Origin: Thermoanaerobaculia bacterium
Lineage (GTDB): Bacteria; Acidobacteriota; Thermoanaerobaculia; Multivoradales; DATKCC01
Length of the DNA stretch: 64,000 bases
Direction of reading: 5' to 3'
Assembly (NCBI GenBank): GCA_033762835.1
Contig: JANRLG010000305.1
Coordinates: 23,508 to 87,507, forward strand
This document shows, piece by piece, positions 1 to 64,000 of the stretch. How positions within the stretch are numbered: the first letter of the stretch is position 1; each line of letters begins with the position of its first letter. A program made the position numbers and the translations under genes. The notes below the pieces were generated by a model, which saw only the letters and a list, made by a program, of their open reading frames with translations, ran no database searches and was not told where the DNA came from.

Positions 1-6
1 GTTGGC

Positions 7-270
7 ATGACACTCGCCACATCCCGCCTTACTTCGCAAGGTCAAATCTCCGTGCCGAAAGAGGTGCGGCAGCGCCTGGGTCTCGGTCCAGGCTCCACCG
101 TCGAGTGGCAGGCCGAAGGCGACACCATTGTCGTCCGTCGGGTGGGCACCCACAGCTTCGCGGAACAGCGCGCGTTGCTCTTCCCGGACTCCCCGCCCGC
201 GAGCCATTCTTTGGCCGAACTGAAGGAGGGCCTCGAAGCCGCCGTTCGAGCCAAGCATGCGCGCCGTTGA
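7..270 (+). CDS. vapB: AbrB/MazE/SpoVT-family antitoxin (VapB-like)
   Basis: 87 aa. N-terminal 'ISVPKEVRQRLGL' swapped-hairpin DNA-binding motif. Its 3' end overlaps the downstream PIN gene. Confidence 0.65.
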   Translation: MTLATSRLTSQGQISVPKEVRQRLGLGPGSTVEWQAEGDTIVVRRVGTHSFAEQRALLFPDSPPASHSLAELKEGLEAAVRAKHARR

Positions 271-637
271 CACGAATGTGCTCGTCCGGCTGCTGACCGG
301 CGATGGCGGTGATCAGGTGCCTGCGGCGGAACGCTTCGTCGCGGGCGGAGCCTGGGTCTCTCAAGTGGTGCTGGTGGAGACCCTCTGGGTTTTGAAGTCG
401 GTGTACGCGGTACCAACCGAGCGCCTGATCCTCGTGGTCGGCCAGCTCCTGGACCACGAAGCCCTCGTATTGCAGGAGCCGGAAGTCGTCGCGGCTGCGC
501 TGGAGGTCTTTCGCCAGCGTCCACAGCTAGGTTTCTCGGACTGCCTCGTGCTGGCGGCGGCTCGCAAGGCCGGCCACCTACCGCTGGGCACCTTCGATCG
601 CCAGCTCGCCCGCGAGCCCGGAACTCAGGGGCTCTGA
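257..637 (+). CDS. vapC: PIN-domain VapC toxin
   Basis: 126 aa starting '[10 protein letters not shown]', with a conserved acidic residue pattern and C-terminal '...TFD'. Overlaps the upstream antitoxin gene by 14 nt. Confidence 0.75.
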
Positions 638-739
638 CCCCGTGCTACACTCCCGCGGCTCGGCGGGGCAGGCCCTCGGACCTTCTCCCTCGCGCTCCAC
701 CCGACTTTCGACATCCAGCAACCTCGAGGGAGGACCCCC

Positions 740-1909
740 TTGAAGATCCACGAGTATCAAGCGAAGGAAATCCTGCGCCGTTACGGGGTCGAGACCCCGC
801 GCGGCGAGGTCACGGAGAACCCGGCGGAAGCGCGGGCGATCGCCGAGCGATTGGGCGGCCGGTCGGTCGTCAAAGCGCAGATTCATGCCGGAGGCCGTGG
901 CAAGGGCGGCGGCGTCAAGCTCGCCGAAACGCCGGCGGACGCCGAGCGGCTGGCGGGCCAGATCCTCGGCATGCAGCTGGTGACGCCCCAGACGGGCCCC
1001 GAGGGCCAACTCGTCCGCAAGGTCTACATCGAAGAAGCCTCTGCCATCGCTCGCGAGCTGTACGTTTCGATCACCCTCGACCGCGACCGCGGGTTGCCGG
1101 TGATGATGGCTTCGACCGAGGGCGGCATGGACATCGAAGAGGTGGCCGCCCACACGCCCGAGAAGATCCTCAAAGAGTGGATCGAGCCGCACCTCGGTCT
1201 CCAGCCGTTCCAGGCTCGCCGGCTCGCCAAGGGCCTCGGCCTCACGGGCGACAGCGCCAAGCAGGGCATGAAGCTGCTCACGAATCTGTTCCGCTGCTAC
1301 TTCGAGATGGACGCTTCGCTGGTCGAGATCAACCCGTTGATGGTCGCGGCCGACGGCAAGGTGATGGCCCTCGACGGCAAGATGAACTTCGACGACAACG
1401 CCCTTCATCGTCACCTGGACGTCGTCGCCATGCGCGACCTCGCCGAGGAGAATCCGATGGAGGTCGAGGCCGGCAAGTACAACCTCAACTACATCAAGCT
1501 CGACGGCAACATCGCCTGTATGGTCAACGGCGCGGGCCTCGCCATGGCGACCATGGACATCATCAAACTGGCGGGCGGCGAACCGGCCAACTTCCTGGAC
1601 GTCGGCGGCTCGGCCAGCCAGGAGGCGGTCGCGGGCGCCTTCCGCATCCTGGTCTCGGACCCGTCTGTCGAGGCCGTCTTGATCAACATCTTCGGCGGCA
1701 TCGCGCGGACCGACCGCATCGCCAACGGCGTCGTGGCCGGCATCGCGGAGGTGGGCAACGTCACGTTGCCGGTCGTGGTGCGGCTCGAGGGGACAAACGT
1801 CGAGCTGGGCCGCAAGATTCTCCACGAGGCGGATTTTCCGTTCATCGTCGCGACCGGCATGGCGGACGCCGCGGCCAAGGTCGTGGCGGCGGCGAAGGGA
1901 GGGAACTGA
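740..1909 (+). CDS. sucC: succinyl-CoA synthetase beta subunit
   Basis: 389 aa starting '[17 protein letters not shown]', ATP-grasp fold. Apparent TTG start. Shine-Dalgarno 'GAGGGAGGA' lies 5-13 nt upstream. Confidence 0.95.
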
Positions 1910-1911
1910 CC

Positions 1912-2793
1912 ATGGCGATTTGGGTCAACAAAGAAACCCGGCTGCTCGTCCAGGGCATCACGGGGAAGGAAGGTCTGTTCCACGCTCAGGGCTGCCAGGC
2001 CTACGGTACCCAGGTCGTCGGCGGTGTCACGCCCGGCAAGGGCGGCGAGACCGTTGAGGGCTTCCCGGTGTTCGATTCGGTCTCCGAGGCCCGCCGGGCC
2101 ACGGGCGCCAACGCCACCATGATCTTCGTGCCGCCGCCCTTTGCCGCGGACGCCATCATGGAAGCGGCGGACGCCGGGATCGAGCTCGTGGTGTGCATCA
2201 CCGAGGGCATTCCGGTGCACGACATGTTGAAGGTCAAGGCGTTCCTCGAGCACCATCCGACGCGGCTCATTGGTCCCAATTGCCCCGGGGTCATCTCCCC
2301 GGGCATGGCGAAGATCGGCATCATGCCGGGGCACATCCACACCCCGGGTTCGATCGGCGTGGTCTCGCGTTCGGGCACGCTGACCTATGAAGCTGTCTGG
2401 CAGTTGTCGAACGTCGGCCTGGGTCAGTCGACTTGCGTCGGCATCGGCGGCGACCCGGTCAACGGCACCAACTTCATCGACGTCATGAGTGCCTTCGCCG
2501 AGGACGATTCCACCGAGGGTGTGATCCTGATCGGCGAGATCGGCGGCGGTGCGGAAGAGGACGCCGCGCGCTGGATCGCCGAGAACTGGGACACCAAGCG
2601 CCGCCCCGTCGTCGGCTTCATTGCCGGCCGCACGGCCCCCCCCGGCCGTCGCATGGGCCACGCCGGGGCGATCATCGCCGGCGGCAAGGGCACCGCTGCC
2701 GAGAAGATGGACGCCATGCGCGCCGCCGGTCTCCACGTCGTCGAATCCCCGGCCGAGCTGGGTTCGACGCTGGCGAAGGCGATGGGAAGGTAA
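1912..2793 (+). CDS. sucD: succinyl-CoA synthetase alpha subunit
   Basis: Begins '[21 protein letters not shown]' 2 nt after the sucC stop. CoA-binding and 'GHAGA' motifs present. Lies in frame inside the longer ORF 1177..2793, whose upstream part is an Arg-rich artefact. Confidence 0.95.
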
Positions 2794-2802
2794 GCGGAGA
2801 TC

Positions 2803-2838
2803 CGCTTCGGGGTGGTTCTCGAACCGCCCCGAAGCTCA
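2803..2838. terminator. GC-rich hairpin downstream of sucCD
   Basis: Inverted repeat 'gcttcggggtgg' ... 'ccgccccgaagc' with one mismatch around loop 'ttctcgaa'. No U-tract, as usual in high-GC genomes. Confidence 0.35.
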
Positions 2839-2866
2839 AGCGGAGCACTTCGCGCTCTGGGCGCCT

Positions 2867-3058
2867 CTACGCGGCTTCGTTTACTGGGCGACTGGGCAGG
2901 TTCTTGACGACAACCCGGCCCGAAACGGCCTGGCGGGACTGGAGCTGTCGGCAAAACTCCTCGATATCGAACCCGGCAGCCTCGAACAGCGTCTCGCGAA
3001 CCTGCCGAACCTCAGCAACGATCGGATCTTCCCAGGGCTTCTCGGGAGTGTCATTCAT
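2867..3058 (-). CDS. small protein translationally coupled downstream of a PIN gene (possible cognate partner)
   Basis: Starts 'MNDTPEKPWEDPIVAEVRQVRETLFEAAGFDIEEF' (~63 aa). The ATG overlaps the PIN stop (ATGAATGA). The upstream part of ORF 2867..3235 looks non-coding. Confidence 0.35.
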   Translation of the reverse strand: MNDTPEKPWEDPIVAEVRQVRETLFEAAGFDIEEFCRQLQSRQAVSGRVVVKNLPSRPVNEAA

Positions 3059-3539
3059 CGTCGTCTTCCTCGCTGGCAAGCTCTTCCGGGGTGCATAGTA
3101 CCGGAGCCGAGGCACCGAGGTCTCGACAGATGCCCTCGATACGGGGCCGTAGGCGTGCATTGGCAATGTGCGAACAGTTCCAGGTGAGCAAGAAGTCCAT
3201 CCGGTGGTAGGCAGCCGCCGCGATGTGAACTGCATCGGCGCCCGCCTTCGGTGGCAGGGGGACTCGAGCCAGGAGCGCGGCCGCGAATCGGGCCACCTCC
3301 GGGTTGATCCCGAGCAAGGGTAGTTTCGCGACGAGAGCCAAGCGCCGCGCCGCGGCCTCTGGGTCGCCGGCTGCGGCTTCGTCGAGTACGACTTGAGAGA
3401 GAAAGATCTCGAAGTGTCGGTCAGCGGTTCGCCACCACTGATGGGTGATCCTCTGGTGGGCGGCGGTCACCAGATCGCCGCTCGGGTGCGCGGCCAGGTA
3501 GCTGACGATGCTGGTTTCGAGATAGACCCGGGGGCGCAT
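3051..3539 (-). CDS. PIN-domain protein (VapC-like)
   Basis: 162 aa. N-terminal 'MRPRVYLETSIVSYL' typical of PIN nucleases. Acidic C-terminus. Confidence 0.55.
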   Translation of the reverse strand: MRPRVYLETSIVSYLAAHPSGDLVTAAHQRITHQWWRTADRHFEIFLSQVVLDEAAAGDPEAAARRLALVAKLPLLGINPEVARFAAALLARVPLPPKAGADAVHIAAAAYHRMDFLLTWNCSHIANARLRPRIEGICRDLGASAPVLCTPEELASEEDDDE

Positions 3540-3601
3540 CCAGGAATTCTAGTCTCCCTGAGTTTGACAACCCCTCCCGTCTCAGCTTCAATAGCGCCCC
3601 C

Positions 3602-4300
3602 GTGACTCCCCAACGTTTCCCCGGCAATGGCTGGATCGTCCTCGTCGGTGGTGGCGAGTTCAGTTTCGAGGAGACGCTCGATGCCGATGCCGCTTGGGTG
3701 GAGAAGCTGCCCCCCGGGCCGGTGGGCTTCTTACCCGCGGCTTCGGGGTCCATGGACTACGGCGAGCACTTTGCGAACTACTTCCATGAAGTCTTCGGGC
3801 GCGAAGTCGTCACTTTGCCGATCTACCGCGGACGGGATGCGCGGCGGGGCAAAAACGCCGAGCGCATCGCCGAGTGTTCGGCGGTGTATTTGGGCGGCGG
3901 CGTGACGGATCACCTGCTCGAGGCGCTCGCCCCGGGCACCCCGGTACTCGCCGCGCTCGAGGCCAAACTCGCGGCGGGGGGCATCGTCGTCGCCATCGCG
4001 GCGGCGGTCTCGGCCCTTGGCCAGGTGGCGCGCAGCATCCGGATCGGCGAGACCGTGCCCGGTGTCGGCTGGTTGCCGGGGGGAGTCCTCGAGACCAATT
4101 TCGTGACCGAACACGACCGCCGGCTGCGCAAGCTGCTGACCACTCCCGGTGTCGACTGGGGGCTCGGCATCCCGACCGGGGACGCCGTGTTGCTCGGCCC
4201 CGACGGGGTGGTGGAATACGTCGGCGAGGTCTACGGCCTCGCCTCACCGGACGGCCCACTCGAGCCCCTCGGCGAGCCGCTGGAAGACGAACCGCTCTGA
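3602..4300 (+). CDS. peptidase S51 / cyanophycinase-like (class I glutamine amidotransferase-like fold)
   Basis: 232 aa. 'WIVLVGGGEF', 'AVYLGGGVTDHLL' and 'AAAVSALG' patterns. Confidence 0.5.
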   Translation: MTPQRFPGNGWIVLVGGGEFSFEETLDADAAWVEKLPPGPVGFLPAASGSMDYGEHFANYFHEVFGREVVTLPIYRGRDARRGKNAERIAECSAVYLGGGVTDHLLEALAPGTPVLAALEAKLAAGGIVVAIAAAVSALGQVARSIRIGETVPGVGWLPGGVLETNFVTEHDRRLRKLLTTPGVDWGLGIPTGDAVLLGPDGVVEYVGEVYGLASPDGPLEPLGEPLEDEPL

Positions 4301-4354
4301 CCTGTCCCTACAACGACTCGGCTGCGGCCGATCTGAAGAAAGATGGATACGACG

Positions 4355-4777
4355 ATGGAAACCACTTTGACCATTCTGAAGCCCGATAGCGTCGCCGCCG
4401 GCAATGCCGGCAAGATCATCGACCACTTGATCCAGGCCGGCTTCCGCGTGCGCGGCATGAAGCTCGTGCGCCTGACCGAGGCCCAGGCCCAGGCCTTCTA
4501 CGAAGTGCACAAGGAGCGGCCGTTCTACAACGACCTGGTGCGCTTCATGACTTCCGGCCCGGTCGTTCCCATGGCCCTCGAGCGCGAGAACGCCGTGCTC
4601 CACCTGCGCCAAGTGATGGGTGCCACCGACTCGCGCAAGGCCGACGCCGGCACCGTGCGTAACCTCTTCGGTACCGACATCGAGCGCAACGCCATTCACG
4701 GTTCCGACAGCGCCGAAAACGCTGCCCTCGAAGTCGCCTTCTTCTTCAGCCGCAGCGAACTGATCGCCGCGGGCTGA
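4355..4777 (+). CDS. ndk: nucleoside diphosphate kinase
   Basis: 'METTLTILKPDSVAAGNAGKIIDHL...NAIHGSDSAENAALEVAFFF'. Start chosen at 4355; an in-frame ATG exists at 4343. Confidence 0.9.
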   Translation: METTLTILKPDSVAAGNAGKIIDHLIQAGFRVRGMKLVRLTEAQAQAFYEVHKERPFYNDLVRFMTSGPVVPMALERENAVLHLRQVMGATDSRKADAGTVRNLFGTDIERNAIHGSDSAENAALEVAFFFSRSELIAAG

Positions 4778-4782
4778 GGTCC

Positions 4783-4826
4783 GGACGCTTCCGCCCCCTC
4801 TCTGCCGGGTAGAGCGGGGGCGGAGG
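4783..4826. terminator. bidirectional GC hairpin between convergent ndk and bcp
   Basis: 'cttccgccccc' ... 'gggggcggagg' inverted repeat with a 20-nt loop. Confidence 0.4.
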
Positions 4827-4827
4827 C

Positions 4828-5283
4828 TTACAGCTCTCCGAGCACCCGCTCGGCGTGACCCGCGGCCTTGACGTTGCGGTAGATCCGCAGAATCGTTCCC
4901 GCGGAATCGACCACGAACGTCGTGCGCAGGATGCCCTTCACGATCTTGCCGTACATGTTCTTTTCGCCGTAGGCGCCCACGGCCTCGAGCCAAGCGCCGT
5001 CGGCATCGGTCAACAGCGGGAATGTCAGCCCGAACTTCTCGATGAACCGACAGTGCGACGCCGCCGAGTCCTTGGACAAACCGGCCACCGTGAAGCCCTT
5101 CTCGGCGAAGGCGGGCAGGAGCGTCCGAAAGTCCTGAGCCTCGACGGTACAGCCGGGCGTGTCGTCCTTCGGATAGACATAGAGCACAAGTCCCTTGGGG
5201 CCGGCGAGGTCACCCACGGAGCGGAGTTTGCCGTGTTCGTCGGGCAGGGAGAAGGGGGGAAGGGTGGCGAGATCTTGGGCCAT
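4828..5283 (-). CDS. bcp: thioredoxin-dependent thiol peroxidase (peroxiredoxin Bcp)
   Basis: 151 aa from 'MAQDLATLPPF'. 'YVYPKDDTPGCTVEA' peroxidatic-Cys motif. The rest of ORF 4828..5646 is an Arg-rich artefact. Confidence 0.9.
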   Translation of the reverse strand: MAQDLATLPPFSLPDEHGKLRSVGDLAGPKGLVLYVYPKDDTPGCTVEAQDFRTLLPAFAEKGFTVAGLSKDSAASHCRFIEKFGLTFPLLTDADGAWLEAVGAYGEKNMYGKIVKGILRTTFVVDSAGTILRIYRNVKAAGHAERVLGEL

Positions 5284-5339
5284 GCGGAGACTCCTAAGGG
5301 TCGGATGAGTTGGGGGTTTGAGCGGCAAGAGGGAGCAAG

Positions 5340-5852
5340 CTACCGTCGCCGTTCCCAGATCAGATGCGGCAGCTCGGGGACCAGGAGCTTCTCGAGCCCC
5401 AGTTGGACGGCGGCCAGGGAGCCGGGGAGGGCGAAGAGCAGGGTCTCGCCGGCCAGGCCCCCGGTGGCGCGGGAGAGGAGAGCGGCGGAGCCCACCTGGT
5501 CCCAGGACAAGAAGCGAAAAAGCTCGCCGAAGCCGGGGAGCGGCTTCGAGAGCAGGCGTTCGACGATCTCGATCGTGGTGTCCCGGGAGCTGATGCCGGT
5601 GCCGCCGGTCGAGACGATGACGTCGAGATCGCCGCCGGCCAGCCACGCACGCAACTGCCGGTCGATGTCCGCGGGTTCGTCGCGCACGATGGCGCGGGCG
5701 ACGAGCTGGTGCCCTGCCGTCGTGAGGGCCGTGACGATGGCCGCGCCGCCGGTGTCGGTCTCGAGTGTACGGGTGTCGCTTACGGTCACCACGGCGAAGC
5801 GGGCGGACTGGCCCGCCGCGGCGGCGCGGTGGGCGGCAGTGGACTCGCTCAC
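5340..5852 (-). CDS. moaB: molybdenum cofactor biosynthesis protein B (MoaB/MogA family)
   Basis: 'FAVVTVSDTRT...DLDVIVSTGGTG' motifs. GTG start overlaps the stop of the upstream secreted-protein gene (GTGA). Confidence 0.8.
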   Translation of the reverse strand: MSESTAAHRAAAAGQSARFAVVTVSDTRTLETDTGGAAIVTALTTAGHQLVARAIVRDEPADIDRQLRAWLAGGDLDVIVSTGGTGISSRDTTIEIVERLLSKPLPGFGELFRFLSWDQVGSAALLSRATGGLAGETLLFALPGSLAAVQLGLEKLLVPELPHLIWERRR

Positions 5853-7768
5853 GGCCGGCGCCCCTTCTTGAGTGGCCGGCTCTCGATCGTCACCGTCACC
5901 ACGCTTGGGGGCAGCGCGCCCGAGAGCAAAACGGCCTTGCCGGTTTCCGGCACTTTGGCCTCGACCGGCAGAGGGCCGAGGAAGTTCGATTGCTGGCCGC
6001 TTTCGTTGCCCCCGACGTTGATGCGGTCGAGCTGAACTCCTGGGACATTCTGGAGAATCACCCACGGATCGCGGACGGTGGGAATCTCCTCGAGTTCGAC
6101 CTGCGAGACGGTCGAGCCGGTCCGGATCTTTCGCTCGCCGAGGAGCGGCTCTTCGCGTCCCATTGGAGCCGGAGGCGGTGGCGGTGGGGGCGGTGGCACG
6201 GCGCGTAACTCGCCGTCGACCAGCCGGTAGTCGCGGTTCTCCGGCAGCATCAGGCGCCATTCGTGGCGGAGCACCGAACCCCGGATCATCGGCAGTTGGA
6301 GCCGCAGGTTCTCCTTGGATTTGCCCGCGGGCAAAACCCGCTTTTCGGCGGAGACGATTTCGACCCGGTGGCGTTGGCCGCGGCCCGGAGGCAACGGAAA
6401 GCGCAACACGCCGTTCGCTTCGATGGGCCGGACGGCGGCGCCGCTCACCTGGGCGGACCAGAATTCGACGCCCGGAGGCAGTTCGACTTCGAGGGCCGGA
6501 GGGCCGGACTCGACTACGATTTCGTCCCGGTGGACGAGCGATCCCTCGACCGTGGCGACGGTCACGGTGGTGCGCGCGGGCAGCAAGCCGGTGGCCAGGG
6601 GGACCGCGGGCAGGGCCTCGATCCCGAGCGCGAGACCGCTCGGGGGGACGCCGGGTGCGAGCCGCCAGACGGCCGCCAGAGCGAGCCCTTCGACGGCCTC
6701 GCGCAACGCGGGCGGCAAGTCCTCGCGGTCCACCCGGGACCAGGCGCCGGCGGGTTGCGGCTGCCACTCGGCGGCCAGGGTCGCCGTGACCACCAAGAAC
6801 CGCGACCGCACCTCCACCTCGGGCTCGAGTACGGGCAGGGCCAAGGCGGTGCCGCCCGTGGGCCACGGCGTGCGCGATGCGAGGACGAGGTGGCCGCGGC
6901 CGGCGAGGCGGTTTTGCCGGGTTACGACCAGCCGCTCGCCGTCGAGTTCGAAGCCGGAGCTGCCTTCGTCGGTGGTCACTGTCGGGTCCGGCTCGAAGCC
7001 GGCAGGCAGGCGCAAGGCGAGCTCCGCGAGGAAGCCCCGCTGGACGTCGTAGAGCACCACGTCCGTGCGTTCGAGCTGGTCCGGTCCGGGGGCGATCAAC
7101 GTCACCGCCACGCCGCGCACATAGGCGGAGGAGGGCTCGATGGCTGCTACCCGTCCGCGGACCTCGAGCTCGGCCTGGCTACCGGTCCGGCGCGTCAAGC
7201 GCACCGTGCGCCGTTCGCCGCGGAGCTCGTCACCCGCCAAGTAGCTGCCCGGCAGGCTCCAATCGAGGCCGGCCGGAAGCTCGAGGGTGAGCTCGACGAC
7301 CGACCCTTGGGCCACCGGCAGGGGCAGTCGACTGCTGCCGCCGGATTCGCCGGCAAGCCTTGCGACGCCCTCGGCGCGCACGGTGACCCGGCCGGGTCGC
7401 AGGGGCGTCACCTGGAGCGTGCCGGCCTCGTCCCGCCCCACGGTGGCGGCCTCCGGGGGCGTGACCGTGAGCCGATCCGGGACGGCGGCCGCATCGAGCG
7501 CGAGGGACGGCGGCCGTGGGCCCGAGAAGTCGAGGTCCCACTCTGCTTCGACGCGTACCGAGTCGCCTTCGAAGCGCAGGGTCAGGCGTTCGGCGAACAC
7601 CCGGGAGTCGGCGACGGGAGGCTGCGGGAGGGGTCTTTGGGCGCGCTCGACGAGTTCGTGGTACTGGCCGAGGGGCAATTCGACCCAGCCGGCAGTCGGC
7701 GGGGACGGCGGCGGAGCGGCACTCAAGGTTGCCGCCAGGCCGGCGGCGATCCAGGACAGTGGGGTCAT
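5849..7768 (-). CDS. large secreted protein A: beta-rich N-terminus, poly-Pro linker, TonB-plug-like C-terminal segment
   Basis: Signal peptide 'MTPLSWIAAGLAATLSAAP'. Run 'PPPPPPPPPPAP'. C-terminus 'VILQNVPGVQLDRINVGGNESGQQSNF' resembles the start of a TonB-dependent receptor plug. ATG overlaps the stop of gene B (ATGA). Confidence 0.55.
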   Translation of the reverse strand: MTPLSWIAAGLAATLSAAPPPSPPTAGWVELPLGQYHELVERAQRPLPQPPVADSRVFAERLTLRFEGDSVRVEAEWDLDFSGPRPPSLALDAAAVPDRLTVTPPEAATVGRDEAGTLQVTPLRPGRVTVRAEGVARLAGESGGSSRLPLPVAQGSVVELTLELPAGLDWSLPGSYLAGDELRGERRTVRLTRRTGSQAELEVRGRVAAIEPSSAYVRGVAVTLIAPGPDQLERTDVVLYDVQRGFLAELALRLPAGFEPDPTVTTDEGSSGFELDGERLVVTRQNRLAGRGHLVLASRTPWPTGGTALALPVLEPEVEVRSRFLVVTATLAAEWQPQPAGAWSRVDREDLPPALREAVEGLALAAVWRLAPGVPPSGLALGIEALPAVPLATGLLPARTTVTVATVEGSLVHRDEIVVESGPPALEVELPPGVEFWSAQVSGAAVRPIEANGVLRFPLPPGRGQRHRVEIVSAEKRVLPAGKSKENLRLQLPMIRGSVLRHEWRLMLPENRDYRLVDGELRAVPPPPPPPPPAPMGREEPLLGERKIRTGSTVSQVELEEIPTVRDPWVILQNVPGVQLDRINVGGNESGQQSNFLGPLPVEAKVPETGKAVLLSGALPPSVVTVTIESRPLKKGRRP

Positions 7769-9540
7769 GGCCGGGCCTCCGGGACCCGCCGGACGTTCAA
7801 GACGAGCGGCGAGGGCGTGGTGTCGAGGCTGCTCCATGAGGCGGTGAGCACTTGAAACCCCGAGGGCAGCGGCTGCCAGTCGACGCCACCCGCGGGCCGT
7901 GTCCCCTTGCGCCCCACACCCGAGTGCAGCTGCTGGTTGAGGGCGCTCGCGCCGGCCTCTTCGAGCACCGGCCGGGGCGGCTGGCCGACGTTGCCGCGGC
8001 GGCTCGGGTCCACCCACTCGTAGCGGAAGGGCGCCGGCAAGCTGGCTCGCACCTCGACGGTCGAGATCGGGCTCGAGGTGTGGGGAATCGGGATCTCGAG
8101 CCGGCCGCCGTCCGTTGCCGGCCAGGGCAAGACCACCTCGGCCGACCAGAAGAGCACTTGTTCCGAGTCGCGGCTGACCAGCGGCGAAACCCAAGCGCCG
8201 CCGCGTTGGCCGAGCCGGGCCGGGGTGCCGTCGCGCCGGCTGTCGACGAGCCGTGCTCCGGTGGGCAGTGCCAGGGCAAGGTCCGGTGCCCCGTTGGCCC
8301 GCACGACCGCCCAGATCTGGTAGAACGCCCGGCCGTGTTCACCGACCAGCACGTCGACCAATAGGCGATCGACCTGGGCACCGAGAACCCGGACTTCCGC
8401 CGGCCAGGTCACCCTCCAACGGGGAGTGGAGGCCCCCGCGGGGCCGATCAGCGGCTCCCCGAGACGCGCCTGGAAGGGTGCCGGCAGGGTCTCGACCTCG
8501 TGGGCCTCGGCAGTCCGAGCCGTGATCTCCCCGGCGGGCTCGAGAATGCCGCCGCCGCGCGCCTCGGCTTTGGTCACCACGGTGGCGCGCCGCGCCCCCG
8601 TGGGCACGAGCACCGGTACGCTCGACTCCGTGGCGGCGTCGGCCGCGAGCGAGGCGTGGAGCAGCCAGCGGTTGGGCGCCGGCCCGAGGAAGTCCACTTC
8701 GAGGGTGCCCTTGGCCACTTGCCAACCGACGGCGCCGAGGCCCTCGAGGCCCTCCACGGAGACCACTTCGAAGCCCTCGGGCGCGGGGATGGTCAAGGAC
8801 TCGAGCCGTCCTTCGACGACCTGCCCCGCGATCCAGGCCTCGGCCTGGCGCCGCGTCCGTTGCAGTACCAGCGCGGTCGCTGTGGTGACCTCGAAGCGCA
8901 GGGGCCTTTCTGCGATCACGGCGGCCGGCGCGCCTGCCAGGGTCAGCCAGGCGGTACCGCCGGGGCGGCCAGTGAAGCGCCACTGCCGGGGGCCGACCCG
9001 CTCGATCCGGAGATCGTCGGTGGCGGTCACCTCTTCGTCCGTCTCCAGGGTCCCGCCCACCCGGGCGGCGGCGGGCAGCGGCAAAGAGAAGGAACCCGTC
9101 GGCCGGGTCGCGGTCACCGTCCGGGTGATGCTCTGGGTCGATTCGAGCTCCAGACGATGGCGTCCCGGTTTGCCGCGCAGCTCGAGCCGCCGGGTTTCGC
9201 CTTCGCCGATCAGCCGGATCTCGCAGGTCGCAGCGCGGGCCGCGAGCAGCGGCAGCTCCGCGGACCACGGCAGGGATTGCCAGTCGTCGCGGTGCAGCCA
9301 AACAGTGGCGCTAGCGGTAATCCGCGCGTGACCCGCGGCGACCACCACGGCGAAGTCCAGCGACTCGAAGCTCACCCCGGTGTCCGGCAGAGCCGGCTGG
9401 GCGATCACCGGAGAGCCCTGGGCACGCAGCCGGTCGTAGACGTCGAGGGGGACGGTCACGGTCTGGGCAACGAGGGCGGGGCCCGCCAGCCCAGTGACGA
9501 GGAGCCCCCCGAGGAGGCGGCGGATGGCTGTTCGATTCAT
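7765..9540 (-). CDS. large secreted protein B (paralogue of A)
   Basis: Signal peptide 'MNRTAIRRLLGGLLVTGLAGPALVAQ'. Mature N-terminus 'TVTVPLDVYDRLRAQ' parallels A's 'WVELPLGQYHELVERAQ'. Earlier part of ORF 7765..9798 is Ser/Thr-rich, probably not translated. Confidence 0.55.
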   Translation of the reverse strand: MNRTAIRRLLGGLLVTGLAGPALVAQTVTVPLDVYDRLRAQGSPVIAQPALPDTGVSFESLDFAVVVAAGHARITASATVWLHRDDWQSLPWSAELPLLAARAATCEIRLIGEGETRRLELRGKPGRHRLELESTQSITRTVTATRPTGSFSLPLPAAARVGGTLETDEEVTATDDLRIERVGPRQWRFTGRPGGTAWLTLAGAPAAVIAERPLRFEVTTATALVLQRTRRQAEAWIAGQVVEGRLESLTIPAPEGFEVVSVEGLEGLGAVGWQVAKGTLEVDFLGPAPNRWLLHASLAADAATESSVPVLVPTGARRATVVTKAEARGGGILEPAGEITARTAEAHEVETLPAPFQARLGEPLIGPAGASTPRWRVTWPAEVRVLGAQVDRLLVDVLVGEHGRAFYQIWAVVRANGAPDLALALPTGARLVDSRRDGTPARLGQRGGAWVSPLVSRDSEQVLFWSAEVVLPWPATDGGRLEIPIPHTSSPISTVEVRASLPAPFRYEWVDPSRRGNVGQPPRPVLEEAGASALNQQLHSGVGRKGTRPAGGVDWQPLPSGFQVLTASWSSLDTTPSPLVLNVRRVPEARP

Positions 9541-9544
9541 GGAA

Positions 9545-9943
9545 TCACTGTATCGCGAGGACGGCCTCGAGATCGGTTTGCGAGAAGTCGCGACCTTTGA
9601 AGAGGATGGGTTCTGCGAGGTCTTTCGCCAAGGCGTAGGCGAAGCAGTCTCCGAAGTTGAGCCCGGCCGGGTGCCGGCCTTTGCCGTACTGGCTGAAGGC
9701 GCGCCGTGCCAGTTCGACCTGAGGAAGGTCGACGGCGACTCGCTCGATCCCCGCGATCGCGAGAAAGTGGTCGAGGTCGCGGAGGCCTTCGGCGCCATAC
9801 CGCGTCTCGATGACGATCGAAGTTTCCAGCAAGTTGGCGACCGAAAGTCGTCGAGCCGCGGCCTGCTCGATCGCTTCGTTGAACGCTCGCCGTTCGGGTT
9901 CGTCCAACAGAATCGCCAGTAGAGCGGAGGAATCGATCACCAC
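9545..9943 (-). CDS. vapC: PIN-domain VapC toxin
   Basis: 132 aa starting 'MVIDSSALLAILLDEPE', ending '...LFKGRDF'. Stop lies 4 nt from the start of gene B. Confidence 0.8.
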   Translation of the reverse strand: MVIDSSALLAILLDEPERRAFNEAIEQAAARRLSVANLLETSIVIETRYGAEGLRDLDHFLAIAGIERVAVDLPQVELARRAFSQYGKGRHPAGLNFGDCFAYALAKDLAEPILFKGRDFSQTDLEAVLAIQ

Positions 9944-10197
9944 GAGCGGGGTACTCCGTTCTCGTCATAACCGAGGATCTCGGCCGCGGAGCGCGGGTCT
10001 CGCACCGGCAACCGAGAACAGTGCAGAGCGACCTCGTCCAGTTGGTCCGCCAGGGAGCGTCGAGGAGCGGCTTGCCGGACCGCGGCGAGGCGTTCGCTGA
10101 GAGCACGAGTGACGGCGCCGGTCTTGGTCTCGCCGGTCAAGAGGGCTAGCTCCTCCGCGAGCTTCTCCGTGTCGTGGTTGCGGATGTTGAGTGCCAT
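9937..10197 (-). CDS. vapB: VapB/FitA-like antitoxin
   Basis: 86 aa from 'MALNIRNHDTEKLAEELALLTGETKTGAVTRAL'. Overlaps the vapC start. Confidence 0.7.
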   Translation of the reverse strand: MALNIRNHDTEKLAEELALLTGETKTGAVTRALSERLAAVRQAAPRRSLADQLDEVALHCSRLPVRDPRSAAEILGYDENGVPRSW

Positions 10198-10252
10198 CGT
10201 GTGTCTCCTGTGTAGCGTTCGATCTACACAGTAGACATCGCCGTCGCCGAGG

Positions 10253-10924
10253 TCAAGTGCCGGCCCGGCGGGATCGTTGCCCGAAGAACAACCAGTGCCG
10301 CCGGCCGTGGCTGTCGGCGCGTTCACAGTTCGCGGCGAAGCCGGCGCGGGTGAGGCGTTCGGTGAACTCCGGGCAGGGCTCGGCGGACCACACCGCGAGC
10401 ACACCGCCGGGGGCCAGGCTGGCGAGCAGGTGCGTGAGGCCCTGGGGCGAATACAGCTCGCCGTTGGTCGGTAAGGTGAAGGCCCACGGGCCGTTGTCGA
10501 CGTCGAGCAGAATGGCGTCGAAGGGCTCGTCGCTGGGCAGCAGCCGGCGCAGGTCGCAACGCTCGAGCCGCACGCGCGGATCGTCCAACGGGTGTCCGGT
10601 CAACTCTCCGAGCCACTGCCGGTGAGCGTCCACGACCAGCTCGAAGAACTCGCAGACGACCAGCTGGGCGCCCGGCGGAGAGGCGTCGAGGGCCGCGCGC
10701 AGGGTGTAGCCGCAGCCGAGGCCGCCGACCAACAGTCGCGGGTTGGGATGTCCAGCGAGGCGGGCGCAGGCCCGCTCGGCGAGGGCTCGCTCCGAGCCGT
10801 GGGCACGGGAGCTCATCAGCTCCTGGCCATCGAGCATCAGCCGGTAGATCCCGTCGCGACGGGTCAGAACCAGCGCGGTGCCGTCCGGGGTCGTGGTTCG
10901 AGCGAGTGTTTCGAGGGGTTTCAT
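10253..10924 (-). CDS. spermidine-synthase-like / class I SAM-dependent methyltransferase
   Basis: 223 aa. 'LVGGLGCGYTLRA...ILLDVDNGP' Rossmann-type motifs. Confidence 0.5.
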   Translation of the reverse strand: MKPLETLARTTTPDGTALVLTRRDGIYRLMLDGQELMSSRAHGSERALAERACARLAGHPNPRLLVGGLGCGYTLRAALDASPPGAQLVVCEFFELVVDAHRQWLGELTGHPLDDPRVRLERCDLRRLLPSDEPFDAILLDVDNGPWAFTLPTNGELYSPQGLTHLLASLAPGGVLAVWSAEPCPEFTERLTRAGFAANCERADSHGRRHWLFFGQRSRRAGT

Positions 10925-10965
10925 GGCTGGGTCTCGAGACTATCCGAGACCCAGCCGAGGGAGGG

Positions 10966-11298
10966 TCACAGGGGCGACGGCGGATCCGTGTCAGCGGGCA
11001 GCGACTCGTAGCAGCCCGTGGGACCGGCCTGGCAGTTGACGCCCGGCGTCCACCAACAGAACCCGAAGTGCTGGGCGTTCTGGACCAACTCGATGACGCC
11101 GTAGCGGCAGTCTTCGGGGGTCCGATAGGGATCGGAGATGCCGACTTCGAAACGCCCGTCGCAGTCGTAGTCGTACTGGATCACCGCGTAGTACTTGCAC
11201 ACTTGGGGACCGACGATCGGACGGGCGGCTTGGGACGGCACCGCGGCCGCGACGAAACCGAGCAGGGCGAGGGCGGAAAGCAGCAAACGTCGAGACAT
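10966..11298 (-). CDS. small secreted Cys-rich protein
   Basis: 110 aa. Signal peptide 'MSRRLLLSALALLGFVAAAVPSQA' then 8 Cys. This is the only coding-like part of the 1059-aa minus-strand ORF. Confidence 0.5.
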   Translation of the reverse strand: MSRRLLLSALALLGFVAAAVPSQAARPIVGPQVCKYYAVIQYDYDCDGRFEVGISDPYRTPEDCRYGVIELVQNAQHFGFCWWTPGVNCQAGPTGCYESLPADTDPPSPL

Positions 11299-11408
11299 CT
11301 TTTTCTCTCCTTGGTTCCTGGTTTGGAAGGCGCATCGCCCGGTTCGCCTGCCGATGGTTCGAGGCGCGTTCGACCTCCGAAGTCCCTCATCGAAGTTGAA
11401 AAATGCTA

Positions 11409-11438
11409 TTGCAGCTTGCATCCTGCTCGAACTATGCT
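11409..11438 (+). promoter_or_regulatory. possible sigma70-like promoter for the PKD-protein gene
   Basis: 'TTGCAG'-N18-'TATGCT' in an AT-richer intergenic stretch ~25 nt upstream of the start at 11464. Confidence 0.25.
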
Positions 11439-11463
11439 CCGGCGGCAAATTCGAGGAGGAGCC

Positions 11464-13971
11464 ATGGCGGGAACTGGGTGGGTGTTTCAGGGTTCGACGA
11501 CGATCGTCTTCGGCCTCGGCCTTGCTCTGGGGGCCGCGGCAGGGGCACAGCCCGCGGTGTGCATCGACGGCAATCAAGGGGCCAGCGCGCCGCCCGCGGC
11601 CTTGTGGGGCGAGCTCCAGCCCGGCGTACCCGGTCGCCTGCCGGCGTCTCGGGACTCCACGAACTACACCGGGCAGCAGTTGCCCGACGCGCTCTACCCG
11701 AACTTCTCCTCTTTGGACCTCGAAAATGGCTGGGTGTTCGTGAGCTACTCGCTGGGAGTCCAGATCTGGGACGCCCGTGGGGTGCGCGAGGCCGATCCTG
11801 TCCTCATGGCCGAGCGCGACGCCAAACGGTGCGGCGACTTTCTGGAACCGCCCTTCACCTGCGGGCGCGACGGCACCGGCGAGGCTCGTTGGTCGGTGTG
11901 GGACATCGATGCGCCGGAAGGCAAGGACGACGTCGTGGCGGCCTTCGGTCGGGCGCCCCTGGGCGTCACGATCTGGAACAGCGCCCAGAAGTCCAATCTC
12001 GAGCCGAAGTATCAGGACACCGCGGCCAACTTCTACGCCGGCTGGGCGGTCACGATCGGCGGGCGCGACTACGCCTTCGCCGCCGCGGACGGCACCAACG
12101 GGCTCGACGGCCTCGTGGTCTACGACCTGACGACGGCCAAGAACCTGGTCACGCCGTGCCTCGAAAACTCGGCGGTGACCACGGCTTGTGGGGTCCGGCG
12201 GAACCGGTTCGCCCCCGGCGCTCCAGCCTTCTACGTCGATGGCTTTCGGCATGGGGACGGCCGGACCTTCCTGGTCCACTCCGGCCGGGTCTCGGCCCGT
12301 GGCCTCGAGTTGTGGGACGTTTCGGACCCGGCAGCACCGACCAACCTGCGGGCGGGCGGAGGTCGTTTCCTGGCGAGCCGGATCGTCCACGGGGTCGCGC
12401 TCTGGCAGGAAGGCTCGCGGAGCTTTCTCGCGGCCTGGTTCTTCGAGCCTAAGGCGAACGAGTACGCGGCCGAGCTGTTCGACCTCACCTCGTGCTTGAC
12501 ACCGGTCGGTTGCCGCGAGCTGCCCGCTCCGCTGGCCACCCTGCACCGTGTCGGCCCTGTCGCCGACGAGTACTTCGTCACCTTCTCGCGCGGCACGGGC
12601 GGCACGCCCTACCTCTACTTCGGGCATCAGGGCAAATGCCTGACCGGACGGCAAACGGAGTGGCTCTACGACGTTTCGCCCCTGGCGATCGGCGGCGCTC
12701 CCCACGAGATCACCCCGGACCAGACGATCACCGCGGTGACGGCGACCGAGGGGCCGACCCAGGTCGACTACTGGAGTTATGCCTACGCTCAGAATCCCGG
12801 CGGGTACAGCCAAGTCATGCCGCGGGTGGGCAAGTTTCAGGGCGACCTGTTCTATCGCGCCGCGTGGACGCTGTTCGACACCCACCGGCGGGTGGCCCCG
12901 CGGCTCGACATCGCAGGACCGGCCACGGCGAGCACCGGACAACACCGACGCTTCGTGGCCAGCGCGACCCACTGCCTGCCGGGAGCGACGGGCTGGACGT
13001 GGACCGCCACGGGCGGGGCGAGCGGCGGGGGTTCGGGACCGGAAGCCACGTTCGACTGGCCGGCCGCCGGGACGTTCACGGTCACCGCCCGCCACCCGGC
13101 GTGCTCCACCGGCCTGGGGAGCAAGTCGGTCACGGTAAAAGCTGCCGCCAGCGTGCCGCTGTTGGCCGAGTTCGCGGCCGAAGATTGCGGGGGTTCGCCG
13201 TGCACGGTTCCGGTCGGGACCGCGGTGGAGTTCACGGATTTCTCGGCCGGGATCGTCGCCTCGAGTTCGTTCGCCTACGACTGGAACCACACCGGCGCCA
13301 GCGAGGCGACCTGTCGGTTCGGCTTCGGCAGCACCGAGCCGGCTGCCGCCCACGTTTTCCTGACCGCGGGCGCCTGGACGCCGTGCCTGCGCGTCACTCG
13401 CGGGGCTGCCGAAAGCGACGACTTCGTCTCGGCGCCGATCATCGTCACCGGCGTCAGCCTGCCGTCGCTGGCCTTGAACGGACCGGGAGCCGCGCGGACG
13501 GGGCAAGCCGTAACGCTGACTGCCCTCGCCGAGGGCTGCGCTCCGGGTACCGCGGGTTGGGTCTGGACGGCGCCGGGGGCGGTGTTCGACGGTCCGGCGG
13601 ACCGCTCGAGCGTGCAACTGCGTTGGCCCACGGCCGGCAGCCGCGTCGTCGCCGTGGCGCATCCCCAGTGTCCGGGGGCGTTGGCCAGCCGGCCCGTCAC
13701 GGTCACTGGTTCTTCCTCCGCGGCACTCACGGCGGAGTTCCACTACCGGACGACCGCGCCGCTCACCCTGGCCTTCGAGGGCGCGCTGTCGACCGGTGCC
13801 GGTCGTTTCACTTGGACCTTCCCTGGCGGCGTCCGCAAGTCGGGCCCCTCGGTGCTGCATCGGTTCGCCACCGCGGGGACGTTCCCGGTCACCCTCGAAG
13901 TCCAAGCCGCTGATTGCGGGGCGCCGCCGTGCCCGCTGTCGACAGTGACGCGGAGCGTGCGGGTGGAGTGA
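11464..13971 (+). CDS. large secreted protein with LVIVD-like beta-propeller repeats and three PKD-like domains
   Basis: 835 aa. Shine-Dalgarno AGGAGG then signal peptide. 'GLDGLVVYDLTT' and 'RGLELWDVSDP' LVIVD-type repeats. Three C-terminal ~85-aa repeats with 'W.WT..G' and 'AG.F.VT' PKD-like motifs. Confidence 0.7.
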   Translation: MAGTGWVFQGSTTIVFGLGLALGAAAGAQPAVCIDGNQGASAPPAALWGELQPGVPGRLPASRDSTNYTGQQLPDALYPNFSSLDLENGWVFVSYSLGVQIWDARGVREADPVLMAERDAKRCGDFLEPPFTCGRDGTGEARWSVWDIDAPEGKDDVVAAFGRAPLGVTIWNSAQKSNLEPKYQDTAANFYAGWAVTIGGRDYAFAAADGTNGLDGLVVYDLTTAKNLVTPCLENSAVTTACGVRRNRFAPGAPAFYVDGFRHGDGRTFLVHSGRVSARGLELWDVSDPAAPTNLRAGGGRFLASRIVHGVALWQEGSRSFLAAWFFEPKANEYAAELFDLTSCLTPVGCRELPAPLATLHRVGPVADEYFVTFSRGTGGTPYLYFGHQGKCLTGRQTEWLYDVSPLAIGGAPHEITPDQTITAVTATEGPTQVDYWSYAYAQNPGGYSQVMPRVGKFQGDLFYRAAWTLFDTHRRVAPRLDIAGPATASTGQHRRFVASATHCLPGATGWTWTATGGASGGGSGPEATFDWPAAGTFTVTARHPACSTGLGSKSVTVKAAASVPLLAEFAAEDCGGSPCTVPVGTAVEFTDFSAGIVASSSFAYDWNHTGASEATCRFGFGSTEPAAAHVFLTAGAWTPCLRVTRGAAESDDFVSAPIIVTGVSLPSLALNGPGAARTGQAVTLTALAEGCAPGTAGWVWTAPGAVFDGPADRSSVQLRWPTAGSRVVAVAHPQCPGALASRPVTVTGSSSAALTAEFHYRTTAPLTLAFEGALSTGAGRFTWTFPGGVRKSGPSVLHRFATAGTFPVTLEVQAADCGAPPCPLSTVTRSVRVE

Positions 13972-14055
13972 GGGCCCTTGGACTCGCCGTGCGGCGGGGT
14001 GCCCCCGCACGGTGTTACGCTGCCGGTCTGTCGTTTTCGAGAGAAAGGCAACACC

Positions 14056-14406
14056 GTGCGGGGCTTCACGCTGGTCGAAACCGTCGTCGCGCTGCTTCTC
14101 CTGATGGTGGCGCTGCTGCTGGGGCTCGCCCTGGTGCTCGAGCAACCGCGGGTGGCGCGCCGGCTCGACGGGCAGCTGGCGGCCCTCGAAGCGCTCGAGA
14201 CGACGGTCGAGGCTCTACGCGCCGGAGTGCTGCCGCTCGTCTCGACCGAGCTGCCGGCCACGGAAGTTCGTCCGGCGCGGTCCATCGAGGTCACCCCCGA
14301 CGGCGTCCGGCCCCACTTGTTCCGGGTTCAGGTCCGCGTCCGGTACGTGGTGCTCGGCCGAACCCTGGAGCGCCGTCTCGAAACGCTGATCTGGAGCCCG
14401 CCGTGA
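14056..14406 (+). CDS. prepilin-type N-terminal cleavage/methylation domain protein (pseudopilin / minor pilin)
   Basis: GTG start. 'VRG|FTLVETVVALLLLMVALLLG' is the classic G-F-T-L-[IV]-E signature. Confidence 0.6.
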   Translation: MRGFTLVETVVALLLLMVALLLGLALVLEQPRVARRLDGQLAALEALETTVEALRAGVLPLVSTELPATEVRPARSIEVTPDGVRPHLFRVQVRVRYVVLGRTLERRLETLIWSPP

Positions 14407-14930
14407 AGCGGCAAGGCGGCTTCAGCTTGATCGAGACACTGGTGGCGCTCCTTCTCTTCCTCTTCGGCGTGCTGCTCGCGACCCAACTGCTGCTCGAAAC
14501 CTCGCGCCGCCTGCGCGATGGCTATGCCCGCGATCTCGAGTCGCCGGTAGCGCCCGCGCGGGCGCGCTTGCGGGCGGACCTCGAAGCCGCGGCTCATGGG
14601 CGGTGCGAGCGCGACGCCGAGGGCGTCGCCACCGCCGTGCGTGCCTACGGTCACCCCACCGGCACCGTCGTCTACCAACTGGAAGACGGCATTCTCTGGC
14701 GTTATCTCGAAGCCGAGCCCGCGGCGCGGGCGCGGGTGATCGCGGGCCTCACCGGCTTTGCCTGTGCGGACTCCGGTCCGCTCGTGGGCCTCGAGCTCTC
14801 CGGTCGTCGCCGCGCACTGCGGCGTTCTCCCTTGGTCGGTGCGCCGGGAGACCTGCCCGCGGCGAGCGAACCCTGGGTCGAAACCCTGTGGGTGGCGCCC
14901 CGCGGGGGCGGGCGGGGGAGCGGGTGGTGA
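14403..14930 (+). CDS. prepilin-type pseudopilin / minor pilin
   Basis: GTG start overlapping the previous stop (GTGA). 'KRQGG|FSLIETLVALLLFLFGVLLA'. Confidence 0.6.
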   Translation: MKRQGGFSLIETLVALLLFLFGVLLATQLLLETSRRLRDGYARDLESPVAPARARLRADLEAAAHGRCERDAEGVATAVRAYGHPTGTVVYQLEDGILWRYLEAEPAARARVIAGLTGFACADSGPLVGLELSGRRRALRRSPLVGAPGDLPAASEPWVETLWVAPRGGGRGSGW

Positions 14931-15337
14931 GTCGGCGCCGGGGGGAGCGGGGGCAGGGCTTGCTGACGGCTTTGCTGGTGCTGCTGCTGGTCGCCATCGC
15001 CAGCGCGCTCCTCGCTACCGAGCTGCATCGCCAGCAACGCCAAGTCCGCCAGGAAGCCGGCGGCCTTGAGCTTCGCGCCCTCTCCGACGCCGCTCTCGCC
15101 GAAACCCTCGCCGAGCTGGCCGTGGACCGCAACTTCGCGGGGGTGGTAGAGCACGAGTTCGCCCGTGGGCGGATCGCCAGCACGGTCGAGACTCTCGCCA
15201 GCAACCGCTGGCTCGTCCGTGCCGAAAGTCGATTCGGCCTGCGGGTGCGTGTGGTCGAAGCCGAAGTGCGGCGCAGCGGCACGCAATTGCAGGTGGTCCG
15301 CTGGCGGCGGGTGAGCGCCGCGGAGGCGGAGGAATGA
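14924..15337 (+). CDS. pseudopilin-like protein (GspK/PilX-like N-terminal helix, no Glu5)
   Basis: Start overlaps the previous stop. 'GQGLLTALLVLLLVAIASALLATELHRQ' hydrophobic N-terminus. Confidence 0.4.
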   Translation: MVSRRRGERGQGLLTALLVLLLVAIASALLATELHRQQRQVRQEAGGLELRALSDAALAETLAELAVDRNFAGVVEHEFARGRIASTVETLASNRWLVRAESRFGLRVRVVEAEVRRSGTQLQVVRWRRVSAAEAEE

Positions 15338-15506
15338 GTACGGCGGAACATCGGGGCGCCTTGCGCTGGGCGTTGGGCCAGCGCCGATCTGGCACGAGGG
15401 CTCCCGGTGCACGGTTTTCGGCCAATCCTTCGCCAGCGTGTCTCCGGAGCCGTCACGAGCCGCTACCTGGCCCAGCCGGACCCTTCGGCTACAATAGCCG
15501 GCTCTT

Positions 15507-18500
15507 ATGACCGACCGCCGCTTTCCCGACGTTCCTTCCGGTTACCCCTTTCCCGCCCAGGAGCTCGCGACCCTCGAGTTCTGGCGGCGCGAGCGTGTTT
15601 TCGAGCGTTCGATGGCGAAACCCGCGCCGCGGGGCGAGTGGGTGTTGTTCGAGGGGCCGCCCACGGCCAACAACATTCCCCACGTCGGCCACGTGCCGTC
15701 GCGGGTGGCCAAGGACCTCTTCCCCCGCTTCCGTACGATGCAGGGCCACCACGTGGCGCGCAAGGCAGGTTGGGACACCCATGGTTTGCCGGTCGAGATC
15801 GAAGTGGAGAAGCGCCTCGGGTTCTCGGGCAAACAGCAGATCGAGGCGTTCGGCATCGCCGAGTTCAACCGCGCCTGCCTCGACAGCGTGTCGACCTACG
15901 AGCGGGAGTGGCGCGCCTTCACCGAGCGGCTCGGGTACTGGACGGATCTCGATCACGCCTACTTCACTTACACCAACGAATACATCGAGTCGGTGTGGTG
16001 GTCGCTCTCCGAGTTGTGGAAGAAGAACCTGCTCGCCAAGGGCTACAAGATCCAGCCCTACTGCGCCCGTTGCGGCACGACGTTGTCGTCCCACGAGGTC
16101 GCCCAGAACTACAAGGAAGCGGACGATCCGTCCGTGTGGGTGCTGTTCCCGGCGCGCGCCGGCCAGACTGTGCCTACCGTCGACGGTGAGCCCTGGACGG
16201 TGCCTGCGGGCCTCGAGCTCCTGGCCTGGACGACGACACCGTGGACGTTGCTCGCCCACGTCGGCCTGACGGTCCACCCGGAACTCGTGTACCGCGTCAT
16301 CGAGCACCCGGCCCAGCCCGGCACCACGATCCTCTTTGGTGACAGTCTCGCGGGTGCCGTGCCGCTCGAAATGGACGCCCCCGGGGGCAAACGCCAGCGC
16401 GTCGATCTCCGCGACCAACCGGTCTTGGCCCGCTTCCGCGGTCGCGATCTCGAAGGTCTCCGTTACGACCGCCCGTTCCACCCGCCGGTCGACGGCACCC
16501 CCAACGACGACACCGGCTTCGGCGTGGTGCTCGGCGACTACGTCACGGCCACCGACGGCTCGGGGCTCGTGCACACGGCGCCCCGTTTCGGCGAAGACGA
16601 TTACCAGACGGGCAAGAAGTACGGCCTGCCGCTCCTTGCGACCATCCAACCCGACGGCACGGTGGCGAACCTGCCGGGGCTCGAGGCTTTCGCGGGAATG
16701 TGGTTCAAGGACGCCGATCCCAAGATCCAGCGCGATTTGAAGGACCGCGGCCGGCTGCTGCACGGGGAACGCACCGTGCACAACTATCCGTTCTGCTGGC
16801 GTTGCGACCGTCCGCTGCTGTACTTCGCCACCGAGAGCTGGTTCGTGCGCGTGACCGCGGAGAAGGACCGCCTGATCCGGCTCAACCAGACGATCCACTG
16901 GCACCCCGAGCACGTCGGCGAGGGTCGCTTCGGCAACTGGCTCGAGAACGTGGTCGATTGGGCGCTCTCTCGGCGTCGGTACTGGGGTACGCCCTTGCCC
17001 GTGTGGTTGTGTACCGACTGCCCGGCGAGCTTCGTGCCCGGCTCCTACGCCGAGCTGTTCGCCGAAGCCGGCCGGCCGCTGCCGGAGAACCCTTACGATC
17101 CGGCCCAGTTCAACCCCCACCGGCCCGACGTCGATGCCCTCACTTGGAGCTGCAAGCATTGCGGCACGGGCCGGCTCGAGCGCGTGCCGGACGTCATCGA
17201 CGCCTGGTACGACTCGGGCGCCATGCCCTTCGCTCAGCACCACTACCCGTTCGACAATCGCGAGCTGTTCGCCCAGCAGTTCCCGGCGGATTTGGTCACC
17301 GAGGGCGTCGACCAGACTCGTGGCTGGTTCTACACGCTCCATGTGCTGGGCAGCCTGCTGTTCGACTCCGTGGCTTACAAACATTGCATCGTGCTCGGGC
17401 ACATCAACGACGAGCAGGGCCGCAAGATGTCGAAGCGGCTGGGCAACGTCGTGCAACCCATGGACGTGGTGGCGGAGACCGGGGCGGACGCCCTGCGCTT
17501 CTACCTTTGCGCCGCGAACCCGGAGCTGACCTCACGCTTCTCGGCGCGCCTGGTGCGCGAGAGTGCCCAGGGTTACCTCCTGCCGCTGTGGAACGCCCTG
17601 TCCTTCTTCACGATCTACGCGAACCTCGACGGCTGGCGCCCCGGCCAGGCCGCGGTGATCCCCTTCGAGCGCCGCCCGGCCCTCGACCGCTGGGTGTTGC
17701 TCGCCCTCGACCGCACGGCGGAGACGGTGACCGCGGCGCTCGAGGCGTTCTCCATCGTGGACGCCGCCCGCGGCCTCGAAGGCTTCCTGGACGGCTTGAC
17801 CAACTGGTACATCCGGCGCAGCCGGGGCCGCTTCTGGAGCGCCACGGGCGACGGGGGCGAGGACAAAGAAAGCGCCTACCAGACGCTGTACGAGGTGCTG
17901 ACGGCCTTCGCCCGGCTGACGGCGCCAATCACGCCGTTCGTGGCCGAAGAGCTGCACAGTCGCCTCGAGCGGAGCCAGGGCCGCGGTGCCGACAGCGTCC
18001 ACCTCGAAGACTGGTTCGCCGGGCTCGGTGCCGAACGGTCGGACCCGACGCTCGAGCGCGCCATGGCGGCGGTGCAACGGATCGTCCGGCTCGGTCACGC
18101 GGCGCGTAACGTTCACTCGTTGAAGACGCGCCAACCCCTGGCCGCGGTCACCTTGGTGACGGCAGACCGCGACTTGCCCGGGTTGATCGAGCCCTACGCC
18201 GACATCCTGCGCGAGGAGTTGAACGTCAAGGCGATCGCCTGGGCCGCCGATCGGGGCGAATACGTGACCTCCGAGGTCAAACCGATCTTCCCCAAACTCG
18301 GGCCCCGTTTCGGCAAACGCATGAAGGACTTGGCGGCGGCCCTCGCGGCGGCCGACGGCGATGGGCTGGCGGGGACTCTCGAGCGCGAGGGCGCGATCGA
18401 CGTCACCTTGGCCGATGGCGAAACCGTGCGCCTGGTCGCCGACGAGCTCGAAATCCGCCTGACCGAACGGGCCGGCACGGCCACCCAGGGGGATCGCGAG

Positions 18501-18809
18501 CTGCTGGTGGCGCTCGACACGACCTTGACTCCGGAACTCGTCGCCGAGGGCTTGGCGCGCGAGGTGGTCAACCGCCTCCAGACCGCCCGCAAGGACGCCG
18601 ATCTCGACTACGCCGACCGCATCCGCGTCGCCTACCGCGCCGACGGCGAGCTGACGGCGGTGATCGCGAGCCACCACGACTGGATCGCGGGTGAAACGCT
18701 GGCGCTCGAGCTGACGCCCGCCGCCGCCGGAACGGACCTGAAGCCGGCCGCGATCGAAGAACACGACTTCGCCTTTGCCCTGGAACGGGTTCGACCCCGG
18801 GAGACCTGA
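15507..18809 (+). CDS. ileS: isoleucine--tRNA ligase (type 2)
   Basis: 1100 aa. 'PTANNIPHVGH' (HIGH) and 'KMSKRLGN' (KMSKS) motifs. 'ALSRRRYWG' editing/CP1 region. Confidence 0.95.
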   Translation: MTDRRFPDVPSGYPFPAQELATLEFWRRERVFERSMAKPAPRGEWVLFEGPPTANNIPHVGHVPSRVAKDLFPRFRTMQGHHVARKAGWDTHGLPVEIEVEKRLGFSGKQQIEAFGIAEFNRACLDSVSTYEREWRAFTERLGYWTDLDHAYFTYTNEYIESVWWSLSELWKKNLLAKGYKIQPYCARCGTTLSSHEVAQNYKEADDPSVWVLFPARAGQTVPTVDGEPWTVPAGLELLAWTTTPWTLLAHVGLTVHPELVYRVIEHPAQPGTTILFGDSLAGAVPLEMDAPGGKRQRVDLRDQPVLARFRGRDLEGLRYDRPFHPPVDGTPNDDTGFGVVLGDYVTATDGSGLVHTAPRFGEDDYQTGKKYGLPLLATIQPDGTVANLPGLEAFAGMWFKDADPKIQRDLKDRGRLLHGERTVHNYPFCWRCDRPLLYFATESWFVRVTAEKDRLIRLNQTIHWHPEHVGEGRFGNWLENVVDWALSRRRYWGTPLPVWLCTDCPASFVPGSYAELFAEAGRPLPENPYDPAQFNPHRPDVDALTWSCKHCGTGRLERVPDVIDAWYDSGAMPFAQHHYPFDNRELFAQQFPADLVTEGVDQTRGWFYTLHVLGSLLFDSVAYKHCIVLGHINDEQGRKMSKRLGNVVQPMDVVAETGADALRFYLCAANPELTSRFSARLVRESAQGYLLPLWNALSFFTIYANLDGWRPGQAAVIPFERRPALDRWVLLALDRTAETVTAALEAFSIVDAARGLEGFLDGLTNWYIRRSRGRFWSATGDGGEDKESAYQTLYEVLTAFARLTAPITPFVAEELHSRLERSQGRGADSVHLEDWFAGLGAERSDPTLERAMAAVQRIVRLGHAARNVHSLKTRQPLAAVTLVTADRDLPGLIEPYADILREELNVKAIAWAADRGEYVTSEVKPIFPKLGPRFGKRMKDLAAALAAADGDGLAGTLEREGAIDVTLADGETVRLVADELEIRLTERAGTATQGDRELLVALDTTLTPELVAEGLAREVVNRLQTARKDADLDYADRIRVAYRADGELTAVIASHHDWIAGETLALELTPAAAGTDLKPAAIEEHDFAFALERVRPRET

Positions 18810-20173
18810 TGGCTGGAATCTTCAAAGCTTATGACGTCCGCGGCATCGTCCCGGACGAACTCGATACGCCGATCGCGTACAAAATCGGCCGCGCCTTCCG
18901 GGCCCTGCTCGACCCCGAGGACGACCACGACGGCGCTCCCGTCGTGGTGTCGAACGACATGCGGGCTTCGAGTGGACCGCTCAAGGCGGCCTTGATCGAG
19001 GGACTGCTCGACTCCGGCCTCGACGTCGTCGACATCGGCCTCCAAGCGACGCCGACCAACTACTTCGCCATTGGTCACCTGAAGACGGCGGGCGGCATCC
19101 AAGTCACCGCCAGCCACAACCCGGCGCGTTACAACGGCTTCAAGATGTCCCGGCGGGACGCCAAGCCGGTGTCTGGCGACCACGGCATCGGCCACCTGGA
19201 GAAGCTCGTGTTGGCGGGCGACTTCCCGCCGCCACCGGCCCAGCGGGGCACGCACACCGAGGCGGATGTTTCCGCGGCCTACGCCGAGCACGTGCTGGCC
19301 CACCTGCGCCGGCCGGAGGGGGCCAAGCGGCTCAAGGTGGTGGTCGACTGCGCGAACGGCATGGGCGCCGTCGATCGTCCGATCTTGGAACGCCTGGGCA
19401 TCGAGCTGATCCCGCTCTATTTCGAGCTCGACGGCACCTTCCCGAACCACGAGGCCAATCCGCTCAAACTCGAGAACCTGCGGGATTTGTCGAAGTTGGT
19501 GCTCGAGTCCGGCGCTGATTTGGGGATCGCCTTCGACGGCGATGCCGACCGCGCCGCGTTCGTAGACGAACGGGGCGAGCCGGTGGGCAGCGACCTGTCG
19601 ACGGCTCTCGTCGCCGGCGAGCTGCTCGAGCGTGAGCCGGGCAAGGTGGTGGTCTACGACCTGCGCTCGTCTCACGCCGTGGCCGAGCACATCACGGCCA
19701 AGGGCGGCATTCCGGTGCGCGAGCGGGTGGGCCACTCGTTCATCAAGGCGACGCTTCGGGAACGCGGCGGCGCTTTCGGCGGCGAGCTCGCCGGGCACTA
19801 CTACTTCCGCGACAATTTCTACGCCGATTGCGCGCTGCTGGCCGTGATCGAGATGCTGAACCTGCTGTGGAAAGAGGGCAAGCCGCTCTCCCAGTTGGTC
19901 GCCCCGCTACTCGCCAAGTACCGCAAGACCCCGGAGATCAACTTCGTGGTCGAAGACAAAGCCGGCAAGATCGCCGAGTTAGCCGCTCGCTACGCCGACG
20001 CCAAGATCGACTACCTGGACGGCATCACCTTCGAGTACCCGACGTGGTGGGCCAACGTCCGCCCCTCGAACACCGAGCCCTACCTGCGGTTGGTGCTCGA
20101 GGCCTCGAGCGACGAGGAGCTGGCGGCACGGGAACAGGAGCTGGTGGCGATCTTGGGCGAGCCGGCGGAGTGA
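18809..20173 (+). CDS. phosphomannomutase/phosphoglucomutase
   Basis: 454 aa. 'IFKAYDVRG' and active-site 'TASHNP'. Start overlaps the ileS stop by 1 nt. Confidence 0.85.
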   Translation: MAGIFKAYDVRGIVPDELDTPIAYKIGRAFRALLDPEDDHDGAPVVVSNDMRASSGPLKAALIEGLLDSGLDVVDIGLQATPTNYFAIGHLKTAGGIQVTASHNPARYNGFKMSRRDAKPVSGDHGIGHLEKLVLAGDFPPPPAQRGTHTEADVSAAYAEHVLAHLRRPEGAKRLKVVVDCANGMGAVDRPILERLGIELIPLYFELDGTFPNHEANPLKLENLRDLSKLVLESGADLGIAFDGDADRAAFVDERGEPVGSDLSTALVAGELLEREPGKVVVYDLRSSHAVAEHITAKGGIPVRERVGHSFIKATLRERGGAFGGELAGHYYFRDNFYADCALLAVIEMLNLLWKEGKPLSQLVAPLLAKYRKTPEINFVVEDKAGKIAELAARYADAKIDYLDGITFEYPTWWANVRPSNTEPYLRLVLEASSDEELAAREQELVAILGEPAE

Positions 20174-20179
20174 GCGAGG

Positions 20180-20818
20180 TTGGCTGACCGCCCCCCTCAC
20201 GAGCCTGCTTCTCCGGTGGGCGTCGGCCCCCACCCGGAGCCGTGGCCGGAGGATCCTCGGCTCGACCCCGAGCTGCTCGCCCATGGCGACCGCCGCAACG
20301 TCGTCGATCGTTATCGCTATTGGACCGTCGAGGCCATCCGGGCGGACCTCGACACCCGCCGCCACGACGTACACGTCGCGATCGAGAACTGGGAGCACGA
20401 CTTCAACATCGGCGCCGTGGTGCGCAACGCCAACGCATTTCTCGCCCGCGCGGTGCACATCGTGGGCGATCGCCGGTGGAACCGCCGCGGCGCCATGATG
20501 ACCGAGATCTACCAAGACGTTCGGCTCTGGCCGACCCTGGACGATCTGGCGGCGTGGGCAGCCAGCGAGGAGCTGCCGATCGTGGGTATCGACATCCTCG
20601 CCGGCTCCCATCCCCTCGACCGTGCCGAGCTACCGCGCCGGGTCGTCCTGCTGTTCGGACAAGAAGGCCCGGGGCTTTCGGAGCGCGCCCGGGAACTCGT
20701 GACGGGCGTGCTCCATGTGCCACAGTACGGCTCGACTCGTTCGATCAACGCGGGCGCGGCCTCCGCCGTGGCCCTGTACGAGTGGTGCCGCCGCTGGGCG
20801 GCCAGGGACGGCGACTAA
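20180..20818 (+). CDS. TrmH/SpoU-family RNA 2'-O-methyltransferase
   Basis: 'FGQEGPGLS' and 'SINAGAA' SPOUT motifs. Confidence 0.75.
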   Translation: MADRPPHEPASPVGVGPHPEPWPEDPRLDPELLAHGDRRNVVDRYRYWTVEAIRADLDTRRHDVHVAIENWEHDFNIGAVVRNANAFLARAVHIVGDRRWNRRGAMMTEIYQDVRLWPTLDDLAAWAASEELPIVGIDILAGSHPLDRAELPRRVVLLFGQEGPGLSERARELVTGVLHVPQYGSTRSINAGAASAVALYEWCRRWAARDGD

Positions 20819-21126
20819 CCGCCGGTGCCGGAACCTCCCGTCGTGCCGCCTCGCGGTCCACCGGTGCCGCTGCCGGCCGGATCCATGGAGGCGCCGCCCT
20901 GGTCGAGGTCGGAACCTTCTTCCGGTCCAACCGGGAGGGTTTCGGGAGGGGGGCTGGCGTCGAATTGGTTGCCGAGCCAGAAGGCGACGAGGCGCTGGAG
21001 GGGCCGCCAGTCGAGACTCCTGGGCTCGGCGGCCTGGGCGGGTGAGGCGGGGAGGCTGGCGGTCAGGGAGAGGGTCAGGACGAGGACGATGCGGCAGAGA
21101 CGTGACGGGGCGAGAACCTGAGGCAT
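20815..21126 (-). CDS. small secreted Gly-rich hypothetical protein
   Basis: Signal peptide 'MPQVLAPSRLCRIVLVLTLSLTASLPASPAQA'. Low-complexity C-terminus. Confidence 0.3.
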   Translation of the reverse strand: MPQVLAPSRLCRIVLVLTLSLTASLPASPAQAAEPRSLDWRPLQRLVAFWLGNQFDASPPPETLPVGPEEGSDLDQGGASMDPAGSGTGGPRGGTTGGSGTGG

Positions 21127-21179
21127 GACTTCTCCTTTCGGCTCGCGAGGCCGGCCGTAATGGCCGGCTACTTTATGAA

Positions 21180-22478
21180 GTGCGCGTGAGCCCCGGGACC
21201 GATCCGGCTCCGGGACGTCTCACTTCTCCGTCCGGATGTACTGGAGCTTCACGGAACGTGATCGGATTGCTCCGCGAACCCGAGGACCGCCGCGACCGGC
21301 GAGTCCTGTTGGCGCCCTTCCATGTCGAGGAGCTGGTGCAGCGCTTCGGCCGGCGGGTAGTGGTGGAGCCGTCGGCGGAACGGATTTTCGAAGACGCGGC
21401 GTACCAGGCGGCGGGGGCACGGGTGGCGGTGGAGCTGGCCGACTGCCGGCTGCTGCTGGGTTTGGCACCGCCAGGAGACCAGTGGCCGGTCGCGGGCCAG
21501 ACGTTGTTGTGTTTCCTCGGGGCCTCGTCGCGCCGACCCGAGTCGCAGGCGCTCGTCGAGCGCGCCGCGGTGCGCGGTGCCACTCTGATCGACCTTGAGG
21601 CCGTGGTGGACCGCTTCGGCCAGCGGCCGGTGACCGCCGGTCGTTGGGCCGGTGCCGCGGGCATGATCGAGGCGTTGCGGGCGTTGGGGGAGCGGTTGTC
21701 TGCCGAGGGCTGGGCTTCGCCCCTGGCGGCCCTGCGTCCAGCGGCGTCCTACGGTTCTTTGGGCGCGGCCTGCGCCCATCTCGAGGGCGAGATCAGCGCG
21801 GCGCTGCGGTCCGCGGACGGCCCCGCGGAGCTTCACCCGATCGTGTTCGGCATTGCAGGTGGTGGGCCCTTGGCGCGCGGCGCCGAAGAAATCCTCGCGC
21901 ACCTGCCGGGCGTCGAGATGAGCCCCGACGATCTGCCCGAGTTGGGGGACCATCCGGGTCTCTCCCGGCGCGCCTTCGTTCGGGTTTCTCTGCGCCGCTA
22001 CCAACGGGTGCGCTTCGTTCGGCATTTGCCCCATCTCACCGTACTGGTCAATGCCTTGCGCTGGGAGGCCGGGGAGCCGCGGCTGGTCCTCGACGACGAT
22101 CTCGGCGAGCTCTTCGCCGGGGACACAACGCCGAAGCTCCGCTTGATCGCCGATCTGCCGGCCCAGGTGCGCGGCGCCGTCGAACCCACTCGGCGGCTCG
22201 GTCACCTCGACGATCCGCGGATCGAGATCGACCCGCGAACCGGCGCGGAGCAGCCCGGCGGTTTCCCCCTGCTCGCCGCACCGGCCTGGGCCTCGGCCTT
22301 CGCCCAGGAAGCTTCGCTGGCTCTCGGGGACGCTCTGTTCCCCTTCCTGGCCGAGCTCGCCACCGAGGACTTCGCTGGTCCTCTCGAGCGCCTGCCCCTG
22401 CCCGCGGCCCTGCTCGGCGGTGTCGTGGTGCAGCGCGGCGAGCTGACGGCGCGTTGGCGGTACTTGGAACGCGGTTGA
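21180..22478 (+). CDS. alanine-dehydrogenase/PNT-like (saccharopine-dehydrogenase-like) oxidoreductase
   Basis: The N-terminal half resembles an AlaDH/PNT substrate domain, and 'IVFGIAGGGPLARG' looks like a dinucleotide loop. The true start may be internal (GTG at ~21257). Confidence 0.4.
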   Translation: MRVSPGTDPAPGRLTSPSGCTGASRNVIGLLREPEDRRDRRVLLAPFHVEELVQRFGRRVVVEPSAERIFEDAAYQAAGARVAVELADCRLLLGLAPPGDQWPVAGQTLLCFLGASSRRPESQALVERAAVRGATLIDLEAVVDRFGQRPVTAGRWAGAAGMIEALRALGERLSAEGWASPLAALRPAASYGSLGAACAHLEGEISAALRSADGPAELHPIVFGIAGGGPLARGAEEILAHLPGVEMSPDDLPELGDHPGLSRRAFVRVSLRRYQRVRFVRHLPHLTVLVNALRWEAGEPRLVLDDDLGELFAGDTTPKLRLIADLPAQVRGAVEPTRRLGHLDDPRIEIDPRTGAEQPGGFPLLAAPAWASAFAQEASLALGDALFPFLAELATEDFAGPLERLPLPAALLGGVVVQRGELTARWRYLERG

Positions 22479-22568
22479 GCGGCTAGCGCGCCTTCCCTTG
22501 CCTCCCCCCTTCGAAAAGAAGGAAAATCCCGCAGATCCTCTCACCGGACGTCACCAAGGGAGCTCCCG

Positions 22569-24371
22569 ATGGCTGCTCGCGTCTACTCTTCGGTCGTTGA
22601 CATCTTCCATCACCGGGTCGCCTCGACCCCCGACGCCGACGCCATGTACGGTCGGCGGAACGGCCAGTGGTACACCCTGACCTGGCGCGAGACCGCCGCG
22701 CGGGTGCGCAAGATCGCTTGCGGTCTCCTGTCGCTCGGCCAACAGCGGTCGGGGCGGGTGGCCATCCTGTCCGGAACTCGGCCGGAGTGGGTCCTGGCGG
22801 ATCTCGGCATCTTGGCTGCCGCGGGGGCCACCAGCACGATTTATCCGTCGAACACCCCGGAAGAGTGCGCCTACATCCTCGCCGACTCGGGGGCCGTGTT
22901 CTGCTTCGCCGAGAACCCGGTACAGCTCGAGAAGCTGCTCCAAATTCGTGCCGAGGTACCGGCTCTCGAACGCGTCATCCTGCTCGACGGGGTGGCGCCC
23001 GCGGGACAGCCCTGGGTGATCACCCTGGCCGAGCTCGAGTCCGCCGGCAGCGCCTGGGACGCCGCCCACCCCGGCGAATACGAAAAGGTCTCCGGCAGCG
23101 TCACGCGGGAAGACCTGGCCACGTTGATCTACACCTCGGGCACCACCGGCAAACCCAAGGGCGTCATGCTTGCCCACGACAACTGGGTGTTCGAAGCCGA
23201 GGCCATCGCCGAGATGGCCCTGTTGCGCGACGACGACAAGCAGTACCTCTTCCTGCCCCTCGCCCACTCCTTCGCCAAGGTCCTCGAAGTCGGCTTCATC
23301 ATCACCGGGGCGCCCACCGCCATCGACGGCAACATCGACGATCTCGTCGACAACCTCGGGGTGGTCAAACCCACGGTCATGGGCGCGGTACCGCGCATCT
23401 TCGAGAAGGTCTACAACAAGGTCGTCACCGGCGCCCGCGAGGCCGGCGGCCTCAAGTACAAGATCTTCACCTGGGCGGTGGCGGTGGGACGCCAGGTGTC
23501 CGTGCTCCGCCAGCGCGGCGACGAGCCGGGCGGCCTGCTCAAGATCAAACACCGGGTTGCGGACAAGCTCGTGTTCTCGAAGCTCAAGGCGCGGTTCGGC
23601 GGACGGATTCGCTACTTCGTTTCGGGCGGCGCGCCGCTGGCCCGCGAGATCGCCGAGTTCTTCCACGCCGCGGACATCCTGGTGCTCGAGGGTTACGGCC
23701 TGACCGAGAGCTCGGCGGCTTCCTTCGTCAACCGCTACAACCGCTTCAAGTTCGGCTCCGTCGGGCCGGCGGTGCCGGGGCTCAAGGTCAAGATCGCCGA
23801 GGACGGGGAGATCCTGCTCTCCGGCCGTGGCGTCATGCAGGGCTACTACAAACTTCCCGAGGCCACCGCGGAAACGCTGGTCGACGGCTGGTTGCACACC
23901 GGCGACATCGGGGTGCTCGACAGCGACGGCTTCCTGACCATCACCGATCGCAAGAAGGACATCATCGTCACGGCCGGCGGCAAGAACGTGGCGCCCCAGA
24001 ACGTCGAGAACCTGCTCAAGGCGTCTTCCGCCTACATCTCGCAGATCGTCATGCTGGGCGACAAGCGCCCCTTCTGCGTCGCGCTCATCGCGATCAACGA
24101 GGAGACCGTGGGCAAGTGGGCGAAGGAGAAGGGTCTGACCTACGGCTCCTACGCCGAGCTGTCGGCGCTACCCGCGGTCAAGGACTTGATCTGGGGCGTG
24201 GTGAAGGCCGGTAACGAACGCCTCGCCGCCTACGAGCAGATCAAGAAGATCCACCTGCTCGACCACGAGCTGTCCCAGGATTCCGGCGAGCTGACGCCCA
24301 AGATGTCGATCAAGCGGAAGGTCGTGGAGCAGAACAACCGGGAGATTCTGGAAGGGCTCTACGGCGGGTGA
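22569..24371 (+). CDS. long-chain fatty acid--CoA ligase (AMP-dependent synthetase)
   Basis: 'YTSGTTGKPKGVML' AMP-binding motif. 600 aa. Confidence 0.9.
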   Translation: MAARVYSSVVDIFHHRVASTPDADAMYGRRNGQWYTLTWRETAARVRKIACGLLSLGQQRSGRVAILSGTRPEWVLADLGILAAAGATSTIYPSNTPEECAYILADSGAVFCFAENPVQLEKLLQIRAEVPALERVILLDGVAPAGQPWVITLAELESAGSAWDAAHPGEYEKVSGSVTREDLATLIYTSGTTGKPKGVMLAHDNWVFEAEAIAEMALLRDDDKQYLFLPLAHSFAKVLEVGFIITGAPTAIDGNIDDLVDNLGVVKPTVMGAVPRIFEKVYNKVVTGAREAGGLKYKIFTWAVAVGRQVSVLRQRGDEPGGLLKIKHRVADKLVFSKLKARFGGRIRYFVSGGAPLAREIAEFFHAADILVLEGYGLTESSAASFVNRYNRFKFGSVGPAVPGLKVKIAEDGEILLSGRGVMQGYYKLPEATAETLVDGWLHTGDIGVLDSDGFLTITDRKKDIIVTAGGKNVAPQNVENLLKASSAYISQIVMLGDKRPFCVALIAINEETVGKWAKEKGLTYGSYAELSALPAVKDLIWGVVKAGNERLAAYEQIKKIHLLDHELSQDSGELTPKMSIKRKVVEQNNREILEGLYGG

Positions 24372-24378
24372 GGGCGAT

Positions 24379-24416
24379 TCGGAAGGGGGAGTCGGCGTGG
24401 AGCCCACTCCCCCCTC
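24379..24416. terminator. hairpin between the convergent acyl-CoA ligase and TonB receptor genes
   Basis: 'ggaagggggagt' ... 'actcccccctcc' inverted repeat. Confidence 0.35.
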
Positions 24417-24435
24417 CGAGACCTGTCAATTCAGA

Positions 24436-27405
24436 TCAGAACCGCAGGCCGAGCGCGACGCGGAAGGTCCGGGCACGCTGGAAGCCGTTCTGGTTGATGG
24501 CCTTGCCGAAGTTCGGTCCCTTGTCCCAGTGGACGCCTTCGACGGGCGTCTCGGTGAAGGGGTTGAACGCGCGGCACGGGCCGGGGCCACCCGAGGCGCT
24601 GGCGCGCGAGCAGGTGCCGCCGGTGTCCTGGCTGACCACCGACTGATCGAGGTAACGGGAATCCGTGGTGTCGAGGTCGTCGGCGTTGAACACGTTCAGC
24701 AGCTGCGGCTGGACGTACATCTCGATGTCCCGGAAGGTGAATCCATAGGTCACCGACAGGTCGGTGCGCAGGATGTCGTCGGTCCGGAACTCGTCACGAG
24801 CCGTGAAGTAGTAGGTCACGCGGGGCGGCGGAGTGCGGTAGCCCGGGTTGGTGACGAAGTTGAGGCTGCGCACGGTACCCACGGCGCCGTAGGGCACGCC
24901 GGAGTTGAAGCTCTGCACCAGGCTGGCGGTCAGCGAGTGCTGCTCGGTGTCGAAAATCTTGTAGACACCGTAGAGGCTGAGCTTGTGGCGCTGGTCGATG
25001 GCGAGGTCACCGTCCGGCTGGTTCCAGCGCGGATCGGCGTATTCGGGGTAGCTGTTGATGCCGCCGGTGAGCGGGCCGGAGTTCCGGTTCTCGCCGTCGA
25101 AGTTGCCCTGCGCCTGCGACAGGGTGTAGTTGCCGCCGAGGTCCAACCGGTCCGTGGCGCGGTACCGGAATTGGGACTGTAGGGCGTCGTACTCGCGGCT
25201 GTAATTCTGGTCGTCGTTCTCGACCAGGGTCAGATCGGCACGACCGCCGGTCGGGGTCGTGACCTGGCCGGTCGACAGGTCGGTGCGCGACGCGTAGAAG
25301 TCGTGCCACTCGCGGTGGACGAGGTCGGCGCGGACCACGCCACGGCTGCCGAGCTGCTTCGAGACGCCGACGGTGAACTCGTCGACGTACGGCGAATCGA
25401 GGCCGCCACGGATCTGGACGTTGCCGCCCGGAATGGACTGCGCGGTCAAGAAGGTGCGGTTGTCGGTGAAGCCGACGCTGCGGAACCAGTCGAACAGCTG
25501 CTGGAGCGCCTGATCCTGGGTCAGCAAGTTGGCGGCGTTGGGGTTCGAGTTGATCGACGGTCCCTGGTAGGCCCACTGGAAGGTGGCCGGGGCGCCGGCG
25601 GTGGTCGAGCTGTCACCCACGGTGTTGGCGAGAGCGGCGACGTAACGACCGTAGCTGCCGTTCAGCACCCAGTCGCCGGTACCCTTCGGGTCCCAGGTCA
25701 CGGCCACGCGGGGGCTGAAGTTCGAGTCGTCGGCGACCTTGTCGCCCGAGGCGTTCTTGCCGTCGTTCTGGTCATAACGGACGCCCAAGTTGAAGCTCAA
25801 GCGGTCGGTCATGCGCCAGGTGTCGTTCACGAAGATCGAGTTGGTGCGGAAGTTCGTGCCCTGGGTGGTCACGAAGATCGGGTTCCACTGGATGATCGTG
25901 GAGGTCGGAGCGAAGACCGGGAAGATCTCGGTGCCGCGAATGATCGCGCTCGTACCCAGGATGCGGAAGTCGCTGCCCGACTGGTGATTGTCGGAAGCGC
26001 GGATGTCGTTGAAGGTGTCGACGCCGACGACCAAGTCGTGGGTGCCGGTCTTCTCGGTCGACAGGAAGTAGTTGAGCTTGGCGAGGGCGTTTTCGTTGTT
26101 GCGCTCCTCGGGCAAGCAGACGCCGCAGAAGGTCGGCGAGTGGTACCGCGCGCCGTTGCGGGACCGGTCGATGAGCAGCGTGCCGCCAATCAGATCGGTG
26201 AACCGCGAGCCCGAGCCCACGAAGGTGAACTCACGCTCCGAGTACTGGGCGGTCACGAACAGGTTCGAGGACAGGATGCCGTTGTAGTTGAACGCCAGGA
26301 GCTGCTCCGGGGTCTCCCGGTTGTTGAGGCTCGCGGTGTCCATGATGGTGCCGAAGAAGTTGCCGGCCTCCTGATCGTCGAGGTCCATGAAGGAGCCGAC
26401 GAGGGAGTGCTTGGCCGTGGCCGCGAGGGTCAACTTGCCTTCGTAGCGGCGCTCTTCGCGTCCGGTAGCAAAGGAGATGTTGGTGAAGCGGGTGGAATCC
26501 GTCGAGTTGCTCTCGAAGTCACGGCCGGCGACGAAGAACCACAGCCGGTCGCGCAGCACCGGACCGCCGAGGGTGACCTCGTAGGTCGGCACGACGTCGT
26601 CGGTCTGAGCTTCGCCGAAGGGCGTCACGGACTGCCAGTCCTGGTTGTTGAGCGTGCCGCGGATGGAGCCCGAGAAGTTGTTGCCGCCGCTCTTGGTGAG
26701 CACGTTGACGACACCGCCCGAGAAGCGGCCATATTCCGCCGAGATCGACGCCGCGGAGGTGGTGGTCTCCTGGATGGCGTCCTCGATGAACAGGTCGTTC
26801 GGTTGGCCGCGCAGGTTCTCGTTGATGACGACGCCGTTGACCATGAACAGGTTCTCGAAGGACGGCGCACCGGAGATGGTCAGGCTGGACTGGCCGGTCT
26901 CGGTGTTCTTCGACGGACCGGTGGCGGCGACGCCGGGAGCCAGCTTGGCGATCTCGGAGATCGTGCGGCCGGCCGGAAGCTCGTCGATCAGCTCCTTCGA
27001 GTAGGTGGCGGCCACCTGGCTGGTCTGGGAGATGGTCTCGAGCGAGCCCGTGACCACGATCTCCTCGGTGATGGCGCTGATCGCCATCTCGACGTCGACG
27101 CGGGCGTCCTGGGCCGCGGCCACGCGCACCGTGCGCGCCACCGTCTCGAGGCCCTGGAGCTCGTAGACGACGCTGTACTCGCCGGGCGGCAAGTTCGGGA
27201 TCAGGTAGTCACCGTTGGCCGAGGTCACGGCCGTGCGGCTGCCCTGCAGGGCGGGCGACGTGGCGGTCACCATCACCCCGGGCAACACGCCCTCGGAGGA
27301 TGAAACGCGACCGGTCAAGGTGCCATTGGGAATCTGGGCCATGCCGGGGAGGGCCGCGAGCAGCCCTACCACCAGCACGAGGCCCGTAATCGTCTTCCAA
27401 CTCAT
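24436..27405 (-). CDS. TonB-dependent receptor (N-terminal carboxypeptidase-regulatory-like extension plus plug and barrel)
   Basis: Signal peptide 'MSWKTITGLVLVVGLLAALPGMA'. Plug motifs and a terminal aromatic '...RVALGLRF'. AAGGAG Shine-Dalgarno 8 nt upstream. Confidence 0.85.
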   Translation of the reverse strand: MSWKTITGLVLVVGLLAALPGMAQIPNGTLTGRVSSSEGVLPGVMVTATSPALQGSRTAVTSANGDYLIPNLPPGEYSVVYELQGLETVARTVRVAAAQDARVDVEMAISAITEEIVVTGSLETISQTSQVAATYSKELIDELPAGRTISEIAKLAPGVAATGPSKNTETGQSSLTISGAPSFENLFMVNGVVINENLRGQPNDLFIEDAIQETTTSAASISAEYGRFSGGVVNVLTKSGGNNFSGSIRGTLNNQDWQSVTPFGEAQTDDVVPTYEVTLGGPVLRDRLWFFVAGRDFESNSTDSTRFTNISFATGREERRYEGKLTLAATAKHSLVGSFMDLDDQEAGNFFGTIMDTASLNNRETPEQLLAFNYNGILSSNLFVTAQYSEREFTFVGSGSRFTDLIGGTLLIDRSRNGARYHSPTFCGVCLPEERNNENALAKLNYFLSTEKTGTHDLVVGVDTFNDIRASDNHQSGSDFRILGTSAIIRGTEIFPVFAPTSTIIQWNPIFVTTQGTNFRTNSIFVNDTWRMTDRLSFNLGVRYDQNDGKNASGDKVADDSNFSPRVAVTWDPKGTGDWVLNGSYGRYVAALANTVGDSSTTAGAPATFQWAYQGPSINSNPNAANLLTQDQALQQLFDWFRSVGFTDNRTFLTAQSIPGGNVQIRGGLDSPYVDEFTVGVSKQLGSRGVVRADLVHREWHDFYASRTDLSTGQVTTPTGGRADLTLVENDDQNYSREYDALQSQFRYRATDRLDLGGNYTLSQAQGNFDGENRNSGPLTGGINSYPEYADPRWNQPDGDLAIDQRHKLSLYGVYKIFDTEQHSLTASLVQSFNSGVPYGAVGTVRSLNFVTNPGYRTPPPRVTYYFTARDEFRTDDILRTDLSVTYGFTFRDIEMYVQPQLLNVFNADDLDTTDSRYLDQSVVSQDTGGTCSRASASGGPGPCRAFNPFTETPVEGVHWDKGPNFGKAINQNGFQRARTFRVALGLRF

Positions 27406-27636
27406 GAAGTGAGCTCCTTTCTGTCCGTCTCCGGCAGGGCAGCAGGCCCGGCGGGAGATGCCGACGAGGGAGAAAGTACCCCCGGCAGCGCGATGATTCG
27501 AGGCGGAGAACAGCAATGCTAGTGCCCACTCTCCCAGGTCGTCAATGAATCGTTACAAGAAATTGACAACACGAGGGTTGAGAGCGGCGTAACCGCCTTT
27601 TCGGCGGTGGCTGTTCAAAAAAATGGAGTGCCGAGT

Positions 27637-29769
27637 TCAATCCGTCGAACGGTCACCGGCGGGGCTCAAACGGTGCGCCAACCAGGGCAACACGACGAGG
27701 GTGACCAGGGCTGCCACGAGAATGCCGCCCAGGACACCGATGCCGAAGCGCTGAGTGGGGGGGAAGCTCGACAACACGAACAGACCGAAGCCGGCCCCGA
27801 GGATGAGCGCGGCGCTCGCGATCGGTCGCCAGAGCTGCGCGCGGGCTTCGACCCAGGCCGCCCAACCGGTGAGCCCGCCGCGGCGCAAGCGGCGGGCGGC
27901 GGCCACCAAGTGGACCATGGAGTCGATGCCCATGCCGATCGCGATGTTCGACGCCGGGGACGAAATGATGTCCACGGGCAACCCGGCGAAGCCCATGGCA
28001 CCGAAGAGCACCAGCGGTGTGGCGGCCAGACAAAACGTCATGGCCACCGTGGTACCCACGGCGCGGGAAATGCCGAAGCCCACCGCCGCGAACAGCAAGG
28101 CCAAGCCGCCGAGGCCGGTGGTCACACTTTCGCGGACGAGCTCCGAGAGTTGCCGCTGGAGCTCGAACAGACCGCCGGTCAGGCGCGGCTCGAACCCCTC
28201 GGCGCGAAAGGCGGCCGTCAGGCGGTCGACCACGACTCGACGAGCCTCGATCCGCCCGCCTTCCACCATGCGCAGCAGCATCAAGCCCTGGGTGCGGTCC
28301 TCGGTGAGGAAGCTCCGGGTGACGTTCTCGAAGCCCGGCCCGGCCAGGAGGTCGAAGATCTGCGGCTCGCCCAGGAACCCTACCAGCGGCGAGCGCCGCG
28401 CTTCTTCGAGCAGCACCGCCGCGGATAACGCGGTGCCCACGGCGGGGTCACGGTCGAGAGTGGCCTGCACTCGGGCCAGGCGCTCGGCCACCCCGGGGGC
28501 GTCGAGGTGCCCGTTTCCGCCGTCTTGGTAGACGATCGCCAGCGGGCTCGAGCCTCCCGCGGCGTCGATGGCGGCCATGCCGCGATGGAGCTCGGTTCCG
28601 GGTCGAAAGTAGGAAAGCAGATCGGGGTCGGTGGACAACCGGGGCCAACCGAAGGCAAACAGCGCGACCGCCGCGGCCACGGCCAAGGAGGCGCCGCCGA
28701 GCCGGCGCCCGCCGAACGGGTCCCGCGTGACTCGGTCCGCCCCCGGTGGACGCCGGGCGATCGCGAGAAACGCCGGGTGGAGCAGGAAGGCCACGGCCAG
28801 TGCCACGGTCGAGCCCAGGCAACCGGCCAAGCCCAACTCACGCATGGGCTTCGCCGAGGCGAAAAGTAGGCTGCCGAAGCCGAGCAGGGCCGCCACCCAG
28901 CACCAGAAGGACGGTGCCAGCGTGCGGCGCACCGCTAGTCGCGCCAGCTCAGGGCCCGAGGCGGCGGGTACTTCCTGGGCGAGGCCCTGCCAGTTGGCGG
29001 TCAGGTAGACCAAGTGGGACAAGGTGACCACGAACACGATGGTGGCGAGGTTCGCGGTCAACATGCCGATGGCGAGGCCCAAAGGGCCCAGCAAGAGCAG
29101 AGTCGTGGCCGCCGAGGCGACACAAGCCGCCAGGGCGCCCGTGACGATCGCCGGGTCGCGATAAAGGAGCGTGATCACGGCGCCGAACAGGAGCACCGCG
29201 ACGAGCGTGAACTTCCGCAGGTCGGCCAGCAGGTGGCGGCGGATCGACTCGACCACGTAGGGCACCCCCGACAGCCGGAGCTCGAAGTCCGCGGCCGTTA
29301 AGCGCGCCGTAAGGGCTTCGAGGGCCGTGACGAGGGCAGCCGAGTCGGTGTCCGGCCGGGTCTCGACCACGAGGGTCGTGGCGCGGCCGTCGGGAGCCAC
29401 CAGCAGGCGTCGCCACAGCGGGCTCTCGAAAGCGTCCCCGGGCGAAAACGGCCCGCTTGCGAGACTGCGCACCGCGGCCACGCCGGGCAGTTCGCGGAGC
29501 GCCGAGGTCAGGGCGGTGATCTTCTCGGCATAGGCGGCCGAACGGACGTCCGGCGCGGCGGCCCGCACCAGCACCTGGGCGCCGGCCGGAAACAACCGCT
29601 CGATCTCGGCCGTCGAGCGTAACTCCGGGTCGTCGGTCGAGAAAAAGAAGTCGGCCGAAACCCGGGGCGACAGGTCGACCGTGGTGAGGACCGCCAAGAC
29701 CAATACGGCGGTCGCGGCGAGCCAGGAGATGGCGGTCAGGCGGAAACGAAAGGTCGTCGGGGGAGTCAC
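27637..29769 (-). CDS. MMPL/RND-superfamily exporter
   Basis: 710 aa with two 6-TM bundles and two periplasmic loops. MMPL-like composition. Confidence 0.75.
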   Translation of the reverse strand: MTPPTTFRFRLTAISWLAATAVLVLAVLTTVDLSPRVSADFFFSTDDPELRSTAEIERLFPAGAQVLVRAAAPDVRSAAYAEKITALTSALRELPGVAAVRSLASGPFSPGDAFESPLWRRLLVAPDGRATTLVVETRPDTDSAALVTALEALTARLTAADFELRLSGVPYVVESIRRHLLADLRKFTLVAVLLFGAVITLLYRDPAIVTGALAACVASAATTLLLLGPLGLAIGMLTANLATIVFVVTLSHLVYLTANWQGLAQEVPAASGPELARLAVRRTLAPSFWCWVAALLGFGSLLFASAKPMRELGLAGCLGSTVALAVAFLLHPAFLAIARRPPGADRVTRDPFGGRRLGGASLAVAAAVALFAFGWPRLSTDPDLLSYFRPGTELHRGMAAIDAAGGSSPLAIVYQDGGNGHLDAPGVAERLARVQATLDRDPAVGTALSAAVLLEEARRSPLVGFLGEPQIFDLLAGPGFENVTRSFLTEDRTQGLMLLRMVEGGRIEARRVVVDRLTAAFRAEGFEPRLTGGLFELQRQLSELVRESVTTGLGGLALLFAAVGFGISRAVGTTVAMTFCLAATPLVLFGAMGFAGLPVDIISSPASNIAIGMGIDSMVHLVAAARRLRRGGLTGWAAWVEARAQLWRPIASAALILGAGFGLFVLSSFPPTQRFGIGVLGGILVAALVTLVVLPWLAHRLSPAGDRSTD

Positions 29770-29865
29770 CGGCGAGAGTGTATCGCCGTCCTGGGGATTG
29801 CCTCGAGAACTCCTGGTTGGGCGTCCGCCGGCCGGCCGCGGCGGCCGGCGGGCGGACCGGGGGGC

Positions 29866-30147
29866 TCAGGTACAGAACTCGTACTCGATGCAGAGGTACT
29901 CGCCGTTGCCGAGCGAACGACAGACCACGCAGACGCAGCCATGGCAGACCCCGATGCCATTGAGCTCGTCCTCGAGGGTCTTGGGGTCGCCCTTCCGCAC
30001 CTCCTGGCCGATGACCTTGCCGCCGGTGGGGACCAGGCTCATCAGCGGCTCCGGTGCAAAGGAGAGTTTCTCCGCCGTGGCGGGGACGGTGAAGGAGACG
30101 AGGCTCAGAACGACGATGGCCGCGGTCCACAGATAAGAACGCTTCAT
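29866..30147 (-). CDS. small secreted Cys-rich protein upstream of the MMPL transporter
   Basis: 'MKRSYLWTAAIVVLSLVSFTVPATA' signal peptide. C-terminal 'GVCHGCVCVVCRSLGNGEYLCIEYEFC' (7 Cys). Confidence 0.45.
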   Translation of the reverse strand: MKRSYLWTAAIVVLSLVSFTVPATAEKLSFAPEPLMSLVPTGGKVIGQEVRKGDPKTLEDELNGIGVCHGCVCVVCRSLGNGEYLCIEYEFCT

Positions 30148-31012
30148 GTTGTGCGTCCTCCTTTCAAACTGGGATGCGCAGAAGAAACGGCGATCTGATC
30201 ACCCGCTGCCCACCGGTTATTTCGGCGAGAATGACGCCGTGCCCCCAAGCCTGCGCTCGTTGCCCGTCGCTGCCTTCGCCCTCGCGGTGGCCGTCCTGAG
30301 CTGCCTCGCCGGTCCCCAGGACCGGGCGCCGGAGGCGGTGCCCGCGGTGGAGTCTCGCGAGGTGGCGTTTCTCGCCGGCTCGATCCACGTTTTGGTCGCC
30401 GGGCCCGACACCGGTCGGCCGGTGCTGCTGCTCCACGGTGCTTTGTTCCAGTCGAGCACGTGGCAAAACATCGGCACGCTGCGTCGCCTGGCGCAGGAGG
30501 GATTCCGGGTCGTGGCCGTCGATCTGCCCGGTTATGGGGCGTCACCGGCCGCGGAGCTGCCGCCCGAGGCGGTGCTCTCGGCGCTGATACCGGCCCTGGG
30601 GCTCTCGCGACCGGTGGTGGTGGCGCCGTCGATGAGTGGTCGCTACGTGTTCCCGTTGCTGGTCGCCGAACCGCAGACTTTCGCCGGGGTCGTGCTGGTG
30701 GCGCCCGCGGGGATTCGGACCTATCGCGCCGTGGTCGAGAACGTGCGTCTGCCCGTTTTGTTGGTCTGGGGTGAGAAGGACGACACCGTGCCTGTGGCGG
30801 AGAGCTACCTGCTGACGACGCGCTGGCCCCAAGCCCAGCGCTTGGTGCTGGAAGGCGCCGGGCACGCTGCCTACTTGGATCGCCCCGAGGCGTTCAACAA
30901 CGCCCTGTTGGCGTTCCTGCGGGGGTTGCCGGCTCCCGGTGGGATTACGGAGCCAACAGTCGCATCGGGTAGTCCGCCGGCAGACGGCGCCGAAACCGCC
31001 CGTCCGCGGTAA
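30146..31012 (+). CDS. alpha/beta hydrolase
   Basis: 'LLLHGALFQSSTW', 'APSMSGRY' nucleophile elbow and 'GAGHAAYLD' His motif. Start may be a later GTG (~30236). The 3' end overlaps a PIN fragment on the opposite strand. Confidence 0.7.
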   Translation: MLCVLLSNWDAQKKRRSDHPLPTGYFGENDAVPPSLRSLPVAAFALAVAVLSCLAGPQDRAPEAVPAVESREVAFLAGSIHVLVAGPDTGRPVLLLHGALFQSSTWQNIGTLRRLAQEGFRVVAVDLPGYGASPAAELPPEAVLSALIPALGLSRPVVVAPSMSGRYVFPLLVAEPQTFAGVVLVAPAGIRTYRAVVENVRLPVLLVWGEKDDTVPVAESYLLTTRWPQAQRLVLEGAGHAAYLDRPEAFNNALLAFLRGLPAPGGITEPTVASGSPPADGAETARPR

Positions 31013-31124
31013 CGAGAACGGCCTTCTGCTGTTCCGCCACGGCCAGGTACGAGGCGTCATAAAACGACACCCCGAAGTTCACGCTCGCGATCCTCGCGCA
31101 CCATTTGCACGATCTCCGCGGTGC
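30945..31124 (-). pseudogene. C-terminal fragment of a VapC/PIN toxin
   Basis: Frame translates 'FYDASYLAVAEQQKAVLVTADGRFRRRL', the canonical PIN C-terminal block. The frame is closed upstream, so the N-terminal ~90 aa are absent. Confidence 0.4.
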
Positions 31125-31305
31125 TCACTTTCGGCCCGTTTCTCCGGAAGGCCGCCAGTTTTTCGATGGCGATTTTTCGGCTGAGGCGAGTCAGCTCGCG
31201 CCGGATCGCGTCGTTGGCGAACCGGCTGCGCTCGCCCGCCGGCACGAGTTCATCGAAATCCGCCCGGACTTCGTCGTCGAGGACCAGATTCACCTTGCTC
31301 GCCAC
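31057..31305 (-). CDS. ribbon-helix-helix (CopG-like) antitoxin, now orphaned
   Basis: GTG start. 'VASKVNLVLDDEVRADFDELVPAGERSRFANDAIRREL' RHH pattern. Sits just upstream of the PIN remnant. Confidence 0.5.
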   Translation of the reverse strand: MASKVNLVLDDEVRADFDELVPAGERSRFANDAIRRELTRLSRKIAIEKLAAFRRNGPKVSTAEIVQMVREDRERELRGVVL

Positions 31306-31420
31306 AGGAGGCTCCTTTCGAGAAGACGTTTCGTCTCTCCGCAGCGCAGAGAAGCTCGGTCCGAATTTCAACTCCGGGGTCCGTGGGTCGTCTCTTGCGG
31401 CGGACCCGACCGTTCGGCCC

Positions 31421-32449
31421 TCAGTTTCGCGTACTGAAGATCGTCTTCTCCACGGGATCGTCCAAGAGCTGCCAGCCCGGGCACGACTCGCCGTCGCACG
31501 GCAGGCCGGTGAACCGCCAAATCGTGCCATCGTCGTGGCTCTTGTACAACGATCTCGGGCCGGTGGAGATCTGACGGATCCGCGGATCCCGATCGAGTTG
31601 GAGCCAGCCACTGCCGGTGTAGCGCCAAATCCCGCCGTCGCTGTGCTGCTTGTAGAGCGCGTCGCCGCCGGTCACGATCGAGACCGTTGCCGGGTCACTG
31701 GCGAGCAGCTGCCATCCGGGGCAGGAGGCGCCAGTGCAGGGCGTCTCCGTGTAGCGCCAAATCTCCCCGCCCGATCGCAGCTGATAGAGCACCACCCCTC
31801 GGCTGCCGGTTAGGCCGGCGGTGATCTCTTGGGTGCTCGAATGGTTGTCGAGGAGTTCCCACCCGAAGCACGATCCACCGCTGCACGCCGCTCCTGTATG
31901 ACGCAGGATGCTCCCATCCTCGCGTCGCTGGTAGAGCTCGGTCCCGGCAGCGATGACTTCCCGGGTCGTCGAACGGTTGTCGAGTTGCTCCCAGCCGGAG
32001 CATGAGTCTCCGCTGCAGGGCGTCCCGGTGTAGCGCCAGACGCTGCCGTTCCCGAGGCGCTTGTAGAGACTCTCCGCGCCGGCGGCGACGATCGCCACGA
32101 TCGCGGTGTCGTTGTCGAGTTTTTCCCACCCCGGACACGATCCGTTGCTGCACGGCGTGCCGGTGTAGCGCCAGATGCTGCCGTCGGAGCGACGTTGATA
32201 AAGCGGGGGCGCGAAAGGGGGCGCCCCGGTGGCGGTGAACCCGCCCGCCGGCACCCCTCCGGCGGTGATCTCCCGGGTGCCGGGATGGTTGTCGAGCAAG
32301 CGCCACCCCGGGCAAGCGGTTTCGGTGCAGGGCAACCCGGTGTAGACCCAGAGATTGCCGTTGTCGTGCAGCTGGTATACCGGTTGCGCCGACAGGGCCG
32401 ACGCGCTCGCCAGTGTCCATCCGACGAAGATCCTCTGAAAATGTCTCAT
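31421..32449 (-). CDS. secreted protein with 7 tandem ~42-aa Cys-containing repeats (probable beta-propeller)
   Basis: Signal peptide 'MRHFQRIFVGWTLASASALSA'. Repeat consensus 'LYQRRxDGSIWRYTGTPCSGxSCPGWxxLDNxxxTxEIxAG' occurs seven times. GGAGGAA Shine-Dalgarno. Confidence 0.6.
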   Translation of the reverse strand: MRHFQRIFVGWTLASASALSAQPVYQLHDNGNLWVYTGLPCTETACPGWRLLDNHPGTREITAGGVPAGGFTATGAPPFAPPLYQRRSDGSIWRYTGTPCSNGSCPGWEKLDNDTAIVAIVAAGAESLYKRLGNGSVWRYTGTPCSGDSCSGWEQLDNRSTTREVIAAGTELYQRREDGSILRHTGAACSGGSCFGWELLDNHSSTQEITAGLTGSRGVVLYQLRSGGEIWRYTETPCTGASCPGWQLLASDPATVSIVTGGDALYKQHSDGGIWRYTGSGWLQLDRDPRIRQISTGPRSLYKSHDDGTIWRFTGLPCDGESCPGWQLLDDPVEKTIFSTRN

Positions 32450-32659
32450 GAGCGTTCCTCCGTTTGGTAAAGCAGCTCCTTGCTGCTGTTCGATGACAAA
32501 CGGAGATCCACAGGAAAGTCCCTCAGAGCCGGTGAGTCGAAAACGACCGACGAAGTCCGGGAACAATCCACCAGGGCGACCACTTCGTACCTCCATCGGC
32601 TGTGCCAAACTCCGGGAGATCCCGTCCTGGACACTCGGCGACTCGGCGAAGGGAGACTC

Positions 32660-34021
32660 GTGAGCGCGCGGAAGATCCTCATCATCGGCAACGGCGTGGC
32701 GGGGGTAACTGCCGCCCGCACTCTGCGGCGGTTGGGCTCCAAGGACGAGATCACGCTGATCTCGGCGGAGACCGACCACTTCTTCTCGCGCACCGCGCTC
32801 ATGTACATCTACATGGGGCACATGCGCTACGAGAACACCAAGCCCTACGAGGACGGCTTCTGGGACGAACACCGGATCGGTCGCTTGCGGGCGCGGGTGA
32901 CGCGCGTCGACACCGGGGCAAAGCAACTGCATCTCGATTCCGGCGCCACGATGCCCTACGACGCCTTGGTCGTCGCCTCGGGTTCGAAGTCCAATAAGTT
33001 CGGCTGGCCGGGCCAAGATCTCCCCGGTGTCCAGGCCCTCTACAGCTATCAGGACTTGGAGCTACTCGAGGCCAACACGGCCAGCGGCCGGGTGCGCCGT
33101 GCGGTGGTCGTGGGGGGCGGGCTGATCGGCGTCGAGCTGACCGAAATGCTGCTCACCCGGGGCATTCCGGTGACCTTCCTGGTCCGCGAGCCCGGCTGGA
33201 TGAGCTTCGCCTACCCTCCGGAAGAGTCCGCCATGATCGCCCGGCACCTCCGGGAACACGGCGTCGACCTGCGGTTCGGCACCGAGATGGAGCGCATCGA
33301 AGCCGGTCCGGACGGGCGGGCGCGGGCGGTCGTGACCAAGAGCGGCGAAGAAATCCCCTGCGAGCTCGTCGGTCTCACCGTGGGCGTCGGGCCGAACGTC
33401 GATTTCCTGAAGGACTCCGGGATCGAGACGAACCGCGGCGTCCTGGTCGACGAACACCTGCGTACCAACCTGCCGGACGTCTATGCCGCGGGCGACTGTG
33501 CCGAAGTGCGGCAGGCCCGGCCGGGGCGGCGGCCGGTCGAGCCCCTGTGGTACGTCGGCCGCCGAATGGGCGAGACGGTGGGCTACAACCTCGCCGGCAA
33601 ACCTACGGTCTACGAACCCGGCACCTGGTTCAACTCGGCCAAGTTCTTCGACCTCGAGTGGCAGGTGTACGGGCAAGTTCCCGCCCAGCCGGGCGAGGGA
33701 GAAGAGTCGATCTACTGGGAGCATCCGGCGGGCAAGCTCGGGTTGCGCTTGAACTACCGCGGACCCGACGGCCCCGTCCTCGGCTTCCAGGTCATGGGCA
33801 TCCGCTACCGTCACGAGGTCTGCCAGGAGTGGCTCGAAGCCGGCCGGCCGATCCGATGGGTGCTCGAGAACCTGGGCGTCGCCAACTTCGACCCGGAGTT
33901 CTACCGCCAGTACGAGCACGAGTTGGTGGCGGTCTACAACCGTCGCCATCCCGAGAGTCCGGTCACTTTGAAACGCAAACGAGGCCTCGCCGGTCTCTCC
34001 GCCCTACGCCGCGCGAGCTGA
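32660..34021 (+). CDS. FAD-dependent pyridine nucleotide-disulfide oxidoreductase family protein
   Basis: GTG start. 'KILIIGNGVAGVTAA' FAD loop, 'AVVVGGGLIGVE' NAD loop and 'YAAGDCA' motif. Confidence 0.75.
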   Translation: MSARKILIIGNGVAGVTAARTLRRLGSKDEITLISAETDHFFSRTALMYIYMGHMRYENTKPYEDGFWDEHRIGRLRARVTRVDTGAKQLHLDSGATMPYDALVVASGSKSNKFGWPGQDLPGVQALYSYQDLELLEANTASGRVRRAVVVGGGLIGVELTEMLLTRGIPVTFLVREPGWMSFAYPPEESAMIARHLREHGVDLRFGTEMERIEAGPDGRARAVVTKSGEEIPCELVGLTVGVGPNVDFLKDSGIETNRGVLVDEHLRTNLPDVYAAGDCAEVRQARPGRRPVEPLWYVGRRMGETVGYNLAGKPTVYEPGTWFNSAKFFDLEWQVYGQVPAQPGEGEESIYWEHPAGKLGLRLNYRGPDGPVLGFQVMGIRYRHEVCQEWLEAGRPIRWVLENLGVANFDPEFYRQYEHELVAVYNRRHPESPVTLKRKRGLAGLSALRRAS

Positions 34022-34037
34022 AAGAGGCACGACAACC

Positions 34038-35603
34038 ATGAGCCACGGTTCCTCTTCTGCCCTGCGTACCCTCCAACTCGCCGGTCTCGGCTTGTTCCTA
34101 CTTGGTTTCGGCCTGTTCCTGATCGTGCCGTTTTTCGACTACTACGTCGCGGACGATGCTGCCTGGAGCGTCGCTCTCGAGAAGATCAAGCCCGAGCACC
34201 GGGACGCGCTGCGCGGCGCCTTCTCGAACCCCACGGACCCGCGTTCCGTCGTGGCCTTTGGCCTCGCCGCCAACCGGGCCGTGGCGGCGGTCAACGCCGG
34301 TTTGCCCGCCGGGGCCGGAATCGCGGGCTACGAAACCAAGGAGTTTCGGCTGGCCTTGGCGACCGCCGCCGAGCGGGGTCCGGTGGTCCGCTCGCCGGGT
34401 CTTTGGGCGGCCTTGACCTGGGGGCTCGCCTGCTTCGGTGCGCTGCTCTTCTTCTTGCCGCGCCTGCGTCAAGAGCCGCCGGGGATCAAGAACCACCGCA
34501 TCTTCTTCGACCCGGTGAAGTCGCGGGGTGCGATCGGCATCGCCCTCGGGGCGTTCTTGATCGGTTTCTACATCCTCTTGTACTTCCGGCCGGAGTTCAT
34601 CACCGGCTGGATTCGCCTGGCAGACCCGGTGGCGCAACTCCTCAAGGGCAAAACGGCGGATCGTTGGTTCTTCTACGGCTTTCTGTACTGCCTAGCGGTC
34701 CTGGTCATGGGCATCCGCTTCGCCATCAACTACCGCCACAGCCGTTACCAACTGGTGCGCACGGCGTCGGTCACCTTTTTCCAACTCGGCTTCGCGTTTC
34801 TCATCCCGAACGTCCTCGAGGCTCTGAACAAGCCGTCGATGGACCTCAAGAACGCCTGGCCCCTGAACTACACCTTCTTCTACGACTGGAACCTGAACGG
34901 CTTGAAGTCCGGCGGTACCTTCGGCTGGGTCTTGCTCTGGTGGGGCGTCGCCCTGTCGTTCCTGGTGGTGCCGGCCTTCGCCGCCTTCTTCGGCAAACGG
35001 TGGTACTGCTCCTGGGTCTGCGGCTGCGGCGGCTTGGCCGAGACCTTGGGCGACCCGTTCCGCCAACAATCGGACAAATCGAAGCGGGCGTGGAAGATCG
35101 AACGCTGGGTGATCCACTCGGTGCTGGTCTTCGCCGTCGTGATGACCGGTTTGACCTTGTGGAATTACCACACCGGCGGCTTCGGCAACAGCTACTGGAA
35201 GTGGCAGGAGTGGTATGGCTTCGCCATCGGCTCGATCTTCGCCGGAGTCGTGGGCACCGGGTTCTACCCCCTCATGGGCAACCGCATGTGGTGCCGCTTC
35301 GGCTGTCCGCTGGCGGCCATCCTGGGGATGGTGCAGAAGTACAAGTCCCGCTTCCGCATCACCACCAACGGCGGCCAGTGCATTTCCTGCGGCAACTGCT
35401 CGACCTACTGCGAGATGGGCATCGACGTCCGCTGGTACGCCCAGCGGGGTCAGAACATCATCCGTAGCTCCTGCGTCGGCTGCGGCATCTGTAGCCAGGT
35501 GTGCCCGCGCGGCGTGCTGCGCCTGGAGAACGGCCCGACGGCCGGTCGCTACAACGAAGTGTCGCTGGTGCAGATCGGCAGCGGACGCATCGACGTCCGC
35601 TGA
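34038..35603 (+). CDS. NapH/MauN-family membrane protein with 4Fe-4S ferredoxin domains
   Basis: Multiple TM helices. 'CSWVCGCGG' and 'CRFGCP' membrane-loop motifs. C-terminal 'CISCGNCSTYCEMG' and 'CVGCGICSQVCP'. Confidence 0.65.
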   Translation: MSHGSSSALRTLQLAGLGLFLLGFGLFLIVPFFDYYVADDAAWSVALEKIKPEHRDALRGAFSNPTDPRSVVAFGLAANRAVAAVNAGLPAGAGIAGYETKEFRLALATAAERGPVVRSPGLWAALTWGLACFGALLFFLPRLRQEPPGIKNHRIFFDPVKSRGAIGIALGAFLIGFYILLYFRPEFITGWIRLADPVAQLLKGKTADRWFFYGFLYCLAVLVMGIRFAINYRHSRYQLVRTASVTFFQLGFAFLIPNVLEALNKPSMDLKNAWPLNYTFFYDWNLNGLKSGGTFGWVLLWWGVALSFLVVPAFAAFFGKRWYCSWVCGCGGLAETLGDPFRQQSDKSKRAWKIERWVIHSVLVFAVVMTGLTLWNYHTGGFGNSYWKWQEWYGFAIGSIFAGVVGTGFYPLMGNRMWCRFGCPLAAILGMVQKYKSRFRITTNGGQCISCGNCSTYCEMGIDVRWYAQRGQNIIRSSCVGCGICSQVCPRGVLRLENGPTAGRYNEVSLVQIGSGRIDVR

Positions 35604-35617
35604 AGGCTTGAGCGCCG

Positions 35618-37516
35618 CTAGACCTCTGCCAGGTTGCCCTTTTCGGTCAGCCACTGGCGGCGGTCGGCGGCGCGCTTCTTGGCCAGCAGGAGATCGAGCA
35701 CGGGCGCGGGCGGGGCACCGCTTTCGTCGTCCAGGGTTAGGCACACCAGGCGGCGCGTGTCGCGGTCCATGGTGGTTTCGCGCAGTTGGCTCGGGTTCAT
35801 TTCCCCTAGACCCTTGAAGCGCTGGACGTTGATTTTGCCGCGCACGCCCTCGGTCTCGAGGCGCTCGAGGATCTGCCGGCGCTCGTCGTCGTCGAGGGCG
35901 TAGAAGACCTGCTTGCCGACATCGATGCGGAAGAGCGGCGGCATGGCGACGTGAACCCGGTGTTCGGCGACCAAAGCGGGGAAGTGGCGCACGAACAGGG
36001 CGCACAGAAGGCTCGCGATGTGCGCGCCGTCGGAGTCGGCATCGGCCAGGATGCAGACCTTGCCGTACCGTAGGCCGGCCAGATCCGGCGACCCCGGGTC
36101 GACGCCCACGGCGACGGCGATGTCGTGGACCTCCTGGGAGCCGAGGACTTCCGACGAGTCCACCTCCCAAGTGTTCAGAATCTTGCCGCGCAGCGGCAGG
36201 ATGGCCTGGTACTCGCGGTCCCGCGCCTGCTTGGCGGAGCCGCCCGCGGAGTCCCCTTCGACCAGGAACAACTCGGTTTCACCCAGTTCCTTGCTCGAGC
36301 AGTCGGCCAGTTTGCCGGGCAGGGCCGGTCCGCTGGTGATGCGCTTGCGGAGCACCTGGCGATCCGCCTTGAGCCGTGCCTGGGCGCTTTCGATCGCCAG
36401 CCGGGCGATCTCGAGGGCCTCCTCGGTGTGTTGGTTCAGCCACAGCGAGAGGCTGTCCTTGACGACGCCTGAAACGAAGGTGGCGGCGTCCCGGTTCGAC
36501 AGCCGCTCCTTGGTTTGGCCGGCGAACTGGGGGTCCTTGATCCGCAGCGAGAGCACGAAGGCGCAGCGGCTCCAGACGTCCTCCGGCGTAATCCGCACGC
36601 CCCGGGGCAGCAGGTCGCGGAATTCGCAGAACTCGCGCAGCGCGTCGGTCAGGCCGGTGCGGAAGCCGTTGGTATGGGTGCCCCCCTGGGGGGTCGGAAT
36701 CAGGTTGACGTAACTCTCCTGAACGGCTTCCCCGGCTTCCGGCAGCCAGACCACGGCCCAGTCGAGCTCCCGCTCGTCGCCCACCACGTGGCCGACCATG
36801 GGCGGAGCAGGCACCGTCACGGCCCCCTGGAGTTCGTCCTTCAGGTAGTCCGACAGGCCGTCCTCGTAGTGCCATTCCTGGTCGTCCTCGGGGTGACCTT
36901 CGTGGCTGAAGCGCAGGGTCAACCCGCTGCACAACACGGCCTTGGCCTTGAGGGCGTGCTTCAGGCGCGGCACGCTCACCTTGGGCGAGTCGAAGAAGCT
37001 GCCGTCGGGCCAGAAGCGAACCTGGGTGCCGGTGTTCTTCTGGCCGACGGTGCCGACCTCGTGGAGCTCCACCGTCTTCTGCCCGTCGGCGAAGGCCATG
37101 GCCCAGACCTTGCCTCCGCGCTTGACCGTCACATCGAGTCGCGAGGAGAGCGCATTCACCACCGAGACGCCGACGCCGTGAAGGCCGCCCGAGTAGCGGT
37201 AACTCTTGTTCGAGAACTTGGCTCCGGAGTGCAGGCGAGTGAGGATCACCTCGACGCCCGACACGCCTTCCTCCGGATGGAGATCCACCGGCATCCCGCG
37301 ACCATCGTCCTCGACGGTCACCGAACCGTCCTCGTGAAGGGTCACTGCGATCCTCGAGGCGAACCCCGCCACCGCTTCGTCGACCGAATTGTCGACCACT
37401 TCCTGAACGAGATGGTTGGGGCGTTCCGTCTGGGTGTACATGCCCGGGCGCTTACGCACGGGTTCCAGTCCACGCAGGACTTCAAGGGCGGAGGCGTCGT
37501 AGATCGGGGTGGTCAT
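35618..37516 (-). CDS. type IIA DNA topoisomerase B subunit (ParE/GyrB-like)
   Basis: GHKL ATPase region, TOPRIM 'EGDSAGG', 632 aa. No adjacent A subunit. Confidence 0.85.
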   Translation of the reverse strand: MTTPIYDASALEVLRGLEPVRKRPGMYTQTERPNHLVQEVVDNSVDEAVAGFASRIAVTLHEDGSVTVEDDGRGMPVDLHPEEGVSGVEVILTRLHSGAKFSNKSYRYSGGLHGVGVSVVNALSSRLDVTVKRGGKVWAMAFADGQKTVELHEVGTVGQKNTGTQVRFWPDGSFFDSPKVSVPRLKHALKAKAVLCSGLTLRFSHEGHPEDDQEWHYEDGLSDYLKDELQGAVTVPAPPMVGHVVGDERELDWAVVWLPEAGEAVQESYVNLIPTPQGGTHTNGFRTGLTDALREFCEFRDLLPRGVRITPEDVWSRCAFVLSLRIKDPQFAGQTKERLSNRDAATFVSGVVKDSLSLWLNQHTEEALEIARLAIESAQARLKADRQVLRKRITSGPALPGKLADCSSKELGETELFLVEGDSAGGSAKQARDREYQAILPLRGKILNTWEVDSSEVLGSQEVHDIAVAVGVDPGSPDLAGLRYGKVCILADADSDGAHIASLLCALFVRHFPALVAEHRVHVAMPPLFRIDVGKQVFYALDDDERRQILERLETEGVRGKINVQRFKGLGEMNPSQLRETTMDRDTRRLVCLTLDDESGAPPAPVLDLLLAKKRAADRRQWLTEKGNLAEV

Positions 37517-37668
37517 CGTGCGGCTGAGGGCGAGCGAGTCGGCAGCGGTCGCAGGCGTCGTAATCCGTTTCGAGAGGTGGCGATGATACCCAATGCACCT
37601 GGCGATCGTCGCCCTGAACTTTTTTTCCTTTGCGGGGTCCTAGTCGAAGAAGGATCGAGGAGTAGGGA

Positions 37669-38532
37669 ATGTCGACCCATACCGCCACCGTAGGCCCCGC
37701 CGACCATTTCGAGTATCTCCGCCACCGTGTGCGGTTCGATCCGGCGGCGGCGCCCCGGCTGTTGGCCGAGCTTCTTCGGGAGGACCGTGCCGTGGAAATG
37801 CCCCGCGACCCGCAGGTTTGGACGGCCCTCGTCGAACACGGTGATTCGAACACTCTGGCCCGCGCCGTTCTCTCCGGCCTCCAGCCGGGGCAGATGCAGG
37901 TGTTGAGTCTCGATGCCGGCTTGCGCTTCGACTGCCTCGACGCCCTGGAGCGGCACGCCTGGGCCCTGGTGGCCGAGGATCGGGCGCCCGTCCTGCCACC
38001 GGATGGTTATCCGGCCCTGTTGGCGGAGAAAGTCTTCGAGCCTCTGGGGATGTTCGCCGAGGCGGCGGCCCTCTATGCCCTTGGCCATGACGATCGCGAC
38101 GCCTCCGGCAAACCCCTCGATCGCCTCACCCGGGCCGTGATGTGTTACCGCTTGGCGCGCAGTCTCGGCCGCCTGGCCCAAGACGAACCGGAATGGCGGT
38201 CCTGTGCTCTCGAGCTCATGGCGAGCGCCTGCCACGCCTGTGAACCCAAGTCGCCGGAACGGCTCGGCAGTGACCCGACGGGCCTACGGCTTCGCTTGCA
38301 TGGTTATCAGTGGCTGGGCGCCCGCTGGGCCGCCGATGGTCGCGAGGCCGAGGCGCGCCAGGCTTTCGAACGGGCGATCCGCGCGGCCCTGGAGCTCGGG
38401 GAAGGGGAGTTGGCAGTGGCTCTCGAGGCCTTCAGCCGTTACTCGTTGGGTCCGGCGAACGATGGAGTTCCAGTTCCCACTCTACCGTCGCCCAATCGGC
38501 GGCCGTCGAGCGGATCACGTTCGTCGCGCTGA
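37669..38532 (+). CDS. hypothetical alpha-helical protein
   Basis: Long ORF with coding-like composition. Its 3' end overlaps the convergent caspase gene. Confidence 0.3.
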   Translation: MSTHTATVGPADHFEYLRHRVRFDPAAAPRLLAELLREDRAVEMPRDPQVWTALVEHGDSNTLARAVLSGLQPGQMQVLSLDAGLRFDCLDALERHAWALVAEDRAPVLPPDGYPALLAEKVFEPLGMFAEAAALYALGHDDRDASGKPLDRLTRAVMCYRLARSLGRLAQDEPEWRSCALELMASACHACEPKSPERLGSDPTGLRLRLHGYQWLGARWAADGREAEARQAFERAIRAALELGEGELAVALEAFSRYSLGPANDGVPVPTLPSPNRRPSSGSRSSR

Positions 38533-40417
38533 CCCGGCCGCGGAGCCAGGCCGCGAGGAACTCGTCGAGCGGGGAGCGGAACACCGTCGGCGGCACGGGC
38601 GGCGCGGCCGGCGCCGTCAAAGCTGGTAGCTCCAACCACTCGAAACTCGCTGGGCGCTCGGAGGCGATAACTTTCAGCACCGCCCGGCCGCGTTCGGCGC
38701 CGGCCGGCAGCTCGCCCACGGCGAGCAGCACGGGGGTGCTCTCCCCGGGGCCCAAGCTCGACCACGGGCCGAGGGGCCACAGCTGCTCGATGCTCCAGTC
38801 GGCACCGAGCGACAGGAGTGTCACGTACAGCACACGGTCGCTGTGATTGGCCGCGGCCAAGGTGAAGCTCCGGCCCGCCGGGAAATGGCCGGGCTCGGTG
38901 ACGATCCGGCGGTCGATGGCGAGCGTGACGGCGTCCCGCAGTTGGCTCGCCGAGTCGCGGTTGCGCAGGGTTCTCACGCCCTCGAAGCGCGCCCAGTGGG
39001 CGAGGCGCCGAACGAGTTCGGAGGCGGCGTTCGGTGCGTTCGAATCGAGGGGCGGACCGAGCGCGAGGATCTCGCCCAGAGTGGTGGTGACGGCAAACCG
39101 GCCATCCGCGCCGACCTCGATCCGAAGATCCGCGACTTCGTCCGCCGCCGCCGCCCGCAAGAAGGATTCGCGCTCCGGACTCGGCGCGGTCAGCAGGACC
39201 GCCAACTCGGTCAGCTCGGCGGCCGCTCCGACCAACCGTGCCCGTCGGAGCAAGCGCCACGGCGCGGGAGACAGCAGACCCAAGAGCTCGCCGGGCTCGA
39301 TCCGCACGGGAGGACCGTCGCCGACCGCGTGAACGACGCTGCTGTGATCGTCGACCGACTGGGCTTCGAAAACGGTGGTCGCGAACGCACCCAGGGGAAA
39401 GCGGAAGAGGGCGCCCGGGGCGAGGCCTTGCAGAGCCCCGGCGGCCAGTCGGAGCCCGCCATCTTCCCTAGTTTCGAGCACGGCCACACCCCGCGGCGCG
39501 GCGACCGGCTCCCGACCCAGGAAAACCCGATCGAGAACTCCCTCCGCTTGCGGCGTTTGGCGCGAGCCGGCCAGGAGCAAAGCGGACTGGGTGCGCCGGA
39601 GCAACTCGCGGTAGGTCGCCCCGCCCGGCCCGGCGCGCCGCAGAGCCGACAGCAACGAAGCCGTGAACAAGCCGCCCACGCTGCCGTCTTCGAGCGGGGC
39701 TTCGAGGGCCAACTCGTGGGCGGCACAGGCCGCCAGGAGGGTGTGGCGCGAGCCCGCGAGCCAGGGATGGCAGGCGGCGTCGCCCCAGCCAGCGGCGCGA
39801 CGGGCGGCGAAGGCCCGCAGTGTGGCGAGATCGGCGACCGCCGACGGGAGTTCGTCGCAGGCGCGGCGCAGGCAGTGCGCGCCGCGCACGCGGACCCGGG
39901 GCTCGGCGCGAAGAGCACCGCCGGCGAAGCAGGCATCGAGGATGACCACGGTATCGATCTCGCGGGCGGCGAGCTCCGCGAGTAGATAGGCCAACTCGAG
40001 ATCGTGGAGGAGCCGGCCTTCGGCAGCGGCGGCATCGTAGGGCACTAGGCACTCGTCGAGACCGGGGCGGCGCTCCGGGAGCAGGCTCGGCACCCGCACG
40101 CCGTGACCCGAGAAGTAGAACAGGACGATGTCGCCCGGCTCGGCGCGGGTGGCCATCCGCCGCCAAGCGCCGACGATTTGGGCATAACCTGGGCGATCCG
40201 CGGGGGCCTCGCGGGGTTCGGCGGTGAGTCCGCGGGAGGCGGTCAGCAGGCACAGGTCCTCGGGTGGCAGTCCGAGGTCGCGCTCTAGGTAAGCGTGAAA
40301 CTTGCGCGCATCGCGCACGCCGCCGTCGAGGCCTTCGAAATCGAACTCGCGTCCAATCGGGCTGTCGGCGTAGCGGTCGATGCCGACCACCAGAGCGTGG
40401 GCTCGCGGCCGGCTCAT
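38432..40417 (-). CDS. caspase-domain (peptidase C14) protein with ~430-aa C-terminal extension
   Basis: Caspase core runs 'ALVVGIDRYADSP' to 'IVLFYFSGHGV' (His) to 'VVILDACFAGG' (Cys). Start ATGA-coupled to the upstream gene. Confidence 0.75.
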   Translation of the reverse strand: MSRPRAHALVVGIDRYADSPIGREFDFEGLDGGVRDARKFHAYLERDLGLPPEDLCLLTASRGLTAEPREAPADRPGYAQIVGAWRRMATRAEPGDIVLFYFSGHGVRVPSLLPERRPGLDECLVPYDAAAAEGRLLHDLELAYLLAELAAREIDTVVILDACFAGGALRAEPRVRVRGAHCLRRACDELPSAVADLATLRAFAARRAAGWGDAACHPWLAGSRHTLLAACAAHELALEAPLEDGSVGGLFTASLLSALRRAGPGGATYRELLRRTQSALLLAGSRQTPQAEGVLDRVFLGREPVAAPRGVAVLETREDGGLRLAAGALQGLAPGALFRFPLGAFATTVFEAQSVDDHSSVVHAVGDGPPVRIEPGELLGLLSPAPWRLLRRARLVGAAAELTELAVLLTAPSPERESFLRAAAADEVADLRIEVGADGRFAVTTTLGEILALGPPLDSNAPNAASELVRRLAHWARFEGVRTLRNRDSASQLRDAVTLAIDRRIVTEPGHFPAGRSFTLAAANHSDRVLYVTLLSLGADWSIEQLWPLGPWSSLGPGESTPVLLAVGELPAGAERGRAVLKVIASERPASFEWLELPALTAPAAPPVPPTVFRSPLDEFLAAWLRGRVSATNVIRSTAADWATVEWELELHRSPDPTSNG

Positions 40418-41748
40418 GGCCGTCGAGGCACCGCCAGGCGCACCGCCGGGTCCCCGATCAGGACGTAGGAGCGCGCGTCTCGCGCGGCGATCCACAGGAT
40501 GCCCAGCCAACGGGGGTCGACGTCGCCTCGCTCCCCTTCGAGCGCTTCGTGCAGCTCGTGCAGGATGTCGCCGTAGCGCGCGCCGAAGCCATGCAGTGCG
40601 TCCCCCACGCGGCGTCCCTCGAGCAGGCCCCGCAGGGCCTCGCGGTAAACCTCGCGGCCGCCGTCGAGCCGATAGGAGTAGGGCCAGGCGAGGTCGACGT
40701 GGCCGATGAAGGCGAGTGCCCCGCCCCGGGGGTGGGTGAGCAGGCGCCGCGGCAGTGCCGAGACGAACGCCGAGGGCGCGAGCGGCGCGGGTTCCGCGCG
40801 ACCGAGGGCGGGGGCGAAGCCTTCGACGGCGGGCGTGCCCGCGGTGCAGCAGCCGAAGGCGAACACGATCAGACCGGCGACGTCGAGCTCGTCGTCGATG
40901 TCTTCAGCCGCGAGGAAGTGGCCACCGCTCATGCCCGTCCCAGGCCAGTCGGCGCAAACCACCGCGCCCTGCCCGGCGGCTTGACGCTCGTCGGCAGCAG
41001 GAAAGGCCAAGCCGTGGCTGGCGAGAAAAACCAGCGCCGGCGCCTCGGACCCGCCGAGCAGCGACCGGATCCGGTCCTTGGTAGCGCCTGCGCCGATCTC
41101 GGCGATCAGCGACCAATCCGGCTCGTCGGTCAAAGCCTCGGCCAGGGGCGCCAGCAACTCGTCGGCCGACAACTCGGTCGCCCGGTCGCCGGCAAAACGC
41201 GGCCCCGCCAGCGCCCACGAGCGCTGCCGCCGACGCCGACCGCTTTCCGCCGCCACGACGCCGCGGGCATAACGCTCGTAGTCGTCGGGCGTAGCGAAGT
41301 CCAGGCGCCCCACCGAGCGCGCCTGGTCGAAGGCGTACTGGCGCTCCCAGGGCAAACCCTCCGGTTCCCCCACGAGCAGCAAATAGTCGGGGTCCGTGAC
41401 CTCGTCCCGAGCCGCCCCGAGCGGTACCAATCCGAGACCCTTGCGCGTAGCGGCCTCCGGCACCAGTTCGAACTCTCCCACCCGCTCCCCGAACCGCTGT
41501 CGGCGCCAAGCGATCAACGGCTCCAGCGCCTCCCGCAGCTCCAAAGCCCCCGGCCCGAAAGCCACCCCCCAGCGCTCATACCCCGGCGCCCGCGACCGCG
41601 CCTTCGAGCCTCCAAACTGCATCCGCTCCCGCCCCGCGAGCAAAGCCCGACCCACCGCCGCCGGTTCCGCAGCGCCCCGGAACGGCTCGCCCCGCAAACC
41701 ATCGAGGCCGTTCCAGATGTGGGTGTCGTCGGGGTGGGGGGCGGGCAT
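40414..41748 (-). CDS. putative clan-CD (caspase/CHAT-like) cysteine peptidase homologue
   Basis: 'ALVFLASHGL' and 'LIVFAFGCCTAG' form a candidate His/Cys dyad in caspase-like order. The N-terminal 250 aa are unassigned. Confidence 0.45.
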   Translation of the reverse strand: MPAPHPDDTHIWNGLDGLRGEPFRGAAEPAAVGRALLAGRERMQFGGSKARSRAPGYERWGVAFGPGALELREALEPLIAWRRQRFGERVGEFELVPEAATRKGLGLVPLGAARDEVTDPDYLLLVGEPEGLPWERQYAFDQARSVGRLDFATPDDYERYARGVVAAESGRRRRQRSWALAGPRFAGDRATELSADELLAPLAEALTDEPDWSLIAEIGAGATKDRIRSLLGGSEAPALVFLASHGLAFPAADERQAAGQGAVVCADWPGTGMSGGHFLAAEDIDDELDVAGLIVFAFGCCTAGTPAVEGFAPALGRAEPAPLAPSAFVSALPRRLLTHPRGGALAFIGHVDLAWPYSYRLDGGREVYREALRGLLEGRRVGDALHGFGARYGDILHELHEALEGERGDVDPRWLGILWIAARDARSYVLIGDPAVRLAVPRRP

Positions 41749-41966
41749 CAGGCGCCTTTCGACTTGCCGCGAGCACTCCGAGTTGTCGGCCGAGGCTTAT
41801 TGCGCTTCGGTGCAGCTTTCGCCTTGGGCGTAGCGGGAGCTTGGAAGCTGTTGGTCGGGGGGTCGGGGGGGACTGGATCCCCTCCAGGCTTTGTCCCCTG
41901 GGCGGGCGTCGGAGAAGGGGGATTGTCCTCCGGACGGAAGACTTCTGCTTTGTGTTCATCGTGCAT
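41748..41966 (-). CDS. small Pro/Lys-rich basic ORF coupled to the clan-CD gene
   Basis: 72 aa. Stop overlaps the next ATG by 1 nt (TGATG). The composition is not decisive. Confidence 0.2.
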   Translation of the reverse strand: MHDEHKAEVFRPEDNPPSPTPAQGTKPGGDPVPPDPPTNSFQAPATPKAKAAPKRNKPRPTTRSARGKSKGA

Positions 41967-42054
41967 GGTTCTTGGTCTCCTAAGCGGGTATCAAGTGCCC
42001 CAGGAGGAGCTGCCGTCGCCCGCTAGGTGCAATACCCGAACTCTTTCCAGAGGT

Positions 42055-44937
42055 TTAGTTCCCTGGCGCTCCGAAAATTTGAAAGGCTGCCCAAAGAGCT
42101 GGATGATGTCGGCCGACGCGGCTTCTCTGATTTAGCTGAGCCCTGCGAAGTGCCAAGTGTGGGTCGAGCCCACTCCCGAGCGCGTCGTAAAAGTCCTCCA
42201 TCAGTTCGGAGGTGGCCTGGTTGTCGATCGGCCACAGGCTCGCAAGAACTTGTTTGGCTCCAGCCCCCAGGATTGCATTTGTTAGGCCGTACAGACCCTC
42301 ACCGCGAACGTCGCCAACTCCTGACTCGCATGCAGCGAGTGTCACGAGGCTTGCCGAAAGTTCAAGCTCCCTGATTTCGAATGCATAGACGCTCTTACCG
42401 AGTCCTGAGCCGTCAAAGATCAAAGCGGAGGAGTCGGGCCAACTGGAATCTGCTGACCCGTGGGAAGCGATGTGCAATTGGCAGAAGGGCTTGAGGCCCG
42501 GGCCGAGAACATCAGTTCGGGTAGCTCTGATCAAGGTAATGTCTGAGCTGTACGCTCTCAGAGCTCGGCCGTCATCAGAGAAGTCGCTGCTCCCTTCCGA
42601 GGTAGTGATCAATCCAACACCCGAGCAGTTACGTTGGCGGCGTCGAATCTCCAAGACGCTTGCCAGGGACGGGGCGATGGAGAGTCCGAATCGATCCACG
42701 AGTTGCGCTTCGGGCGTCTCAGGATCTGCAACGACGGCAAACGGAACGCGATGAAGGGCTCCATCGGGACTGATCTGTAGCCTCTGGGCCCAGATCTTTG
42801 GGGTAAGGGGTGCCCAAACCAGTTTCGAGAACGCTGAAGCCGCGGTTCGAAAGTGCCCTTCTCTATCGGAAGATCGCGATTCTGCGGCGGCAATGGCAAG
42901 GTCGAGAGCAACACGCTCGATCTCAGCGCCTGGCGGCAACGAGACCAGATCGAAGTGATTCCGGTCGATAATCCAGGCGAGGCTTCGTTCCCTTCCGAGA
43001 AAGAAGGAGATGAATTGCTCATCTGGCCTGAGCTGCGCCTTGAGTTCGTTTAGACTGAGCCTTGCTGACGACGACGGGAACGAAGGCTTCTTGGCAGGTC
43101 TTCTGCGGAGGGCAGCACTGAGTTGAATTTCGGCTCTCTGTCTAGAGAATAGAGCTCTCAGCTCGCGCCAACCCGGCGGCATGCGTCGCGTTAGGTCCGC
43201 AATCTTCTGGTCGAGTTGGGCCAGCTCCGGCCGGAGCCCCAGAGAATAGAGACTGCTCTCCTCTTGCCGGTAGGGGGCCCGCTGGAGTCTTTCCCTCAAG
43301 GCCGGAGCCCGTGAGCCGTCAACAATCATGAAAGCCTGCTCGGCATAGTGTTGATCCCCTTGACGATCAGCTGCGGACAGAAGCAAATTGACTGCGGCTT
43401 CGAGGTGTTGAGATCGGGTAGACCAGAATGAGACCCTGAGGGCTTCAGAGTCAGGATCCTGACGCTGTTGTTCCATTTCGCTCAGCGACAATTGGAGTCT
43501 ATCCACGGCCTCGCGCAAATGGCCTTCTTCGTAGAAGATTTTCGCCTCGACTCGATGCACGAATGCACGGGTGCTGGCATCGGCAAGTAACGGGAATTCC
43601 AGGGCTTTCGATAGTGCATCACGGGCCGATTGCAGTCGGCCACGTTCTATTTCCGAAAGAGCCAGGAAGGCCCAAGATGCAGCGTGTTCTGGACCTCTAG
43701 GACGGAGCTCGGAAGACTTTCGGAATAACTCAGAGGCGCTGGCGTAGTTCCCCGCATCAAAGTTGGCCCAGCCGCCAGCGTATGCGATCTCCGCCTGGAC
43801 GGCCAAGGGCAGCGTTGTCGGCACTATCTCTGCGATGGTCTGAATAGCCTCAGAGGGTTTTTCGAGTCCAATCTGTATGAGGGCATATGCCACCAAGGCT
43901 CTCGCCTTCGTGTCCGGTGTCTCAGCCAGCTTGTACTGACGCTTCGTTACGCGGAGTGCCTCCTCAAGACGGCCCAAGCGTCGCAGGGCTCGACTAAGAT
44001 CCCGCAGTGCCTCAGAAAGTTCTCTGCGATTTTCTGCGACCGAGAGAACTCCCGTTTGGAATCGCAGGAAATCGACTGCGGTTTCCAGCCGCCCGATGCG
44101 CATTGCTTCGAAAGCCATGCAGGCGGCTCGGCGGGCCGCCGCATGTGGAAGTTGCGACGAAAGGCGCGCAAGGACGACCTCGCTGAAGTAATCGAATTCG
44201 GATACGTCTCCCTCGGCAATGAGGTGTCTTACTATTTCGCATCCAGCTTCGCCGATTAGCTCGATCTCTTCTATCTGAAGAAGGGGTTTCCAGATTGAGC
44301 GGTAGAGGGCGTAGCTCTGTTCGCTGTCCCCCTGCTCTTTGAGCACGAAAGCTAGATGCCGCTGGGCCACTACGGCCCAGCGCGGTTCAGCGAGGCCAGC
44401 CCAAAGTGCGACGGCACGCCGGTGGTGCTCCTCGGCCTGGGCGTAGAGCGGTTCAGGCTGCTGCTCCTCAAGACGAATACCCTCGAACAGTTCCCTCGAG
44501 GCTTGCGTTCGACGAACGTCATAGGCAGAAGGCGATCTAGGTCCATCTACTGATGCCCGGAAGCGGCCATCGAACTCCTCCCACGCATACACCTCCACCC
44601 GCAGCACCTCGGCCTTTTCCGCAATCCAAGACATCGTCTCGGCGCCGTGCGTTCCGGTGTACGAATTCCCATGAAACAGCAGCTTCCCCCGCGAGTCGTA
44701 CAGGCGGATCCCGGCGTCGATGTCGTCGTTCTGCTCGACGTCGATACGGAGGTATTCCCCGGCTTTCATGGGGAAGAAGTAGTTGCGGCTCTCACCGATG
44801 CCCAGGGTGCGCTCGTCGAGGGGGCGCAGGGGGGCCGGGCCGGTGGGCGCGGCGTGGGCGGCCCTGGCGAGGGCCAGGGGGAGGAGGAGGGCCAGGAGGG
44901 CCGCCCCGGCGAGGTTACGGCGCGCGGTCGGTGGCAA
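42055..44937 (-). CDS. secreted TPR-repeat protein with C-terminal CHAT protease domain
   Basis: Proposed TTG start gives signal peptide 'PPTARRNLAGAALLALLLPLALARAAHA'. TPR-like helical repeats follow. CHAT block 'LHIASHG ... LVTLAACESG ... VLASLWPIDN'. The body is lower-GC than its flanks. Confidence 0.75.
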   Translation of the reverse strand: MPPTARRNLAGAALLALLLPLALARAAHAAPTGPAPLRPLDERTLGIGESRNYFFPMKAGEYLRIDVEQNDDIDAGIRLYDSRGKLLFHGNSYTGTHGAETMSWIAEKAEVLRVEVYAWEEFDGRFRASVDGPRSPSAYDVRRTQASRELFEGIRLEEQQPEPLYAQAEEHHRRAVALWAGLAEPRWAVVAQRHLAFVLKEQGDSEQSYALYRSIWKPLLQIEEIELIGEAGCEIVRHLIAEGDVSEFDYFSEVVLARLSSQLPHAAARRAACMAFEAMRIGRLETAVDFLRFQTGVLSVAENRRELSEALRDLSRALRRLGRLEEALRVTKRQYKLAETPDTKARALVAYALIQIGLEKPSEAIQTIAEIVPTTLPLAVQAEIAYAGGWANFDAGNYASASELFRKSSELRPRGPEHAASWAFLALSEIERGRLQSARDALSKALEFPLLADASTRAFVHRVEAKIFYEEGHLREAVDRLQLSLSEMEQQRQDPDSEALRVSFWSTRSQHLEAAVNLLLSAADRQGDQHYAEQAFMIVDGSRAPALRERLQRAPYRQEESSLYSLGLRPELAQLDQKIADLTRRMPPGWRELRALFSRQRAEIQLSAALRRRPAKKPSFPSSSARLSLNELKAQLRPDEQFISFFLGRERSLAWIIDRNHFDLVSLPPGAEIERVALDLAIAAAESRSSDREGHFRTAASAFSKLVWAPLTPKIWAQRLQISPDGALHRVPFAVVADPETPEAQLVDRFGLSIAPSLASVLEIRRRQRNCSGVGLITTSEGSSDFSDDGRALRAYSSDITLIRATRTDVLGPGLKPFCQLHIASHGSADSSWPDSSALIFDGSGLGKSVYAFEIRELELSASLVTLAACESGVGDVRGEGLYGLTNAILGAGAKQVLASLWPIDNQATSELMEDFYDALGSGLDPHLALRRAQLNQRSRVGRHHPALWAAFQIFGAPGN

Positions 44938-47188
44938 GGAGTTCGACGGGGTGGTAGGCGACGAGCCGGGGTTGGTCCGTGGCCAGGTCGTTGAGCTCGA
45001 GCCGATAGTTGCCGGGCGAAAGTCCCCAGAATTGGGCGCAGAGGGCCTCACCGCAGGGCTTGGCCGAGGTGGTGGCGACGACGGCATCGGTCATCGAGTC
45101 GAGCAACGCAGCTTGCGGCTCGGCGATTTCACCGAGCGTCCGGGCGTCGATCCGGAAAAGCGCCTTGTGGGGCCACCGGCCGAGCTCGAGGGTCGTGACG
45201 TCGTCGTCGCCGCGGAGCGTGCTCACGGGGACGATGTACGTTTCCGGCACCGGTGCCGTCGCGAACATCACCCCGCCCAAGCCGGCCGCGAGCCCCGCGG
45301 AGGCGGCCAGCCACTTCCAGGCGTGGCGCTTCGGTGCTGGGGCTGTGGTCGCGGTGGGGAACTGGAGGACGGGTGAGACTGGCATCACCTCGGCGTCTTT
45401 GCCCTCGGCTTCGATCGCGGCTTGAAGCCGGATCCGATCCGCCGCTTGCCAGGAAGCGAGCTCCTCGGGGGAAACCACGTCCGCGGTGGGACTTGAGAAG
45501 GCCTGCCAGTCGAGCACGGACTCGGCGAGCTCCGGGTTCTTCGCGAGCTGATCCTGGTACTTCTCGGCCTCGGCCTCGCTCAGCACCCCCGCGAAGTACA
45601 AAGCCGACCGCTCGTCGGTCGAGTCGGCCGTCTTCCCCGGAGGGGTGGGAAACCGATTCACGTTGTCCATGGTCCGAGGCCCGGCAGTAGCGCCCTTCAG
45701 ATCATGATCAAGCTTCTCCGCTTTGGCAAGCGGACCACCGCCAGCCGCGCCCGCACCGACCCGCCGAAACGCCCCCGGCCTCGAGATCTCCTCCTGGACC
45801 TGCCGGACGATCGCCTGCGTCAGCTCCCGCCGCTCTGCGGCCTCGCGGAGGATGGCCCAGGAAGCGAGAGTTTCCCGACCCACACCGAGGGCCTCGAAGG
45901 TCTTTCCCATGGAGATGGCTAGAGATAGGACCTGGTCAGTGCGGTTCTTCTCTAGAAGAAGTAGCGTTAGGTCCAGCGTAACAAGAGCAGCATTAAAAAT
46001 GTGGCCTCTCTCAATGTATATTTCTTGAGCGCGGTCCAGGCAGTCTTCTGGACCTCCTATCCGTTCGTCACCGGCCAGCGCTAGTCCCAAGACCCAAAGC
46101 CTACCGGGTTCCCAGAAGGGCCTTTTCAGATACTCGGGCTTTAGCTTCTCGAGAAGTTCTTGCGCTTCACTGGGTCGTCCGTACTTAGCTAGCAGGACCG
46201 CCCGGCAGTGCCAAGCATGCAGCAGAAGGTCGCTATCCGCCGCTTCTTGCGCTAGGCAAGCTGCATCTACCACTGTGCGGAGGCCTCGCTTCAAGTCGCC
46301 GGATACTTCATGGATCATAGTCGCCGAGAGTTTCGCCGAGATGGCTTCGCGCAACCGGTGCAGGTGGTCGTAGAGGATATGCGAGATATTAGAGTATGTT
46401 AAGGCGTCACGAAAATTTCTGAGATCCCTGGCGATGGAGGCGCTGAAGCTCGTGGCTTCTGCCCAAAAGACGGGATTCCGGACCGCGTGATGGGAAGCCG
46501 TTTGGATTGCCTCTTCGATTATCTTTTTCGCCTGATGCAGGTCTCCGAAGCACCGCATTGAGTTGCCTCTGAAGAGATCCGCCCGGACCTGAAAAGCTAA
46601 GTCGGTCGTAGAGCCAGTAGCCGCCCAGCGAGACACTACTTCTGCCCACGAGCCCGAAGCTCGTGGGCCTTCTGGCAACGCCGCCCGTGCCTCCACCAAG
46701 CAAGCGCTCGCCACCGCCTCCCCTGCAAATGCCTCCGGCTCGCGCTTCACCAGCTCCAACCGCTCCGTCGCCGACAGCGGCCTCAACCGCTCGATCGCCC
46801 TTCTGGCTCGCTCTTGTTCTTCGGCGCTGAAAGTGGGCGCGGGTGGTGGCGGGACTCGGCCGAGGTCTTCGACCGGAATGCCGATCAGGCGGGCGGCCTC
46901 TTCGCGGGCTTCGCGCTCCTCGCTGATCCCAACGTCGAGGCGGGCTTTGTCTTCGCTTTGCCAGAGGGTGAGGGTGGCGGTCGGTAGAGAGTCGGCGGAA
47001 GGGGGCGCGAAACACTGCCAGTCGAGCAGGGTCTCGGCGAGGTCGGGATCGTGGGCCAGGTCGTCTTGGAGGGTCTCGACATCCTCGGGACACAGCCGGC
47101 CGCCGAAATAGGCTGCCGCGCGTTCGCCGGCGGCGAGATTCGGTGGACTTTCTCCGGGGCGCCTCGGCAGCCCGTGGGTCGCGTTCAT
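44915..47188 (-). CDS. anti-sigma-factor-like protein with duplicated N-terminal module, TPR-like insert, TM segment and periplasmic C-terminal domain
   Basis: N-terminal 'ERAAAYFGGRLCPEDVETLQDDLAHDPDLAETLLDWQCF' recurs at ~aa 520 as 'ERSALYFAGVLSEAEAEKYQDQLAKNPELAESVLDWQAF'. A TM helix 'WKWLAASAGLAAGLGGVMFATAP' follows. Lies 28 nt downstream of the ECF sigma gene. The middle is lower-GC. Confidence 0.5.
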   Translation of the reverse strand: MNATHGLPRRPGESPPNLAAGERAAAYFGGRLCPEDVETLQDDLAHDPDLAETLLDWQCFAPPSADSLPTATLTLWQSEDKARLDVGISEEREAREEAARLIGIPVEDLGRVPPPPAPTFSAEEQERARRAIERLRPLSATERLELVKREPEAFAGEAVASACLVEARAALPEGPRASGSWAEVVSRWAATGSTTDLAFQVRADLFRGNSMRCFGDLHQAKKIIEEAIQTASHHAVRNPVFWAEATSFSASIARDLRNFRDALTYSNISHILYDHLHRLREAISAKLSATMIHEVSGDLKRGLRTVVDAACLAQEAADSDLLLHAWHCRAVLLAKYGRPSEAQELLEKLKPEYLKRPFWEPGRLWVLGLALAGDERIGGPEDCLDRAQEIYIERGHIFNAALVTLDLTLLLLEKNRTDQVLSLAISMGKTFEALGVGRETLASWAILREAAERRELTQAIVRQVQEEISRPGAFRRVGAGAAGGGPLAKAEKLDHDLKGATAGPRTMDNVNRFPTPPGKTADSTDERSALYFAGVLSEAEAEKYQDQLAKNPELAESVLDWQAFSSPTADVVSPEELASWQAADRIRLQAAIEAEGKDAEVMPVSPVLQFPTATTAPAPKRHAWKWLAASAGLAAGLGGVMFATAPVPETYIVPVSTLRGDDDVTTLELGRWPHKALFRIDARTLGEIAEPQAALLDSMTDAVVATTSAKPCGEALCAQFWGLSPGNYRLELNDLATDQPRLVAYHPVELLATDRAP

Positions 47189-47216
47189 GGTCGGTCCTCC
47201 AACAAAACAAACGACA

Positions 47217-47774
47217 TCAGGAAGCGACGGCGCGGCCGGGAAGATCGGTCGAGAGGGCTTCCTTGAGCTTCAACTTGGCCTGGAACAGCTGCGACTTGAC
47301 GGTTTCGATGGAGGTCAACATCAGCGTCGCGATCTCTTCGTACTTGAAGCCTTCCAAGTAGAGCAGGACACAACGCCGCATGCGCGGCGGCAACTGCTCG
47401 ATCGCGACGCGTACTTGTTGCTCGCGTTCACCGGCCAGGAACTCGTCCAGGGCGTCGGGCTCCTCGGTGGCGAGTCCTTCGGCAAGCGGTTCGTCCTGCA
47501 CCTCGGGGTTCTCGATCGACACGAACGTCCCGCGCGGGCGGTTCTTTTTCGCCATGCCGTCCCTGAGGTGGTTCAGGAACAGGTTGCGGGTAATCGTGAA
47601 GATCCAAGGTGCCAGGGATTCCACCGTGCCTCCGTCCGTCGTCTTCCAGTTCTTCCAAACCCGGAGGAACACGGTTTGGGTGAGGTCACGCGCGAGATCT
47701 CTTTCCACCCCCTTGTGGAGGTAGAAACCGAGGACCCGCGGGTAGAAGTGCTGGTAGGTGGCTTCGTAGTCCAT
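47217..47774 (-). CDS. ECF (sigma-24-type) RNA polymerase sigma factor
   Basis: 185 aa from 'MDYEATYQHFYPRVLGFY'. Region 2 'TQTVFLRVWKN' and region 4 'YEEIATLMLTSIETVKSQLFQAKLKL'. Confidence 0.85.
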   Translation of the reverse strand: MDYEATYQHFYPRVLGFYLHKGVERDLARDLTQTVFLRVWKNWKTTDGGTVESLAPWIFTITRNLFLNHLRDGMAKKNRPRGTFVSIENPEVQDEPLAEGLATEEPDALDEFLAGEREQQVRVAIEQLPPRMRRCVLLYLEGFKYEEIATLMLTSIETVKSQLFQAKLKLKEALSTDLPGRAVAS

Positions 47775-48075
47775 CGGCGCGCCCGTCGCGGGGGGACGCG
47801 GAAACGCCCGCTCCTTCGAACCGGGGCTGGCGGGCAGTGCGAAGGCGCGACGGCGGGGCGATGGTACCCGATTCGACGCCCGCGTCCTAGCTTCGGTGTC
47901 CCTCTCGTCCTCGGGAAAAATGCGGCGAACGCAGATTCTCGTCCCGGTTTTGCCCGGCCGACTCACGAAGTTAGCAAGTGGTATCGCTGTGAGCACAGCC
48001 GAGCGGCAAAGGAGCCGCTCGGTCCTTCGAGTGACCTAGTGCCTCGTGCGCGGGGCACGGACCGTGGATGGAGCT

Positions 48076-48375
48076 ATGGCCAAGAAGATTTATGTGGGAA
48101 ACCTGCCGTTCAGGGCGACCGAGGACGAGATTCGCGAGCTTTTCGAGGCTTACGGAAGTGTCGAGTCCGTCAACTTGATCAGTGATCGCGAAACGGGACA
48201 GCCGCGGGGCTTCGGCTTCGTCGAGATGAACGACGACGACGGCGCCTTGGCGGCGATTTCCGCGCTCGACCGCGCGGACTTCGGAGGTCGCAGTCTGCGC
48301 GTCAACGAGGCCCGCCCGCGCGAGGAGCGGGGTCCTCGCCCGCCGCGGGCCGCGGGAGCCAGCGGTCGCTGGTGA
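48076..48375 (+). CDS. RRM-type RNA-binding protein
   Basis: 'KIYVGNLPF' (RNP2) and 'RGFGFVEM' (RNP1). Confidence 0.85.
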   Translation: MAKKIYVGNLPFRATEDEIRELFEAYGSVESVNLISDRETGQPRGFGFVEMNDDDGALAAISALDRADFGGRSLRVNEARPREERGPRPPRAAGASGRW

Positions 48376-48502
48376 TCCAAGCCGCCTGAGACAAGGTCGT
48401 GGCTCTCTCGGTTCGCGGCGGGTTCGCCCGCCGCAGGCCGTGCCTTGCCCGGGTTTGGTTCGAGTCCTCGTTTTGGGGAGCAACGAAGTTCGGCCTTCTG
48501 CC

Positions 48503-48606
48503 GTAGGGGCGCTGCTTGCTGCGCCCCTGGTCCCCCGTTGGCACAGCTGTCAGGCGATGGGGCCCGAAGCCCTGCCAGCGGGGCGCAGCCAGCAGCGCCC
48601 CTACAA
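48503..48606. repeat. pair of near-identical GC hairpins in inverted orientation
   Basis: 'ggggcgctgcttgctgcgcccc' and 'ggggcgcagccagcagcgcccc' ~55 nt apart, downstream of the RRM gene. Confidence 0.3.
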
Positions 48607-48699
48607 GGAGGGGCATCAACAGGAGACCCCGCCGCTCCGAGCGAGTAGAATCCTCATTCTCGTGTGATTTTCCCCACGGGGAGCCTGGCGAGCCCGACG

Positions 48700-49734
48700 A
48701 TGTCCACCAAGAGCGAGCGCCTGAAGCGCCGGCTCGTCCGTGAGCTGGTGGTCGAGAACCTCGAGTTGATCGGGGCCGTGCCCGTGCGCCCGCGGCCTCG
48801 ACCGCGCCGGTTCTTGCCCGCCTTCAAGGTGGCGGCGCTGGTCTTCCTGCCGGCGGCGGTGTTCGCCTCGAGTTGGGTGCTGCGCACTCCGACCACTGGC
48901 GCCGAGGAGCCAAGTCCGCGGCGGGTCGTCGCTGTGCTCGACCCGGCTCCCGAGGAGCCGGTACGCTCGGCCGTGGCTCTCGAGGCCCCGCGCCCGGTGC
49001 CCGCCGACGTCTTCCCGCTGGCCGTGCGGCGGGTCATCCTGGACGCCGGCCATGGTGGCCACAATCTCGGCACCAAGACCCCCTCGGGCCTGCTCGAAAA
49101 AGAGATCACCCTCGACATCGCCCTGCGTCTGCGTGAGGCGTTGTCGGCGGATCCCTTCGAGGTACTCCTGACCCGGGACGACGACCGTTTCGTCAATCTC
49201 CACGACCGCGCCAGCTGGGCCAACGACCAACGAGGCGACATTTTCGTATCGATCCACGTCAACTGGCTCGAAGGCAGCCGCGCGAGCGGCGTCGAGACCT
49301 ATTACCTGGGCGCCGCCGAAGACTCCTTCGGCAGCGAGCTCGCGAGCCGCGAAAACCTCGACTCCGGCCACACCATGGCCGAAATGCGGACCCTGCTCGA
49401 GGGCATTTACGCCGATCTCCGGCAGGACAAGTCCCGCGAGCTCGCCGCCGCCATTCATACCGCCCTTTACGGCGCCCTGCGGCGGGTCAATCCGGAACTG
49501 ATCGATCGCGGGGTCAAAACCGCGCCTTTCCTCGTCCTCGTCGATACCGAAATGCCCGCCGTGTTGGCCGAAGTGGCGGCGCTTTCGAGCGAAACCGAGG
49601 CCACCATGCTCGCCAGGCCGCTCTACCGCCAGTTCATCGCGGAGGCGCTCGCCACCGGCATCCGGCGGTACGCCGCCCGGCCCGGCAGTGAAGGGCCGTC
49701 CGCGCCATTTCTTCGAAAGGAATCCGCTCGATGA
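48700..49734 (+). CDS. N-acetylmuramoyl-L-alanine amidase (Amidase_3, AmiC-like) with cytoplasmic tail and TM anchor
   Basis: 'VILDAGHGG' and 'FVSIHVN'. N-terminal basic region followed by TM 'FKVAALVFLPAAVFASSWVL'. Confidence 0.8.
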   Translation: MSTKSERLKRRLVRELVVENLELIGAVPVRPRPRPRRFLPAFKVAALVFLPAAVFASSWVLRTPTTGAEEPSPRRVVAVLDPAPEEPVRSAVALEAPRPVPADVFPLAVRRVILDAGHGGHNLGTKTPSGLLEKEITLDIALRLREALSADPFEVLLTRDDDRFVNLHDRASWANDQRGDIFVSIHVNWLEGSRASGVETYYLGAAEDSFGSELASRENLDSGHTMAEMRTLLEGIYADLRQDKSRELAAAIHTALYGALRRVNPELIDRGVKTAPFLVLVDTEMPAVLAEVAALSSETEATMLARPLYRQFIAEALATGIRRYAARPGSEGPSAPFLRKESAR

Positions 49735-50762
49735 CCGACAGTGCCAAGCGTGTGCTTTCCGTGGGGATCGATTTGGGAACCTCGCGCAGTTCGATTTCGA
49801 CCTCCGCGGGCGAACGCCACGTGGTGCACAGCTACGTCGGCTGGCCGGTCGACATGGTGGCGCGCAAGGTCTTGAAAAAGAGCGTGTTGGTGGGTGAGGA
49901 AGCGCTCCACAACCGCTCCATGTTGGATCTCCACCGCCCCCTCGAAGAAGGGCTGATCAAAGAAGGCTCGGCCAAGGACGAAGCGGCGGTGGCCGAGTTG
50001 CTCAAGCACCTGCTGGCGTTGGCCGGGGCGGTCAAGGGCAAGGGCGTCGACTCCGTGCGAGCGGTGGTCGGGGTGCCGGCCAAGGCCCTGCGGGTCAACA
50101 AACAAAGCCTGCGCAAGGCGGTCGCGCCGCTCGTCGACAGCCTGATCATCGTCTCCGAGCCCTTCGCCGTGGCCTACGGCCTCGAGGCCCTGCTGCACGC
50201 CATGATCGTCGACATCGGCGCCAGCACCGCGGACTTTTGCATCATGCGCGGGCGGATTCCGGCCGACGAAGACCAGCGCACCCTGACCCTCGCGGGCGAC
50301 TGGCTGGACGACCAGCTGGCGGTGCAGATCCAGGAGCGGTATCCCGACGCGCGGTTCTCCGTGCACATGGTGCGCGAGTGGAAGGAGCGCTTCAGCTTCG
50401 TGGGCGAGGCCAAGGATCGCGTCCACGTGGTCGCTCCGGTTGGGGGCAAACCGACCTCGATCGACATCACCGATCCCGTGCGGATCGCCTGCGAAGCCCT
50501 GGTGCCGCCGATCGTCGAGACCATGGTGGATCTGCTGTCGCGCTGCGATCCGGATTTCCAGGACCAGGTGCGCAACAACATCGTGCTCTCCGGCGGTACG
50601 GCCCTCATCGGCGGCCTTGGCGCCCGCGTCCAAAAAGAACTGGCGGACATGGGCGGTGGCCGCGTCCGGGTGGTCAAGGACCCGGTGTTCGTGGGCTCCG
50701 ATGGCGGCCTGGCCATCGCCCTCGATGCCTCGGATCAGGAGTGGGAGCGGCTGGCGGTGTAG
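49731..50762 (+). CDS. divergent MreB-like actin-family ATPase
   Basis: 'VGIDLGTS', 'MIVDIGASTADFCIM', 'IVLSGGTALIGGLGARVQKEL' and 'VRVVKDPVFVGSDGG' align with MreB phosphate, adenosine and connect motifs. Start overlaps the amidase stop (ATGA). Confidence 0.6.
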   Translation: MTDSAKRVLSVGIDLGTSRSSISTSAGERHVVHSYVGWPVDMVARKVLKKSVLVGEEALHNRSMLDLHRPLEEGLIKEGSAKDEAAVAELLKHLLALAGAVKGKGVDSVRAVVGVPAKALRVNKQSLRKAVAPLVDSLIIVSEPFAVAYGLEALLHAMIVDIGASTADFCIMRGRIPADEDQRTLTLAGDWLDDQLAVQIQERYPDARFSVHMVREWKERFSFVGEAKDRVHVVAPVGGKPTSIDITDPVRIACEALVPPIVETMVDLLSRCDPDFQDQVRNNIVLSGGTALIGGLGARVQKELADMGGGRVRVVKDPVFVGSDGGLAIALDASDQEWERLAV

Positions 50763-50997
50763 GCCAGGTACCTGGGACCGCCGAGCTCCCGGCTCGGCAT
50801 CTTGTGTTCCGTCTGAATCACGGATGGCCACGGATCACACGGATGTCACGGCGAAGTAGGAGACCCCGGAAGCTTCTGGTCTTGTTGAGCCGGGGAGGGC
50901 GGCCACAGGGGGCCGCCCCTACGGCGGACGGTAAATGGCGGCGTTCATCGTCAAGAAAATGACGTTTTCTTCGTCCCGGCAGGGACGTTTGTCTGTA

Positions 50998-51019
50998 GCG
51001 AGCGAATTCATTCGCTCGC
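50998..51019. promoter_or_regulatory. perfect 10-bp inverted repeat (operator-like) upstream of the DUF853 ATPase gene
   Basis: 'GCGAGCGAAT-tc-ATTCGCTCGC' ~100 nt before the ATG at 51116. Two hairpins (50897-50918 and 50953-50971) precede it. Confidence 0.35.
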
Positions 51020-51115
51020 GACCGGGCTCGTCTGCCTAGGCCGCGCCAGGGACCAGGGAATCCGTCCAGGAAGATACAATCGCCTCCTCTCGAACCCTCC
51101 GGAGACTCGACACCC

Positions 51116-53530
51116 ATGGCCGACCCGACCCCGTTCCCGGACTACGAAAAGCTCGGATTGTTCTATCTCGGCAAGAAAGTCGATGCCGCGACTCGGCAGC
51201 CGACTTCCGACCTTTTGCTCTACGACTCCCGGGACTTGACCACCCATGGGGTGTGCGTCGGCATGACCGGCAGCGGCAAGACGGGCTTGTGCCTGTCGGT
51301 GCTGGAAGAGGCCGCGATCGACGGCATTCCGGTGTTGGCCATCGACCCCAAGGGCGACGTCGGCAACCTGATGTTGACCTTCCCGAATTTGAAACCCGAG
51401 GACTTCCGGCCGTGGGTGGACGAAGCCGAGGCCCAGCGCCAGAGCTTGACGGCGGACGCTTTCGCGGCGAACCAAGCCGACACCTGGCACTCGGGGCTCG
51501 CCAAGTGGGGCCAGGACGGTGCCCGCATCGCCCGGCTCCGGCAGGCCGCCGAGGTGGTGATCTACACCCCGGGCAGCTCCTCCGGCATCCCGATCTCGAT
51601 CCTCGCGAGCTTCTCGGCCCCCTCGGCGGAGGTGTTGGAGGACGAGGATCTTTACCGCGACCGCATCACCACCGTCGCCACCAGCCTCCTGTCCATGATG
51701 GGCCGCTCGGCGGACCCGGTGCAGAGTCGCGAGCACATTCTGCTCTCGCGCCTGTTCGACGAGGCTTGGAAGCAGGGGCGGGATCTCGACCTTGCGGCGA
51801 TCATCCGGGGCATTCAGGAGCCGCCCTTCGAGCGGCTGGGCGTGCTCGACCTCGAGTCGTTCTTCCCGTCGAAGGACCGCTTCGAGCTCGCCATGGCGCT
51901 CAACAACCTGCTGGCGTCGCCGGGGTTCGCCCCATGGCTCGAGGGCACGCCGCTCGATCTCTCCGAGCTGCTCTACACGCCCGAGGGCAAGCCGCGCATC
52001 GCGGTCGTTTCTATCGCACACCTGTCCGATGCCGAGCGGATGTTCTTCGTCACCCTGCTGCTCTCCCAGGCTATCGCGTGGATGCGCAAGACGTCCGGCA
52101 CCTCGAGCCTGCGCGCGCTCTTGTACATGGACGAGATCTTCGGTTACCTGCCGCCGATCGCCGAGCCGCCCTCGAAGAAGCCCATGTTGACGCTGCTGAA
52201 GCAGGCCCGAGCCTTCGGCTTCGGCGTGCTCCTAGCGACTCAGAACCCGGTCGATCTCGACTACAAAGCCCTGTCGAACATGGGCACCTGGTTCATCGGG
52301 CGGCTGCAGACGGAACGCGACCGCGATCGCCTGGTGGACGGGCTCGTGGGCGCCTCCGGCGGCGGGCTTGACAAGGACGAGCTCACCCGCCTGCTGGGCT
52401 CGCTCGAGAAGCGGATGTTCCTAGTCCAGAACGCCCACCGCGGTCGGGCCGAATTGTTCATGACCCGCTGGGCGCTGTCCTACCTGGCCGGTCCCATGAC
52501 GCGCCAGCAGATCGCCAAGCTGATGGCGCCTTACAAAGCCGGCGGCGCGGTACCCCGGCCGGCGGTGCCGACGCTGGCGGCTTCTCCGGCGCCTGCCCAA
52601 CAGGCCGGCGGCGTGGGGGGGCGGCCGGTATTGCCGGCAGAAGTGCCCCAGGCGTTTCTCCCTCCTACCGGACCGGTGTCGGCAGGCTTGACCTACCGGC
52701 CGGCGCTGCTCGGTCTCGCCAAGGTGCACTTCACCGATCCCAAATTGGGCGTCGAACACTCCGAGGACGTGGCCTACGTCACCGACTTCTCGGACGGCGT
52801 GCGGGCGATCGACTGGCTGGCGGCGCGGCCGGTGGAGGTCAGCGCGGACCATCTCGAGCGCGAGCCGGCCAGCGAGACGGCGCTGTACGTCGACCCCCCG
52901 GACCCGGCGCGCAAGGCCGCGAGTTACAACGGCTGGAGCCGCGACTTCGCCGACGCTCTATTCCGCAACAAACGCCTGGCGCTGATGCGCAGCCCGTCTC
53001 TCGGTCTGGTCTCGGACCCGGGGGAGACCGAACGCGATTTCCGCATTCGGATTCAGCCGCTCTACCGCGACGAGCGGGACCGGCGCTTGGCCGAAGTCGA
53101 AGCAGCTTACGCCGGGAAGCTCGAGCGCATCGAGGATCAGCTCGCCCGCGCCGAAGAGCGCCGTCAGCGCGAGAACGCGGATGCCTCCGAGCGCACTTGG
53201 GACACCGTCCTGTCCGTCGGTTCGGCCATCGGCAGCGTGCTGTTCGGGCGCGGCAAGATCCTGTCCTCGGGCACCCTCGGCCGGGCCAGCTCGGCGGCCC
53301 GCGGCGTCGGCCGCATCGCCAAGGAACGCCAGCAGGCGCAACTAGCCGCGGACGCCGTGGGGCGCCTCCAAGCCGACCGCGACGCCCTGATCGCCGACCG
53401 CCACGCCGAGGTGCTGCGCGTGCGCGAGACCTTGGGCGACGCCAGCGAGAAGTTCGAGCCCCTCGAAGTCAAACCCAAGAAGACCGACGTGCGGGTGGCA
53501 TGGGTCGGCCTGGCTTGGTCACCGGAATGA
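51116..53530 (+). CDS. DUF853/YjgR-like P-loop NTPase (HerA/FtsK superfamily) with C-terminal coiled-coil extension
   Basis: 'VGMTGSGKTGLCL' Walker A, 'VLAIDPKGDVGNL', 'LLYMDEIFGYLPP' Walker B, 'LATQNPVDLDYKALSNMGTWFIGRLQTERD'. C-terminal ~250 aa is Arg/Glu-rich and helical. Confidence 0.7.
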   Translation: MADPTPFPDYEKLGLFYLGKKVDAATRQPTSDLLLYDSRDLTTHGVCVGMTGSGKTGLCLSVLEEAAIDGIPVLAIDPKGDVGNLMLTFPNLKPEDFRPWVDEAEAQRQSLTADAFAANQADTWHSGLAKWGQDGARIARLRQAAEVVIYTPGSSSGIPISILASFSAPSAEVLEDEDLYRDRITTVATSLLSMMGRSADPVQSREHILLSRLFDEAWKQGRDLDLAAIIRGIQEPPFERLGVLDLESFFPSKDRFELAMALNNLLASPGFAPWLEGTPLDLSELLYTPEGKPRIAVVSIAHLSDAERMFFVTLLLSQAIAWMRKTSGTSSLRALLYMDEIFGYLPPIAEPPSKKPMLTLLKQARAFGFGVLLATQNPVDLDYKALSNMGTWFIGRLQTERDRDRLVDGLVGASGGGLDKDELTRLLGSLEKRMFLVQNAHRGRAELFMTRWALSYLAGPMTRQQIAKLMAPYKAGGAVPRPAVPTLAASPAPAQQAGGVGGRPVLPAEVPQAFLPPTGPVSAGLTYRPALLGLAKVHFTDPKLGVEHSEDVAYVTDFSDGVRAIDWLAARPVEVSADHLEREPASETALYVDPPDPARKAASYNGWSRDFADALFRNKRLALMRSPSLGLVSDPGETERDFRIRIQPLYRDERDRRLAEVEAAYAGKLERIEDQLARAEERRQRENADASERTWDTVLSVGSAIGSVLFGRGKILSSGTLGRASSAARGVGRIAKERQQAQLAADAVGRLQADRDALIADRHAEVLRVRETLGDASEKFEPLEVKPKKTDVRVAWVGLAWSPE

Positions 53531-53544
53531 TGGGAGGTTTGACC

Positions 53545-54762
53545 ATGAAACACCTTTGCCTCGCTCTCTTGCTCCTGCTCGTCGCGAGCACCGTGTCCCC
53601 GGCTTTCGCTCAAGCGTGCCCGATCGGCCACCAGCCCGGCTCGAGCCTGTTGTTTCCGTACTTCGAGGTCGACACCACGAATCCCGGTGGCCTCACCACG
53701 TTGATTTCGGTCAACAACGAGTCCAACCAGGCGCGCTTGACGCGGGTGGTGGTGTGGAGCAACTGGGCCGTTCCGGTGCTCGCCTTCGATCTCTACCTGA
53801 AGCCCTTCGATCTTCAGACGATGAACCTGCGCGACGTGCTGAACGGCAACGTGCCGTCGACCGGCGAAGGCGCGGACCTCTCGGGCTTCCCGTTTTGCTC
53901 TTCGCCGGACTTCACCCCCGTGCACACCAACCCGGTCTTCGTGGACAACCGCATGCTTCAGCTGCGGGCTTATCTGTCCGGCGTCGCCGGTCCTCTCGAT
54001 ACCCTTTGCGCCGGGCAATTCTTGAGCGACTCCCGAGCCCGGGGGTACATCACCGTCGATGTCGTGGACGAGTGTTCGGGCCTCGAGCTGCTGGCGCCCG
54101 GCGAGCCCGTGGTCTTCACCCCAGAGAACACTGCCTTCCCCTACTTCGGCCCCGCGGGCGGCACCCGCATCGCCATCGAAGCCAACGTCCTGTGGGGGGA
54201 CTTGTTCTACCTCGATCCCGCCGGCAACTCGGCCCAGGGCGTCGAGGCGGTGCCGATCGTGGCCGACGAGACACGCTTCGCCGGGCCCAACGTTTACACC
54301 TTCTACGGTCGCTACAGCGGTTTCGATGGCCGTGACAAGCGTTACCCCCTGCCGACGCTGTGGGCAACCCGCTTCCTAAACGGTGGCGCCTTCACCGGCG
54401 GCACCGACCTGATCGTGTGGCGCGACACCAAGTCCGCCTCGATCGCCCGTCGGGGTTGCAGTGTCGGGCCGGTGTGGCGGCCCCTGCGCACCTCGTTCTT
54501 GACCGCTCGCGACGAGGACGGCGGCATCGTCACCAGCTTGACGGCGGACGACTCCCTGGTCCCGATCGCCACGCAGAAGGTCAGCGTCGCCAGCATCGGC
54601 ATCGGAGCCAACTTCGGCCGCATGCAGTTCGCTCTCGCCGGGGGGCCGTCCCTCGAAAATCCCACCGAAGGCTGGGTGCTTCCGATCATGACGGCCTCCG
54701 GCCGCTTCAGCCTGGACTTCAACGCTACGCCGGTCAACGACGGCTGCTCGGTGTCGCCCTGA
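53545..54762 (+). CDS. secreted protein, unknown family (paralogue 1)
   Basis: GGGAGG Shine-Dalgarno. Signal peptide 'MKHLCLALLLLLVASTVSPAFA'. Conserved blocks 'LLFPYFEVD', 'SVNN', 'RGYITVDVV', 'WGDLFY.DPAGN.AQGVEAV', 'RFLNGGAFTGGTD'. Confidence 0.6.
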   Translation: MKHLCLALLLLLVASTVSPAFAQACPIGHQPGSSLLFPYFEVDTTNPGGLTTLISVNNESNQARLTRVVVWSNWAVPVLAFDLYLKPFDLQTMNLRDVLNGNVPSTGEGADLSGFPFCSSPDFTPVHTNPVFVDNRMLQLRAYLSGVAGPLDTLCAGQFLSDSRARGYITVDVVDECSGLELLAPGEPVVFTPENTAFPYFGPAGGTRIAIEANVLWGDLFYLDPAGNSAQGVEAVPIVADETRFAGPNVYTFYGRYSGFDGRDKRYPLPTLWATRFLNGGAFTGGTDLIVWRDTKSASIARRGCSVGPVWRPLRTSFLTARDEDGGIVTSLTADDSLVPIATQKVSVASIGIGANFGRMQFALAGGPSLENPTEGWVLPIMTASGRFSLDFNATPVNDGCSVSP

Positions 54763-54785
54763 ACACCGCCTGGAGGGCTACTGCC

Positions 54786-56012
54786 ATGAAAAGCGCCTGG
54801 TGGATCGTGTTCGTCGGGTGGCTGGCCACTGCCAACCCCGGCTTTGCCGTGGGGGTCAAGTGTGATGCCGGACCCAATCACAAACCCGGGGCGACCCTGC
54901 TGTTTCCGTACTTCGAAGTGGACCTCGGCAACCCAGCGGGCCGGACGACGCTCCTCTCGGTCAACAACGTTCTGACGACGCCGATCCTCGCCCGCGTGCA
55001 GATCTGGACCGATTGGGCGATTCCCGCCCTCGGATTCGATCTCTACCTGCTCGGCTCGGACGTCCAGACGATCAACCTGCGGGACGTCCTGGTGACCGGC
55101 ACCCTGCCGGTGACCGGGAGCGGCTTCAACCTCGACGCGTTCCCCGGCTGTTCCACCGAGCCGCCGACCCAGGCGGCCGGCAGGTTGCCCACGGCACTGC
55201 TCGACAGCCTGCGGGCCGACCTGACCGGCAAGCTCAACGCCTTAGCGGGTGGGTTGTGCGCGGGCCATTCCCACGGCGACGACCACGCTCGCGGGTACAT
55301 CACCGTCGATGTCGTGAACCGATGCACCGGCATTCGCGCCGGCACCGAGGGCACCCCCGCCGAGGTCGAAGGCGACGAGCCCTACTTCTTGGATAGCGGC
55401 AATGGCCTGGCCGGGGATGTCAACGCGTTGTGGGGCGACTTGGTCTTCGTCGACGGCGCGGGCAACGCGGCCCAGGGAGTCGAAGCGGTGGCCCTGTGGG
55501 CCGACGGCTCGGAGTTCACCGGCCGCACGCGCACGTTCTACGGCCGATACTCGGCCTTCGATGGGCGCGACAACCGCGTACCCTTGGCCTCCGACTGGCG
55601 CGCGCGCTTCCTCAATGGCGGCGCCTTCACCGGCGGCACGGACTTTCTCGTCTTCCGCGACACTCGCTCGCCGGATGTCCAGCGAGTGCGCTGCGGGAGT
55701 CACCCGAGTTGGTATCCCCTACCGACGCGGCTCGTGGCCCGGGACGAAAACGCCGTGGTGCAGTCGAGCCAGCCGGACTCGACCGCCTTCGGCTTGGCCA
55801 CCCAACGAGTGTCACTGGCCAGCCTGGGCATCCCGACAGACTTCGGTCTGCTCGAACTGCGGCTGCAGCGCTGGACGCCCACCGGGACCGGAGGAGCCTC
55901 GCGCATCACCCGCTACCCCGGCTGGGTGATTCCCGTGCTGACGGCGGGCGGCCGGTTCAGTGTCGGAGTCAACGCCACGGCCGCGGAAATCGACTGCTTC
56001 GGCCCGCCGTAG
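54786..56012 (+). CDS. secreted protein, unknown family (paralogue 2)
   Basis: Signal peptide 'MKSAWWIVFVGWLATANPGFA'. Shares all conserved blocks with paralogue 1. Confidence 0.6.
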   Translation: MKSAWWIVFVGWLATANPGFAVGVKCDAGPNHKPGATLLFPYFEVDLGNPAGRTTLLSVNNVLTTPILARVQIWTDWAIPALGFDLYLLGSDVQTINLRDVLVTGTLPVTGSGFNLDAFPGCSTEPPTQAAGRLPTALLDSLRADLTGKLNALAGGLCAGHSHGDDHARGYITVDVVNRCTGIRAGTEGTPAEVEGDEPYFLDSGNGLAGDVNALWGDLVFVDGAGNAAQGVEAVALWADGSEFTGRTRTFYGRYSAFDGRDNRVPLASDWRARFLNGGAFTGGTDFLVFRDTRSPDVQRVRCGSHPSWYPLPTRLVARDENAVVQSSQPDSTAFGLATQRVSLASLGIPTDFGLLELRLQRWTPTGTGGASRITRYPGWVIPVLTAGGRFSVGVNATAAEIDCFGPP

Positions 56013-56071
56013 GAGGCAGCGGCCGGGCTCGGCCCGGCCGTCCCGGGCTCGCGGGTTTCTGCCCCGGCCCG

Positions 56072-57253
56072 CTAGACGCGCGTGAAGAACTCGCCGAGGC
56101 GCTCGAGTCCGCGCGCGAGCTCGTCACGCGAACACGCGAAGGACAGGCGCAGGTGGCCGTCAGCGCCGAAGGCGGCGCCAGGAACGACGGCCACGTGGGC
56201 CTTTTCGAGCAGCGCCGTGGCGAGGTCGTTGGAGCTTGGGTAGCGCTCTCGCAGCACGCCGCCGAACGCTGGGAAGGCGTAAAAGGCGCCTTGCGGCGCG
56301 GCGCAGGTGACACCGGGCAGCGCGGACAGCCGCGGGATCAGAAAATCTCGCCGCCAGCGGTACTCGGCGATCATGGTCACGACGTCCGCCTCCGCTCCTT
56401 CGAGCGCCGTGAGGGCGCCGACCATGGCGAAGGAGGTGGCGTTCGAGGTGTCGTGGCTCTGGATGTCCGAGACGGCGCGCACCACGTCGGGCGGACCGAA
56501 CAGGTAGCCTATGCGCCAGCCGGTCATGGCGTAGGTCTTCGAGAACGAGCCGACGACGACGAGGTGGTGCCCGAATTCGCTCGCCCACGAGGCGGCCGAG
56601 CGCGGTTCCTCGTCGTACACGAAGCGTTCATAGGTTTCGTCGGAGACCAGCAGAATGCCGGCCCCGGCGCAGCCCCGGACAAGCTGCTCGAGGTCGGCAG
56701 CCGACCAAGTGCCGCCCGTGGGATTGCACGGTGAGTTGCCCAGGATCGCCTTGGTGCGCGCCGTCACGGCCGCCAGCAGCGGGCCCGCGCGGAGACGGAA
56801 ACCCTCCGCAGGGTCCATCGGAACCAAGACGGGGCGCGCGCCGGCGAAGCGCACCTGTTCGGCGAAACTGACCCAGGCCGGTGTCGGGATCACGACCTCG
56901 TCGCCGGGCTCGAACAGGGCCAAGGCGAGCTCGAACAAGGCGGCCTTGCCGCCGACGGTCACGAGGACGTCCTGCACCCCCCACGGTGCCCCGTACCGGC
57001 GTTCGTAGTCGGCGGCCAAGGCCTGCCGAAGGCGTGGTAAACCCTCGCTGGGGGCGTAGCGGGTGAAGCCTTCGGCGAGCGCTCGCCGGGCGGCCTCGAC
57101 GGCCACCGGAGGCGAATGGAAGTCGGGCTCGCCGGCCCCGAAGTCGACCAGATCGACGCCCTGGGCTTTCAGCTCGCCCGCGCGACGCAGAACCCGCAGC
57201 GTGGCCGACTCGCCGATGCGGCCGGCTCGAGCCGCGAGCCGGCCCTCACTCAA
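56072..57253 (-). CDS. pyridoxal-phosphate-dependent aminotransferase (class I, AspC-like)
   Basis: 'SFSKTYAMTGWRIGY' PLP-lysine region. 393 aa. Confidence 0.9.
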   Translation of the reverse strand: MSEGRLAARAGRIGESATLRVLRRAGELKAQGVDLVDFGAGEPDFHSPPVAVEAARRALAEGFTRYAPSEGLPRLRQALAADYERRYGAPWGVQDVLVTVGGKAALFELALALFEPGDEVVIPTPAWVSFAEQVRFAGARPVLVPMDPAEGFRLRAGPLLAAVTARTKAILGNSPCNPTGGTWSAADLEQLVRGCAGAGILLVSDETYERFVYDEEPRSAASWASEFGHHLVVVGSFSKTYAMTGWRIGYLFGPPDVVRAVSDIQSHDTSNATSFAMVGALTALEGAEADVVTMIAEYRWRRDFLIPRLSALPGVTCAAPQGAFYAFPAFGGVLRERYPSSNDLATALLEKAHVAVVPGAAFGADGHLRLSFACSRDELARGLERLGEFFTRV

Positions 57254-58166
57254 CGCTCGGCCCCGGGGCTGCCGCCGTGGGTTCTTCCGGCTCGTGGTCG
57301 TACAGCGCGTGGCCCGCGAGCAAGGAGCACAACGCGGCCTGATCCACCGCCGTGGGCACCGGCGCCGGACCGCGGTAACTCGGATTCATCGACGCCACGG
57401 GCGGGGCGCCGAAGTGGGGCAAGCCGAGCGCATGCCCCAACTCGTGCAGGGCCACGGTGGCGACATCGAAGCTGCCGGCGGGCGGAACAGCATCGAACGA
57501 CCAAGCAAGGGCGTCGTTCAGGTAGATCTCGGTCGTCGCCGTATCCATGCGGCCGTCGCGATCGATGTCCGTCGGTTCCCCCGCGGCGTCGACGAAGACG
57601 AAGGTGATGGTGAACGCGAGCGTGGTGGGGCCGAACAGGGATTCGAGGTCGGAGCGGAAGCCCCCGACCACGATGTCGACGACCAAGGGTGACCCGAAGC
57701 CGCCTTGACCCAGAACGGCATCGGCCACGGTCAGGTCTTCGGTGTCGGGAATCCGCGGATGAAGGACCGGTGCGGTCAGGCACGAAGACTGGTTCCAGGC
57801 GGTCGCCACCCGGGTCAGGGACTTCGCCAGGGCGTCGAAATCGGAGCGATGAGTCGATACCTCCAGCCAGCTGCGGTCGACGGCCCAGGTGAGGCCGGGG
57901 AAGCGGGTCTCGGACCGGCGTGGGTCTTGGAGCACCCAACCGTAGTCCTGGCGATGCAACTGGAAGGACTGCCGGCCTTTGCTGCTGGATAGGAATTCGA
58001 CGCCTTCGATCAGGTAGTCCATGCCTTGAGCGCGCAGGCTCTCGTTGGCGGCGATGAGCAGGTCCGAGACCTGGATCTCCTCGATCGTGTCGGCGGGTGG
58101 CCGGGGGGTCGCGGTGACGGTGCCACCGACGAAAAAGGCGAACAGGATGATCGTTTCGACGCGCAT
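57246..58166 (-). CDS. secreted matrixin-like zinc metalloprotease (metzincin)
   Basis: Signal peptide 'MRVETIILFAFFVGGTVTA'. 'HELGHALGLPH' with Met-turn 'SMNPSY'. Confidence 0.7.
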   Translation of the reverse strand: MRVETIILFAFFVGGTVTATPRPPADTIEEIQVSDLLIAANESLRAQGMDYLIEGVEFLSSSKGRQSFQLHRQDYGWVLQDPRRSETRFPGLTWAVDRSWLEVSTHRSDFDALAKSLTRVATAWNQSSCLTAPVLHPRIPDTEDLTVADAVLGQGGFGSPLVVDIVVGGFRSDLESLFGPTTLAFTITFVFVDAAGEPTDIDRDGRMDTATTEIYLNDALAWSFDAVPPAGSFDVATVALHELGHALGLPHFGAPPVASMNPSYRGPAPVPTAVDQAALCSLLAGHALYDHEPEEPTAAAPGPSVE

Positions 58167-58347
58167 GGAAGGCGCCTCCTGGAGAGCTGAAAGTCGAAAT
58201 GAAACGAGTCGATGGGCCGCCGTGACTCCGAGGGACAACCCTGCCAGATTTGACCGAGCGGGTCAATCGCGGAGCGCACTTGGTAGGATTCTTGCTCGCC
58301 CGAGCGCCGACCTTCTGGCCGGTCCGGCCCCATCGACGAGGAGAGAG

Positions 58348-60165
58348 ATGAAACGTAGCCTGGTGCCAGTCCTTTCGACCGCCGTCCTCGTCGTTCTCGG
58401 TTGGAGTGGGAGCGTCGCGGCGCAACTCACCGACGCCAAATTGGCCACCTTGTCGCTGCGGGGAGATCGCACCTCCTATGCACCGGGAGGCGCGGTGGCC
58501 CTCGAGGCTTGGGTAGAGGTCGAGCCCGAATGGCACGTCAACAGCCACACGCCGACGTTCGACTATCTGATTCCCACCCGCTTGGTTCTCGAGTTGCCGG
58601 CGGGAATCGGCGTGCAGCGCTTCGAGTATCCGGACCACGAGCTCCAGACTTTCGCCTTCGAAGAAGTCCCCTTGGCCGTCTACGACGGTCGGTTCGTCAT
58701 TCGCGCCCACTTCGAGGTACCTGCCAGCTACCGCGACACGGCACTACCGGTGCGGGCGGAGTTGGCCTATCAGGCCTGCAACCAAAGCCAATGCGTGGCG
58801 CCGACGAAGGCCGAGGCGACGACCGTGCTGGTGATCGGCGCCGAGGGGGCTTTGGTCGCCAACGCGCCGCCGCCGTCGGTCGCGGTGAAGCCCGCGGTAA
58901 CCGCGAGCACGGCCTCCGAGACCTCCGCACCTGCGGCCCGCGGGTTGTTCTCGATCCTGCTCTTGGCCTTCTTGGGCGGCGTCATCCTGAATGCCATGCC
59001 CTGCGTGCTGCCGGTCCTCTCGCTCAAGTTCCTGAGTCTCGTGGAGGGCGCCTCCCACGGGCGCAAGGGCACGGTGTACGGCGCGCTCGCCACCACGGCC
59101 GGGATCTTCTTTTCCTTCTGGGCCCTGGCGCTCGCGGCGATCGCCGCGAAGTCCGCGGGTTCCGCCGTCGGTTGGGGGGTCCAGTTCCAAAACCCCGCGT
59201 TCGTCACCGGTCTCCTGCTGGTCGTCACCCTGTTCAGTCTGAATCTCTGGGGTCTGTTCGAGATCCCCCTGCCGCAGAAGCTCGCGCAGCTGGGCAGCCA
59301 GGGGCCGACGGAGGGACTCGGCGGGCACTTCGCTTCCGGGCTGTTCGCCACCCTGCTCGCGACGCCCTGCTCGGCGCCGTTTCTGGGCACCGCCCTCGGC
59401 TTCGCCTTGTCGCGTCCCGCGGGCACCATTCTGGCCGTGTTCACGGCGGTGGCGGTGGGGCTCGCGGCGCCGTACCTGTTGCTCGCGGCGGTGCCCGGTT
59501 TCGCCCGCGTGTTGCCGCGACCGGGGGCCTGGATGTTGACGTTGCGGGGCTTCCTGGGCTTCCTGCTCGCGGCCACCGCCGTGTGGCTGCTCTACGTGCT
59601 CGGCGGCCAGGTCTCGCGGGTCCACTTGGCGGGCGTGCAACTCGCGGTGTTGGCCCTGGCCTTGTGCGTGTGGCTGGTACCGCGCCTGCGCGGTTCTTGG
59701 GCGCGGGGCTTGGCCTGGGGCGGTGTGGTGGCGGCGATGGTCGTGGCCGTCGCGTTGGCTGCTGCCCCCGCCGAAGGGGACCGGTCGACTCTGGCCAAGG
59801 GGGCGGTGACCCGATTGATCCCCTGGGAGCCCTTCGACCGCACCCGCGCCGAAACCGTCGCGCAGGCCGGGCAGGCAGTCTTCGTCGACGTCACCGCGGA
59901 CTGGTGCTTCACTTGCAAAGTGATCGAAGGCCGCGTGCTCGAGACCGAACCGGTGGCGGAGGCCTTTCGGCGCCACGGGGTGCTGCCCTTGCGGGCCGAC
60001 TGGACCAATCGCGACCCCGGGATCGCCAAGTTCCTCGAGGATCACGGGCGCTTTGGCATTCCCTTCTACATGCTCTACCGCCCGGGCCAGGAGCCGCGGG
60101 TCTTCAGCGAGTTGCTGACGCGCGAAACCTTGCTCGCGGCCGTCGCGGAACTGCCGCCGGCGTGA
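58348..60165 (+). CDS. dsbD: thiol:disulfide interchange protein DsbD
   Basis: N-terminal alpha domain with 'QACNQSQC'. TM region with 'PCVLPVL' and 'PCSAPFLG'. C-terminal thioredoxin 'WCFTC'. Confidence 0.85.
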   Translation: MKRSLVPVLSTAVLVVLGWSGSVAAQLTDAKLATLSLRGDRTSYAPGGAVALEAWVEVEPEWHVNSHTPTFDYLIPTRLVLELPAGIGVQRFEYPDHELQTFAFEEVPLAVYDGRFVIRAHFEVPASYRDTALPVRAELAYQACNQSQCVAPTKAEATTVLVIGAEGALVANAPPPSVAVKPAVTASTASETSAPAARGLFSILLLAFLGGVILNAMPCVLPVLSLKFLSLVEGASHGRKGTVYGALATTAGIFFSFWALALAAIAAKSAGSAVGWGVQFQNPAFVTGLLLVVTLFSLNLWGLFEIPLPQKLAQLGSQGPTEGLGGHFASGLFATLLATPCSAPFLGTALGFALSRPAGTILAVFTAVAVGLAAPYLLLAAVPGFARVLPRPGAWMLTLRGFLGFLLAATAVWLLYVLGGQVSRVHLAGVQLAVLALALCVWLVPRLRGSWARGLAWGGVVAAMVVAVALAAAPAEGDRSTLAKGAVTRLIPWEPFDRTRAETVAQAGQAVFVDVTADWCFTCKVIEGRVLETEPVAEAFRRHGVLPLRADWTNRDPGIAKFLEDHGRFGIPFYMLYRPGQEPRVFSELLTRETLLAAVAELPPA

Positions 60166-60203
60166 CCTTGACGGCGCCGGGCCTCGCCGGTAGTCTCGAA
60201 CGA

Positions 60204-62204
60204 ATGGCTATTTCATCGCGACATACCCGCCGGGGCCGAGTCCTCGCAGTCGTCGGCGCGTTCTTCCTGGCCGGCGGGGCGCGCGGCATCACCCCGCCGA
60301 CGCCGAACGGCTGCACTGCCGCGGCGAGCTCGTTTTCCCAGGCCACCGCGGTGGCGATTCCGTCTGGCCCGGGGGTCGTGACCTCGACCTTGGTCGTCAG
60401 CGGTGCCGGTCCGTATCTGTGGGACGTCGATCTTTCGACCGCCATCACGCACCGCTTCTCGGCCGATCTGGACATCACCCTCGAGTCGCCCGCGGGGACG
60501 ATCGTCACCCTGACGACGGACAACGGCGCCGGCAACGATCACGTCTTCAACGGCACCGTCTGGGACGACGACGCCAATCCCGCGGGTCAGGTGCGATACA
60601 CCCTCAACGATGGCTTGGTGACCGATCACGGCTATGCCGATGCCACCCTCGCGGCGGCGCTCGTGCCCGAGGAGGCCATGGGCGCTTTCGTCGGCGAGAA
60701 CCCCAACGGGGTGTGGAAGTTGACGGTGTCCGACGACCTTTCCGGGGACGGCGGCAGCGTCGCCCGCTGGACGCTCGACCTGACCACGTTCCCCAGCTCA
60801 CCGGCGGTCGAGGTAACCGTTTTCGCGGAGACGACGGCGGCGGTGACCATCCCCTCGGGCCCGGCGGTGGTCACGTCCACGGTCAACCTGGTGGGTGCCG
60901 ACGTTTCCCTTTGTGACCTCGATGTCGTCACCCACCTTCGGCACAGCTTTCCGGCGGATCTCGACGTGACCCTGAAGTCACCCGCGGGCACCATCGTGAC
61001 CCTGACTTCGGACAACGGTAACGGCAACGATCACGTCTTCGACGGCACTTCGTGGGACGACGACGCCAATCCCGGTGGGCCGGTGCCCTATGTGACGAAT
61101 GCCGGTCTCGTCACCGACCATCCCTACTCGAACGGCGTCACCGCCACGCCTCTGGTCCCCGAGGAAGCGCTGGCCGCGTTTCTGGGCGAGAACCCCAACG
61201 GCACTTGGACGTTGACGGTGTCCGACGATCTTTCCGGTGACGGCGGCGTGCTGAACGGCTGGTCGATCGCGGTGACCACCTGCTCGTGCGGCAGCGCGGA
61301 CCTTGCCGTGTCGATCGGAGGAGCCCCCGGGTCGGTCGTCGCCGGTCTCGAGTTCGACTACGGCGTGACGGTCCGCAATGGCGGGCCTTCGCCGGCGACC
61401 AACGTGCAAGTCGCGGACAACCTCCCGAGTCAGGCTCGCTTCGTGGCGGTGACGCCGTCGGCCGGGGGACAGTGTGCCGGCCCCGGTCCGGGATCGGGCG
61501 GCAACGTGGGGTGCACCTGGCCGGGTACCACCGAGCCGACGACCACACGGCGTCTCGATCTCTCGGTCGCGGTGTGTCCGGAAGCGCTCTGCGGAGACGC
61601 CTTGACCCACCGGGCAACGGTCAGCTCGGTGACACCGGACCCGGCGACGGCCAACGGCACCGCTCGCGCCGTCTCCGCGGTCGAGGCCATGGCCGACTTG
61701 GTGGTGACCCAGACCGCCGATGTCGAGACTCTCGAACCGGGCGGCCTGGTGACGTACACCGTGACGGTCGACAACCTGGGGCCGTCCAATGCCGCCGGGG
61801 TGTCCGTCACCCACCTTCTGCCGACCGGAGTCGAGTTCGCAAGCGCTACTGTGACGCCGAGCGGCACCTGCGCCCCCCTGGGCACGTTGGTCGAATGCGT
61901 ATTGGGCACCGTGGGGGCGCCGGAGCAGTGTTCATCGACCCCGGTGGCCACTCAGTTCACCGTCACACTGCTCGGCCGGGCGACGCTCGACTTGCCGGCG
62001 GGGCCGCTGGTTCATACCGCCTTTGCGACCTCGAGCAACTGTCTCGAGGATCCCACGCCCGAGGACGCCGAGGCGTCGATCACCGTCTCGGGCCTGGGTT
62101 TCCAGGACCCGCCGGTGGTGCCCGTGCTCGATCCGCGGGGTCTGGTGATTCTCACCCTGGCCCTGGGGCTCGCGGCGGGCTGGACACTGCGGCGACGCTC
62201 ATGA
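60204..62204 (+). CDS. secreted protein with two proprotein-convertase P-domain-like repeats, two DUF11-like repeats and a PEP-CTERM-like tail
   Basis: Repeats 'THRFSADLDITLESPAGTIVTLTTDNGAGNDHVFNGTVWDDDA' and '...DLDVTLKSPAGTIVTLTSDNGNGNDHVFDGTSWDDDA'. Blocks 'LVVTQTADVETLEPGGLVTYTVTVDN'. C-terminus 'VPVLDPRGLVILTLALGLAAGWTLRRRS'. Confidence 0.6.
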   Translation: MAISSRHTRRGRVLAVVGAFFLAGGARGITPPTPNGCTAAASSFSQATAVAIPSGPGVVTSTLVVSGAGPYLWDVDLSTAITHRFSADLDITLESPAGTIVTLTTDNGAGNDHVFNGTVWDDDANPAGQVRYTLNDGLVTDHGYADATLAAALVPEEAMGAFVGENPNGVWKLTVSDDLSGDGGSVARWTLDLTTFPSSPAVEVTVFAETTAAVTIPSGPAVVTSTVNLVGADVSLCDLDVVTHLRHSFPADLDVTLKSPAGTIVTLTSDNGNGNDHVFDGTSWDDDANPGGPVPYVTNAGLVTDHPYSNGVTATPLVPEEALAAFLGENPNGTWTLTVSDDLSGDGGVLNGWSIAVTTCSCGSADLAVSIGGAPGSVVAGLEFDYGVTVRNGGPSPATNVQVADNLPSQARFVAVTPSAGGQCAGPGPGSGGNVGCTWPGTTEPTTTRRLDLSVAVCPEALCGDALTHRATVSSVTPDPATANGTARAVSAVEAMADLVVTQTADVETLEPGGLVTYTVTVDNLGPSNAAGVSVTHLLPTGVEFASATVTPSGTCAPLGTLVECVLGTVGAPEQCSSTPVATQFTVTLLGRATLDLPAGPLVHTAFATSSNCLEDPTPEDAEASITVSGLGFQDPPVVPVLDPRGLVILTLALGLAAGWTLRRRS

Positions 62205-63520
62205 ACGCCACGGCCCTGCTCCTCGCCTCGTTGCTGCTGGCGGCGGAGCCCGGGCCAGTGCCGCCCCTGCCGGCGCTGTCCGCGGCCGCGGCCGCGCCGG
62301 CCTTCGCCCTGGCTCGCGAGGCCTGCGAGCGCGACGGCGGCGTGCTGTGGGGCAAGTCCCTGTGCGGTCCGATCCTGCTGATCGATCCGGTGAGCCGCCA
62401 GGTGGTCGCCAGCCACGGCGATGGGGAAGGGCGCCTCACGGCCCAGAACGGAGTCTGGCTGGGGACCCTGCCGACGGAGGTTTCGCCGGCCAACACCGCC
62501 CTCGACTGGGCCGGCGTGCGCTGGATCGCGGTGCTCTGGCCGCTGCCCGAGAGCCCTCGGGAGCAGACCCGCCTGCTGCTGCACGAGGCCTTCCACCGCA
62601 TTCAAGACCAGTTGCGGCTGCCGGCGAACCAGCCGGACAACGCCCACCTCGATGGTGAGGTCGGGCGCGTCTGGTTGCAGCTCGAGTGGCGCGCCCTCCT
62701 CCGGGCTTATGAAGTCGGGGTCAGCAGCGGACGCAAGGAGGCCTTCGTCGATGCTCTGGCCTTCCGTCTGCACCGCTGGCAGCTGCTGCCGGAGGGCCGA
62801 GACGCCGAGATCGCCCTCGAGAAAAACGAGGGCCTCGCCGAGTACACGGGCATCGTGCTGAGCGGAGATGGCGGAGCCGCCCGGCTGCAGGTGGTCGAAA
62901 ATCTCCGCGCGGCTCCCGGCAAGCCCAGCTTCGTCCGCTCCTTCGCCTACGCGTCGGGACCGGCCTATGGGCTGGTCCTCGATAGTCTGCGGCCGAAGTG
63001 GCGGCTGGAGATGCCCAACCGGGTGATCGACCTCGGCCGGCTCTTGGCCCTGTCTCTGGGTATCAACGCCGAGGAGTGGCAGAAACTGGCGGCGACGGCA
63101 CCCGAACGCGCGGCGCGGTACCAGGGCGCCGAGCTGATGGCCGCGGAGCGCATCCGCGCCGAGACCCGCGCGGCCCAGCGCGCTGAGTGGCGCGCCCGCC
63201 TGGTCACCGGTCGAGTGGTGCGCCTGGACTTTCGCGCCATGAACATCACCTTCGATCCGGGCGAGTTGGTGCCCCTCGAAGAGGCCGGTACGGTGTACCC
63301 CGGCACCCGCATCACCGATGCCTGGGGTGTGCTCGAGGTGACCTCCGGGGGCGCTTTGGTCGCCTCGGACTGGAGCCACGTGCGGGTCGCCGCCGGCGAC
63401 AAACCCCGGCGCAAGGGCAACGTCTGGACCGGTTCCGGCTGGCGTCTGGAGCTCGCACCGGGTTGGCGGTTGGTCAGGGCGAAGGGCACGGGATGGACGG
63501 TCGAGCCGGAGGCGCCGTGA
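62201..63520 (+). CDS. secreted hypothetical protein with HExxH motif (possible MA-clan metallopeptidase)
   Basis: ATGA overlap with the previous gene. 'LLHEAFHRIQ' plus downstream 'EKNEGLAEYTG'. The ~80-aa spacing is longer than in M1 enzymes. Confidence 0.4.
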   Translation: MNATALLLASLLLAAEPGPVPPLPALSAAAAAPAFALAREACERDGGVLWGKSLCGPILLIDPVSRQVVASHGDGEGRLTAQNGVWLGTLPTEVSPANTALDWAGVRWIAVLWPLPESPREQTRLLLHEAFHRIQDQLRLPANQPDNAHLDGEVGRVWLQLEWRALLRAYEVGVSSGRKEAFVDALAFRLHRWQLLPEGRDAEIALEKNEGLAEYTGIVLSGDGGAARLQVVENLRAAPGKPSFVRSFAYASGPAYGLVLDSLRPKWRLEMPNRVIDLGRLLALSLGINAEEWQKLAATAPERAARYQGAELMAAERIRAETRAAQRAEWRARLVTGRVVRLDFRAMNITFDPGELVPLEEAGTVYPGTRITDAWGVLEVTSGGALVASDWSHVRVAAGDKPRRKGNVWTGSGWRLELAPGWRLVRAKGTGWTVEPEAP

Positions 63521-64000
63521 AGCGAGCTTTCCTCGGACTCTTGCTCCTGGCCGCTCCGGCGCGCGCGGCGGAGCCCGCGAAAACTCTCGCCCTGCGGCCC
63601 GCGAACGGCGAAATCGAAGCCCGTCTCCAGGCGTCCCGCTGGCCGGGTTTCGTTCGGGAGCGTTTGGCGGCCCAAGGTTGGCGGCTCGAAATCGGGCCGC
63701 GCGGCGAGCGACCCGCGGACGTCGAGGTCGAAGTCGCCACGCTCCCGGCACCGAGCGGCCTGGCCGCGTTGGCGGCAGGGTTGCCCGTGGAACTCGGCGG
63801 TGCGCGGGTGACCTTCGCCGGCCGGCCCTACCCCAAGGCCGGGACCGTGGCGGCCTTCCGCTTGCCGCGGCCGGTTTGCCCCGCGTGTCAGCGGTGGTTG
63901 GTGGTGGGAGATGATCCCGAGGAACTGGCCGACTTCGCCTTCGAGACCGCCTTGCGGGGTGCCGGCTTGCAGCGCCGCCGTTCGAGTTCGCCGCCGCCGG
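63517..64000 (+). CDS. secreted hypothetical protein (3' partial at window edge)
   Basis: GTG start overlapping the previous stop (GTGA). Signal peptide 'VKRAFLGLLLLAAPARAAEP'. Confidence 0.3.
   Translation, partial: MKRAFLGLLLLAAPARAAEPAKTLALRPANGEIEARLQASRWPGFVRERLAAQGWRLEIGPRGERPADVEVEVATLPAPSGLAALAAGLPVELGGARVTFAGRPYPKAGTVAAFRLPRPVCPACQRWLVVGDDPEELADFAFETALRGAGLQRRRSSSPPP

Follow-up and report, generated by a model that had tools for sequence, protein, structure and literature searches.

The DNA analysed here is a stretch of 64,000 nucleotides from a Thermoanaerobaculia bacterium (GCA_033762835.1, JANRLG010000305.1:23508-87507), referred to as the window. Along its minus strand the genes vapB, vapC, A, B and moaB follow one another in this order:

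9937-10197, minus strand: vapB, 86 aa, Rv0623-like/PSK_trans_fac (Pfam PF07704, E=3.4e-24)
9545-9943, minus strand: vapC, 132 aa, GTG start, PIN domain (PF01850, E=2.6e-15)
7765-9540, minus strand: A, 591 aa, first gene of the conserved A-B cassette, encoding a predicted exported beta-sandwich protein
5849-7768, minus strand: B, 639 aa, second cassette gene, with a paralogous body, a putatively transporter-derived linker and a conserved tail
5340-5852, minus strand: moaB, 170 aa (PF00994, E=2.4e-29), a clade-conserved neighbour

Gene context of the A-B cassette

The start of vapC overlaps the stop of vapB by 4-7 nt, and 4 nt separate the vapC stop from the ATG of A. The start of B and the stop of A overlap as ATGA, the start of moaB and the stop of B as GTGA. 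This gene map agrees with an earlier note on the same DNA, which had described a head-to-tail pair with an ATGA overlap, a vapBC module 4 nt upstream and a GTGA overlap with moaB. A promoter and terminator scan yielded no promoters and terminator-like sites at chance level only. A was located directly upstream of B in all of the 11 loci examined, the neighbours being otherwise unrelated, and tandem duplications were found in L008, L005 and L064. A and B form a self-contained, translationally coupled two-gene cassette. At least 107 clusters (50% identity) carry the B N-domain, and the A-B proteins represent an uncharacterised family of Acidobacteriota, mainly of the class Thermoanaerobaculia.

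It had been proposed earlier that the paralogue pair and vapBC were inserted together as an island into a housekeeping region beside moaB. The heterogeneous mix of functions, the higher GC content across A-B (0.71-0.75) than in the flanks and the occurrence of distant A-B cassettes in unrelated contexts would suit such an event. However, the comparison of synteny around moaB, suggested at the same time, revealed that A-B-moaB with the same overlaps is kept in all relatives examined (L001, L002, L003, L089 and L090, 62-86% identity) and that only vapBC varies. In L089 the flanking genes are conserved as well and vapBC is absent; vapB is also absent in L002, and L090 contains an orphan copy. The GC3 values of A (0.87) and B (0.85) equal those of the neighbours (A, B and moaB lie within 0.85-0.91, the neighbours at 0.84-0.93), and only vapB (0.77) and vapC (0.75) deviate. 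Moreover, an ORF and Pfam survey showed no repeats, integrase or tRNA. Because only vapBC is variable and compositionally foreign, an insertion of the pair is not supported and we consider it very unlikely. Judged by its conservation, the order A-B-moaB is ancestral within the clade, and vapBC appears to be a separate, recently acquired toxin-antitoxin module outside the conserved cassette.

As regards vapBC and moaB, the locus is ordinary. The vapBC genes follow the antitoxin-then-toxin order of type II modules and combine PF07704 with a PIN domain whose acidic residues (D4, E40, D99 and D119 of vapC) are present; nothing about them is unusual. The moaB product resembles MoaB/MogA-like molybdopterin-binding proteins with a full-length MoCF_biosynth domain (E=2.4e-29), and TIGR02667 (moaB_proteo) matched with E=1e-47 and a score of 161.8 bits against an equivalog cut-off of 222.4. 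In L004-L008 moaB does not follow B, distant A-B cassettes occur without it, and its overlap with B is clade-specific. No functional link of A-B to moaB is evident; moaB is a clade-specific downstream neighbour.

Paralogy and predicted fold of A and B

The following segments were delimited in A and in the N-terminal and central parts of B:

9463-9540, minus strand: putative signal peptide of A, about residues 1-26 (ending in ALVAQ, followed by TVTVPL), read from the sequence; its position is conserved in the A alignment
7996-9462, minus strand: beta-sandwich body of A, about residues 27-515, homologous to the B body (hhalign and AF2 secondary structure)
7768-7995, minus strand: disordered linker (residues 516-560) and C-terminal beta-hairpin (residues 561-591) of A (AF2)
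7715-7768, minus strand: weak putative signal peptide of B, residues 1-18
6197-7696, minus strand: beta-sandwich body of B, about residues 25-524 (hhalign and AF2)

Two signal-peptide proteins of about 600 aa had been described at this locus, and the products of 591 and 639 aa indeed both begin with signal-peptide-like N-termini. That of A appears to follow the classical n-h-c pattern (MNRTAIRRLLGGLLVTGLAGPALVAQ before a T), and that of B is hydrophobic without a basic n-region, with apparently classical signal peptides in distant B homologues. Directly past these N-termini both proteins share a motif (TVTVPLDVYDRLRAQ in A, WVELPLGQYHELVERAQ in B), which bears out the similar mature N-termini noticed earlier. 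From the putative signal peptides alone we infer the cellular location of A and B.

A direct BLASTP comparison of A with B was not significant (E=0.25). Alignment of the two families by hhalign resulted in a probability of 98.9% and E=1.9e-17 over 458 columns (A 23-514 against B 25-523), and the HMM cross-hits were reciprocal (1e-8 to 1e-22). The all-versus-all alignment named in the earlier note as a check of its claim of paralogy therefore upholds this claim at the profile level, and A and B are, as far as can be told from their sequences, true but distant, ancient paralogues. Neither A and B nor their N-domains matched any Pfam or NCBIfam family across 36 members. Pfam and NCBIfam gave no match for the 104-aa tail of B either, nor did phmmer against the PDB. 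A PDB profile search yielded nothing for the A family and a single kind of match for the B family, namely CarboxypepD_reg/receptor N-terminus.

According to the AF2 models both proteins share one plan, consisting of a signal peptide, a short helix, a multi-beta-sandwich body of about 490 aa, a disordered linker and a small C-terminal beta-hairpin. In A, the linker at 518-560 has a pLDDT below 50, and the strands of the hairpin at 563-570 and 579-585 reach 70-84; the hairpin includes the conserved motif P.GF..L.A.WS.L...P.PL. Although both models end in a hairpin, homology of the two hairpins is not claimed, since none is detectable by hhalign.

One module in the body of A and B is predicted to be folded like the N-domain of M1 aminopeptidases and like ribophorin I. 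This likeness to the N-terminal beta-domain of M1 aminopeptidases/LTA4 hydrolase and to ribophorin I (OST1) is one of fold alone (5-19% identity, no sequence-level PDB or Pfam match), and the domain is a non-catalytic part of those proteins. A peptidase function, raised by the M1-like fold, was ruled out because the catalytic motifs HExxH(x18)E and GxMEN are absent from both A and B. The gene products are predicted to be exported and non-enzymatic; for the beta-sandwich bodies, binding or scaffolding would be likelier than catalysis.

The C-terminal region of B

Three segments follow the body of B:

6164-6196, minus strand: proline spacer PPPPPPPPPAP, B 525-535
5975-6157, minus strand: plug-start fragment, B 538-598, homologous to the N-terminal half of the Pfam Plug domain of Oar-type transporters
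5852-5974, minus strand: conserved tail, residues 599-639, a predicted beta-hairpin (AF2)

[quoted passage not shown] In transporters of this type the segment matching B 538-598 directly follows the TonB box. Aligned by hhalign with 71 receptor plug regions of a Thermoanaerobaculia subfamily, the fragment gave E=2.8e-36 and 75% identity over 63 columns; the best identity to a receptor was 81%, reached by L009, whose Plug match at 137-228 spans the segment. The matched receptors carry the Pfam domains CarboxypepD_reg, Plug and barrel. B contains the motifs RDPW and DRINVGGNESGQQS, the receptors in question being of the DRINVGGNESGQQS or DRINVGG type. The string VILQNVPGVQLDRINVGGNESGQQSNF, at B residues 570-596, belongs to the C-terminus that the earlier note had taken for the beginning of a TonB-receptor plug without a barrel, and the hhalign result confirms this view. 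No barrel (PF00593/PF25183) was matched in B, in which only 41 residues follow the fragment versus about 820 in real receptors, and nothing resembling the second half of the plug comes after it. On its own the fragment stayed below every Pfam and PDB threshold; Pfam Plug (PF07715) matched neither full-length B nor its C-terminal 104 aa at a limit as loose as E<=10, nor did phmmer find a PDB entry. With E-values of this strength, the paralogy, the plug likeness and the domain hits are not chance features.

The genome contigs contained more than 570 matches to the receptor motif in a pattern scan, which was used instead of a word-indexed search with a 52-aa fragment profile that recovered ORF fragments of 49-91 aa only. 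Almost all of the best 80 matches belong to receptors about 1000 aa long, in which some 165 residues precede the motif and some 820 follow it, and receptor paralogues are many per genome.

A fusion of the N-domain to a full receptor was not present among the best 150 profile hits, in which the long proteins were giants of CarboxypepD_reg repeats. The long ORFs in L026 and L028 turned out to be spurious upstream extensions, and L050 and L053 are VIT-vWA-receptor fusions rather than B-like proteins. No stand-alone plug protein turned up in a literature search.

Half a plug without any barrel might be regarded as the remnant of a truncated TonB-dependent receptor fused to B by accident, that is, as a pseudogene or an assembly artefact. 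Yet six orthologues from independent samples, and many clusters across the family, show this architecture with the reading frame intact, and the tail that follows the fragment shows 85-90% conservation; a decayed receptor is extremely unlikely.

More of the transporter N-terminus is found in other members of the family. CarboxypepD_reg is carried by 18 of 26 B homologues and a TonB-box-like strand by many of the long forms, and the B-family profile aligns colinearly over residues 21-157 of 9gbc and 8aa4, two receptors with solved structures. Among B homologues CarboxypepD_reg, the TonB-box-like strand and the plug parts are variable and permuted in order; unlike in Oar-type transporters, where they are N-terminal, they lie C-terminal to an unrelated body of 500 aa. 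The linker of B was apparently put together from parts of the N-terminal, periplasmic region of such transporters. The B protein of the window lacks the CarboxypepD_reg extension as well as a TonB box (acidic-T-hydrophobic-hydrophobic-V-T-A/S), reading PPPAPMGRE versus EETITVTSE in the receptors. At the site where longer homologues have CarboxypepD_reg and the TonB-box-like strand, it contains the proline spacer, which comprises nine consecutive Pro codons (B 525-533, window 6170-6196) and not the twelve reported previously, followed by Ala-Pro (10 Pro in 11 residues). The spacers of the orthologues are Pro-rich too, but different. In the lineage of the window the proline spacer replaced the CarboxypepD_reg domain and the TonB-box strand, leaving only the 61-residue plug start.

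The tail is present throughout the B family and is the most conserved part of B, with 85-90% identity to orthologues whose bodies are 62-65% identical. Its consensus is PLPV..(V/I)PE(T/S)GK...L.G.LPP..V.V..E... with a basic end, and AF2 places strands at 611-617 and 623-632. In the window's clade VPETG is followed by KAVLLSGALPPSVVTVTI and then by ESRPLKKGRRP, and this tripartite look recalls a sorting signal of the sortase/exosortase type, composed of (I/V/L)PE(T/S)GK, a mainly hydrophobic run of about 20 residues and an end rich in Lys/Arg, for which the linker would serve as a stalk. The high conservation of the tail would suit such a role, as would the fusion of VIT-vWA proteins, classic proteobacterial sortase targets, to the same receptor type. 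In most members, however, the "hydrophobic" stretch is charged and alternates as in an amphipathic strand (VGVELEVKGKR), a beta-hairpin is predicted, no LPXTG or PEP-CTERM model of NCBIfam matched at E<=1, and a sortase or exosortase gene is absent from all neighbourhoods examined. The sortase/PEP-CTERM interpretation of the tail was rejected on these grounds, its chances being very slight.

Possible coupling to TonB or transporter machinery

We tentatively favour an envelope complex of A and B that is coupled to TonB/transporter machinery. A and B would form a hetero-complex, located either in the periplasm or on the inner side of the outer membrane, and the transporter-mimicking linker of B would couple this complex to the TonB/transporter machinery. 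In the long forms coupling would occur by direct binding of TonB to the TonB-box strand, in the short form of the window via a partner that recognises the conserved plug start as an extended, not pre-folded, peptide. Taken as a whole, the explanation by an A-B cassette, a transporter-derived linker and TonB coupling has in our estimation somewhat less than an even chance of being correct.

The B protein of the window is without a TonB-box-like strand, which is a point against TonB coupling. Genes for tonB, exbB, exbD or a receptor were not consistently adjacent in the neighbourhoods examined, and this counts against it as well. The predicted disorder of the plug start (pLDDT 30-45 in the AF2 model) is a further point against the favoured reading.

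The order and presence of the linker pieces vary so widely that a passive spacer, generated by recombination with the abundant receptor genes, also fits. The envelope pair would then be unrelated to TonB, and the receptor pieces would be recombination products kept solely as a flexible or Ig-like spacer that separates the body from the C-terminal hairpin. The exchange of CarboxypepD_reg and TonB box for a proline spacer in the window's clade, the plug start predicted to be disordered, the plain linker of A at the same position and the many receptor paralogues available per genome for recombination all agree with this explanation. A passive spacer should drift, however, whereas the plug start keeps nearly all residues conserved among receptors (75-81% identity to receptors of other species); in L064B it is 96% identical to receptors, with about 39% for the adjacent CarboxypepD_reg/TonB-box part. 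Among receptors the plug start is highly conserved too, but this was measured on loci picked by likeness to the same piece. Within the window's clade conservation of the fragment equals or exceeds that of the folded body (67-71% versus 62-65% identity). At the DNA level its identity to the sampled receptors, all from other genomes, is 71-78% (third-position identity about 0.6) and thus bears no trace of a recent transfer or gene conversion from receptors. We regard a passive spacer as possible but rather unlikely.

Colicin and pyocin translocation domains likewise contain a TonB box in a disordered region and no barrel, and belong to toxins which enter from outside. The long-form B homologues resemble them, since they too are soluble proteins with a TonB-box-like strand inside an unstructured part. 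They differ from colicins and pyocins in that there is no sequence relationship, that the B segment copies the N-terminus of the cell's own receptor behind a putative Sec signal peptide, and that the window's B has no TonB box.

Oar-type transporters can perform TonB-dependent protein secretion, as in the export of PopC through Oar in Myxococcus (PMC6434023). B, possibly together with A, might be cargo of such a transporter, with the plug-like segment as a targeting element for the cognate barrel. The precise match of the fragment to the plug segment of one receptor subfamily and the lack of any other recognisable outer-membrane targeting signal in B would be in line with this idea. On the other hand, the neighbourhoods examined contain no cassette-linked receptor gene, the plug of the only receptor in the window is of another subfamily, and the passages of PMC6434023 drawn on here make no mention of a plug-like signal in PopC. 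Secretion as cargo is entirely speculative and improbable.

An extended form of the favoured TonB coupling would make the A-B complexes a new class of barrel-less TonB clients, in which pulling driven by the pmf remodels a protein complex of the periplasm or associated with the outer membrane rather than opening a transporter. It would further imply that the TonB box and the N-terminal plug part were transplanted into the loop between the soluble body and the C-terminal hairpin, and that the highly conserved plug start is a so far unrecognised linear recognition element common to A-B proteins and hundreds of Thermoanaerobaculia receptors. We see a small chance for this reading as a whole.

The complete plug-in-barrel unit is considered necessary for TonB-dependent transporters. 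Here, transporter N-terminal pieces (extension domain, TonB-box strand and plug start) appear to be kept under selection in barrel-less proteins, and the widespread two-gene Acidobacteriota family to which they belong has no annotation. If the fragment binds a partner alone, it would represent an undescribed recognition step in TonB-dependent transport or transporter biogenesis and open a way to study a large family of hypothetical envelope proteins from a phylum that is abundant in soil and sediment but has received little study. Should the fragment be no more than a spacer built by recombination, the locus would still clearly exemplify how domains are shuffled between the genes of receptors and those of unrelated proteins.

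Gene order around A and B

Two adjacent genes encoding proteins predicted to be exported, here termed A and B, are located between vapBC and moaB, and all five genes are closely packed on the same strand.

Genes of the A-B region in the window
9937-10197, minus strand: vapB, 86 aa, overlapping vapC (Pfam PF07704, E=3.4e-24)
9545-9943, minus strand: vapC, 132 aa, PIN toxin (Pfam E=2.6e-15), separated from A by 4 nt
7765-9540, minus strand: A, 591 aa, ATGA overlap with B
5849-7768, minus strand: B, 639 aa, GTGA overlap with moaB
5340-5852, minus strand: moaB, 170 aa, MoCF_biosynth (Pfam E=2.4e-29)

Neither A nor B matched any Pfam or NCBIfam model, and both are annotated as hypothetical proteins in the source metagenome-assembled genome of the Thermoanaerobaculia (Acidobacteriota). 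An earlier note had taken the pair together with vapBC for an insertion into a housekeeping context, an island reading which is less likely and applies to vapBC only. A-B-moaB with the same overlaps is never missing from the window's clade (62-86% identity), whereas the site upstream of A is variable: one relative (L089) has the same 110-aa and 224-aa genes upstream and also bcp, ndk and S51-like genes downstream, but no vapBC, in another (L002) the position is held by a response-regulator gene, and a third (L090) possesses an orphan vapB-like gene only. The GC3 values of vapB (0.77) and vapC (0.75) deviate from the 0.84-0.93 of all 11 other genes checked, while A (0.87), B (0.85) and moaB (0.91) resemble their neighbors (0.84-0.93). 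Based on these GC3 outliers and on the absent or partial vapBC in relatives, the module (9545-10197, minus strand) looks like a mobile, newly acquired element, and A-B is native, as is moaB. Amino acid composition accounts for the higher overall GC of A-B.

In all 11 loci examined an A-type gene was found directly upstream of B, usually overlapping, and in the distant A-B loci the remaining neighbors are unrelated. Tandem duplications occur as A-B-A-B in L008 (1681-10307) and, with B duplicated, as A-B-B' in L005 (3935-9893) and L064 (549-6705). In the most distant locus (L007, 6113-7998) the A-type gene consists of two overlapping ORFs (called at 379 and 254 aa), possibly due to a frameshift or sequencing error.

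Antitoxin-like genes directly upstream of A recur in unrelated lineages, which may be a coincidence in toxin-antitoxin-rich genomes or may reflect a preferred landing site.

Antitoxin-like genes upstream of A
L006, 5716-5946: FitA-like RHH gene
L090, 387-641: orphan VapB-like gene
window, 9937-10197: VapB gene, with VapC

Further observations concern the surroundings. The spacing between moaB and bcp (5286-5340) is only about 54 nt, a position occupied in L001 and L089 by one or two small ORFs (91 aa, 134 aa). Beyond a 223-aa gene lies a divergent large ORF (11470-13971, plus strand) ending in a PKD domain (E=6e-14), which is part of the conserved neighborhood, as a similar 835-aa PKD protein is encoded in L001. 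A second PIN-domain ORF (3051-3539, minus strand, 162 aa) scored slightly under the Pfam cut-off (PF01850, E=1.6e-4).

Paralogy and predicted structure of A and B

By pairwise BLASTP the similarity of A and B is not significant (E=0.25). Family alignments of 10 A-type and 19 B-type sequences were compared as profiles. The match covers 458 colinear columns (A 23-514, B 25-523) with E=1.9e-17 and a probability of 98.9%, and the HMMs of both families recognize each other's members at 1e-8 to 1e-22, which bears out the paralogy assumed previously. AlphaFold2 predicts a common plan for B (pLDDT 74.9) and A (pLDDT 73.3), with the restriction that the alignment for A was padded with B-family sequences, which makes the models partly interdependent. 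A signal peptide and a short helix are followed by an all-beta body up to residue 515-525 approximately, a disordered linker (A 518-560, B 531-603) and, at the C-terminus, a beta-hairpin (A 563-585, B 611-632). The two hairpins have no detectable sequence similarity to each other. The motifs HExxH and GxMEN were found in neither protein. Together, the profile match, the HMM cross-matches, the common model plan and the absence of these two motifs identify A and B as ancient paralogues; their fold is of a kind suited to binding or scaffolding, and they are most likely not enzymes.

The family is large: among the best 150 representatives (50% identity) in a full-library profile search, 107 were 400-840-aa proteins with the N-domain, and none of the N-domain proteins among these 150 was fused to a barrel. 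As judged from sequences and models, A-B is a self-contained cassette that is conserved as a unit and encodes two paralogues of an unannotated family, both predicted to be exported and to have a beta-sandwich fold.

The receptor-like segment of B

The body of B is followed by nine proline residues and Ala-Pro (B 525-535, window 6164-6196) instead of the twelve consecutive prolines reported before; the C-terminal string quoted at that time is present in B. Its supposed resemblance to the plug of TonB-dependent receptors could not be settled directly, since the last 104 residues matched nothing in Pfam (E<=10) or among PDB sequences. A pattern scan with a 52-aa motif over one genome per species gave at least 570 matches confirmed by tblastn. 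The best 80 of these, kept as loci, belong nearly all to Thermoanaerobaculia or other Acidobacteriota. Of the motif-bearing ORFs in these loci, 71 are about 960-1550 aa long (mostly about 1000); as a rule, about 165 residues precede the motif and 790-890 follow it. With the 52-aa profile, a word-indexed protein search yielded ORF fragments of 49-91 aa exclusively and none of the hundreds of full-length receptors bearing the motif, suggesting that candidates were selected with a bias to short proteins.

Two of these ORFs were scanned against Pfam. The L009 receptor comprises CarboxypepD_reg (33-110), Plug (137-228, 24.4 bits, cut-off 23.9) and an outer-membrane barrel domain; for L033, CarboxypepD_reg was found, Plug scored narrowly under the cut-off (23.7 bits) and no barrel model was listed. 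CarboxypepD_reg, Plug and barrel constitute the architecture of the Oar subclass, as described for Myxococcus Oar (PMC6434023). A profile of six close B tails matched the 71 receptor plug regions with 99.9% probability (E=2.8e-36, 75% identity, 63 columns), from the residues after the receptors' TonB box (ESPLLDER...) through ...GQQSNF.G. The similarity ends beyond B 598, and B terminates 41 residues further on. By this match, B 538-598 is the N-terminal half of a receptor plug, and the plug-like, barrel-less C-terminus proposed earlier is confirmed by transitive homology.

With a receptor of a different species, the fragment of the window shares 81% identity. DNA identities to the sampled receptors, all from other genomes, are 71-78% and give no sign of recent transfer. 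The sole receptor in the window (24439-27552, minus strand) is Oar-type with CarboxypepD_reg, Plug and barrel, but its plug start (ELIDELPAGRTISEIAKLAPGV...) and the B fragment belong to different subfamilies. A decayed receptor as source of the segment is a less likely explanation.

Identity of B to its orthologues in the window's clade is 62-65% in the beta-sandwich body, 67-71% in the plug start and 85-90% in the C-terminal tail; that the tail acts as a sorting signal is likewise less likely. In the B homologue L064B, identity to receptors of other genomes reaches 96% in the plug start, compared to only about 39% in the CarboxypepD_reg/TonB-box part. These regional identities, together with the 81% match, indicate that the plug start is under constraint without a barrel or the remaining plug. 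It is the best conserved part of the sampled receptors, too (78% versus 49-66% elsewhere), a value biased by sampling for similarity to the same segment. In the model of B it is unfolded, and a function as recognition element is hinted at rather than proven.

Linkers of the B family and their possible role

Most B homologues are 700-780 aa long, with the extra elements located between body and conserved tail. CarboxypepD_reg is present in 18 of 26 homologues, and many of the long ones contain a TonB-box-like strand (EDVITVTAESP), as do receptors. Plug pieces comprise RDPW..PGV..DRINVGGNESGQQS, DG..ITDM and YYDFDAFEE. The B-family profile is colinear with residues 21-157 of the solved TonB-dependent receptors 9gbc and 8aa4, and the order of the linker elements is permuted compared to real receptors and varies from member to member, e.g., plug start, CarboxypepD_reg, TonB-box, YYDFDAFEE and tail in L064B. 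The B linker is assembled from modules of the periplasmic N-terminal end of Oar-type TonB-dependent transporters, and in the window's lineage it was cut down to a proline spacer and the conserved plug start. In the uncharacterized A-B family, N-terminal modules of transporters are thus reused in an unusual way, without a barrel.

As a tentative explanation, A and B could form a hetero-complex in the envelope, which the transporter-like linker of B would tie to the TonB/transporter machinery; coupling would proceed via the TonB-box strand in the long forms and via a putative reader of the plug start in the short form of the window. The main rival, a mere spacer generated by recombination with abundant receptor genes, is somewhat less probable and is opposed by the strong conservation of the fragment. 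Secretion of the proteins as cargo, on the PopC/Oar model, is less likely than either.

The extra B copies of L008, L005 and L064 differ in linker contents, and one of them, P0012, keeps only DG..ITDM and YYDFDAFEE of the plug pieces. The B protein P0025, encoded downstream of the split A gene of L007, has a variant tail (GVLPVRMDVPRAGTSHRF...). In two receptors of about 1500 aa (N-terminal parts, about 1-2100 in L050 and about 1-2300 in L053, of the ORFs with the match at 4001-4156), CarboxypepD_reg is replaced by a part which by eye resembles VIT and von Willebrand A domains and is fused ahead of a TonB-box/plug (ITVTSESPLLDER...) belonging to the DRINVGGNESGQQS subfamily.

Follow-up and report, generated by a model that had tools for sequence, protein, structure and literature searches.

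Three consecutive small genes, here called A, B and C, most probably form a self-contained, translationally coupled operon for the I, J and K minor (pseudo)pilins that prime a type IV filament, a reading to which we assign a probability of about three in four. They lie in a 64-kb stretch of DNA (the window) from a MAG of Thermoanaerobaculia (Acidobacteriota). The trio is a genuine minor-pilin set which recurs on its own across Acidobacteriota, and the large propeller/PKD protein encoded upstream of it is an accidental neighbour, brought beside the trio by a recent 1.6-kb deletion.

Gene A (14056..14406, + strand; 116 aa) encodes a probable I-type minor prepilin (GspI/PilV/ComGE-like), recognised from Pfam N_methyl, a homologue alignment and its family HMM. 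It is followed on the same strand by gene B (14403..14930; 175 aa), encoding a J-type minor prepilin (GspJ/XcpW/PilW-like), and by gene C (14927..15337; 136 aa), encoding a probable K-type pilin-like protein (GspK/PilX/ComGG/YgdB-like) which lacks Glu5. The earlier note on this DNA had each of the three GTG starts overlapping the previous stop. This holds for B and C, whose start codons overlap the TGA of A and of B, respectively, as GTGA, but not for A, which starts at GTG 14056, 85 nt past the TGA of the large gene (13969-13971), as placed by the alignment of homologues and by a Shine-Dalgarno-like stretch, GAGAGAAAGG. Two upstream starts for gene A, TTG 13978 and GTG 13999, were rejected: the leaders of the homologues are short, and the closest relative (locus L004) reads GCG at the position of the window's GTG 13999. 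The Shine-Dalgarno-like stretch is part of a conserved 5' leader of the cassette (13992..14055, +); the blastn match to L004 picks up again, in collinear order, at 13992, upstream of gene A. No sigma-70-like promoter for this leader was found by consensus scan, and a promoter and terminator scan of 10800-15600 returned zero promoter-like sites and two terminator-like sites, the latter not above shuffled controls.

The two prepilin signatures described in the earlier note are borne out by the HMM check that it had proposed, in which both A (21.5 bits) and B (27.2 bits) exceed the 21.2-bit cut-off of Pfam N_methyl (PF07963). Their N-termini (MRG/FTLVE in A and MKRQGG/FSLIE in B; here and below the slash follows Gly-1) carry a class III signal, with a short basic leader, Gly-1, Phe+1, Glu+5 and a hydrophobic helix, as in the type IV prepilin/pseudopilin superfamily. 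Gly-1, Phe+1 and Glu+5 are invariant both in the A family (15 homologues) and in the B family, a set that all 31 homologues of C lack. Gene C does have the similar hydrophobic N-terminus that had been noticed, RGQG/LLTALLV, which is prepilin-like but without Glu5; indeed position +5 is acidic in 0/31 homologues. Such an N-terminus, encoded directly behind a J-type gene, is what marks the K class, and a B/C overlap of 4–7 nt is present at all loci. The A-B-C order is likewise kept, with overlaps of 4–7 nt, in all complete loci, and given that pilI-pilJ-pilK synteny is near-invariant (PMC13533445) it matches the order I-J-K. With N_methyl in two members, a third without Glu5 and this gene order, the earlier view of the trio as a pseudopilin or minor-pilin set of the GspI-J-K or PilV-W-X kind is upheld.

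The assignment of individual classes draws on comparisons of sequence, according to which A is likely of the I class and C likely of the K class, from sub-threshold HMM scores (with margins of 1–3 bits) combined with gene order. All 15 members of the A family match NCBIfam gspI weakly (best E 4.5e-6) and all 15 likewise match PilV, while XpsI and ComGE are matched by 14/15. For the window protein itself the score against the curated gspI model TIGR01707 is 15.4 bits, below the cut-off of 44.35 bits, and the ComGE match has an E-value of 1.8e-4 (2e-7 for the best of the A family). When the family HMMs of A, B and C were each scored against nine E. coli pseudopilins, the top match was GspI for A (21.4 bits), GspJ/PpdB for B, with PpdB almost equal to GspJ, and GspK for C (11.8 bits, with YgdB at 6.9 bits). 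Gene B has the fold of the GspJ/XcpW/PilW class, that is, a pilin fold in which the conserved sheet is joined by a second, variable beta-sheet; the models TIGR01711 gspJ and PRK08808 do not match the window protein, and match 4/11 and 6/11 members of its family, respectively, with E-values of at least 0.0019. Against NCBIfam NF037980 (T2SS_GspK) gene C scores 14.6 bits, compared with a cut-off of 130 bits, over its N-terminal 51 residues only. The same N-terminal part of the model is weakly matched by 19/31 members of the C family (best E 0.0014), and Pfam PilX_N and ComGG are faintly matched by 2/31 and 1/31, below their cut-offs. The large alpha-helical insertion domain specific to GspK, which brings those proteins to about 300–330 aa in total, is absent from C, with its 136 aa as against 327 aa in E. 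coli GspK. This small size is general: the C family falls into 611 clusters at 50% identity, with lengths of 101–206 aa throughout the best 150 representatives. With the A, B and C families as profiles, searches of PDB sequences yielded nothing significant, only N-terminal-helix or chance matches with E-values of at least 0.085. In NCBI annotation the C proteins are labelled hypothetical, and A and B are recognised through the N-terminal motif only.

We compared 27 trio loci from Acidobacteriota genomes and metagenomes and clustered the 382 neighbouring proteins. In this set A, B and C, and no other proteins, are universal, being present at 26/27, 27/27 and 25/27 loci, respectively. Within ±10 kb of all 27 loci there is neither a GspE/PilB-type ATPase signature nor an additional gene with a prepilin motif. 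In the window, six-frame translation reveals the prepilin motif nowhere else, the GspE/PilB Walker-A signature is absent from the full 64 kb, and none of 20 further window proteins matches a T2SS or T4P family, in agreement with the earlier statement that the window holds no secretin, ATPase or major pilin; nor was a prepilin peptidase or a PilC/GspF platform protein found there. The cassette also contains no H-type subunit, unlike canonical four-gene sets. Other neighbours are restricted in their distribution. A single-domain response regulator lies 3' of C on the same strand at 9/27 loci, often together with a histidine kinase; a different, GSDH-type propeller-plus-PKD protein is encoded divergently upstream of the trio at 5/27 loci, all in a single other clade; and a VWA protein lies one gene from the trio in one locus. 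An 839-aa gene that overlaps the stop of C at locus L040 was considered as a PilY1 analogue and rejected, as it encodes a cytoplasmic GAF histidine kinase and occurs at that locus only. We found no description of the A-B-C cassette in Acidobacteriota in the literature.

A mechanism can be proposed on this basis. Prepilin peptidase would cut A and B after Gly and N-methylate Phe1, leaving Glu5 of both proteins for use in subunit docking. The I, J and K subunits would then assemble in the inner membrane into a heterotrimer, which would start polymerisation of a filament, either a type IVa pilus or the pseudopilus of a type II secretion system, and would thereafter sit at its tip. The product of gene C would be the first, tip-most subunit, a position that fits its lack of Glu5, as expected there. 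Its C-terminal strand, RVVRW, is conserved, which suggests that the beta-sheet of C is probably completed in cis by this strand, as in T2SS GspK or ComGG, so that a partner of the PilY1 type would not be needed. Genes for the ATPase, platform protein, secretin, prepilin peptidase, major pilin and any H-type adaptor would lie elsewhere in the genome.

The two genes preceding the cassette encode unrelated secreted neighbours which lie outside it. The larger (11464..13971, +) encodes a secreted or surface protein of 835 aa with a hydrophobic, signal-like N-terminus and three stretches matching Pfam PKD (E 6e-14), as had been described. In the AF2 model (pLDDT 80.8) an all-beta propeller of about seven four-stranded blades (residues ~50-480) precedes four Ig-like sandwiches, of which Pfam names three as PKD, and the C-terminus (825-834) is the final strand of an Ig-like domain. 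The propeller repeats had been called LVIVD-type; a propeller of roughly seven blades is indeed predicted and the blade-like motif h-x-h-[WYF]-[DN]-h-[ST] occurs seven times, but Pfam LVIVD (PF08309) does not match the window protein at E<=1 and is faintly matched by 3/13 homologues (best E 0.037). These 13 are all the homologues found, and the family is small. The Neisseria_PilC/PilY1 Pfam domain is found neither in the window protein (E<=1) nor in the 13 homologues (E<=10). The matches from a Foldseek search with the model include SorCS2 (VPS10 propeller plus PKD) and 1l0q (YVTN propeller plus PKD, from an archaeal surface layer); tandem Ig domains dominate the list, which says little on the propeller family, and PilY1 is not among the top 50. 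The smaller gene (10966..11298, −), divergent from the large one, encodes a secreted protein of 110 aa with six cysteines by count, not the eight first reported; it has no match in Pfam or NCBIfam and is conserved in L004 only.

Comparison with L004, whose large protein is 85% identical to that of the window, reveals how the large gene and the trio came to be adjacent. The blastn alignment consists of two collinear blocks, 9008-13974 and 13992-20000 in window coordinates, between which a 17-bp junction in the window (13975..13991) stands in place of a 1.6-kb segment of L004 (12512..14118) that contains a gene for a 488-aa VCPO-like protein. This VCPO gene lies directly upstream of the trio both in L004 and in the more distant L005, and a large-protein homologue at a further locus (L001, 69% identical) has no pilin genes nearby. 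With the VCPO gene standing between the two in L004 and the L001 homologue lacking pilins, the adjacency in the window is the product of a deletion.

This bears directly on the proposal of the earlier note, that the large protein is a dedicated, pseudopilus-displayed adhesin in a layout of the minor-pilin/PilY1 type. The C-terminal domain of PilY1 is itself a propeller of about seven blades, comparable in that respect to the large protein, and the large gene is on the strand of the trio, which follows after 85 nt. One might thus regard the four genes as a single unit and the large protein as an analogue of PilY1, MshQ or CpaL at the tip of a trio-primed pseudopilus, with the GSDH-type proteins beside 5/27 trio loci and the VWA protein near another as parallels. 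Synteny largely refutes this reading, however, and we regard it as extremely unlikely: the adjacency arose by deletion, the VCPO-then-trio arrangement is shared with L005, and among the 27 loci clustered the large protein is present in the window and L004 only. Relative to the trio, the GSDH-PKD genes are in opposite orientation, and they are confined to one clade. The architecture of the large protein also differs from that of PilY1. PilC/PilY1 acts by a free C-terminal beta-strand of ~10 residues, located after the propeller, which completes the sheet of the K subunit (PMC13533445), whereas the domain order of the large protein is reversed, its propeller being N-terminal and its C-terminus buried in an Ig domain; there is no PilC/PilY1 match in it or its homologues, and its gene precedes the I-type gene instead of following the K-type gene. 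In a related and still very unlikely scenario, the cassette would be a phylum-specific, minimal priming module of Acidobacteriota, an H-less I-J-K set with a ~135-aa K subunit bearing a cis licensing strand, which in some clades recruits neighbouring propeller/PKD or VWA proteins as exchangeable tip cargo. Were this true, the large protein of the window and the GSDH-PKD proteins would be alternative partners rather than chance neighbours.

Two further explanations concern the function of the trio itself. That it primes no filament at all, and serves instead as a signalling or regulatory module anchored in the membrane, or is a relic kept for some other role, is improbable in our judgement. The response regulators and histidine kinases encoded after C, including the GAF histidine kinase at L040, are what such a module would lead one to expect, as is the lack of linkage between the cassette and machinery genes at any locus, and according to PMC5979040 the minor pilins and PilY1 of Pseudomonas modulate FimS-AlgR signalling. 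The signalling genes are clade-specific, however, and absent from the window, whereas strict conservation of the processing motif and Glu5 in A and B, maintenance of the translational coupling and the J-class fold of B are hallmarks of assembling subunits. Moreover, orphan minor-pilin operons which prime filaments are known, such as ppdAB-ygdB-ppdC of E. coli (discussed in PMC5131608). It is more plausible, although we still consider it unlikely, that the cassette is specific to a type II secretion system, forming its GspIJK tip, and not to a type IV pilus. Among the weak HMM matches, those to GspI, GspJ and GspK are the best, C seems to have a terminal strand of its own, a feature of T2SS K-subunits, and in another acidobacterial family every genome is reported to carry T2SS genes (bioRxiv 10.1101/2021.04.09.439258). 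Against this, C falls far short of the GspK cut-off and has no large alpha-domain, the normal place of gspH-K is inside the gsp operon, an orphan cassette being instead the typical arrangement for minor pilins of T4P, and the data fit a T2SS, a T4aP or a Com-like pilus alike.

We therefore retain the interpretation of A, B and C as a priming operon, whose products likely constitute the complex of I, J and K subunits that initiates type IV filaments in Acidobacteriota. The tempting operon reading, of an adhesin with its own pseudopilus, is thereby corrected, and what decides the matter is synteny among related loci and not the adjacency seen in a single genome. As a set of families unannotated in Acidobacteriota, A, B and C provide annotators with an entry point to the pilus and secretion biology of a phylum which is abundant in soils and sediments and poorly cultured. 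In addition, C offers a very small natural K-type subunit for testing the cis beta-strand licensing model of tip complexes.

Among known proteins, the large neighbour most resembles propeller-plus-PKD surface proteins (Methanosarcina 1L0Q; SorCS2, VPS10+PKD), with which it shares a propeller followed by PKD/Ig domains, seen by Foldseek, and LVIVD/YVTN-like blade motifs; it differs in that neither Pfam LVIVD nor YVTN is significant and in belonging to a family of so few proteins. For the cassette, the GspI-J-K/XcpV-W-X tip complex of the T2SS (PDB 3CI0, 3NJE) is one counterpart. The cassette differs in having no H-type gene, in not being part of a gsp operon and in missing all curated HMM cut-offs, and C is too small to accommodate the GspK alpha-domain. 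ComGE-ComGF-ComGG of Gram-positive competence pili are alike in their sizes (about 100–140 aa), their order and the lack of E5 in the last member. The com genes, however, form a single operon with those for an ATPase, a platform protein, the major pilin and ComGD, and the matches of the cassette to ComGE and ComGG are below cut-offs. The Tt1218/Tt1219 cluster of Thermus thermophilus is different again, with seven pilin-like genes including a major pilin and ComZ and, according to its authors, no clear K-type member (PMC5131608).

The cassette can also be compared with ppdA-ppdB-ygdB-ppdC of E. coli K-12, an orphan minor-pilin operon flanked by the housekeeping genes thyA and recC, whose K-type member YgdB has 135 aa and no E5; the 6-kb stretch inspected around it contains no genes for pilus assembly. 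The E. coli operon has four genes in another order, and sequence similarity is confined to the N-terminal helix. The core minor pilins of T4aP (FimU-PilV-PilW-PilX-PilY1 in Pseudomonas and Myxococcus; PilH-I-J-K plus PilC in Neisseria) are also encoded in an operon apart from the machinery, in I-J-K order and with a small K-type protein without Glu5, and the role in priming and at the tip would be the same. The cassette differs in having three genes, with neither a FimU/PilH-type pilin nor a PilY1/PilC gene, and in that C seems to retain its own C-terminal strand, such that an adhesin donating a strand in trans is probably not required.

Three small genes, A (14056..14406, 116 aa), B (14403..14930, 175 aa) and C (14927..15337, 136 aa), form a minor-pilin cassette in DNA of ~68% G+C, the proteins of the window being identical to entries of a Thermoanaerobaculia (Acidobacteriota) MAG. 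They are preceded by the gene for an 835-aa protein (11464..13971), from which a small secreted protein gene (10966..11298, minus strand) diverges, and are followed by ileS at 15507. The earlier note had described a large adhesin-like protein gene followed by three coupled pseudopilin genes; as a whole this observation is partly confirmed, since most of the described features are present and four details are wrong. The divergent protein contains six cysteines and not eight, and the GTG start overlapping the previous stop is real for B and C (GTGA over the preceding TGA) but not for A, which starts 28 codons past the TGA of the large gene, in the same reading frame. The GTG of A at 14056 is preceded by a GAGAGAAAGG stretch, and the leaders are equally short in homologues.

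The pseudopilin reading of the three genes was right. The reported prepilin signatures are present in A (MRG/FTLVE, 21.5 bits) and B (GG/FSLIE, 27.2 bits; Pfam N_methyl cut-off 21.2), while C has the hydrophobic N-terminus noticed earlier, after Arg-rich residues and a Gly, and without Glu5. Gly-1, Phe+1 and Glu+5 are invariant in the A and B families, whereas position +5 is never acidic in the C family. In an AF2 model of B (11 sequences; mean pLDDT 81.7), a long helix at the N-terminus precedes eight strands. The second structure match of this model is another minor pilin (score 6.3), with all lower matches at 5.3 or less; the Tt1219 structure was called XcpW/GspJ-like by its own authors (PMC5131608). 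Against NCBIfam, the A family has sub-threshold matches to gspI (best E 4.5e-6) and PilV in 15/15 members and to XpsI and ComGE in 14/15, and 19 of 31 C-family members match T2SS_GspK over the N-terminal ~50 positions (best E 0.0014), with a few matching PilX_N or ComGG. Family HMMs scored against nine E. coli K-12 pseudopilins each placed the expected class at the top, with margins of just 1–3 bits: GspI for A (21.4 bits), GspJ (18.4) with PpdB (17.8) for B, and GspK for C (11.8). These class matches and the Glu+5 pattern equate the order A-B-C with I-J-K, and the probable classes of A and C are drawn from congruent but sub-threshold scores together with gene order. A C profile retrieved 611 clusters at E<=1e-3 (303 at E<=1e-10) from 1.84 billion representative proteins; the best 150 of the 611 are all 101–206 aa and matched full-length, and C therefore represents a coherent small-protein family rather than a GspK fragment. 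The A family also weakly matches the NCBIfam family "Verru_Chthon cassette protein C" (11/15, best E 2.1e-5), which belongs to a different, previously described cassette of prepilin-motif proteins that also stands alone.

Loci carrying the trio were gathered by exact-protein look-ups, a species-representative genome scan (seven loci in Thermoanaerobaculia, Holophagales and other Acidobacteriota) and a metagenome scan (29 loci). Genes in the fetched loci were called with our own GC3-based caller, so that start codons there are approximate, and 382 called proteins from the 27 loci with a length of 5 kb or more were clustered. A, B and C alone are universal (26, 27 and 25 loci), the missing copies falling at contig ends, and in nearly all loci they lie on one strand with 4–7-nt overlaps or 0–1-nt gaps. 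The next commonest neighbour, a response regulator or histidine kinase, occurs in 9/27 loci, and every other family in at most 7/27, following sub-clades. No GspE/PilB-type Walker-A signature or extra prepilin-motif gene was found within ±10 kb of the cassette at any locus. The window agrees with the earlier statement that it holds no assembly machinery: its six-frame translation contains no further prepilin motif, no GspE/PilB Walker-A signature was detected, and 20 other sizeable proteins gave no match to a T2SS or T4P Pfam family. The cassette stands alone and is an unannotated addition to the known minor-pilin cassettes.

Several neighbours recur within clades. In one (L007, L009, L012, L017, L022, L025, L033) C is followed, in the same orientation, by the gene for a 124-aa single-domain response regulator, often accompanied by a hybrid histidine kinase, and in L040 a GAF histidine kinase (10929..13448) overlaps the stop codon of C; the cassette may thus be coupled to regulation. 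In another (L029, L031, L037, L038, L040, L042, L014) a conserved secreted ~180-aa protein is encoded upstream of A on the same strand, directly adjoining it in six of the seven loci, and six loci, largely the same ones, have a convergent gene for a conserved secreted ~165-aa protein downstream. A GSDH-type propeller and PKD protein, of a family distinct from the large protein, is encoded upstream of the trio on the opposite strand in L009 (179..2644), L017 (6956..8893), L022 (4782..9404), L025 (2..1693) and L014 (4976..6559); it is directly adjacent in L017, L022 and L025, with two tandem copies in L022, and in L009 two small TIR-domain proteins (2865..3619) intervene between it and the cassette.

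The proposal that the large protein and the pilins form an adhesin operon is unsupported, with synteny, structure model and Pfam all pointing against it. Thirteen relatives of the large protein were found. In the closest relative, L004 (85% identity), the gene order is unchanged apart from a 488-aa VCPO-like gene between the large gene and A. Blastn gives collinear blocks at 9008–13974 and 13992–20000 of the window, with a 1.6 kb segment of L004 (12512–14118) replaced by 17 bp. The VCPO gene also precedes the trio in the more distant L005 and L006, both of which lack the large protein, which makes the arrangement in the window the product of a deletion. In L001–L003 a homologue of the large protein with 69% identity is followed by a convergent glycosyltransferase gene, with no pilins nearby. 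Pfam LVIVD does not match the window protein and gives faint matches in three of the 13 homologues (best E 0.037), although the motif h-x-h-[WYF]-[DN]-h-[ST] occurs seven times; the three reported PKD-like domains correspond to three Pfam PKD stretches (E 6e-14), but the AF2 model (pLDDT 80.8) has four Ig-like sandwiches. These lie C-terminal to a propeller whose 28 strands make up about seven blades of four strands each (residues ~80–480), and the chain ends with the final strand of the fourth sandwich. Foldseek matched the propeller-plus-PKD proteins SorCS2 and a Methanosarcina surface-layer fragment (1L0Q); PilY1 is absent from the top 50 matches, and no homologue has a Neisseria_PilC Pfam match. 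PilC/PilY1 proteins carry their propeller at the C-terminus and act via the free C-terminal strand behind it, and their genes follow the K-type gene (PMC13533445), whereas the large protein shares none of these features. It lies beside the trio by chance.

Upstream of the large gene and on the opposite strand, the window (10253..10924, minus), L001 (9248..9904) and L004 (8785..9456) each have a gene of 218–223 aa, that of the window weakly resembling spermidine synthase. Beyond it in the window are a VapC (PIN) gene with an antitoxin-like gene (9545..10190, minus), kept in L004 as PIN and PSK_trans_fac, and two adjoining proteins of ~600 aa (5849..9540, minus) that have signal-like N-termini and match no Pfam family; L004 keeps their order as well. 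Elsewhere, a possible CHAT/caspase module for signalling or defence occupies 38432..47774 on the minus strand. An ECF-sigma-like gene is clustered there with genes for a 652-aa caspase-like Peptidase_C14 protein, a 444-aa protein whose C-terminus resembles Peptidase_C25, a TPR and CHAT protein of 1010 aa and a TPR protein of 757 aa. A same-strand cluster (48664..56012) begins with genes for an Amidase_3 protein (48664..49734) and for an actin/MreB-like protein (49731..50762) that weakly matches Volactin/Salactin; next come an 804-aa protein, HerA-like at its N-terminus (51116..53530), and, last, a paralogous pair of secreted ~407-aa proteins without a Pfam family (53539..54762 and 54786..56012).

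A mechanism can be proposed from established knowledge of the GspIJK and PilVWX complexes (Korotkov and Hol 2008, via PMC5131608; PMC13533445). A and B would be cut by prepilin peptidase, and A, B and C would form an inner-membrane heterotrimer through their N-terminal helices. C would be the apical subunit, lacking Glu5 because no subunit precedes it, and the trimer would serve as the template on which a machine encoded elsewhere adds the major (pseudo)pilin. The C-terminal segment of C is strand-like (RVVRW) and conserved, with Trp126 invariant, which by analogy suggests that C supplies the licensing strand in cis, like T2SS K-subunits and Com-type K orthologues; the lack of a PilY1 gene would agree with this. 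The filament served may be a T4aP, a T2SS or a competence pilus, and T4P and T2SS genes have been reported in another acidobacterial family. The cassette is of modest interest for the annotation of pili and secretion systems in Acidobacteriota. Orphan minor-pilin operons have precedents, one being ppdA-ppdB-ygdB-ppdC of E. coli K-12, which is located between thyA and recC and whose K-type protein YgdB is 135 aa long.

Follow-up and report, generated by a model that had tools for sequence, protein, structure and literature searches.

DdvA of Myxococcus xanthus is a transmembrane anti-sigma factor fused to a periplasmic TPR-CHAT protein (PMC11506125, PMC6061681). A site-1 role for its CHAT domain is a hypothesis of the source paper, whose authors found fused DdvA forms only in Myxococcota and one Comamonas (PMC11506125). 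In the type III-E Craspase (Cas7-11/Csx29/Csx30/Csx31/CASP-sigma), the TPR-CHAT protease Csx29 cleaves the sigma inhibitor Csx30, and transcription is controlled by this cleavage (PMC10028731). SAVED-CHAT activates PCaspase, and its cluster also encodes a sigma factor and the small inhibitor PCi; in this type III-B CRISPR system of Haliangium ochraceum, the activation of one clan-CD protease by another and the small co-encoded inhibitor were proven experimentally (bioRxiv 10.1101/2023.06.23.546230). EACC2-caspase systems coupled to an ECF sigma factor as well as to a TPR protein were described by Kaur, Burroughs, Iyer and Aravind (PMC7159879, PMC8195603). The theme of caspase, ECF sigma and TPR protein is already known computationally; neither a gingipain-type member nor a secreted TPR-CHAT was found described in those two papers.

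The window analysed here, 64,000 nucleotides from the MAG of an uncultured soil or groundwater Thermoanaerobaculia bacterium (Acidobacteriota), carries on its minus strand one string of six tightly spaced genes (38432-47774; all features below lie on this strand). Pfam matches and alignments bore out the original prediction of its content: an ECF sigma factor, a membrane anti-sigma factor, a secreted TPR-CHAT protease and two further clan-CD peptidases. The arrangement has the appearance of a novel wiring of those conflict or stress systems by which bacteria "sense outside, cut proteins inside".

DdvS-DdvA resembles the string in that an ECF sigma adjoins a single-pass anti-sigma with an N-terminal anti-sigma module (ASD), in the large periplasmic TPR-CHAT with a His-Cys dyad, and in the proposed logic of CHAT-assisted site-1 cleavage leading to intramembrane proteolysis. 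The window differs from DdvA in that its TPR-CHAT is encoded separately, is secreted and has an additional PPC-like domain at the N-terminus, while all that the anti-sigma retains in the periplasm is a small domain; its ASD occurs twice, on either side of a TPR-like insert, and has no zinc ligands. The neighbours are two cytoplasmic clan-CD proteases instead of a CBASS/CRISPR island, and the host phylum is Acidobacteriota. The SAVED-CHAT/PCaspase/PCc-sigma/PCi cluster likewise encodes a small protein and a sigma factor alongside CHAT and C14 caspase proteases, but SAVED-CHAT is cytoplasmic, activated by cA3 via SAVED, and cuts the caspase directly, whereas the window CHAT lies outside the cytoplasm and has no access to the proteases within it; the window has no SAVED domain, CRISPR system or kinase, and adds a gingipain-type protease. 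Craspase, too, links a TPR-CHAT with an ECF-type sigma and the inhibitor of that sigma, although Csx29 itself is cytoplasmic and RNA-activated, and the window has neither Cas7-11 nor csx30/31. The string is tied to NTP-dependent/STAND conflict systems by its C25-like family, whose members usually adjoin CHAT-nSTAND1-WD40 proteins, whereas no NTPase was found in or near the window cluster. As in RseA/DegS/RseP-sigmaE (summarised in PMC10028731), a separate periplasmic, signal-activated site-1 protease would start a cascade freeing an ECF sigma, but the putative window enzyme belongs to the clan-CD cysteine proteases and carries TPR and PPC parts; it is not a PDZ serine protease.

Organization of the gene string

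The sigma gene (47217-47774) is followed, as originally read, by a 28-nt gap and the anti-sigma gene (44915-47188). The TPR-CHAT gene (42055-44937) overlaps the latter by 23 nt, provided that its TTG start is used, and an independent gene caller gave the same overlap in a close relative (L170). A gap of 88 nt, not the 90 claimed, separates it from the small ORF (41748-41966), which has an AGGAG Shine-Dalgarno sequence 8-9 nt ahead of its start. Coordinates agree with the proposed coupling of the last three genes, from small ORF to C25-like gene (40414-41748) by TGATG and from there to the caspase gene (38432-40417) by ATGA. The layout resembles an operon, with close or overlapping genes, and no terminator-like site was found in the gaps between them.

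The CHAT-to-C25 gap amounts to 88 nt in the window, ahead of the small ORF, compared with 300-370 nt at four distant loci (L023, L078, L092 and L167), where it is room for an independent promoter; a search found no promoter motif common to these gaps and the regions upstream of sigma. GC3 is 0.62-0.68 for the TPR-CHAT gene (0.63), the small ORF and the N half of the anti-sigma gene (0.68, versus 0.85 for its C half), and 0.82-0.85 for the sigma, C25 and caspase genes. The surroundings are housekeeping genes, not a defence island. Among the string proteins, only the caspase matched a known defence-system model in PADLOC (the generic caspase model), and the others gave no match there except a weak CARF-model match of the sigma.

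Gene content, folds and topology of the encoded proteins

The 185-aa sigma factor is of the ECF type (group 4), with matches to Pfam Sigma70_r2 (E 6.5e-13) and Sigma70_r4_2 (E 7e-16) and to the NCBIfam sigma70-ECF superfamily model (81.6 bits, cutoff 42.9), and shares 31-37% identity with its counterparts in L023, L078 and L082. The 757-aa anti-sigma fuses cytoplasmic ASD1 and a TPR-like solenoid to ASD2, followed by a single TM helix and, in the periplasm, a small domain. Its reading as an anti-sigma-like membrane protein was supported by two internal zinc-less, zf-HC2-like modules, ASD1 (residues 1-91; 46916-47188) and ASD2 (residues 508-598; 45395-45667), but not by any Pfam anti-sigma match, zf-HC2 included. 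The two modules are 40% identical (E 2e-19), the Met at the start of ASD2 aligning to Met1 of ASD1, and each aligns to that part of the L023 anti-sigma in which Pfam recognises zf-HC2 (E 3e-4 for ASD1, 0.002 for ASD2). The TPR-like alpha-solenoid insert between them (residues 123-471; 45776-46822) has weak Pfam TPR_14 and TPR_MalT matches and is 37% identical (E 3e-57) to stand-alone proteins of about 460 aa (P0096-P0103).

A probable single TM helix, WKWLAASAGLAAGLGGVMFATA (residues 624-645; 45254-45319), was read from the sequence, and its best 19-mer Kyte-Doolittle mean of about 1.58 (hand calculation) is marginal, just below the threshold of 1.6. The periplasmic domain of about 112 aa (44918-45253) ends in a PGNYRLEL motif. 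Against a profile of TPR-CHAT-linked anti-sigmas, the window protein matched weakly and collinearly (E 0.0026 for the whole protein), and the periplasmic domain of this profile is significantly conserved in L023, L078, L082, L008 and L085 (domain E from 3e-4, in L085, to 3e-13); judged by sequence, the periplasmic domain of TPR-CHAT-linked anti-sigmas is a conserved family. The ASD-TPR fusion is kept in the anti-sigmas of close relatives (759-763 aa), while those of L023, L078, L092 and L167 are plain proteins of about 250 aa with a short cytoplasmic part. The window clade has gained a 500-aa cytoplasmic ASD and TPR extension.

The secreted PPC-like/TPR/CHAT protease (960 aa) matched Pfam CHAT (E 1.3e-46) and TPR_12 (E 2.7e-11). 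It begins with a signal peptide (44851-44937; N-terminus MPPTARRNLAGAALLALLLPLALARAAHA followed by AP, hydropathy 2.02), and a signal or lipobox N-terminus was present in 8/8 aligned homologues. The CHAT domain spans about 42070-42840, with catalytic H826 in the 42457-42474 block and C870 in the 42319-42339 block, a dyad invariant across the eight homologues aligned. DdvA (8rot_B) was the only significant PDB sequence match of this domain (E 8.4e-6); the NCBIfam Csx29 model scored 29 bits on the string proteins against a cutoff of 300.

The 40414-41748 product (444 aa), predicted to be caspase-like, does have a clan-CD fold with a His/Cys dyad (H245, 41014-41016; C300, 40849-40851), but of the gingipain type (Pfam Peptidase_C25, E 1e-7; 32 bits, cutoff 23). 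A profile search of PDB sequences with this protein returned nothing significant. It is 14-16% identical to the Porphyromonas gingivalis gingipains RgpB and Kgp (MEROPS C25) and, unlike them, is cytoplasmic and has no signal peptide, N-terminal prodomain, Ig-like domain or T9SS C-terminal domain. The last protein (661 aa) is a metacaspase-type C14 peptidase (Pfam Peptidase_C14, E 1.8e-18) with its catalytic domain at 39539-40402 (H105, C163), and the dyads are intact and conserved in all three proteases. Its uncharacterised tail is about 350-365 aa long, shorter than the 430 aa first given, and consists of a small beta-barrel and an Ig/MG-like beta-sandwich (38435-39487); this region also occurs in proteins with nSTAND1, patatin, Trypco1 and TPR-S. 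The EACC1-type caspase model scored 41 bits on the string, far below its cutoff of 140, and no EAD-type shared adaptor was detected.

The 72-aa product of the small ORF is proline-rich, basic and probably disordered. Despite indels, L170, L001 and L005 retain its frame and its NPPSP...PPxxPP...basic-tail pattern; family scans gave no family match and no similarity to CI-2-type inhibitors. The same slot in L023, L078, L092 and L167 holds an unrelated lipoprotein of 124-146 aa.

With a signal peptide or lipobox on the TPR-CHAT protein only, and neither on the C25-like and C14 proteins, one protease is periplasmic and two are cytoplasmic, as the original prediction had it. The direct protease-to-protease relay across the membrane suggested there is topologically impossible; any relay must run via anti-sigma cleavage and sigma release, the route put forward for DdvA (PMC11506125).

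Conservation of the linkage in Acidobacteriota

The string goes beyond a chance arrangement. Its gene order is kept in three close relatives (L001/L002, L170 and L005), all with a housekeeping stretch in synteny around the locus (gyrB, RRM protein, amidase and mreB), and recurs at distant loci with unrelated flanks (L023, L078, L092, L167, L075, L082 and L085) in other Acidobacteriota at 26-40% identity; the expected conservation of the neighbourhood was found in close and distant relatives. The window, L001, L170, L023, L078 and L092 each carry sigma, anti-sigma, TPR-CHAT and C25-like genes with a third clan-CD protease, the third slot being C14 at some loci and a cytoplasmic CHAT at others. 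L167 has the same genes up to the C25-like one, where its contig ends, and in L082 and L085 the sigma, anti-sigma, TPR-CHAT and C25-like genes stand in other orders. Same-strand adjacency recurs in about ten loci with different flanks; in the C25-like tree these fall on four or five branches. Sigma and/or anti-sigma genes are present at all nine well-flanked loci with both TPR-CHAT and C25 except L075, which shows no sigma.

Each part also occurs separately. With a flank of 2 kb or more required on either side, 25 metagenome loci for secreted TPR-CHAT were compared: 9 had an ECF sigma within 2.5 kb, most adjoining a zf-HC2 single-pass anti-sigma, and 16 had no sigma nearby. The sigma/anti-sigma/TPR-CHAT triad, in two gene orders, is recurrent as a stand-alone unit in soil metagenomes, without C25 or caspase. 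C25-like proteases are also widespread where a sigma or the triad is absent; their partners elsewhere were CHAT in 19/32 and nSTAND1 in 18/32 sampled cases, including the CHAT/nSTAND1/WD40 giants of NTPase conflict systems. From these sequence comparisons, the string is better seen as two joined modules, the triad and a C25-like-protease module, and so the cluster is not a novel three-protease invention. The C25-like position beside CHAT/nSTAND1 and the variable third slot argue for a conserved pair of C25-like and second clan-CD protease.

Putative signalling route and alternatives

Which protein cuts which, what the sigma controls, and what triggers the response and with what biological outcome, we infer as follows. 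Our preferred reading, which falls somewhat short of probable, is that the periplasmic CHAT governs proteolysis of the anti-sigma and that sigma, once released, turns on the two cytoplasmic proteases. The triad, with its secreted PPC-TPR-CHAT, would be an envelope-facing switch and a split counterpart of DdvS-DdvA. At rest, the ASD modules would hold sigma at the membrane. A signal in the periplasm, probably some protein that the TPR/PPC part binds, may switch on the CHAT domain, which would clip the small periplasmic domain of the anti-sigma or otherwise lift a steric block from it; intramembrane proteolysis and cytoplasmic degradation would then free sigma. The second module (the 72-aa disordered protein, C25, and C14 with its binding domains) would be the cytoplasmic output. 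Freed sigma could raise transcription of its own operon, including both proteases, one of which probably activates the other as SAVED-CHAT does PCaspase, with the 72-aa coupled protein as candidate inhibitor or first substrate. Broad proteolysis may end in growth arrest or death, a conflict or abortive-infection type response.

The reverse direction is unlikely: here the C25-like or C14 protease would cut the cytoplasmic part of the anti-sigma (ASD1-TPR-ASD2) on a cytoplasmic cue and free sigma, as Csx29 does with Csx30, leaving the secreted TPR-CHAT as a second, periplasmic input or as an output. TPR domains are typical protease-docking modules. The cytoplasmic extension of the window clade fits this direction, as does the cleavage of sigma inhibitors by Craspase and CalpL-type cytoplasmic proteases and of its associated sigma factor by activated PCaspase. 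However, the plain anti-sigmas of L023, L078, L092 and L167 are linked to the same proteases, so the linkage does not depend on the extension; C25-like genes are widespread also where sigma is absent, and family scans found no NTPase, SAVED or CARF sensor for a cytoplasmic cue in the cluster.

It is also doubtful that two independent systems merely lie side by side by co-transfer, an envelope-stress triad with its own regulon and a separately controlled protease pair. The separate occurrence of triad and C25-like genes, the GC3 difference within the string, the sizeable gaps ahead of the protease pair and the variable order in L082 and L085 are consistent with this, but the repeated same-strand adjacency in different flanks, and the sigma or anti-sigma at all nine well-flanked loci but L075, speak against it. 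A physiological role with no suicide or anti-phage function, be it in upkeep of the envelope, nutrient stress, development or behaviour between cells, and akin to that of HetF-type CHAT proteases or to housekeeping by metacaspases, would suit the syntenic housekeeping region, the PADLOC result and the mostly stress-related service of ECF sigma factors (PMC7826278), yet is quite improbable given the conflict-system domains around these families (nSTAND1, WD40, SIR2, patatin, Trypco1, TPR-S and EACC-type caspases; PMC7159879, PMC8195603) and the defence links that DdvA, Craspase and SAVED-CHAT/PCaspase, the nearest relatives to have been characterised, all have.

No S2P gene was found within the window. 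An M50 gene adjoins the L075 locus on the opposite strand.

Gene string and upstream region

Six minus-strand ORFs were present in the window in the spacing that the original prediction had described, as read out from ORFs and gaps in this high-GC sequence (GC 0.68). An ECF sigma factor gene (47217-47774) is separated by 28 nt from a gene for a 757-aa anti-sigma-like protein (44915-47188), which overlaps by 23 nt the TTG start of a TPR-CHAT gene (42055-44937). After a gap of 88 nt there follow a 72-aa small ORF (41748-41966), a C25-like peptidase gene (40414-41748) and, as the last gene of the string, a caspase gene (38432-40417), joined by the overlaps TGATG and ATGA, respectively. The 23-nt overlap at the TPR-CHAT start was also called by a separate gene caller in L170, a locus of a close relative. 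A scan for terminator and promoter consensus sequences, with counts at the shuffled expectation and without power, placed no site and no terminator-like hairpin in the intergenic gaps. GC3 is lower in TPR-CHAT (0.63), the small ORF (0.62) and the N-terminal half of the anti-sigma gene (0.68) than in the sigma factor, the C-terminal half of the anti-sigma, the C25-like peptidase and the caspase (0.82-0.85) or in gyrB (0.88). Such unevenness across 41748-47188 hints that the TPR-rich parts may have a different origin or be under different constraints. On the plus strand, a helical 287-aa ORF without family match (37669-38532) runs towards the caspase gene, the two sharing about 100 nt at the caspase 3′ end; the close relatives L001 (291 aa) and L170 (287 aa) keep this convergent arrangement, and the distant locus L023 lacks it.

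The 185-aa sigma factor matched Pfam Sigma70_r2 (6.5e-13) and Sigma70_r4_2 (7e-16), scored 81.6 bits against TIGR02937 (cutoff 42.9), and has the layout of an ECF (group 4) sigma factor, with sigma2 and sigma4 domains alone in about 180-200 aa. None of the NCBIfam subfamily or equivalog models exceeded its cutoff. CHAT proteins are found in the genomic context of the ECF54 group, but membership of the window sigma factor in that group is unlikely; ECF54 is actinobacterial and is said to have no anti-sigma. Aligning the sigma-upstream regions and the gaps between CHAT gene and small ORF from the window, L170, L001 and L005 failed to reveal a promoter, and an exact bipartite-motif search over three sigma subgroups found no common promoter element. 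Between the sigma gene and the divergent RRM gene (start 48075, plus strand), a block of about 150 nt (47925-48075) is near-invariant in the window, L170 and L001, and the remainder of this intergenic region diverges among the three. The block contains a 55-nt stretch, ACCACTTGCTAACTTCGTGAGTCG.CCGG.CAAAACCGGGACGAGAATCTGCG; it is probably the promoter or 5′ UTR of the RRM gene and not the sigma promoter. Rfam returned no RNA family, and none matching this block.

The anti-sigma-like protein had no Pfam anti-sigma (zf-HC2) match, and the positions of the HxxxCxxC zinc motif read DDLAHDPDLAE and DQLAKNPELAE, with the Cys ligands gone. Its assignment comes from homology of its anti-sigma domain (ASD) and from the position of its gene directly past the sigma gene. 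Two ASD copies (residues 1-91 and 508-598) are 40% identical to each other (E 2e-19), the initiator Met being aligned as well, and both align to the zf-HC2-positive region of the plain 262-aa anti-sigma of L023 (E 0.002 and 3e-4). The copies are separated by a TPR-like solenoid, 37% identical to stand-alone proteins of about 460 aa encoded away from sigma genes. Copy 2 is followed by a single Ala/Gly-rich hydrophobic stretch (residues 624-645), a marginal, putative TM helix with a hydropathy of about 1.58, calculated by hand, against a threshold of 1.6, and then by a predicted periplasmic domain of about 112 aa; the TM hydropathy of the homologues in L023 and L078 is 1.85-2.04. Judged by its sequence, the protein looks like a soluble ASD-TPR protein fused to a classical ASD-TM-periplasmic anti-sigma. 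The alternative that it represents two genes or a frameshift artefact was rejected, as a single ORF of 759-763 aa is kept in three or four relatives. Two stand-alone paralogues of the TPR-like insert, P0099 and P0100, were observed in a relative's genome (L086 6001-7422 and L088 6001-7392), each behind an ORF of about 97 aa. XRE-type HTH and pterin-4a-like genes lie close to each paralogue, and no sigma gene adjoins it; the C-terminal stretch of the paralogues is extremely conserved (LDWSLFLLDQNRPEEVLPLAVSMGQAFEALGVARETLASWAIF), and the 97-98-aa ORFs upstream of them bear no resemblance to the ASD.

Translated from the TTG at 44937, the TPR-CHAT protein begins with a canonical signal peptide (MPPTARRNLAGAALLALLLPLALARAAHA, followed by AP), after which come a PPC-like beta domain, TPRs and the CHAT domain. 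The latter scored 159.8 bits against a cutoff of 24 (Pfam PF12770, 1.3e-46), with the motifs HIASHG and LAACESG, and TPRs were matched too. The H826/C870 dyad is invariant across eight homologues, several of which begin with lipoprotein signals, and the sole significant PDB sequence match of the CHAT domain was DdvA (8rot_B, E 8.4e-6).

The small ORF is preceded by an AGGAG Shine-Dalgarno sequence and translationally coupled to the C25-like gene, its frame survives indels in four relatives, and the pattern NPPSP...PPxxPP...basic tail is conserved, so that it is probably real, although it has no detectable family. In L023-type loci a conserved lipoprotein occupies this position, and the slot is therefore variable.

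Conservation in distant loci and the sigma triad

L001-L004 and L170 carry the six-gene string at 54-74% identity, and L005 carries part of it; as in the window, it is flanked by gyrB at one end and by RRM protein, amidase and MreB genes at the other. L002-L004 stem from a groundwater/nitrifier enrichment (PRJEB10139). Because these relatives are too close, their synteny cannot prove functional linkage, and distant loci are decisive. The neighbourhood is conserved there too, and the string recurs among unrelated flanks. L023, on a complete Thermoanaerobaculaceae chromosome, encodes at 26-40% identity to the window a sigma factor, a zf-HC2/TM anti-sigma, a secreted TPR-CHAT, a 146-aa lipoprotein, a C25-like peptidase and a C14 protein with the same C-terminal region, in that order. 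L078 and L092 keep this order with a cytoplasmic CHAT protein of 706-734 aa as the last gene, L167 keeps it up to the C25-like gene, where the contig ends, and L082 and L085 contain the same components, differently ordered. L075 carries TPR-CHAT, a 157-aa Pro-rich protein, C25-like and C14. Of nine loci with TPR-CHAT, C25 and enough flank, all except L075 had a sigma factor and/or an anti-sigma of the family. L075 is the single TPR-CHAT/C25-like/caspase locus in which neither was found; directly upstream of these genes and on the opposite strand it encodes a Peptidase_M50 (site-2 protease family) protein with CBS domains (4856-6016, minus strand).

A metagenome scan for the secreted TPR-CHAT family, with a five-sequence CHAT alignment as query, gave 80 full-length loci. 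According to an iterated sigma profile, about 19 of these have an ECF sigma gene next to CHAT. Where at least 2 kb of sequence was available on each side (25 loci), a sigma gene lay within 2.5 kb of CHAT in 9, mostly immediately adjacent. Such sigma genes usually have a single-pass zf-HC2 protein before or after them, and two gene orders were observed. Additionally, a profile of the TPR-CHAT-linked anti-sigmas matched those of L023, L078, L082, L008 and L085 including the periplasmic domain (domain E 3e-4 to 3e-13), and gave a weak but collinear match to the C-terminal half of the window anti-sigma. On the basis of these counts and profile matches, we regard sigma factor, anti-sigma and secreted TPR-CHAT as a recurrent, mostly stand-alone triad.

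One metagenome locus (L094) has a single 1042-aa ORF (2176-5304, plus strand) that unites a Ser/Thr kinase with TPR repeats and an entire ECF sigma factor (r2 and r4_2); genes for a zf-HC2 protein and a secreted TPR-CHAT come next. In about 11 further metagenome loci, TPR-CHAT is flanked by Ser/Thr kinases.

The C25-like peptidase, the caspase and their partners

The 444-aa protein matched Pfam Peptidase_C25 (1e-7, 32 bits against a cutoff of 23), and its structure, modelled from 48 homologues (pLDDT 90.1, pTM 0.93), shows the catalytic fold of C25 peptidases, with the dyad in the order His...Cys. H245 does not vary, and at least 90% of the sequences retain G246 and C300. The protein consists of this fold and a short N-terminal segment, with no extra domains; no signal peptide, prodomain, Ig-like or T9SS C-terminal domain was found in it, unlike a secreted gingipain. 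Given the modelled fold and the conserved H245 and C300, it is a gingipain-type clan-CD peptidase, predicted to be cytoplasmic. The 661-aa caspase matched Pfam Peptidase_C14 (1.8e-18) and has the caspase-hemoglobinase fold with its His-Cys dyad (H105, C163). Its C-terminal region of about 350 aa is predicted to form a small beta-barrel and an Ig/MG-like sandwich, a module that is widespread (437 representative proteins at E 0.001 or better) and occurs fused to C14, CHAT, patatin, Trypco1, nSTAND1 and TPR-S. The CHAT proteins that take the caspase's place in L078 and L092 do not have this region.

The family of C25-like proteins is a large one: one scan confirmed at least 567 of 600 stretches, and members occur in Cyanobacteria, Chloroflexota, Acidobacteriota, Planctomycetota and others. 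At most of its loci the neighbour is a giant CHAT-nSTAND1-WD40 or related CHAT/STAND protein; one single-linkage cluster of such neighbours is represented in 54 of 81 loci, and the nearest partners sampled (n = 32) carried CHAT in 19 cases, nSTAND1 in 18 and WD40 in 14. What is conserved thus appears to be the pairing of a C25-like peptidase with a second clan-CD protease, and in the window and a few acidobacterial lineages this pair is joined to the sigma triad. The triad-linked C25-like proteins did not form one clade in a crude neighbour-joining tree but fell into four or five basal groups. A homotypic adaptor (EAD) common to the C25-like N-terminus and the STAND partner was sought and not found.

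Both partner kinds meet at one C25-like gene in L082, where a CHAT-SIR2 fusion and an nSTAND1-WD40 protein on the opposite strand adjoin the gene (4083-9561, minus strand), and the sigma/anti-sigma/secreted TPR-CHAT triad is located on the other side. In Nostocales (L010, L012, L013, L014, L024, L029 and others; about 6000-19000), the C25-like gene lies inside a conserved block in the order ferrochelatase-like, an unrelated protein of about 460 aa, C25-like, CHAT-nSTAND1-WD40 giant and lipoxygenase. Many Nostocales and Chloroflexota homologues have a C-terminal extension of about 200 aa and are followed by a conserved protein of about 266 aa without family match (24 loci).

Known systems and possible mechanism

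Among the closest known systems is DdvS-DdvA of Myxococcus xanthus, in which the anti-sigma DdvA has a TPR-CHAT periplasmic domain; its self-cleavage as a site-1 step before RseP has been proposed, not proven (PMC11506125). The window protein shares with DdvA a related CHAT domain (8rot_B) with a His-Cys dyad (H826, C870), predicted to be periplasmic from its signal peptide. However, DdvA is one polypeptide, whereas the window has two genes, one for the anti-sigma (44915-47188) and one for TPR-CHAT (42055-44937), and TPR-CHAT has a signal peptide of its own. The window system is thus the DdvA architecture split into two genes, and this supports, by the Rosetta-stone argument, a functional interaction of anti-sigma and secreted CHAT. 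The DdvA regulon is an adjacent CBASS/CRISPR island, while the window cluster lies among housekeeping genes, and no cas, CBASS or STAND family was matched by any ORF scanned in the 64-kb window.

Two experimental precedents concern the remaining parts. Csx29 (TPR-CHAT) cuts the sigma inhibitor Csx30 (PMC10028731), but the window is not a Type III-E Craspase locus: NF041237 (Csx29) gave 29.3 bits against a cutoff of 300, and Cas7-11, csx30 and csx31 are absent from the window. SAVED-CHAT activates PCaspase by cleavage, and their cluster further comprises genes for a sigma factor and a small inhibitor, PCi (bioRxiv 10.1101/2023.06.23.546230), and Kaur et al. described EACC2-caspase systems coupled to an ECF sigma factor as well as a TPR protein (PMC7159879, PMC8195603). 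The window caspase scored 41 bits against the model of EACC1-associated caspases (NF047832, cutoff 140), and no EACC1-like gene was identified within the string. In the STAND/NTPase conflict systems of Kaur et al. a switch NTPase of the STAND, MoxR or another type is encoded with the effector; neither the cluster nor the window as a whole has one, whereas C25-like homologues elsewhere do have STAND partners (nSTAND1 in 18 of the 32 sampled). No NTPase, SAVED, CRISPR or EACC component was found at the cluster, and PADLOC assigned the window proteins to no system model; it matched the caspase to a generic model and, weakly, the sigma factor to a CARF model. None of the DdvA, Csx29, SAVED-CHAT, EACC2 and ECF54 cases equals the arrangement in the window, which has an extracytoplasmic CHAT protein and a gingipain-type protease as well.

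The original prediction had also proposed a proteolytic relay across the membrane. Its account of the gene string is confirmed and its reading of it partly borne out; a direct relay is excluded by topology: one protease is outside and two are inside, and the sigma/anti-sigma pair must therefore be the link. What remains is a split DdvS/DdvA-like switch with a gingipain-type/metacaspase-type pair otherwise tied to STAND systems, within the already established theme of clan-CD proteases coupled to ECF sigma factors. This suggests that sigma (transcriptional) and STAND (NTPase) triggers can drive the same protease pair.

We tentatively favour, as possible rather than probable, an output model in which a periplasmic signal would activate TPR-CHAT, the anti-sigma would be cleaved and then undergo intramembrane proteolysis, and the sigma factor thus set free would induce the operon including the two cytoplasmic proteases, one of which may activate the other, with the 72-aa protein as candidate inhibitor or substrate. 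Against this model stand the lack of a common promoter motif in the three sigma subgroups, the sizeable gaps ahead of the protease pair, the uneven GC3 along the string and the housekeeping context. An input model in its place is unlikely, and to the reading of the string as two independent adjacent modules, on which the same gaps and GC3 values and, in the other direction, the distant loci bear, we give a similarly low probability. A physiological role outside conflict, in keeping with the housekeeping context, is still less likely.

If the output model is true, the DdvA idea would exist in a genetically separable form, with protease and anti-sigma as two proteins, and the still-hypothetical role of CHAT as site-1 enzyme of an anti-sigma would become testable in vitro. 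DdvA-type logic would reach beyond Myxococcota, the stand-alone triad being common in soil Acidobacteriota-type contigs, and an undescribed cytoplasmic gingipain-like peptidase family is placed within prokaryotic caspase/CHAT conflict systems. The arrangement as a whole may surprise specialists in ECF signalling and prokaryotic caspases.

A bolder and rather improbable reading is a bacterial counterpart of extrinsic apoptosis, in which the secreted TPR-CHAT, as receptor-protease, would detect a foreign periplasmic protein of phage, predator or competitor origin and cut a dedicated domain of the anti-sigma, and the sigma factor would license the gingipain-type and metacaspase-type pair, held by the 72-aa protein as a securin/PCi-like inhibitor; in other bacteria, CHAT-nSTAND1-WD40 sensors would set off this pair in its place. 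If true, clan-CD proteases would act on both sides of the membrane, C25-like and C14 as an initiator/executioner pair with a co-translated, disordered inhibitor, and the sigma switch and STAND NTPase would be exchangeable triggers of one death module.

A secreted TPR-CHAT gene also lies upstream of the C25-like gene in a Nostoc locus (L041, 520-9736), preceded by genes for two large signal-peptide proteins of 596 and 1358 aa, which, together with TPR-CHAT, presumably resemble a two-partner-secretion operon.
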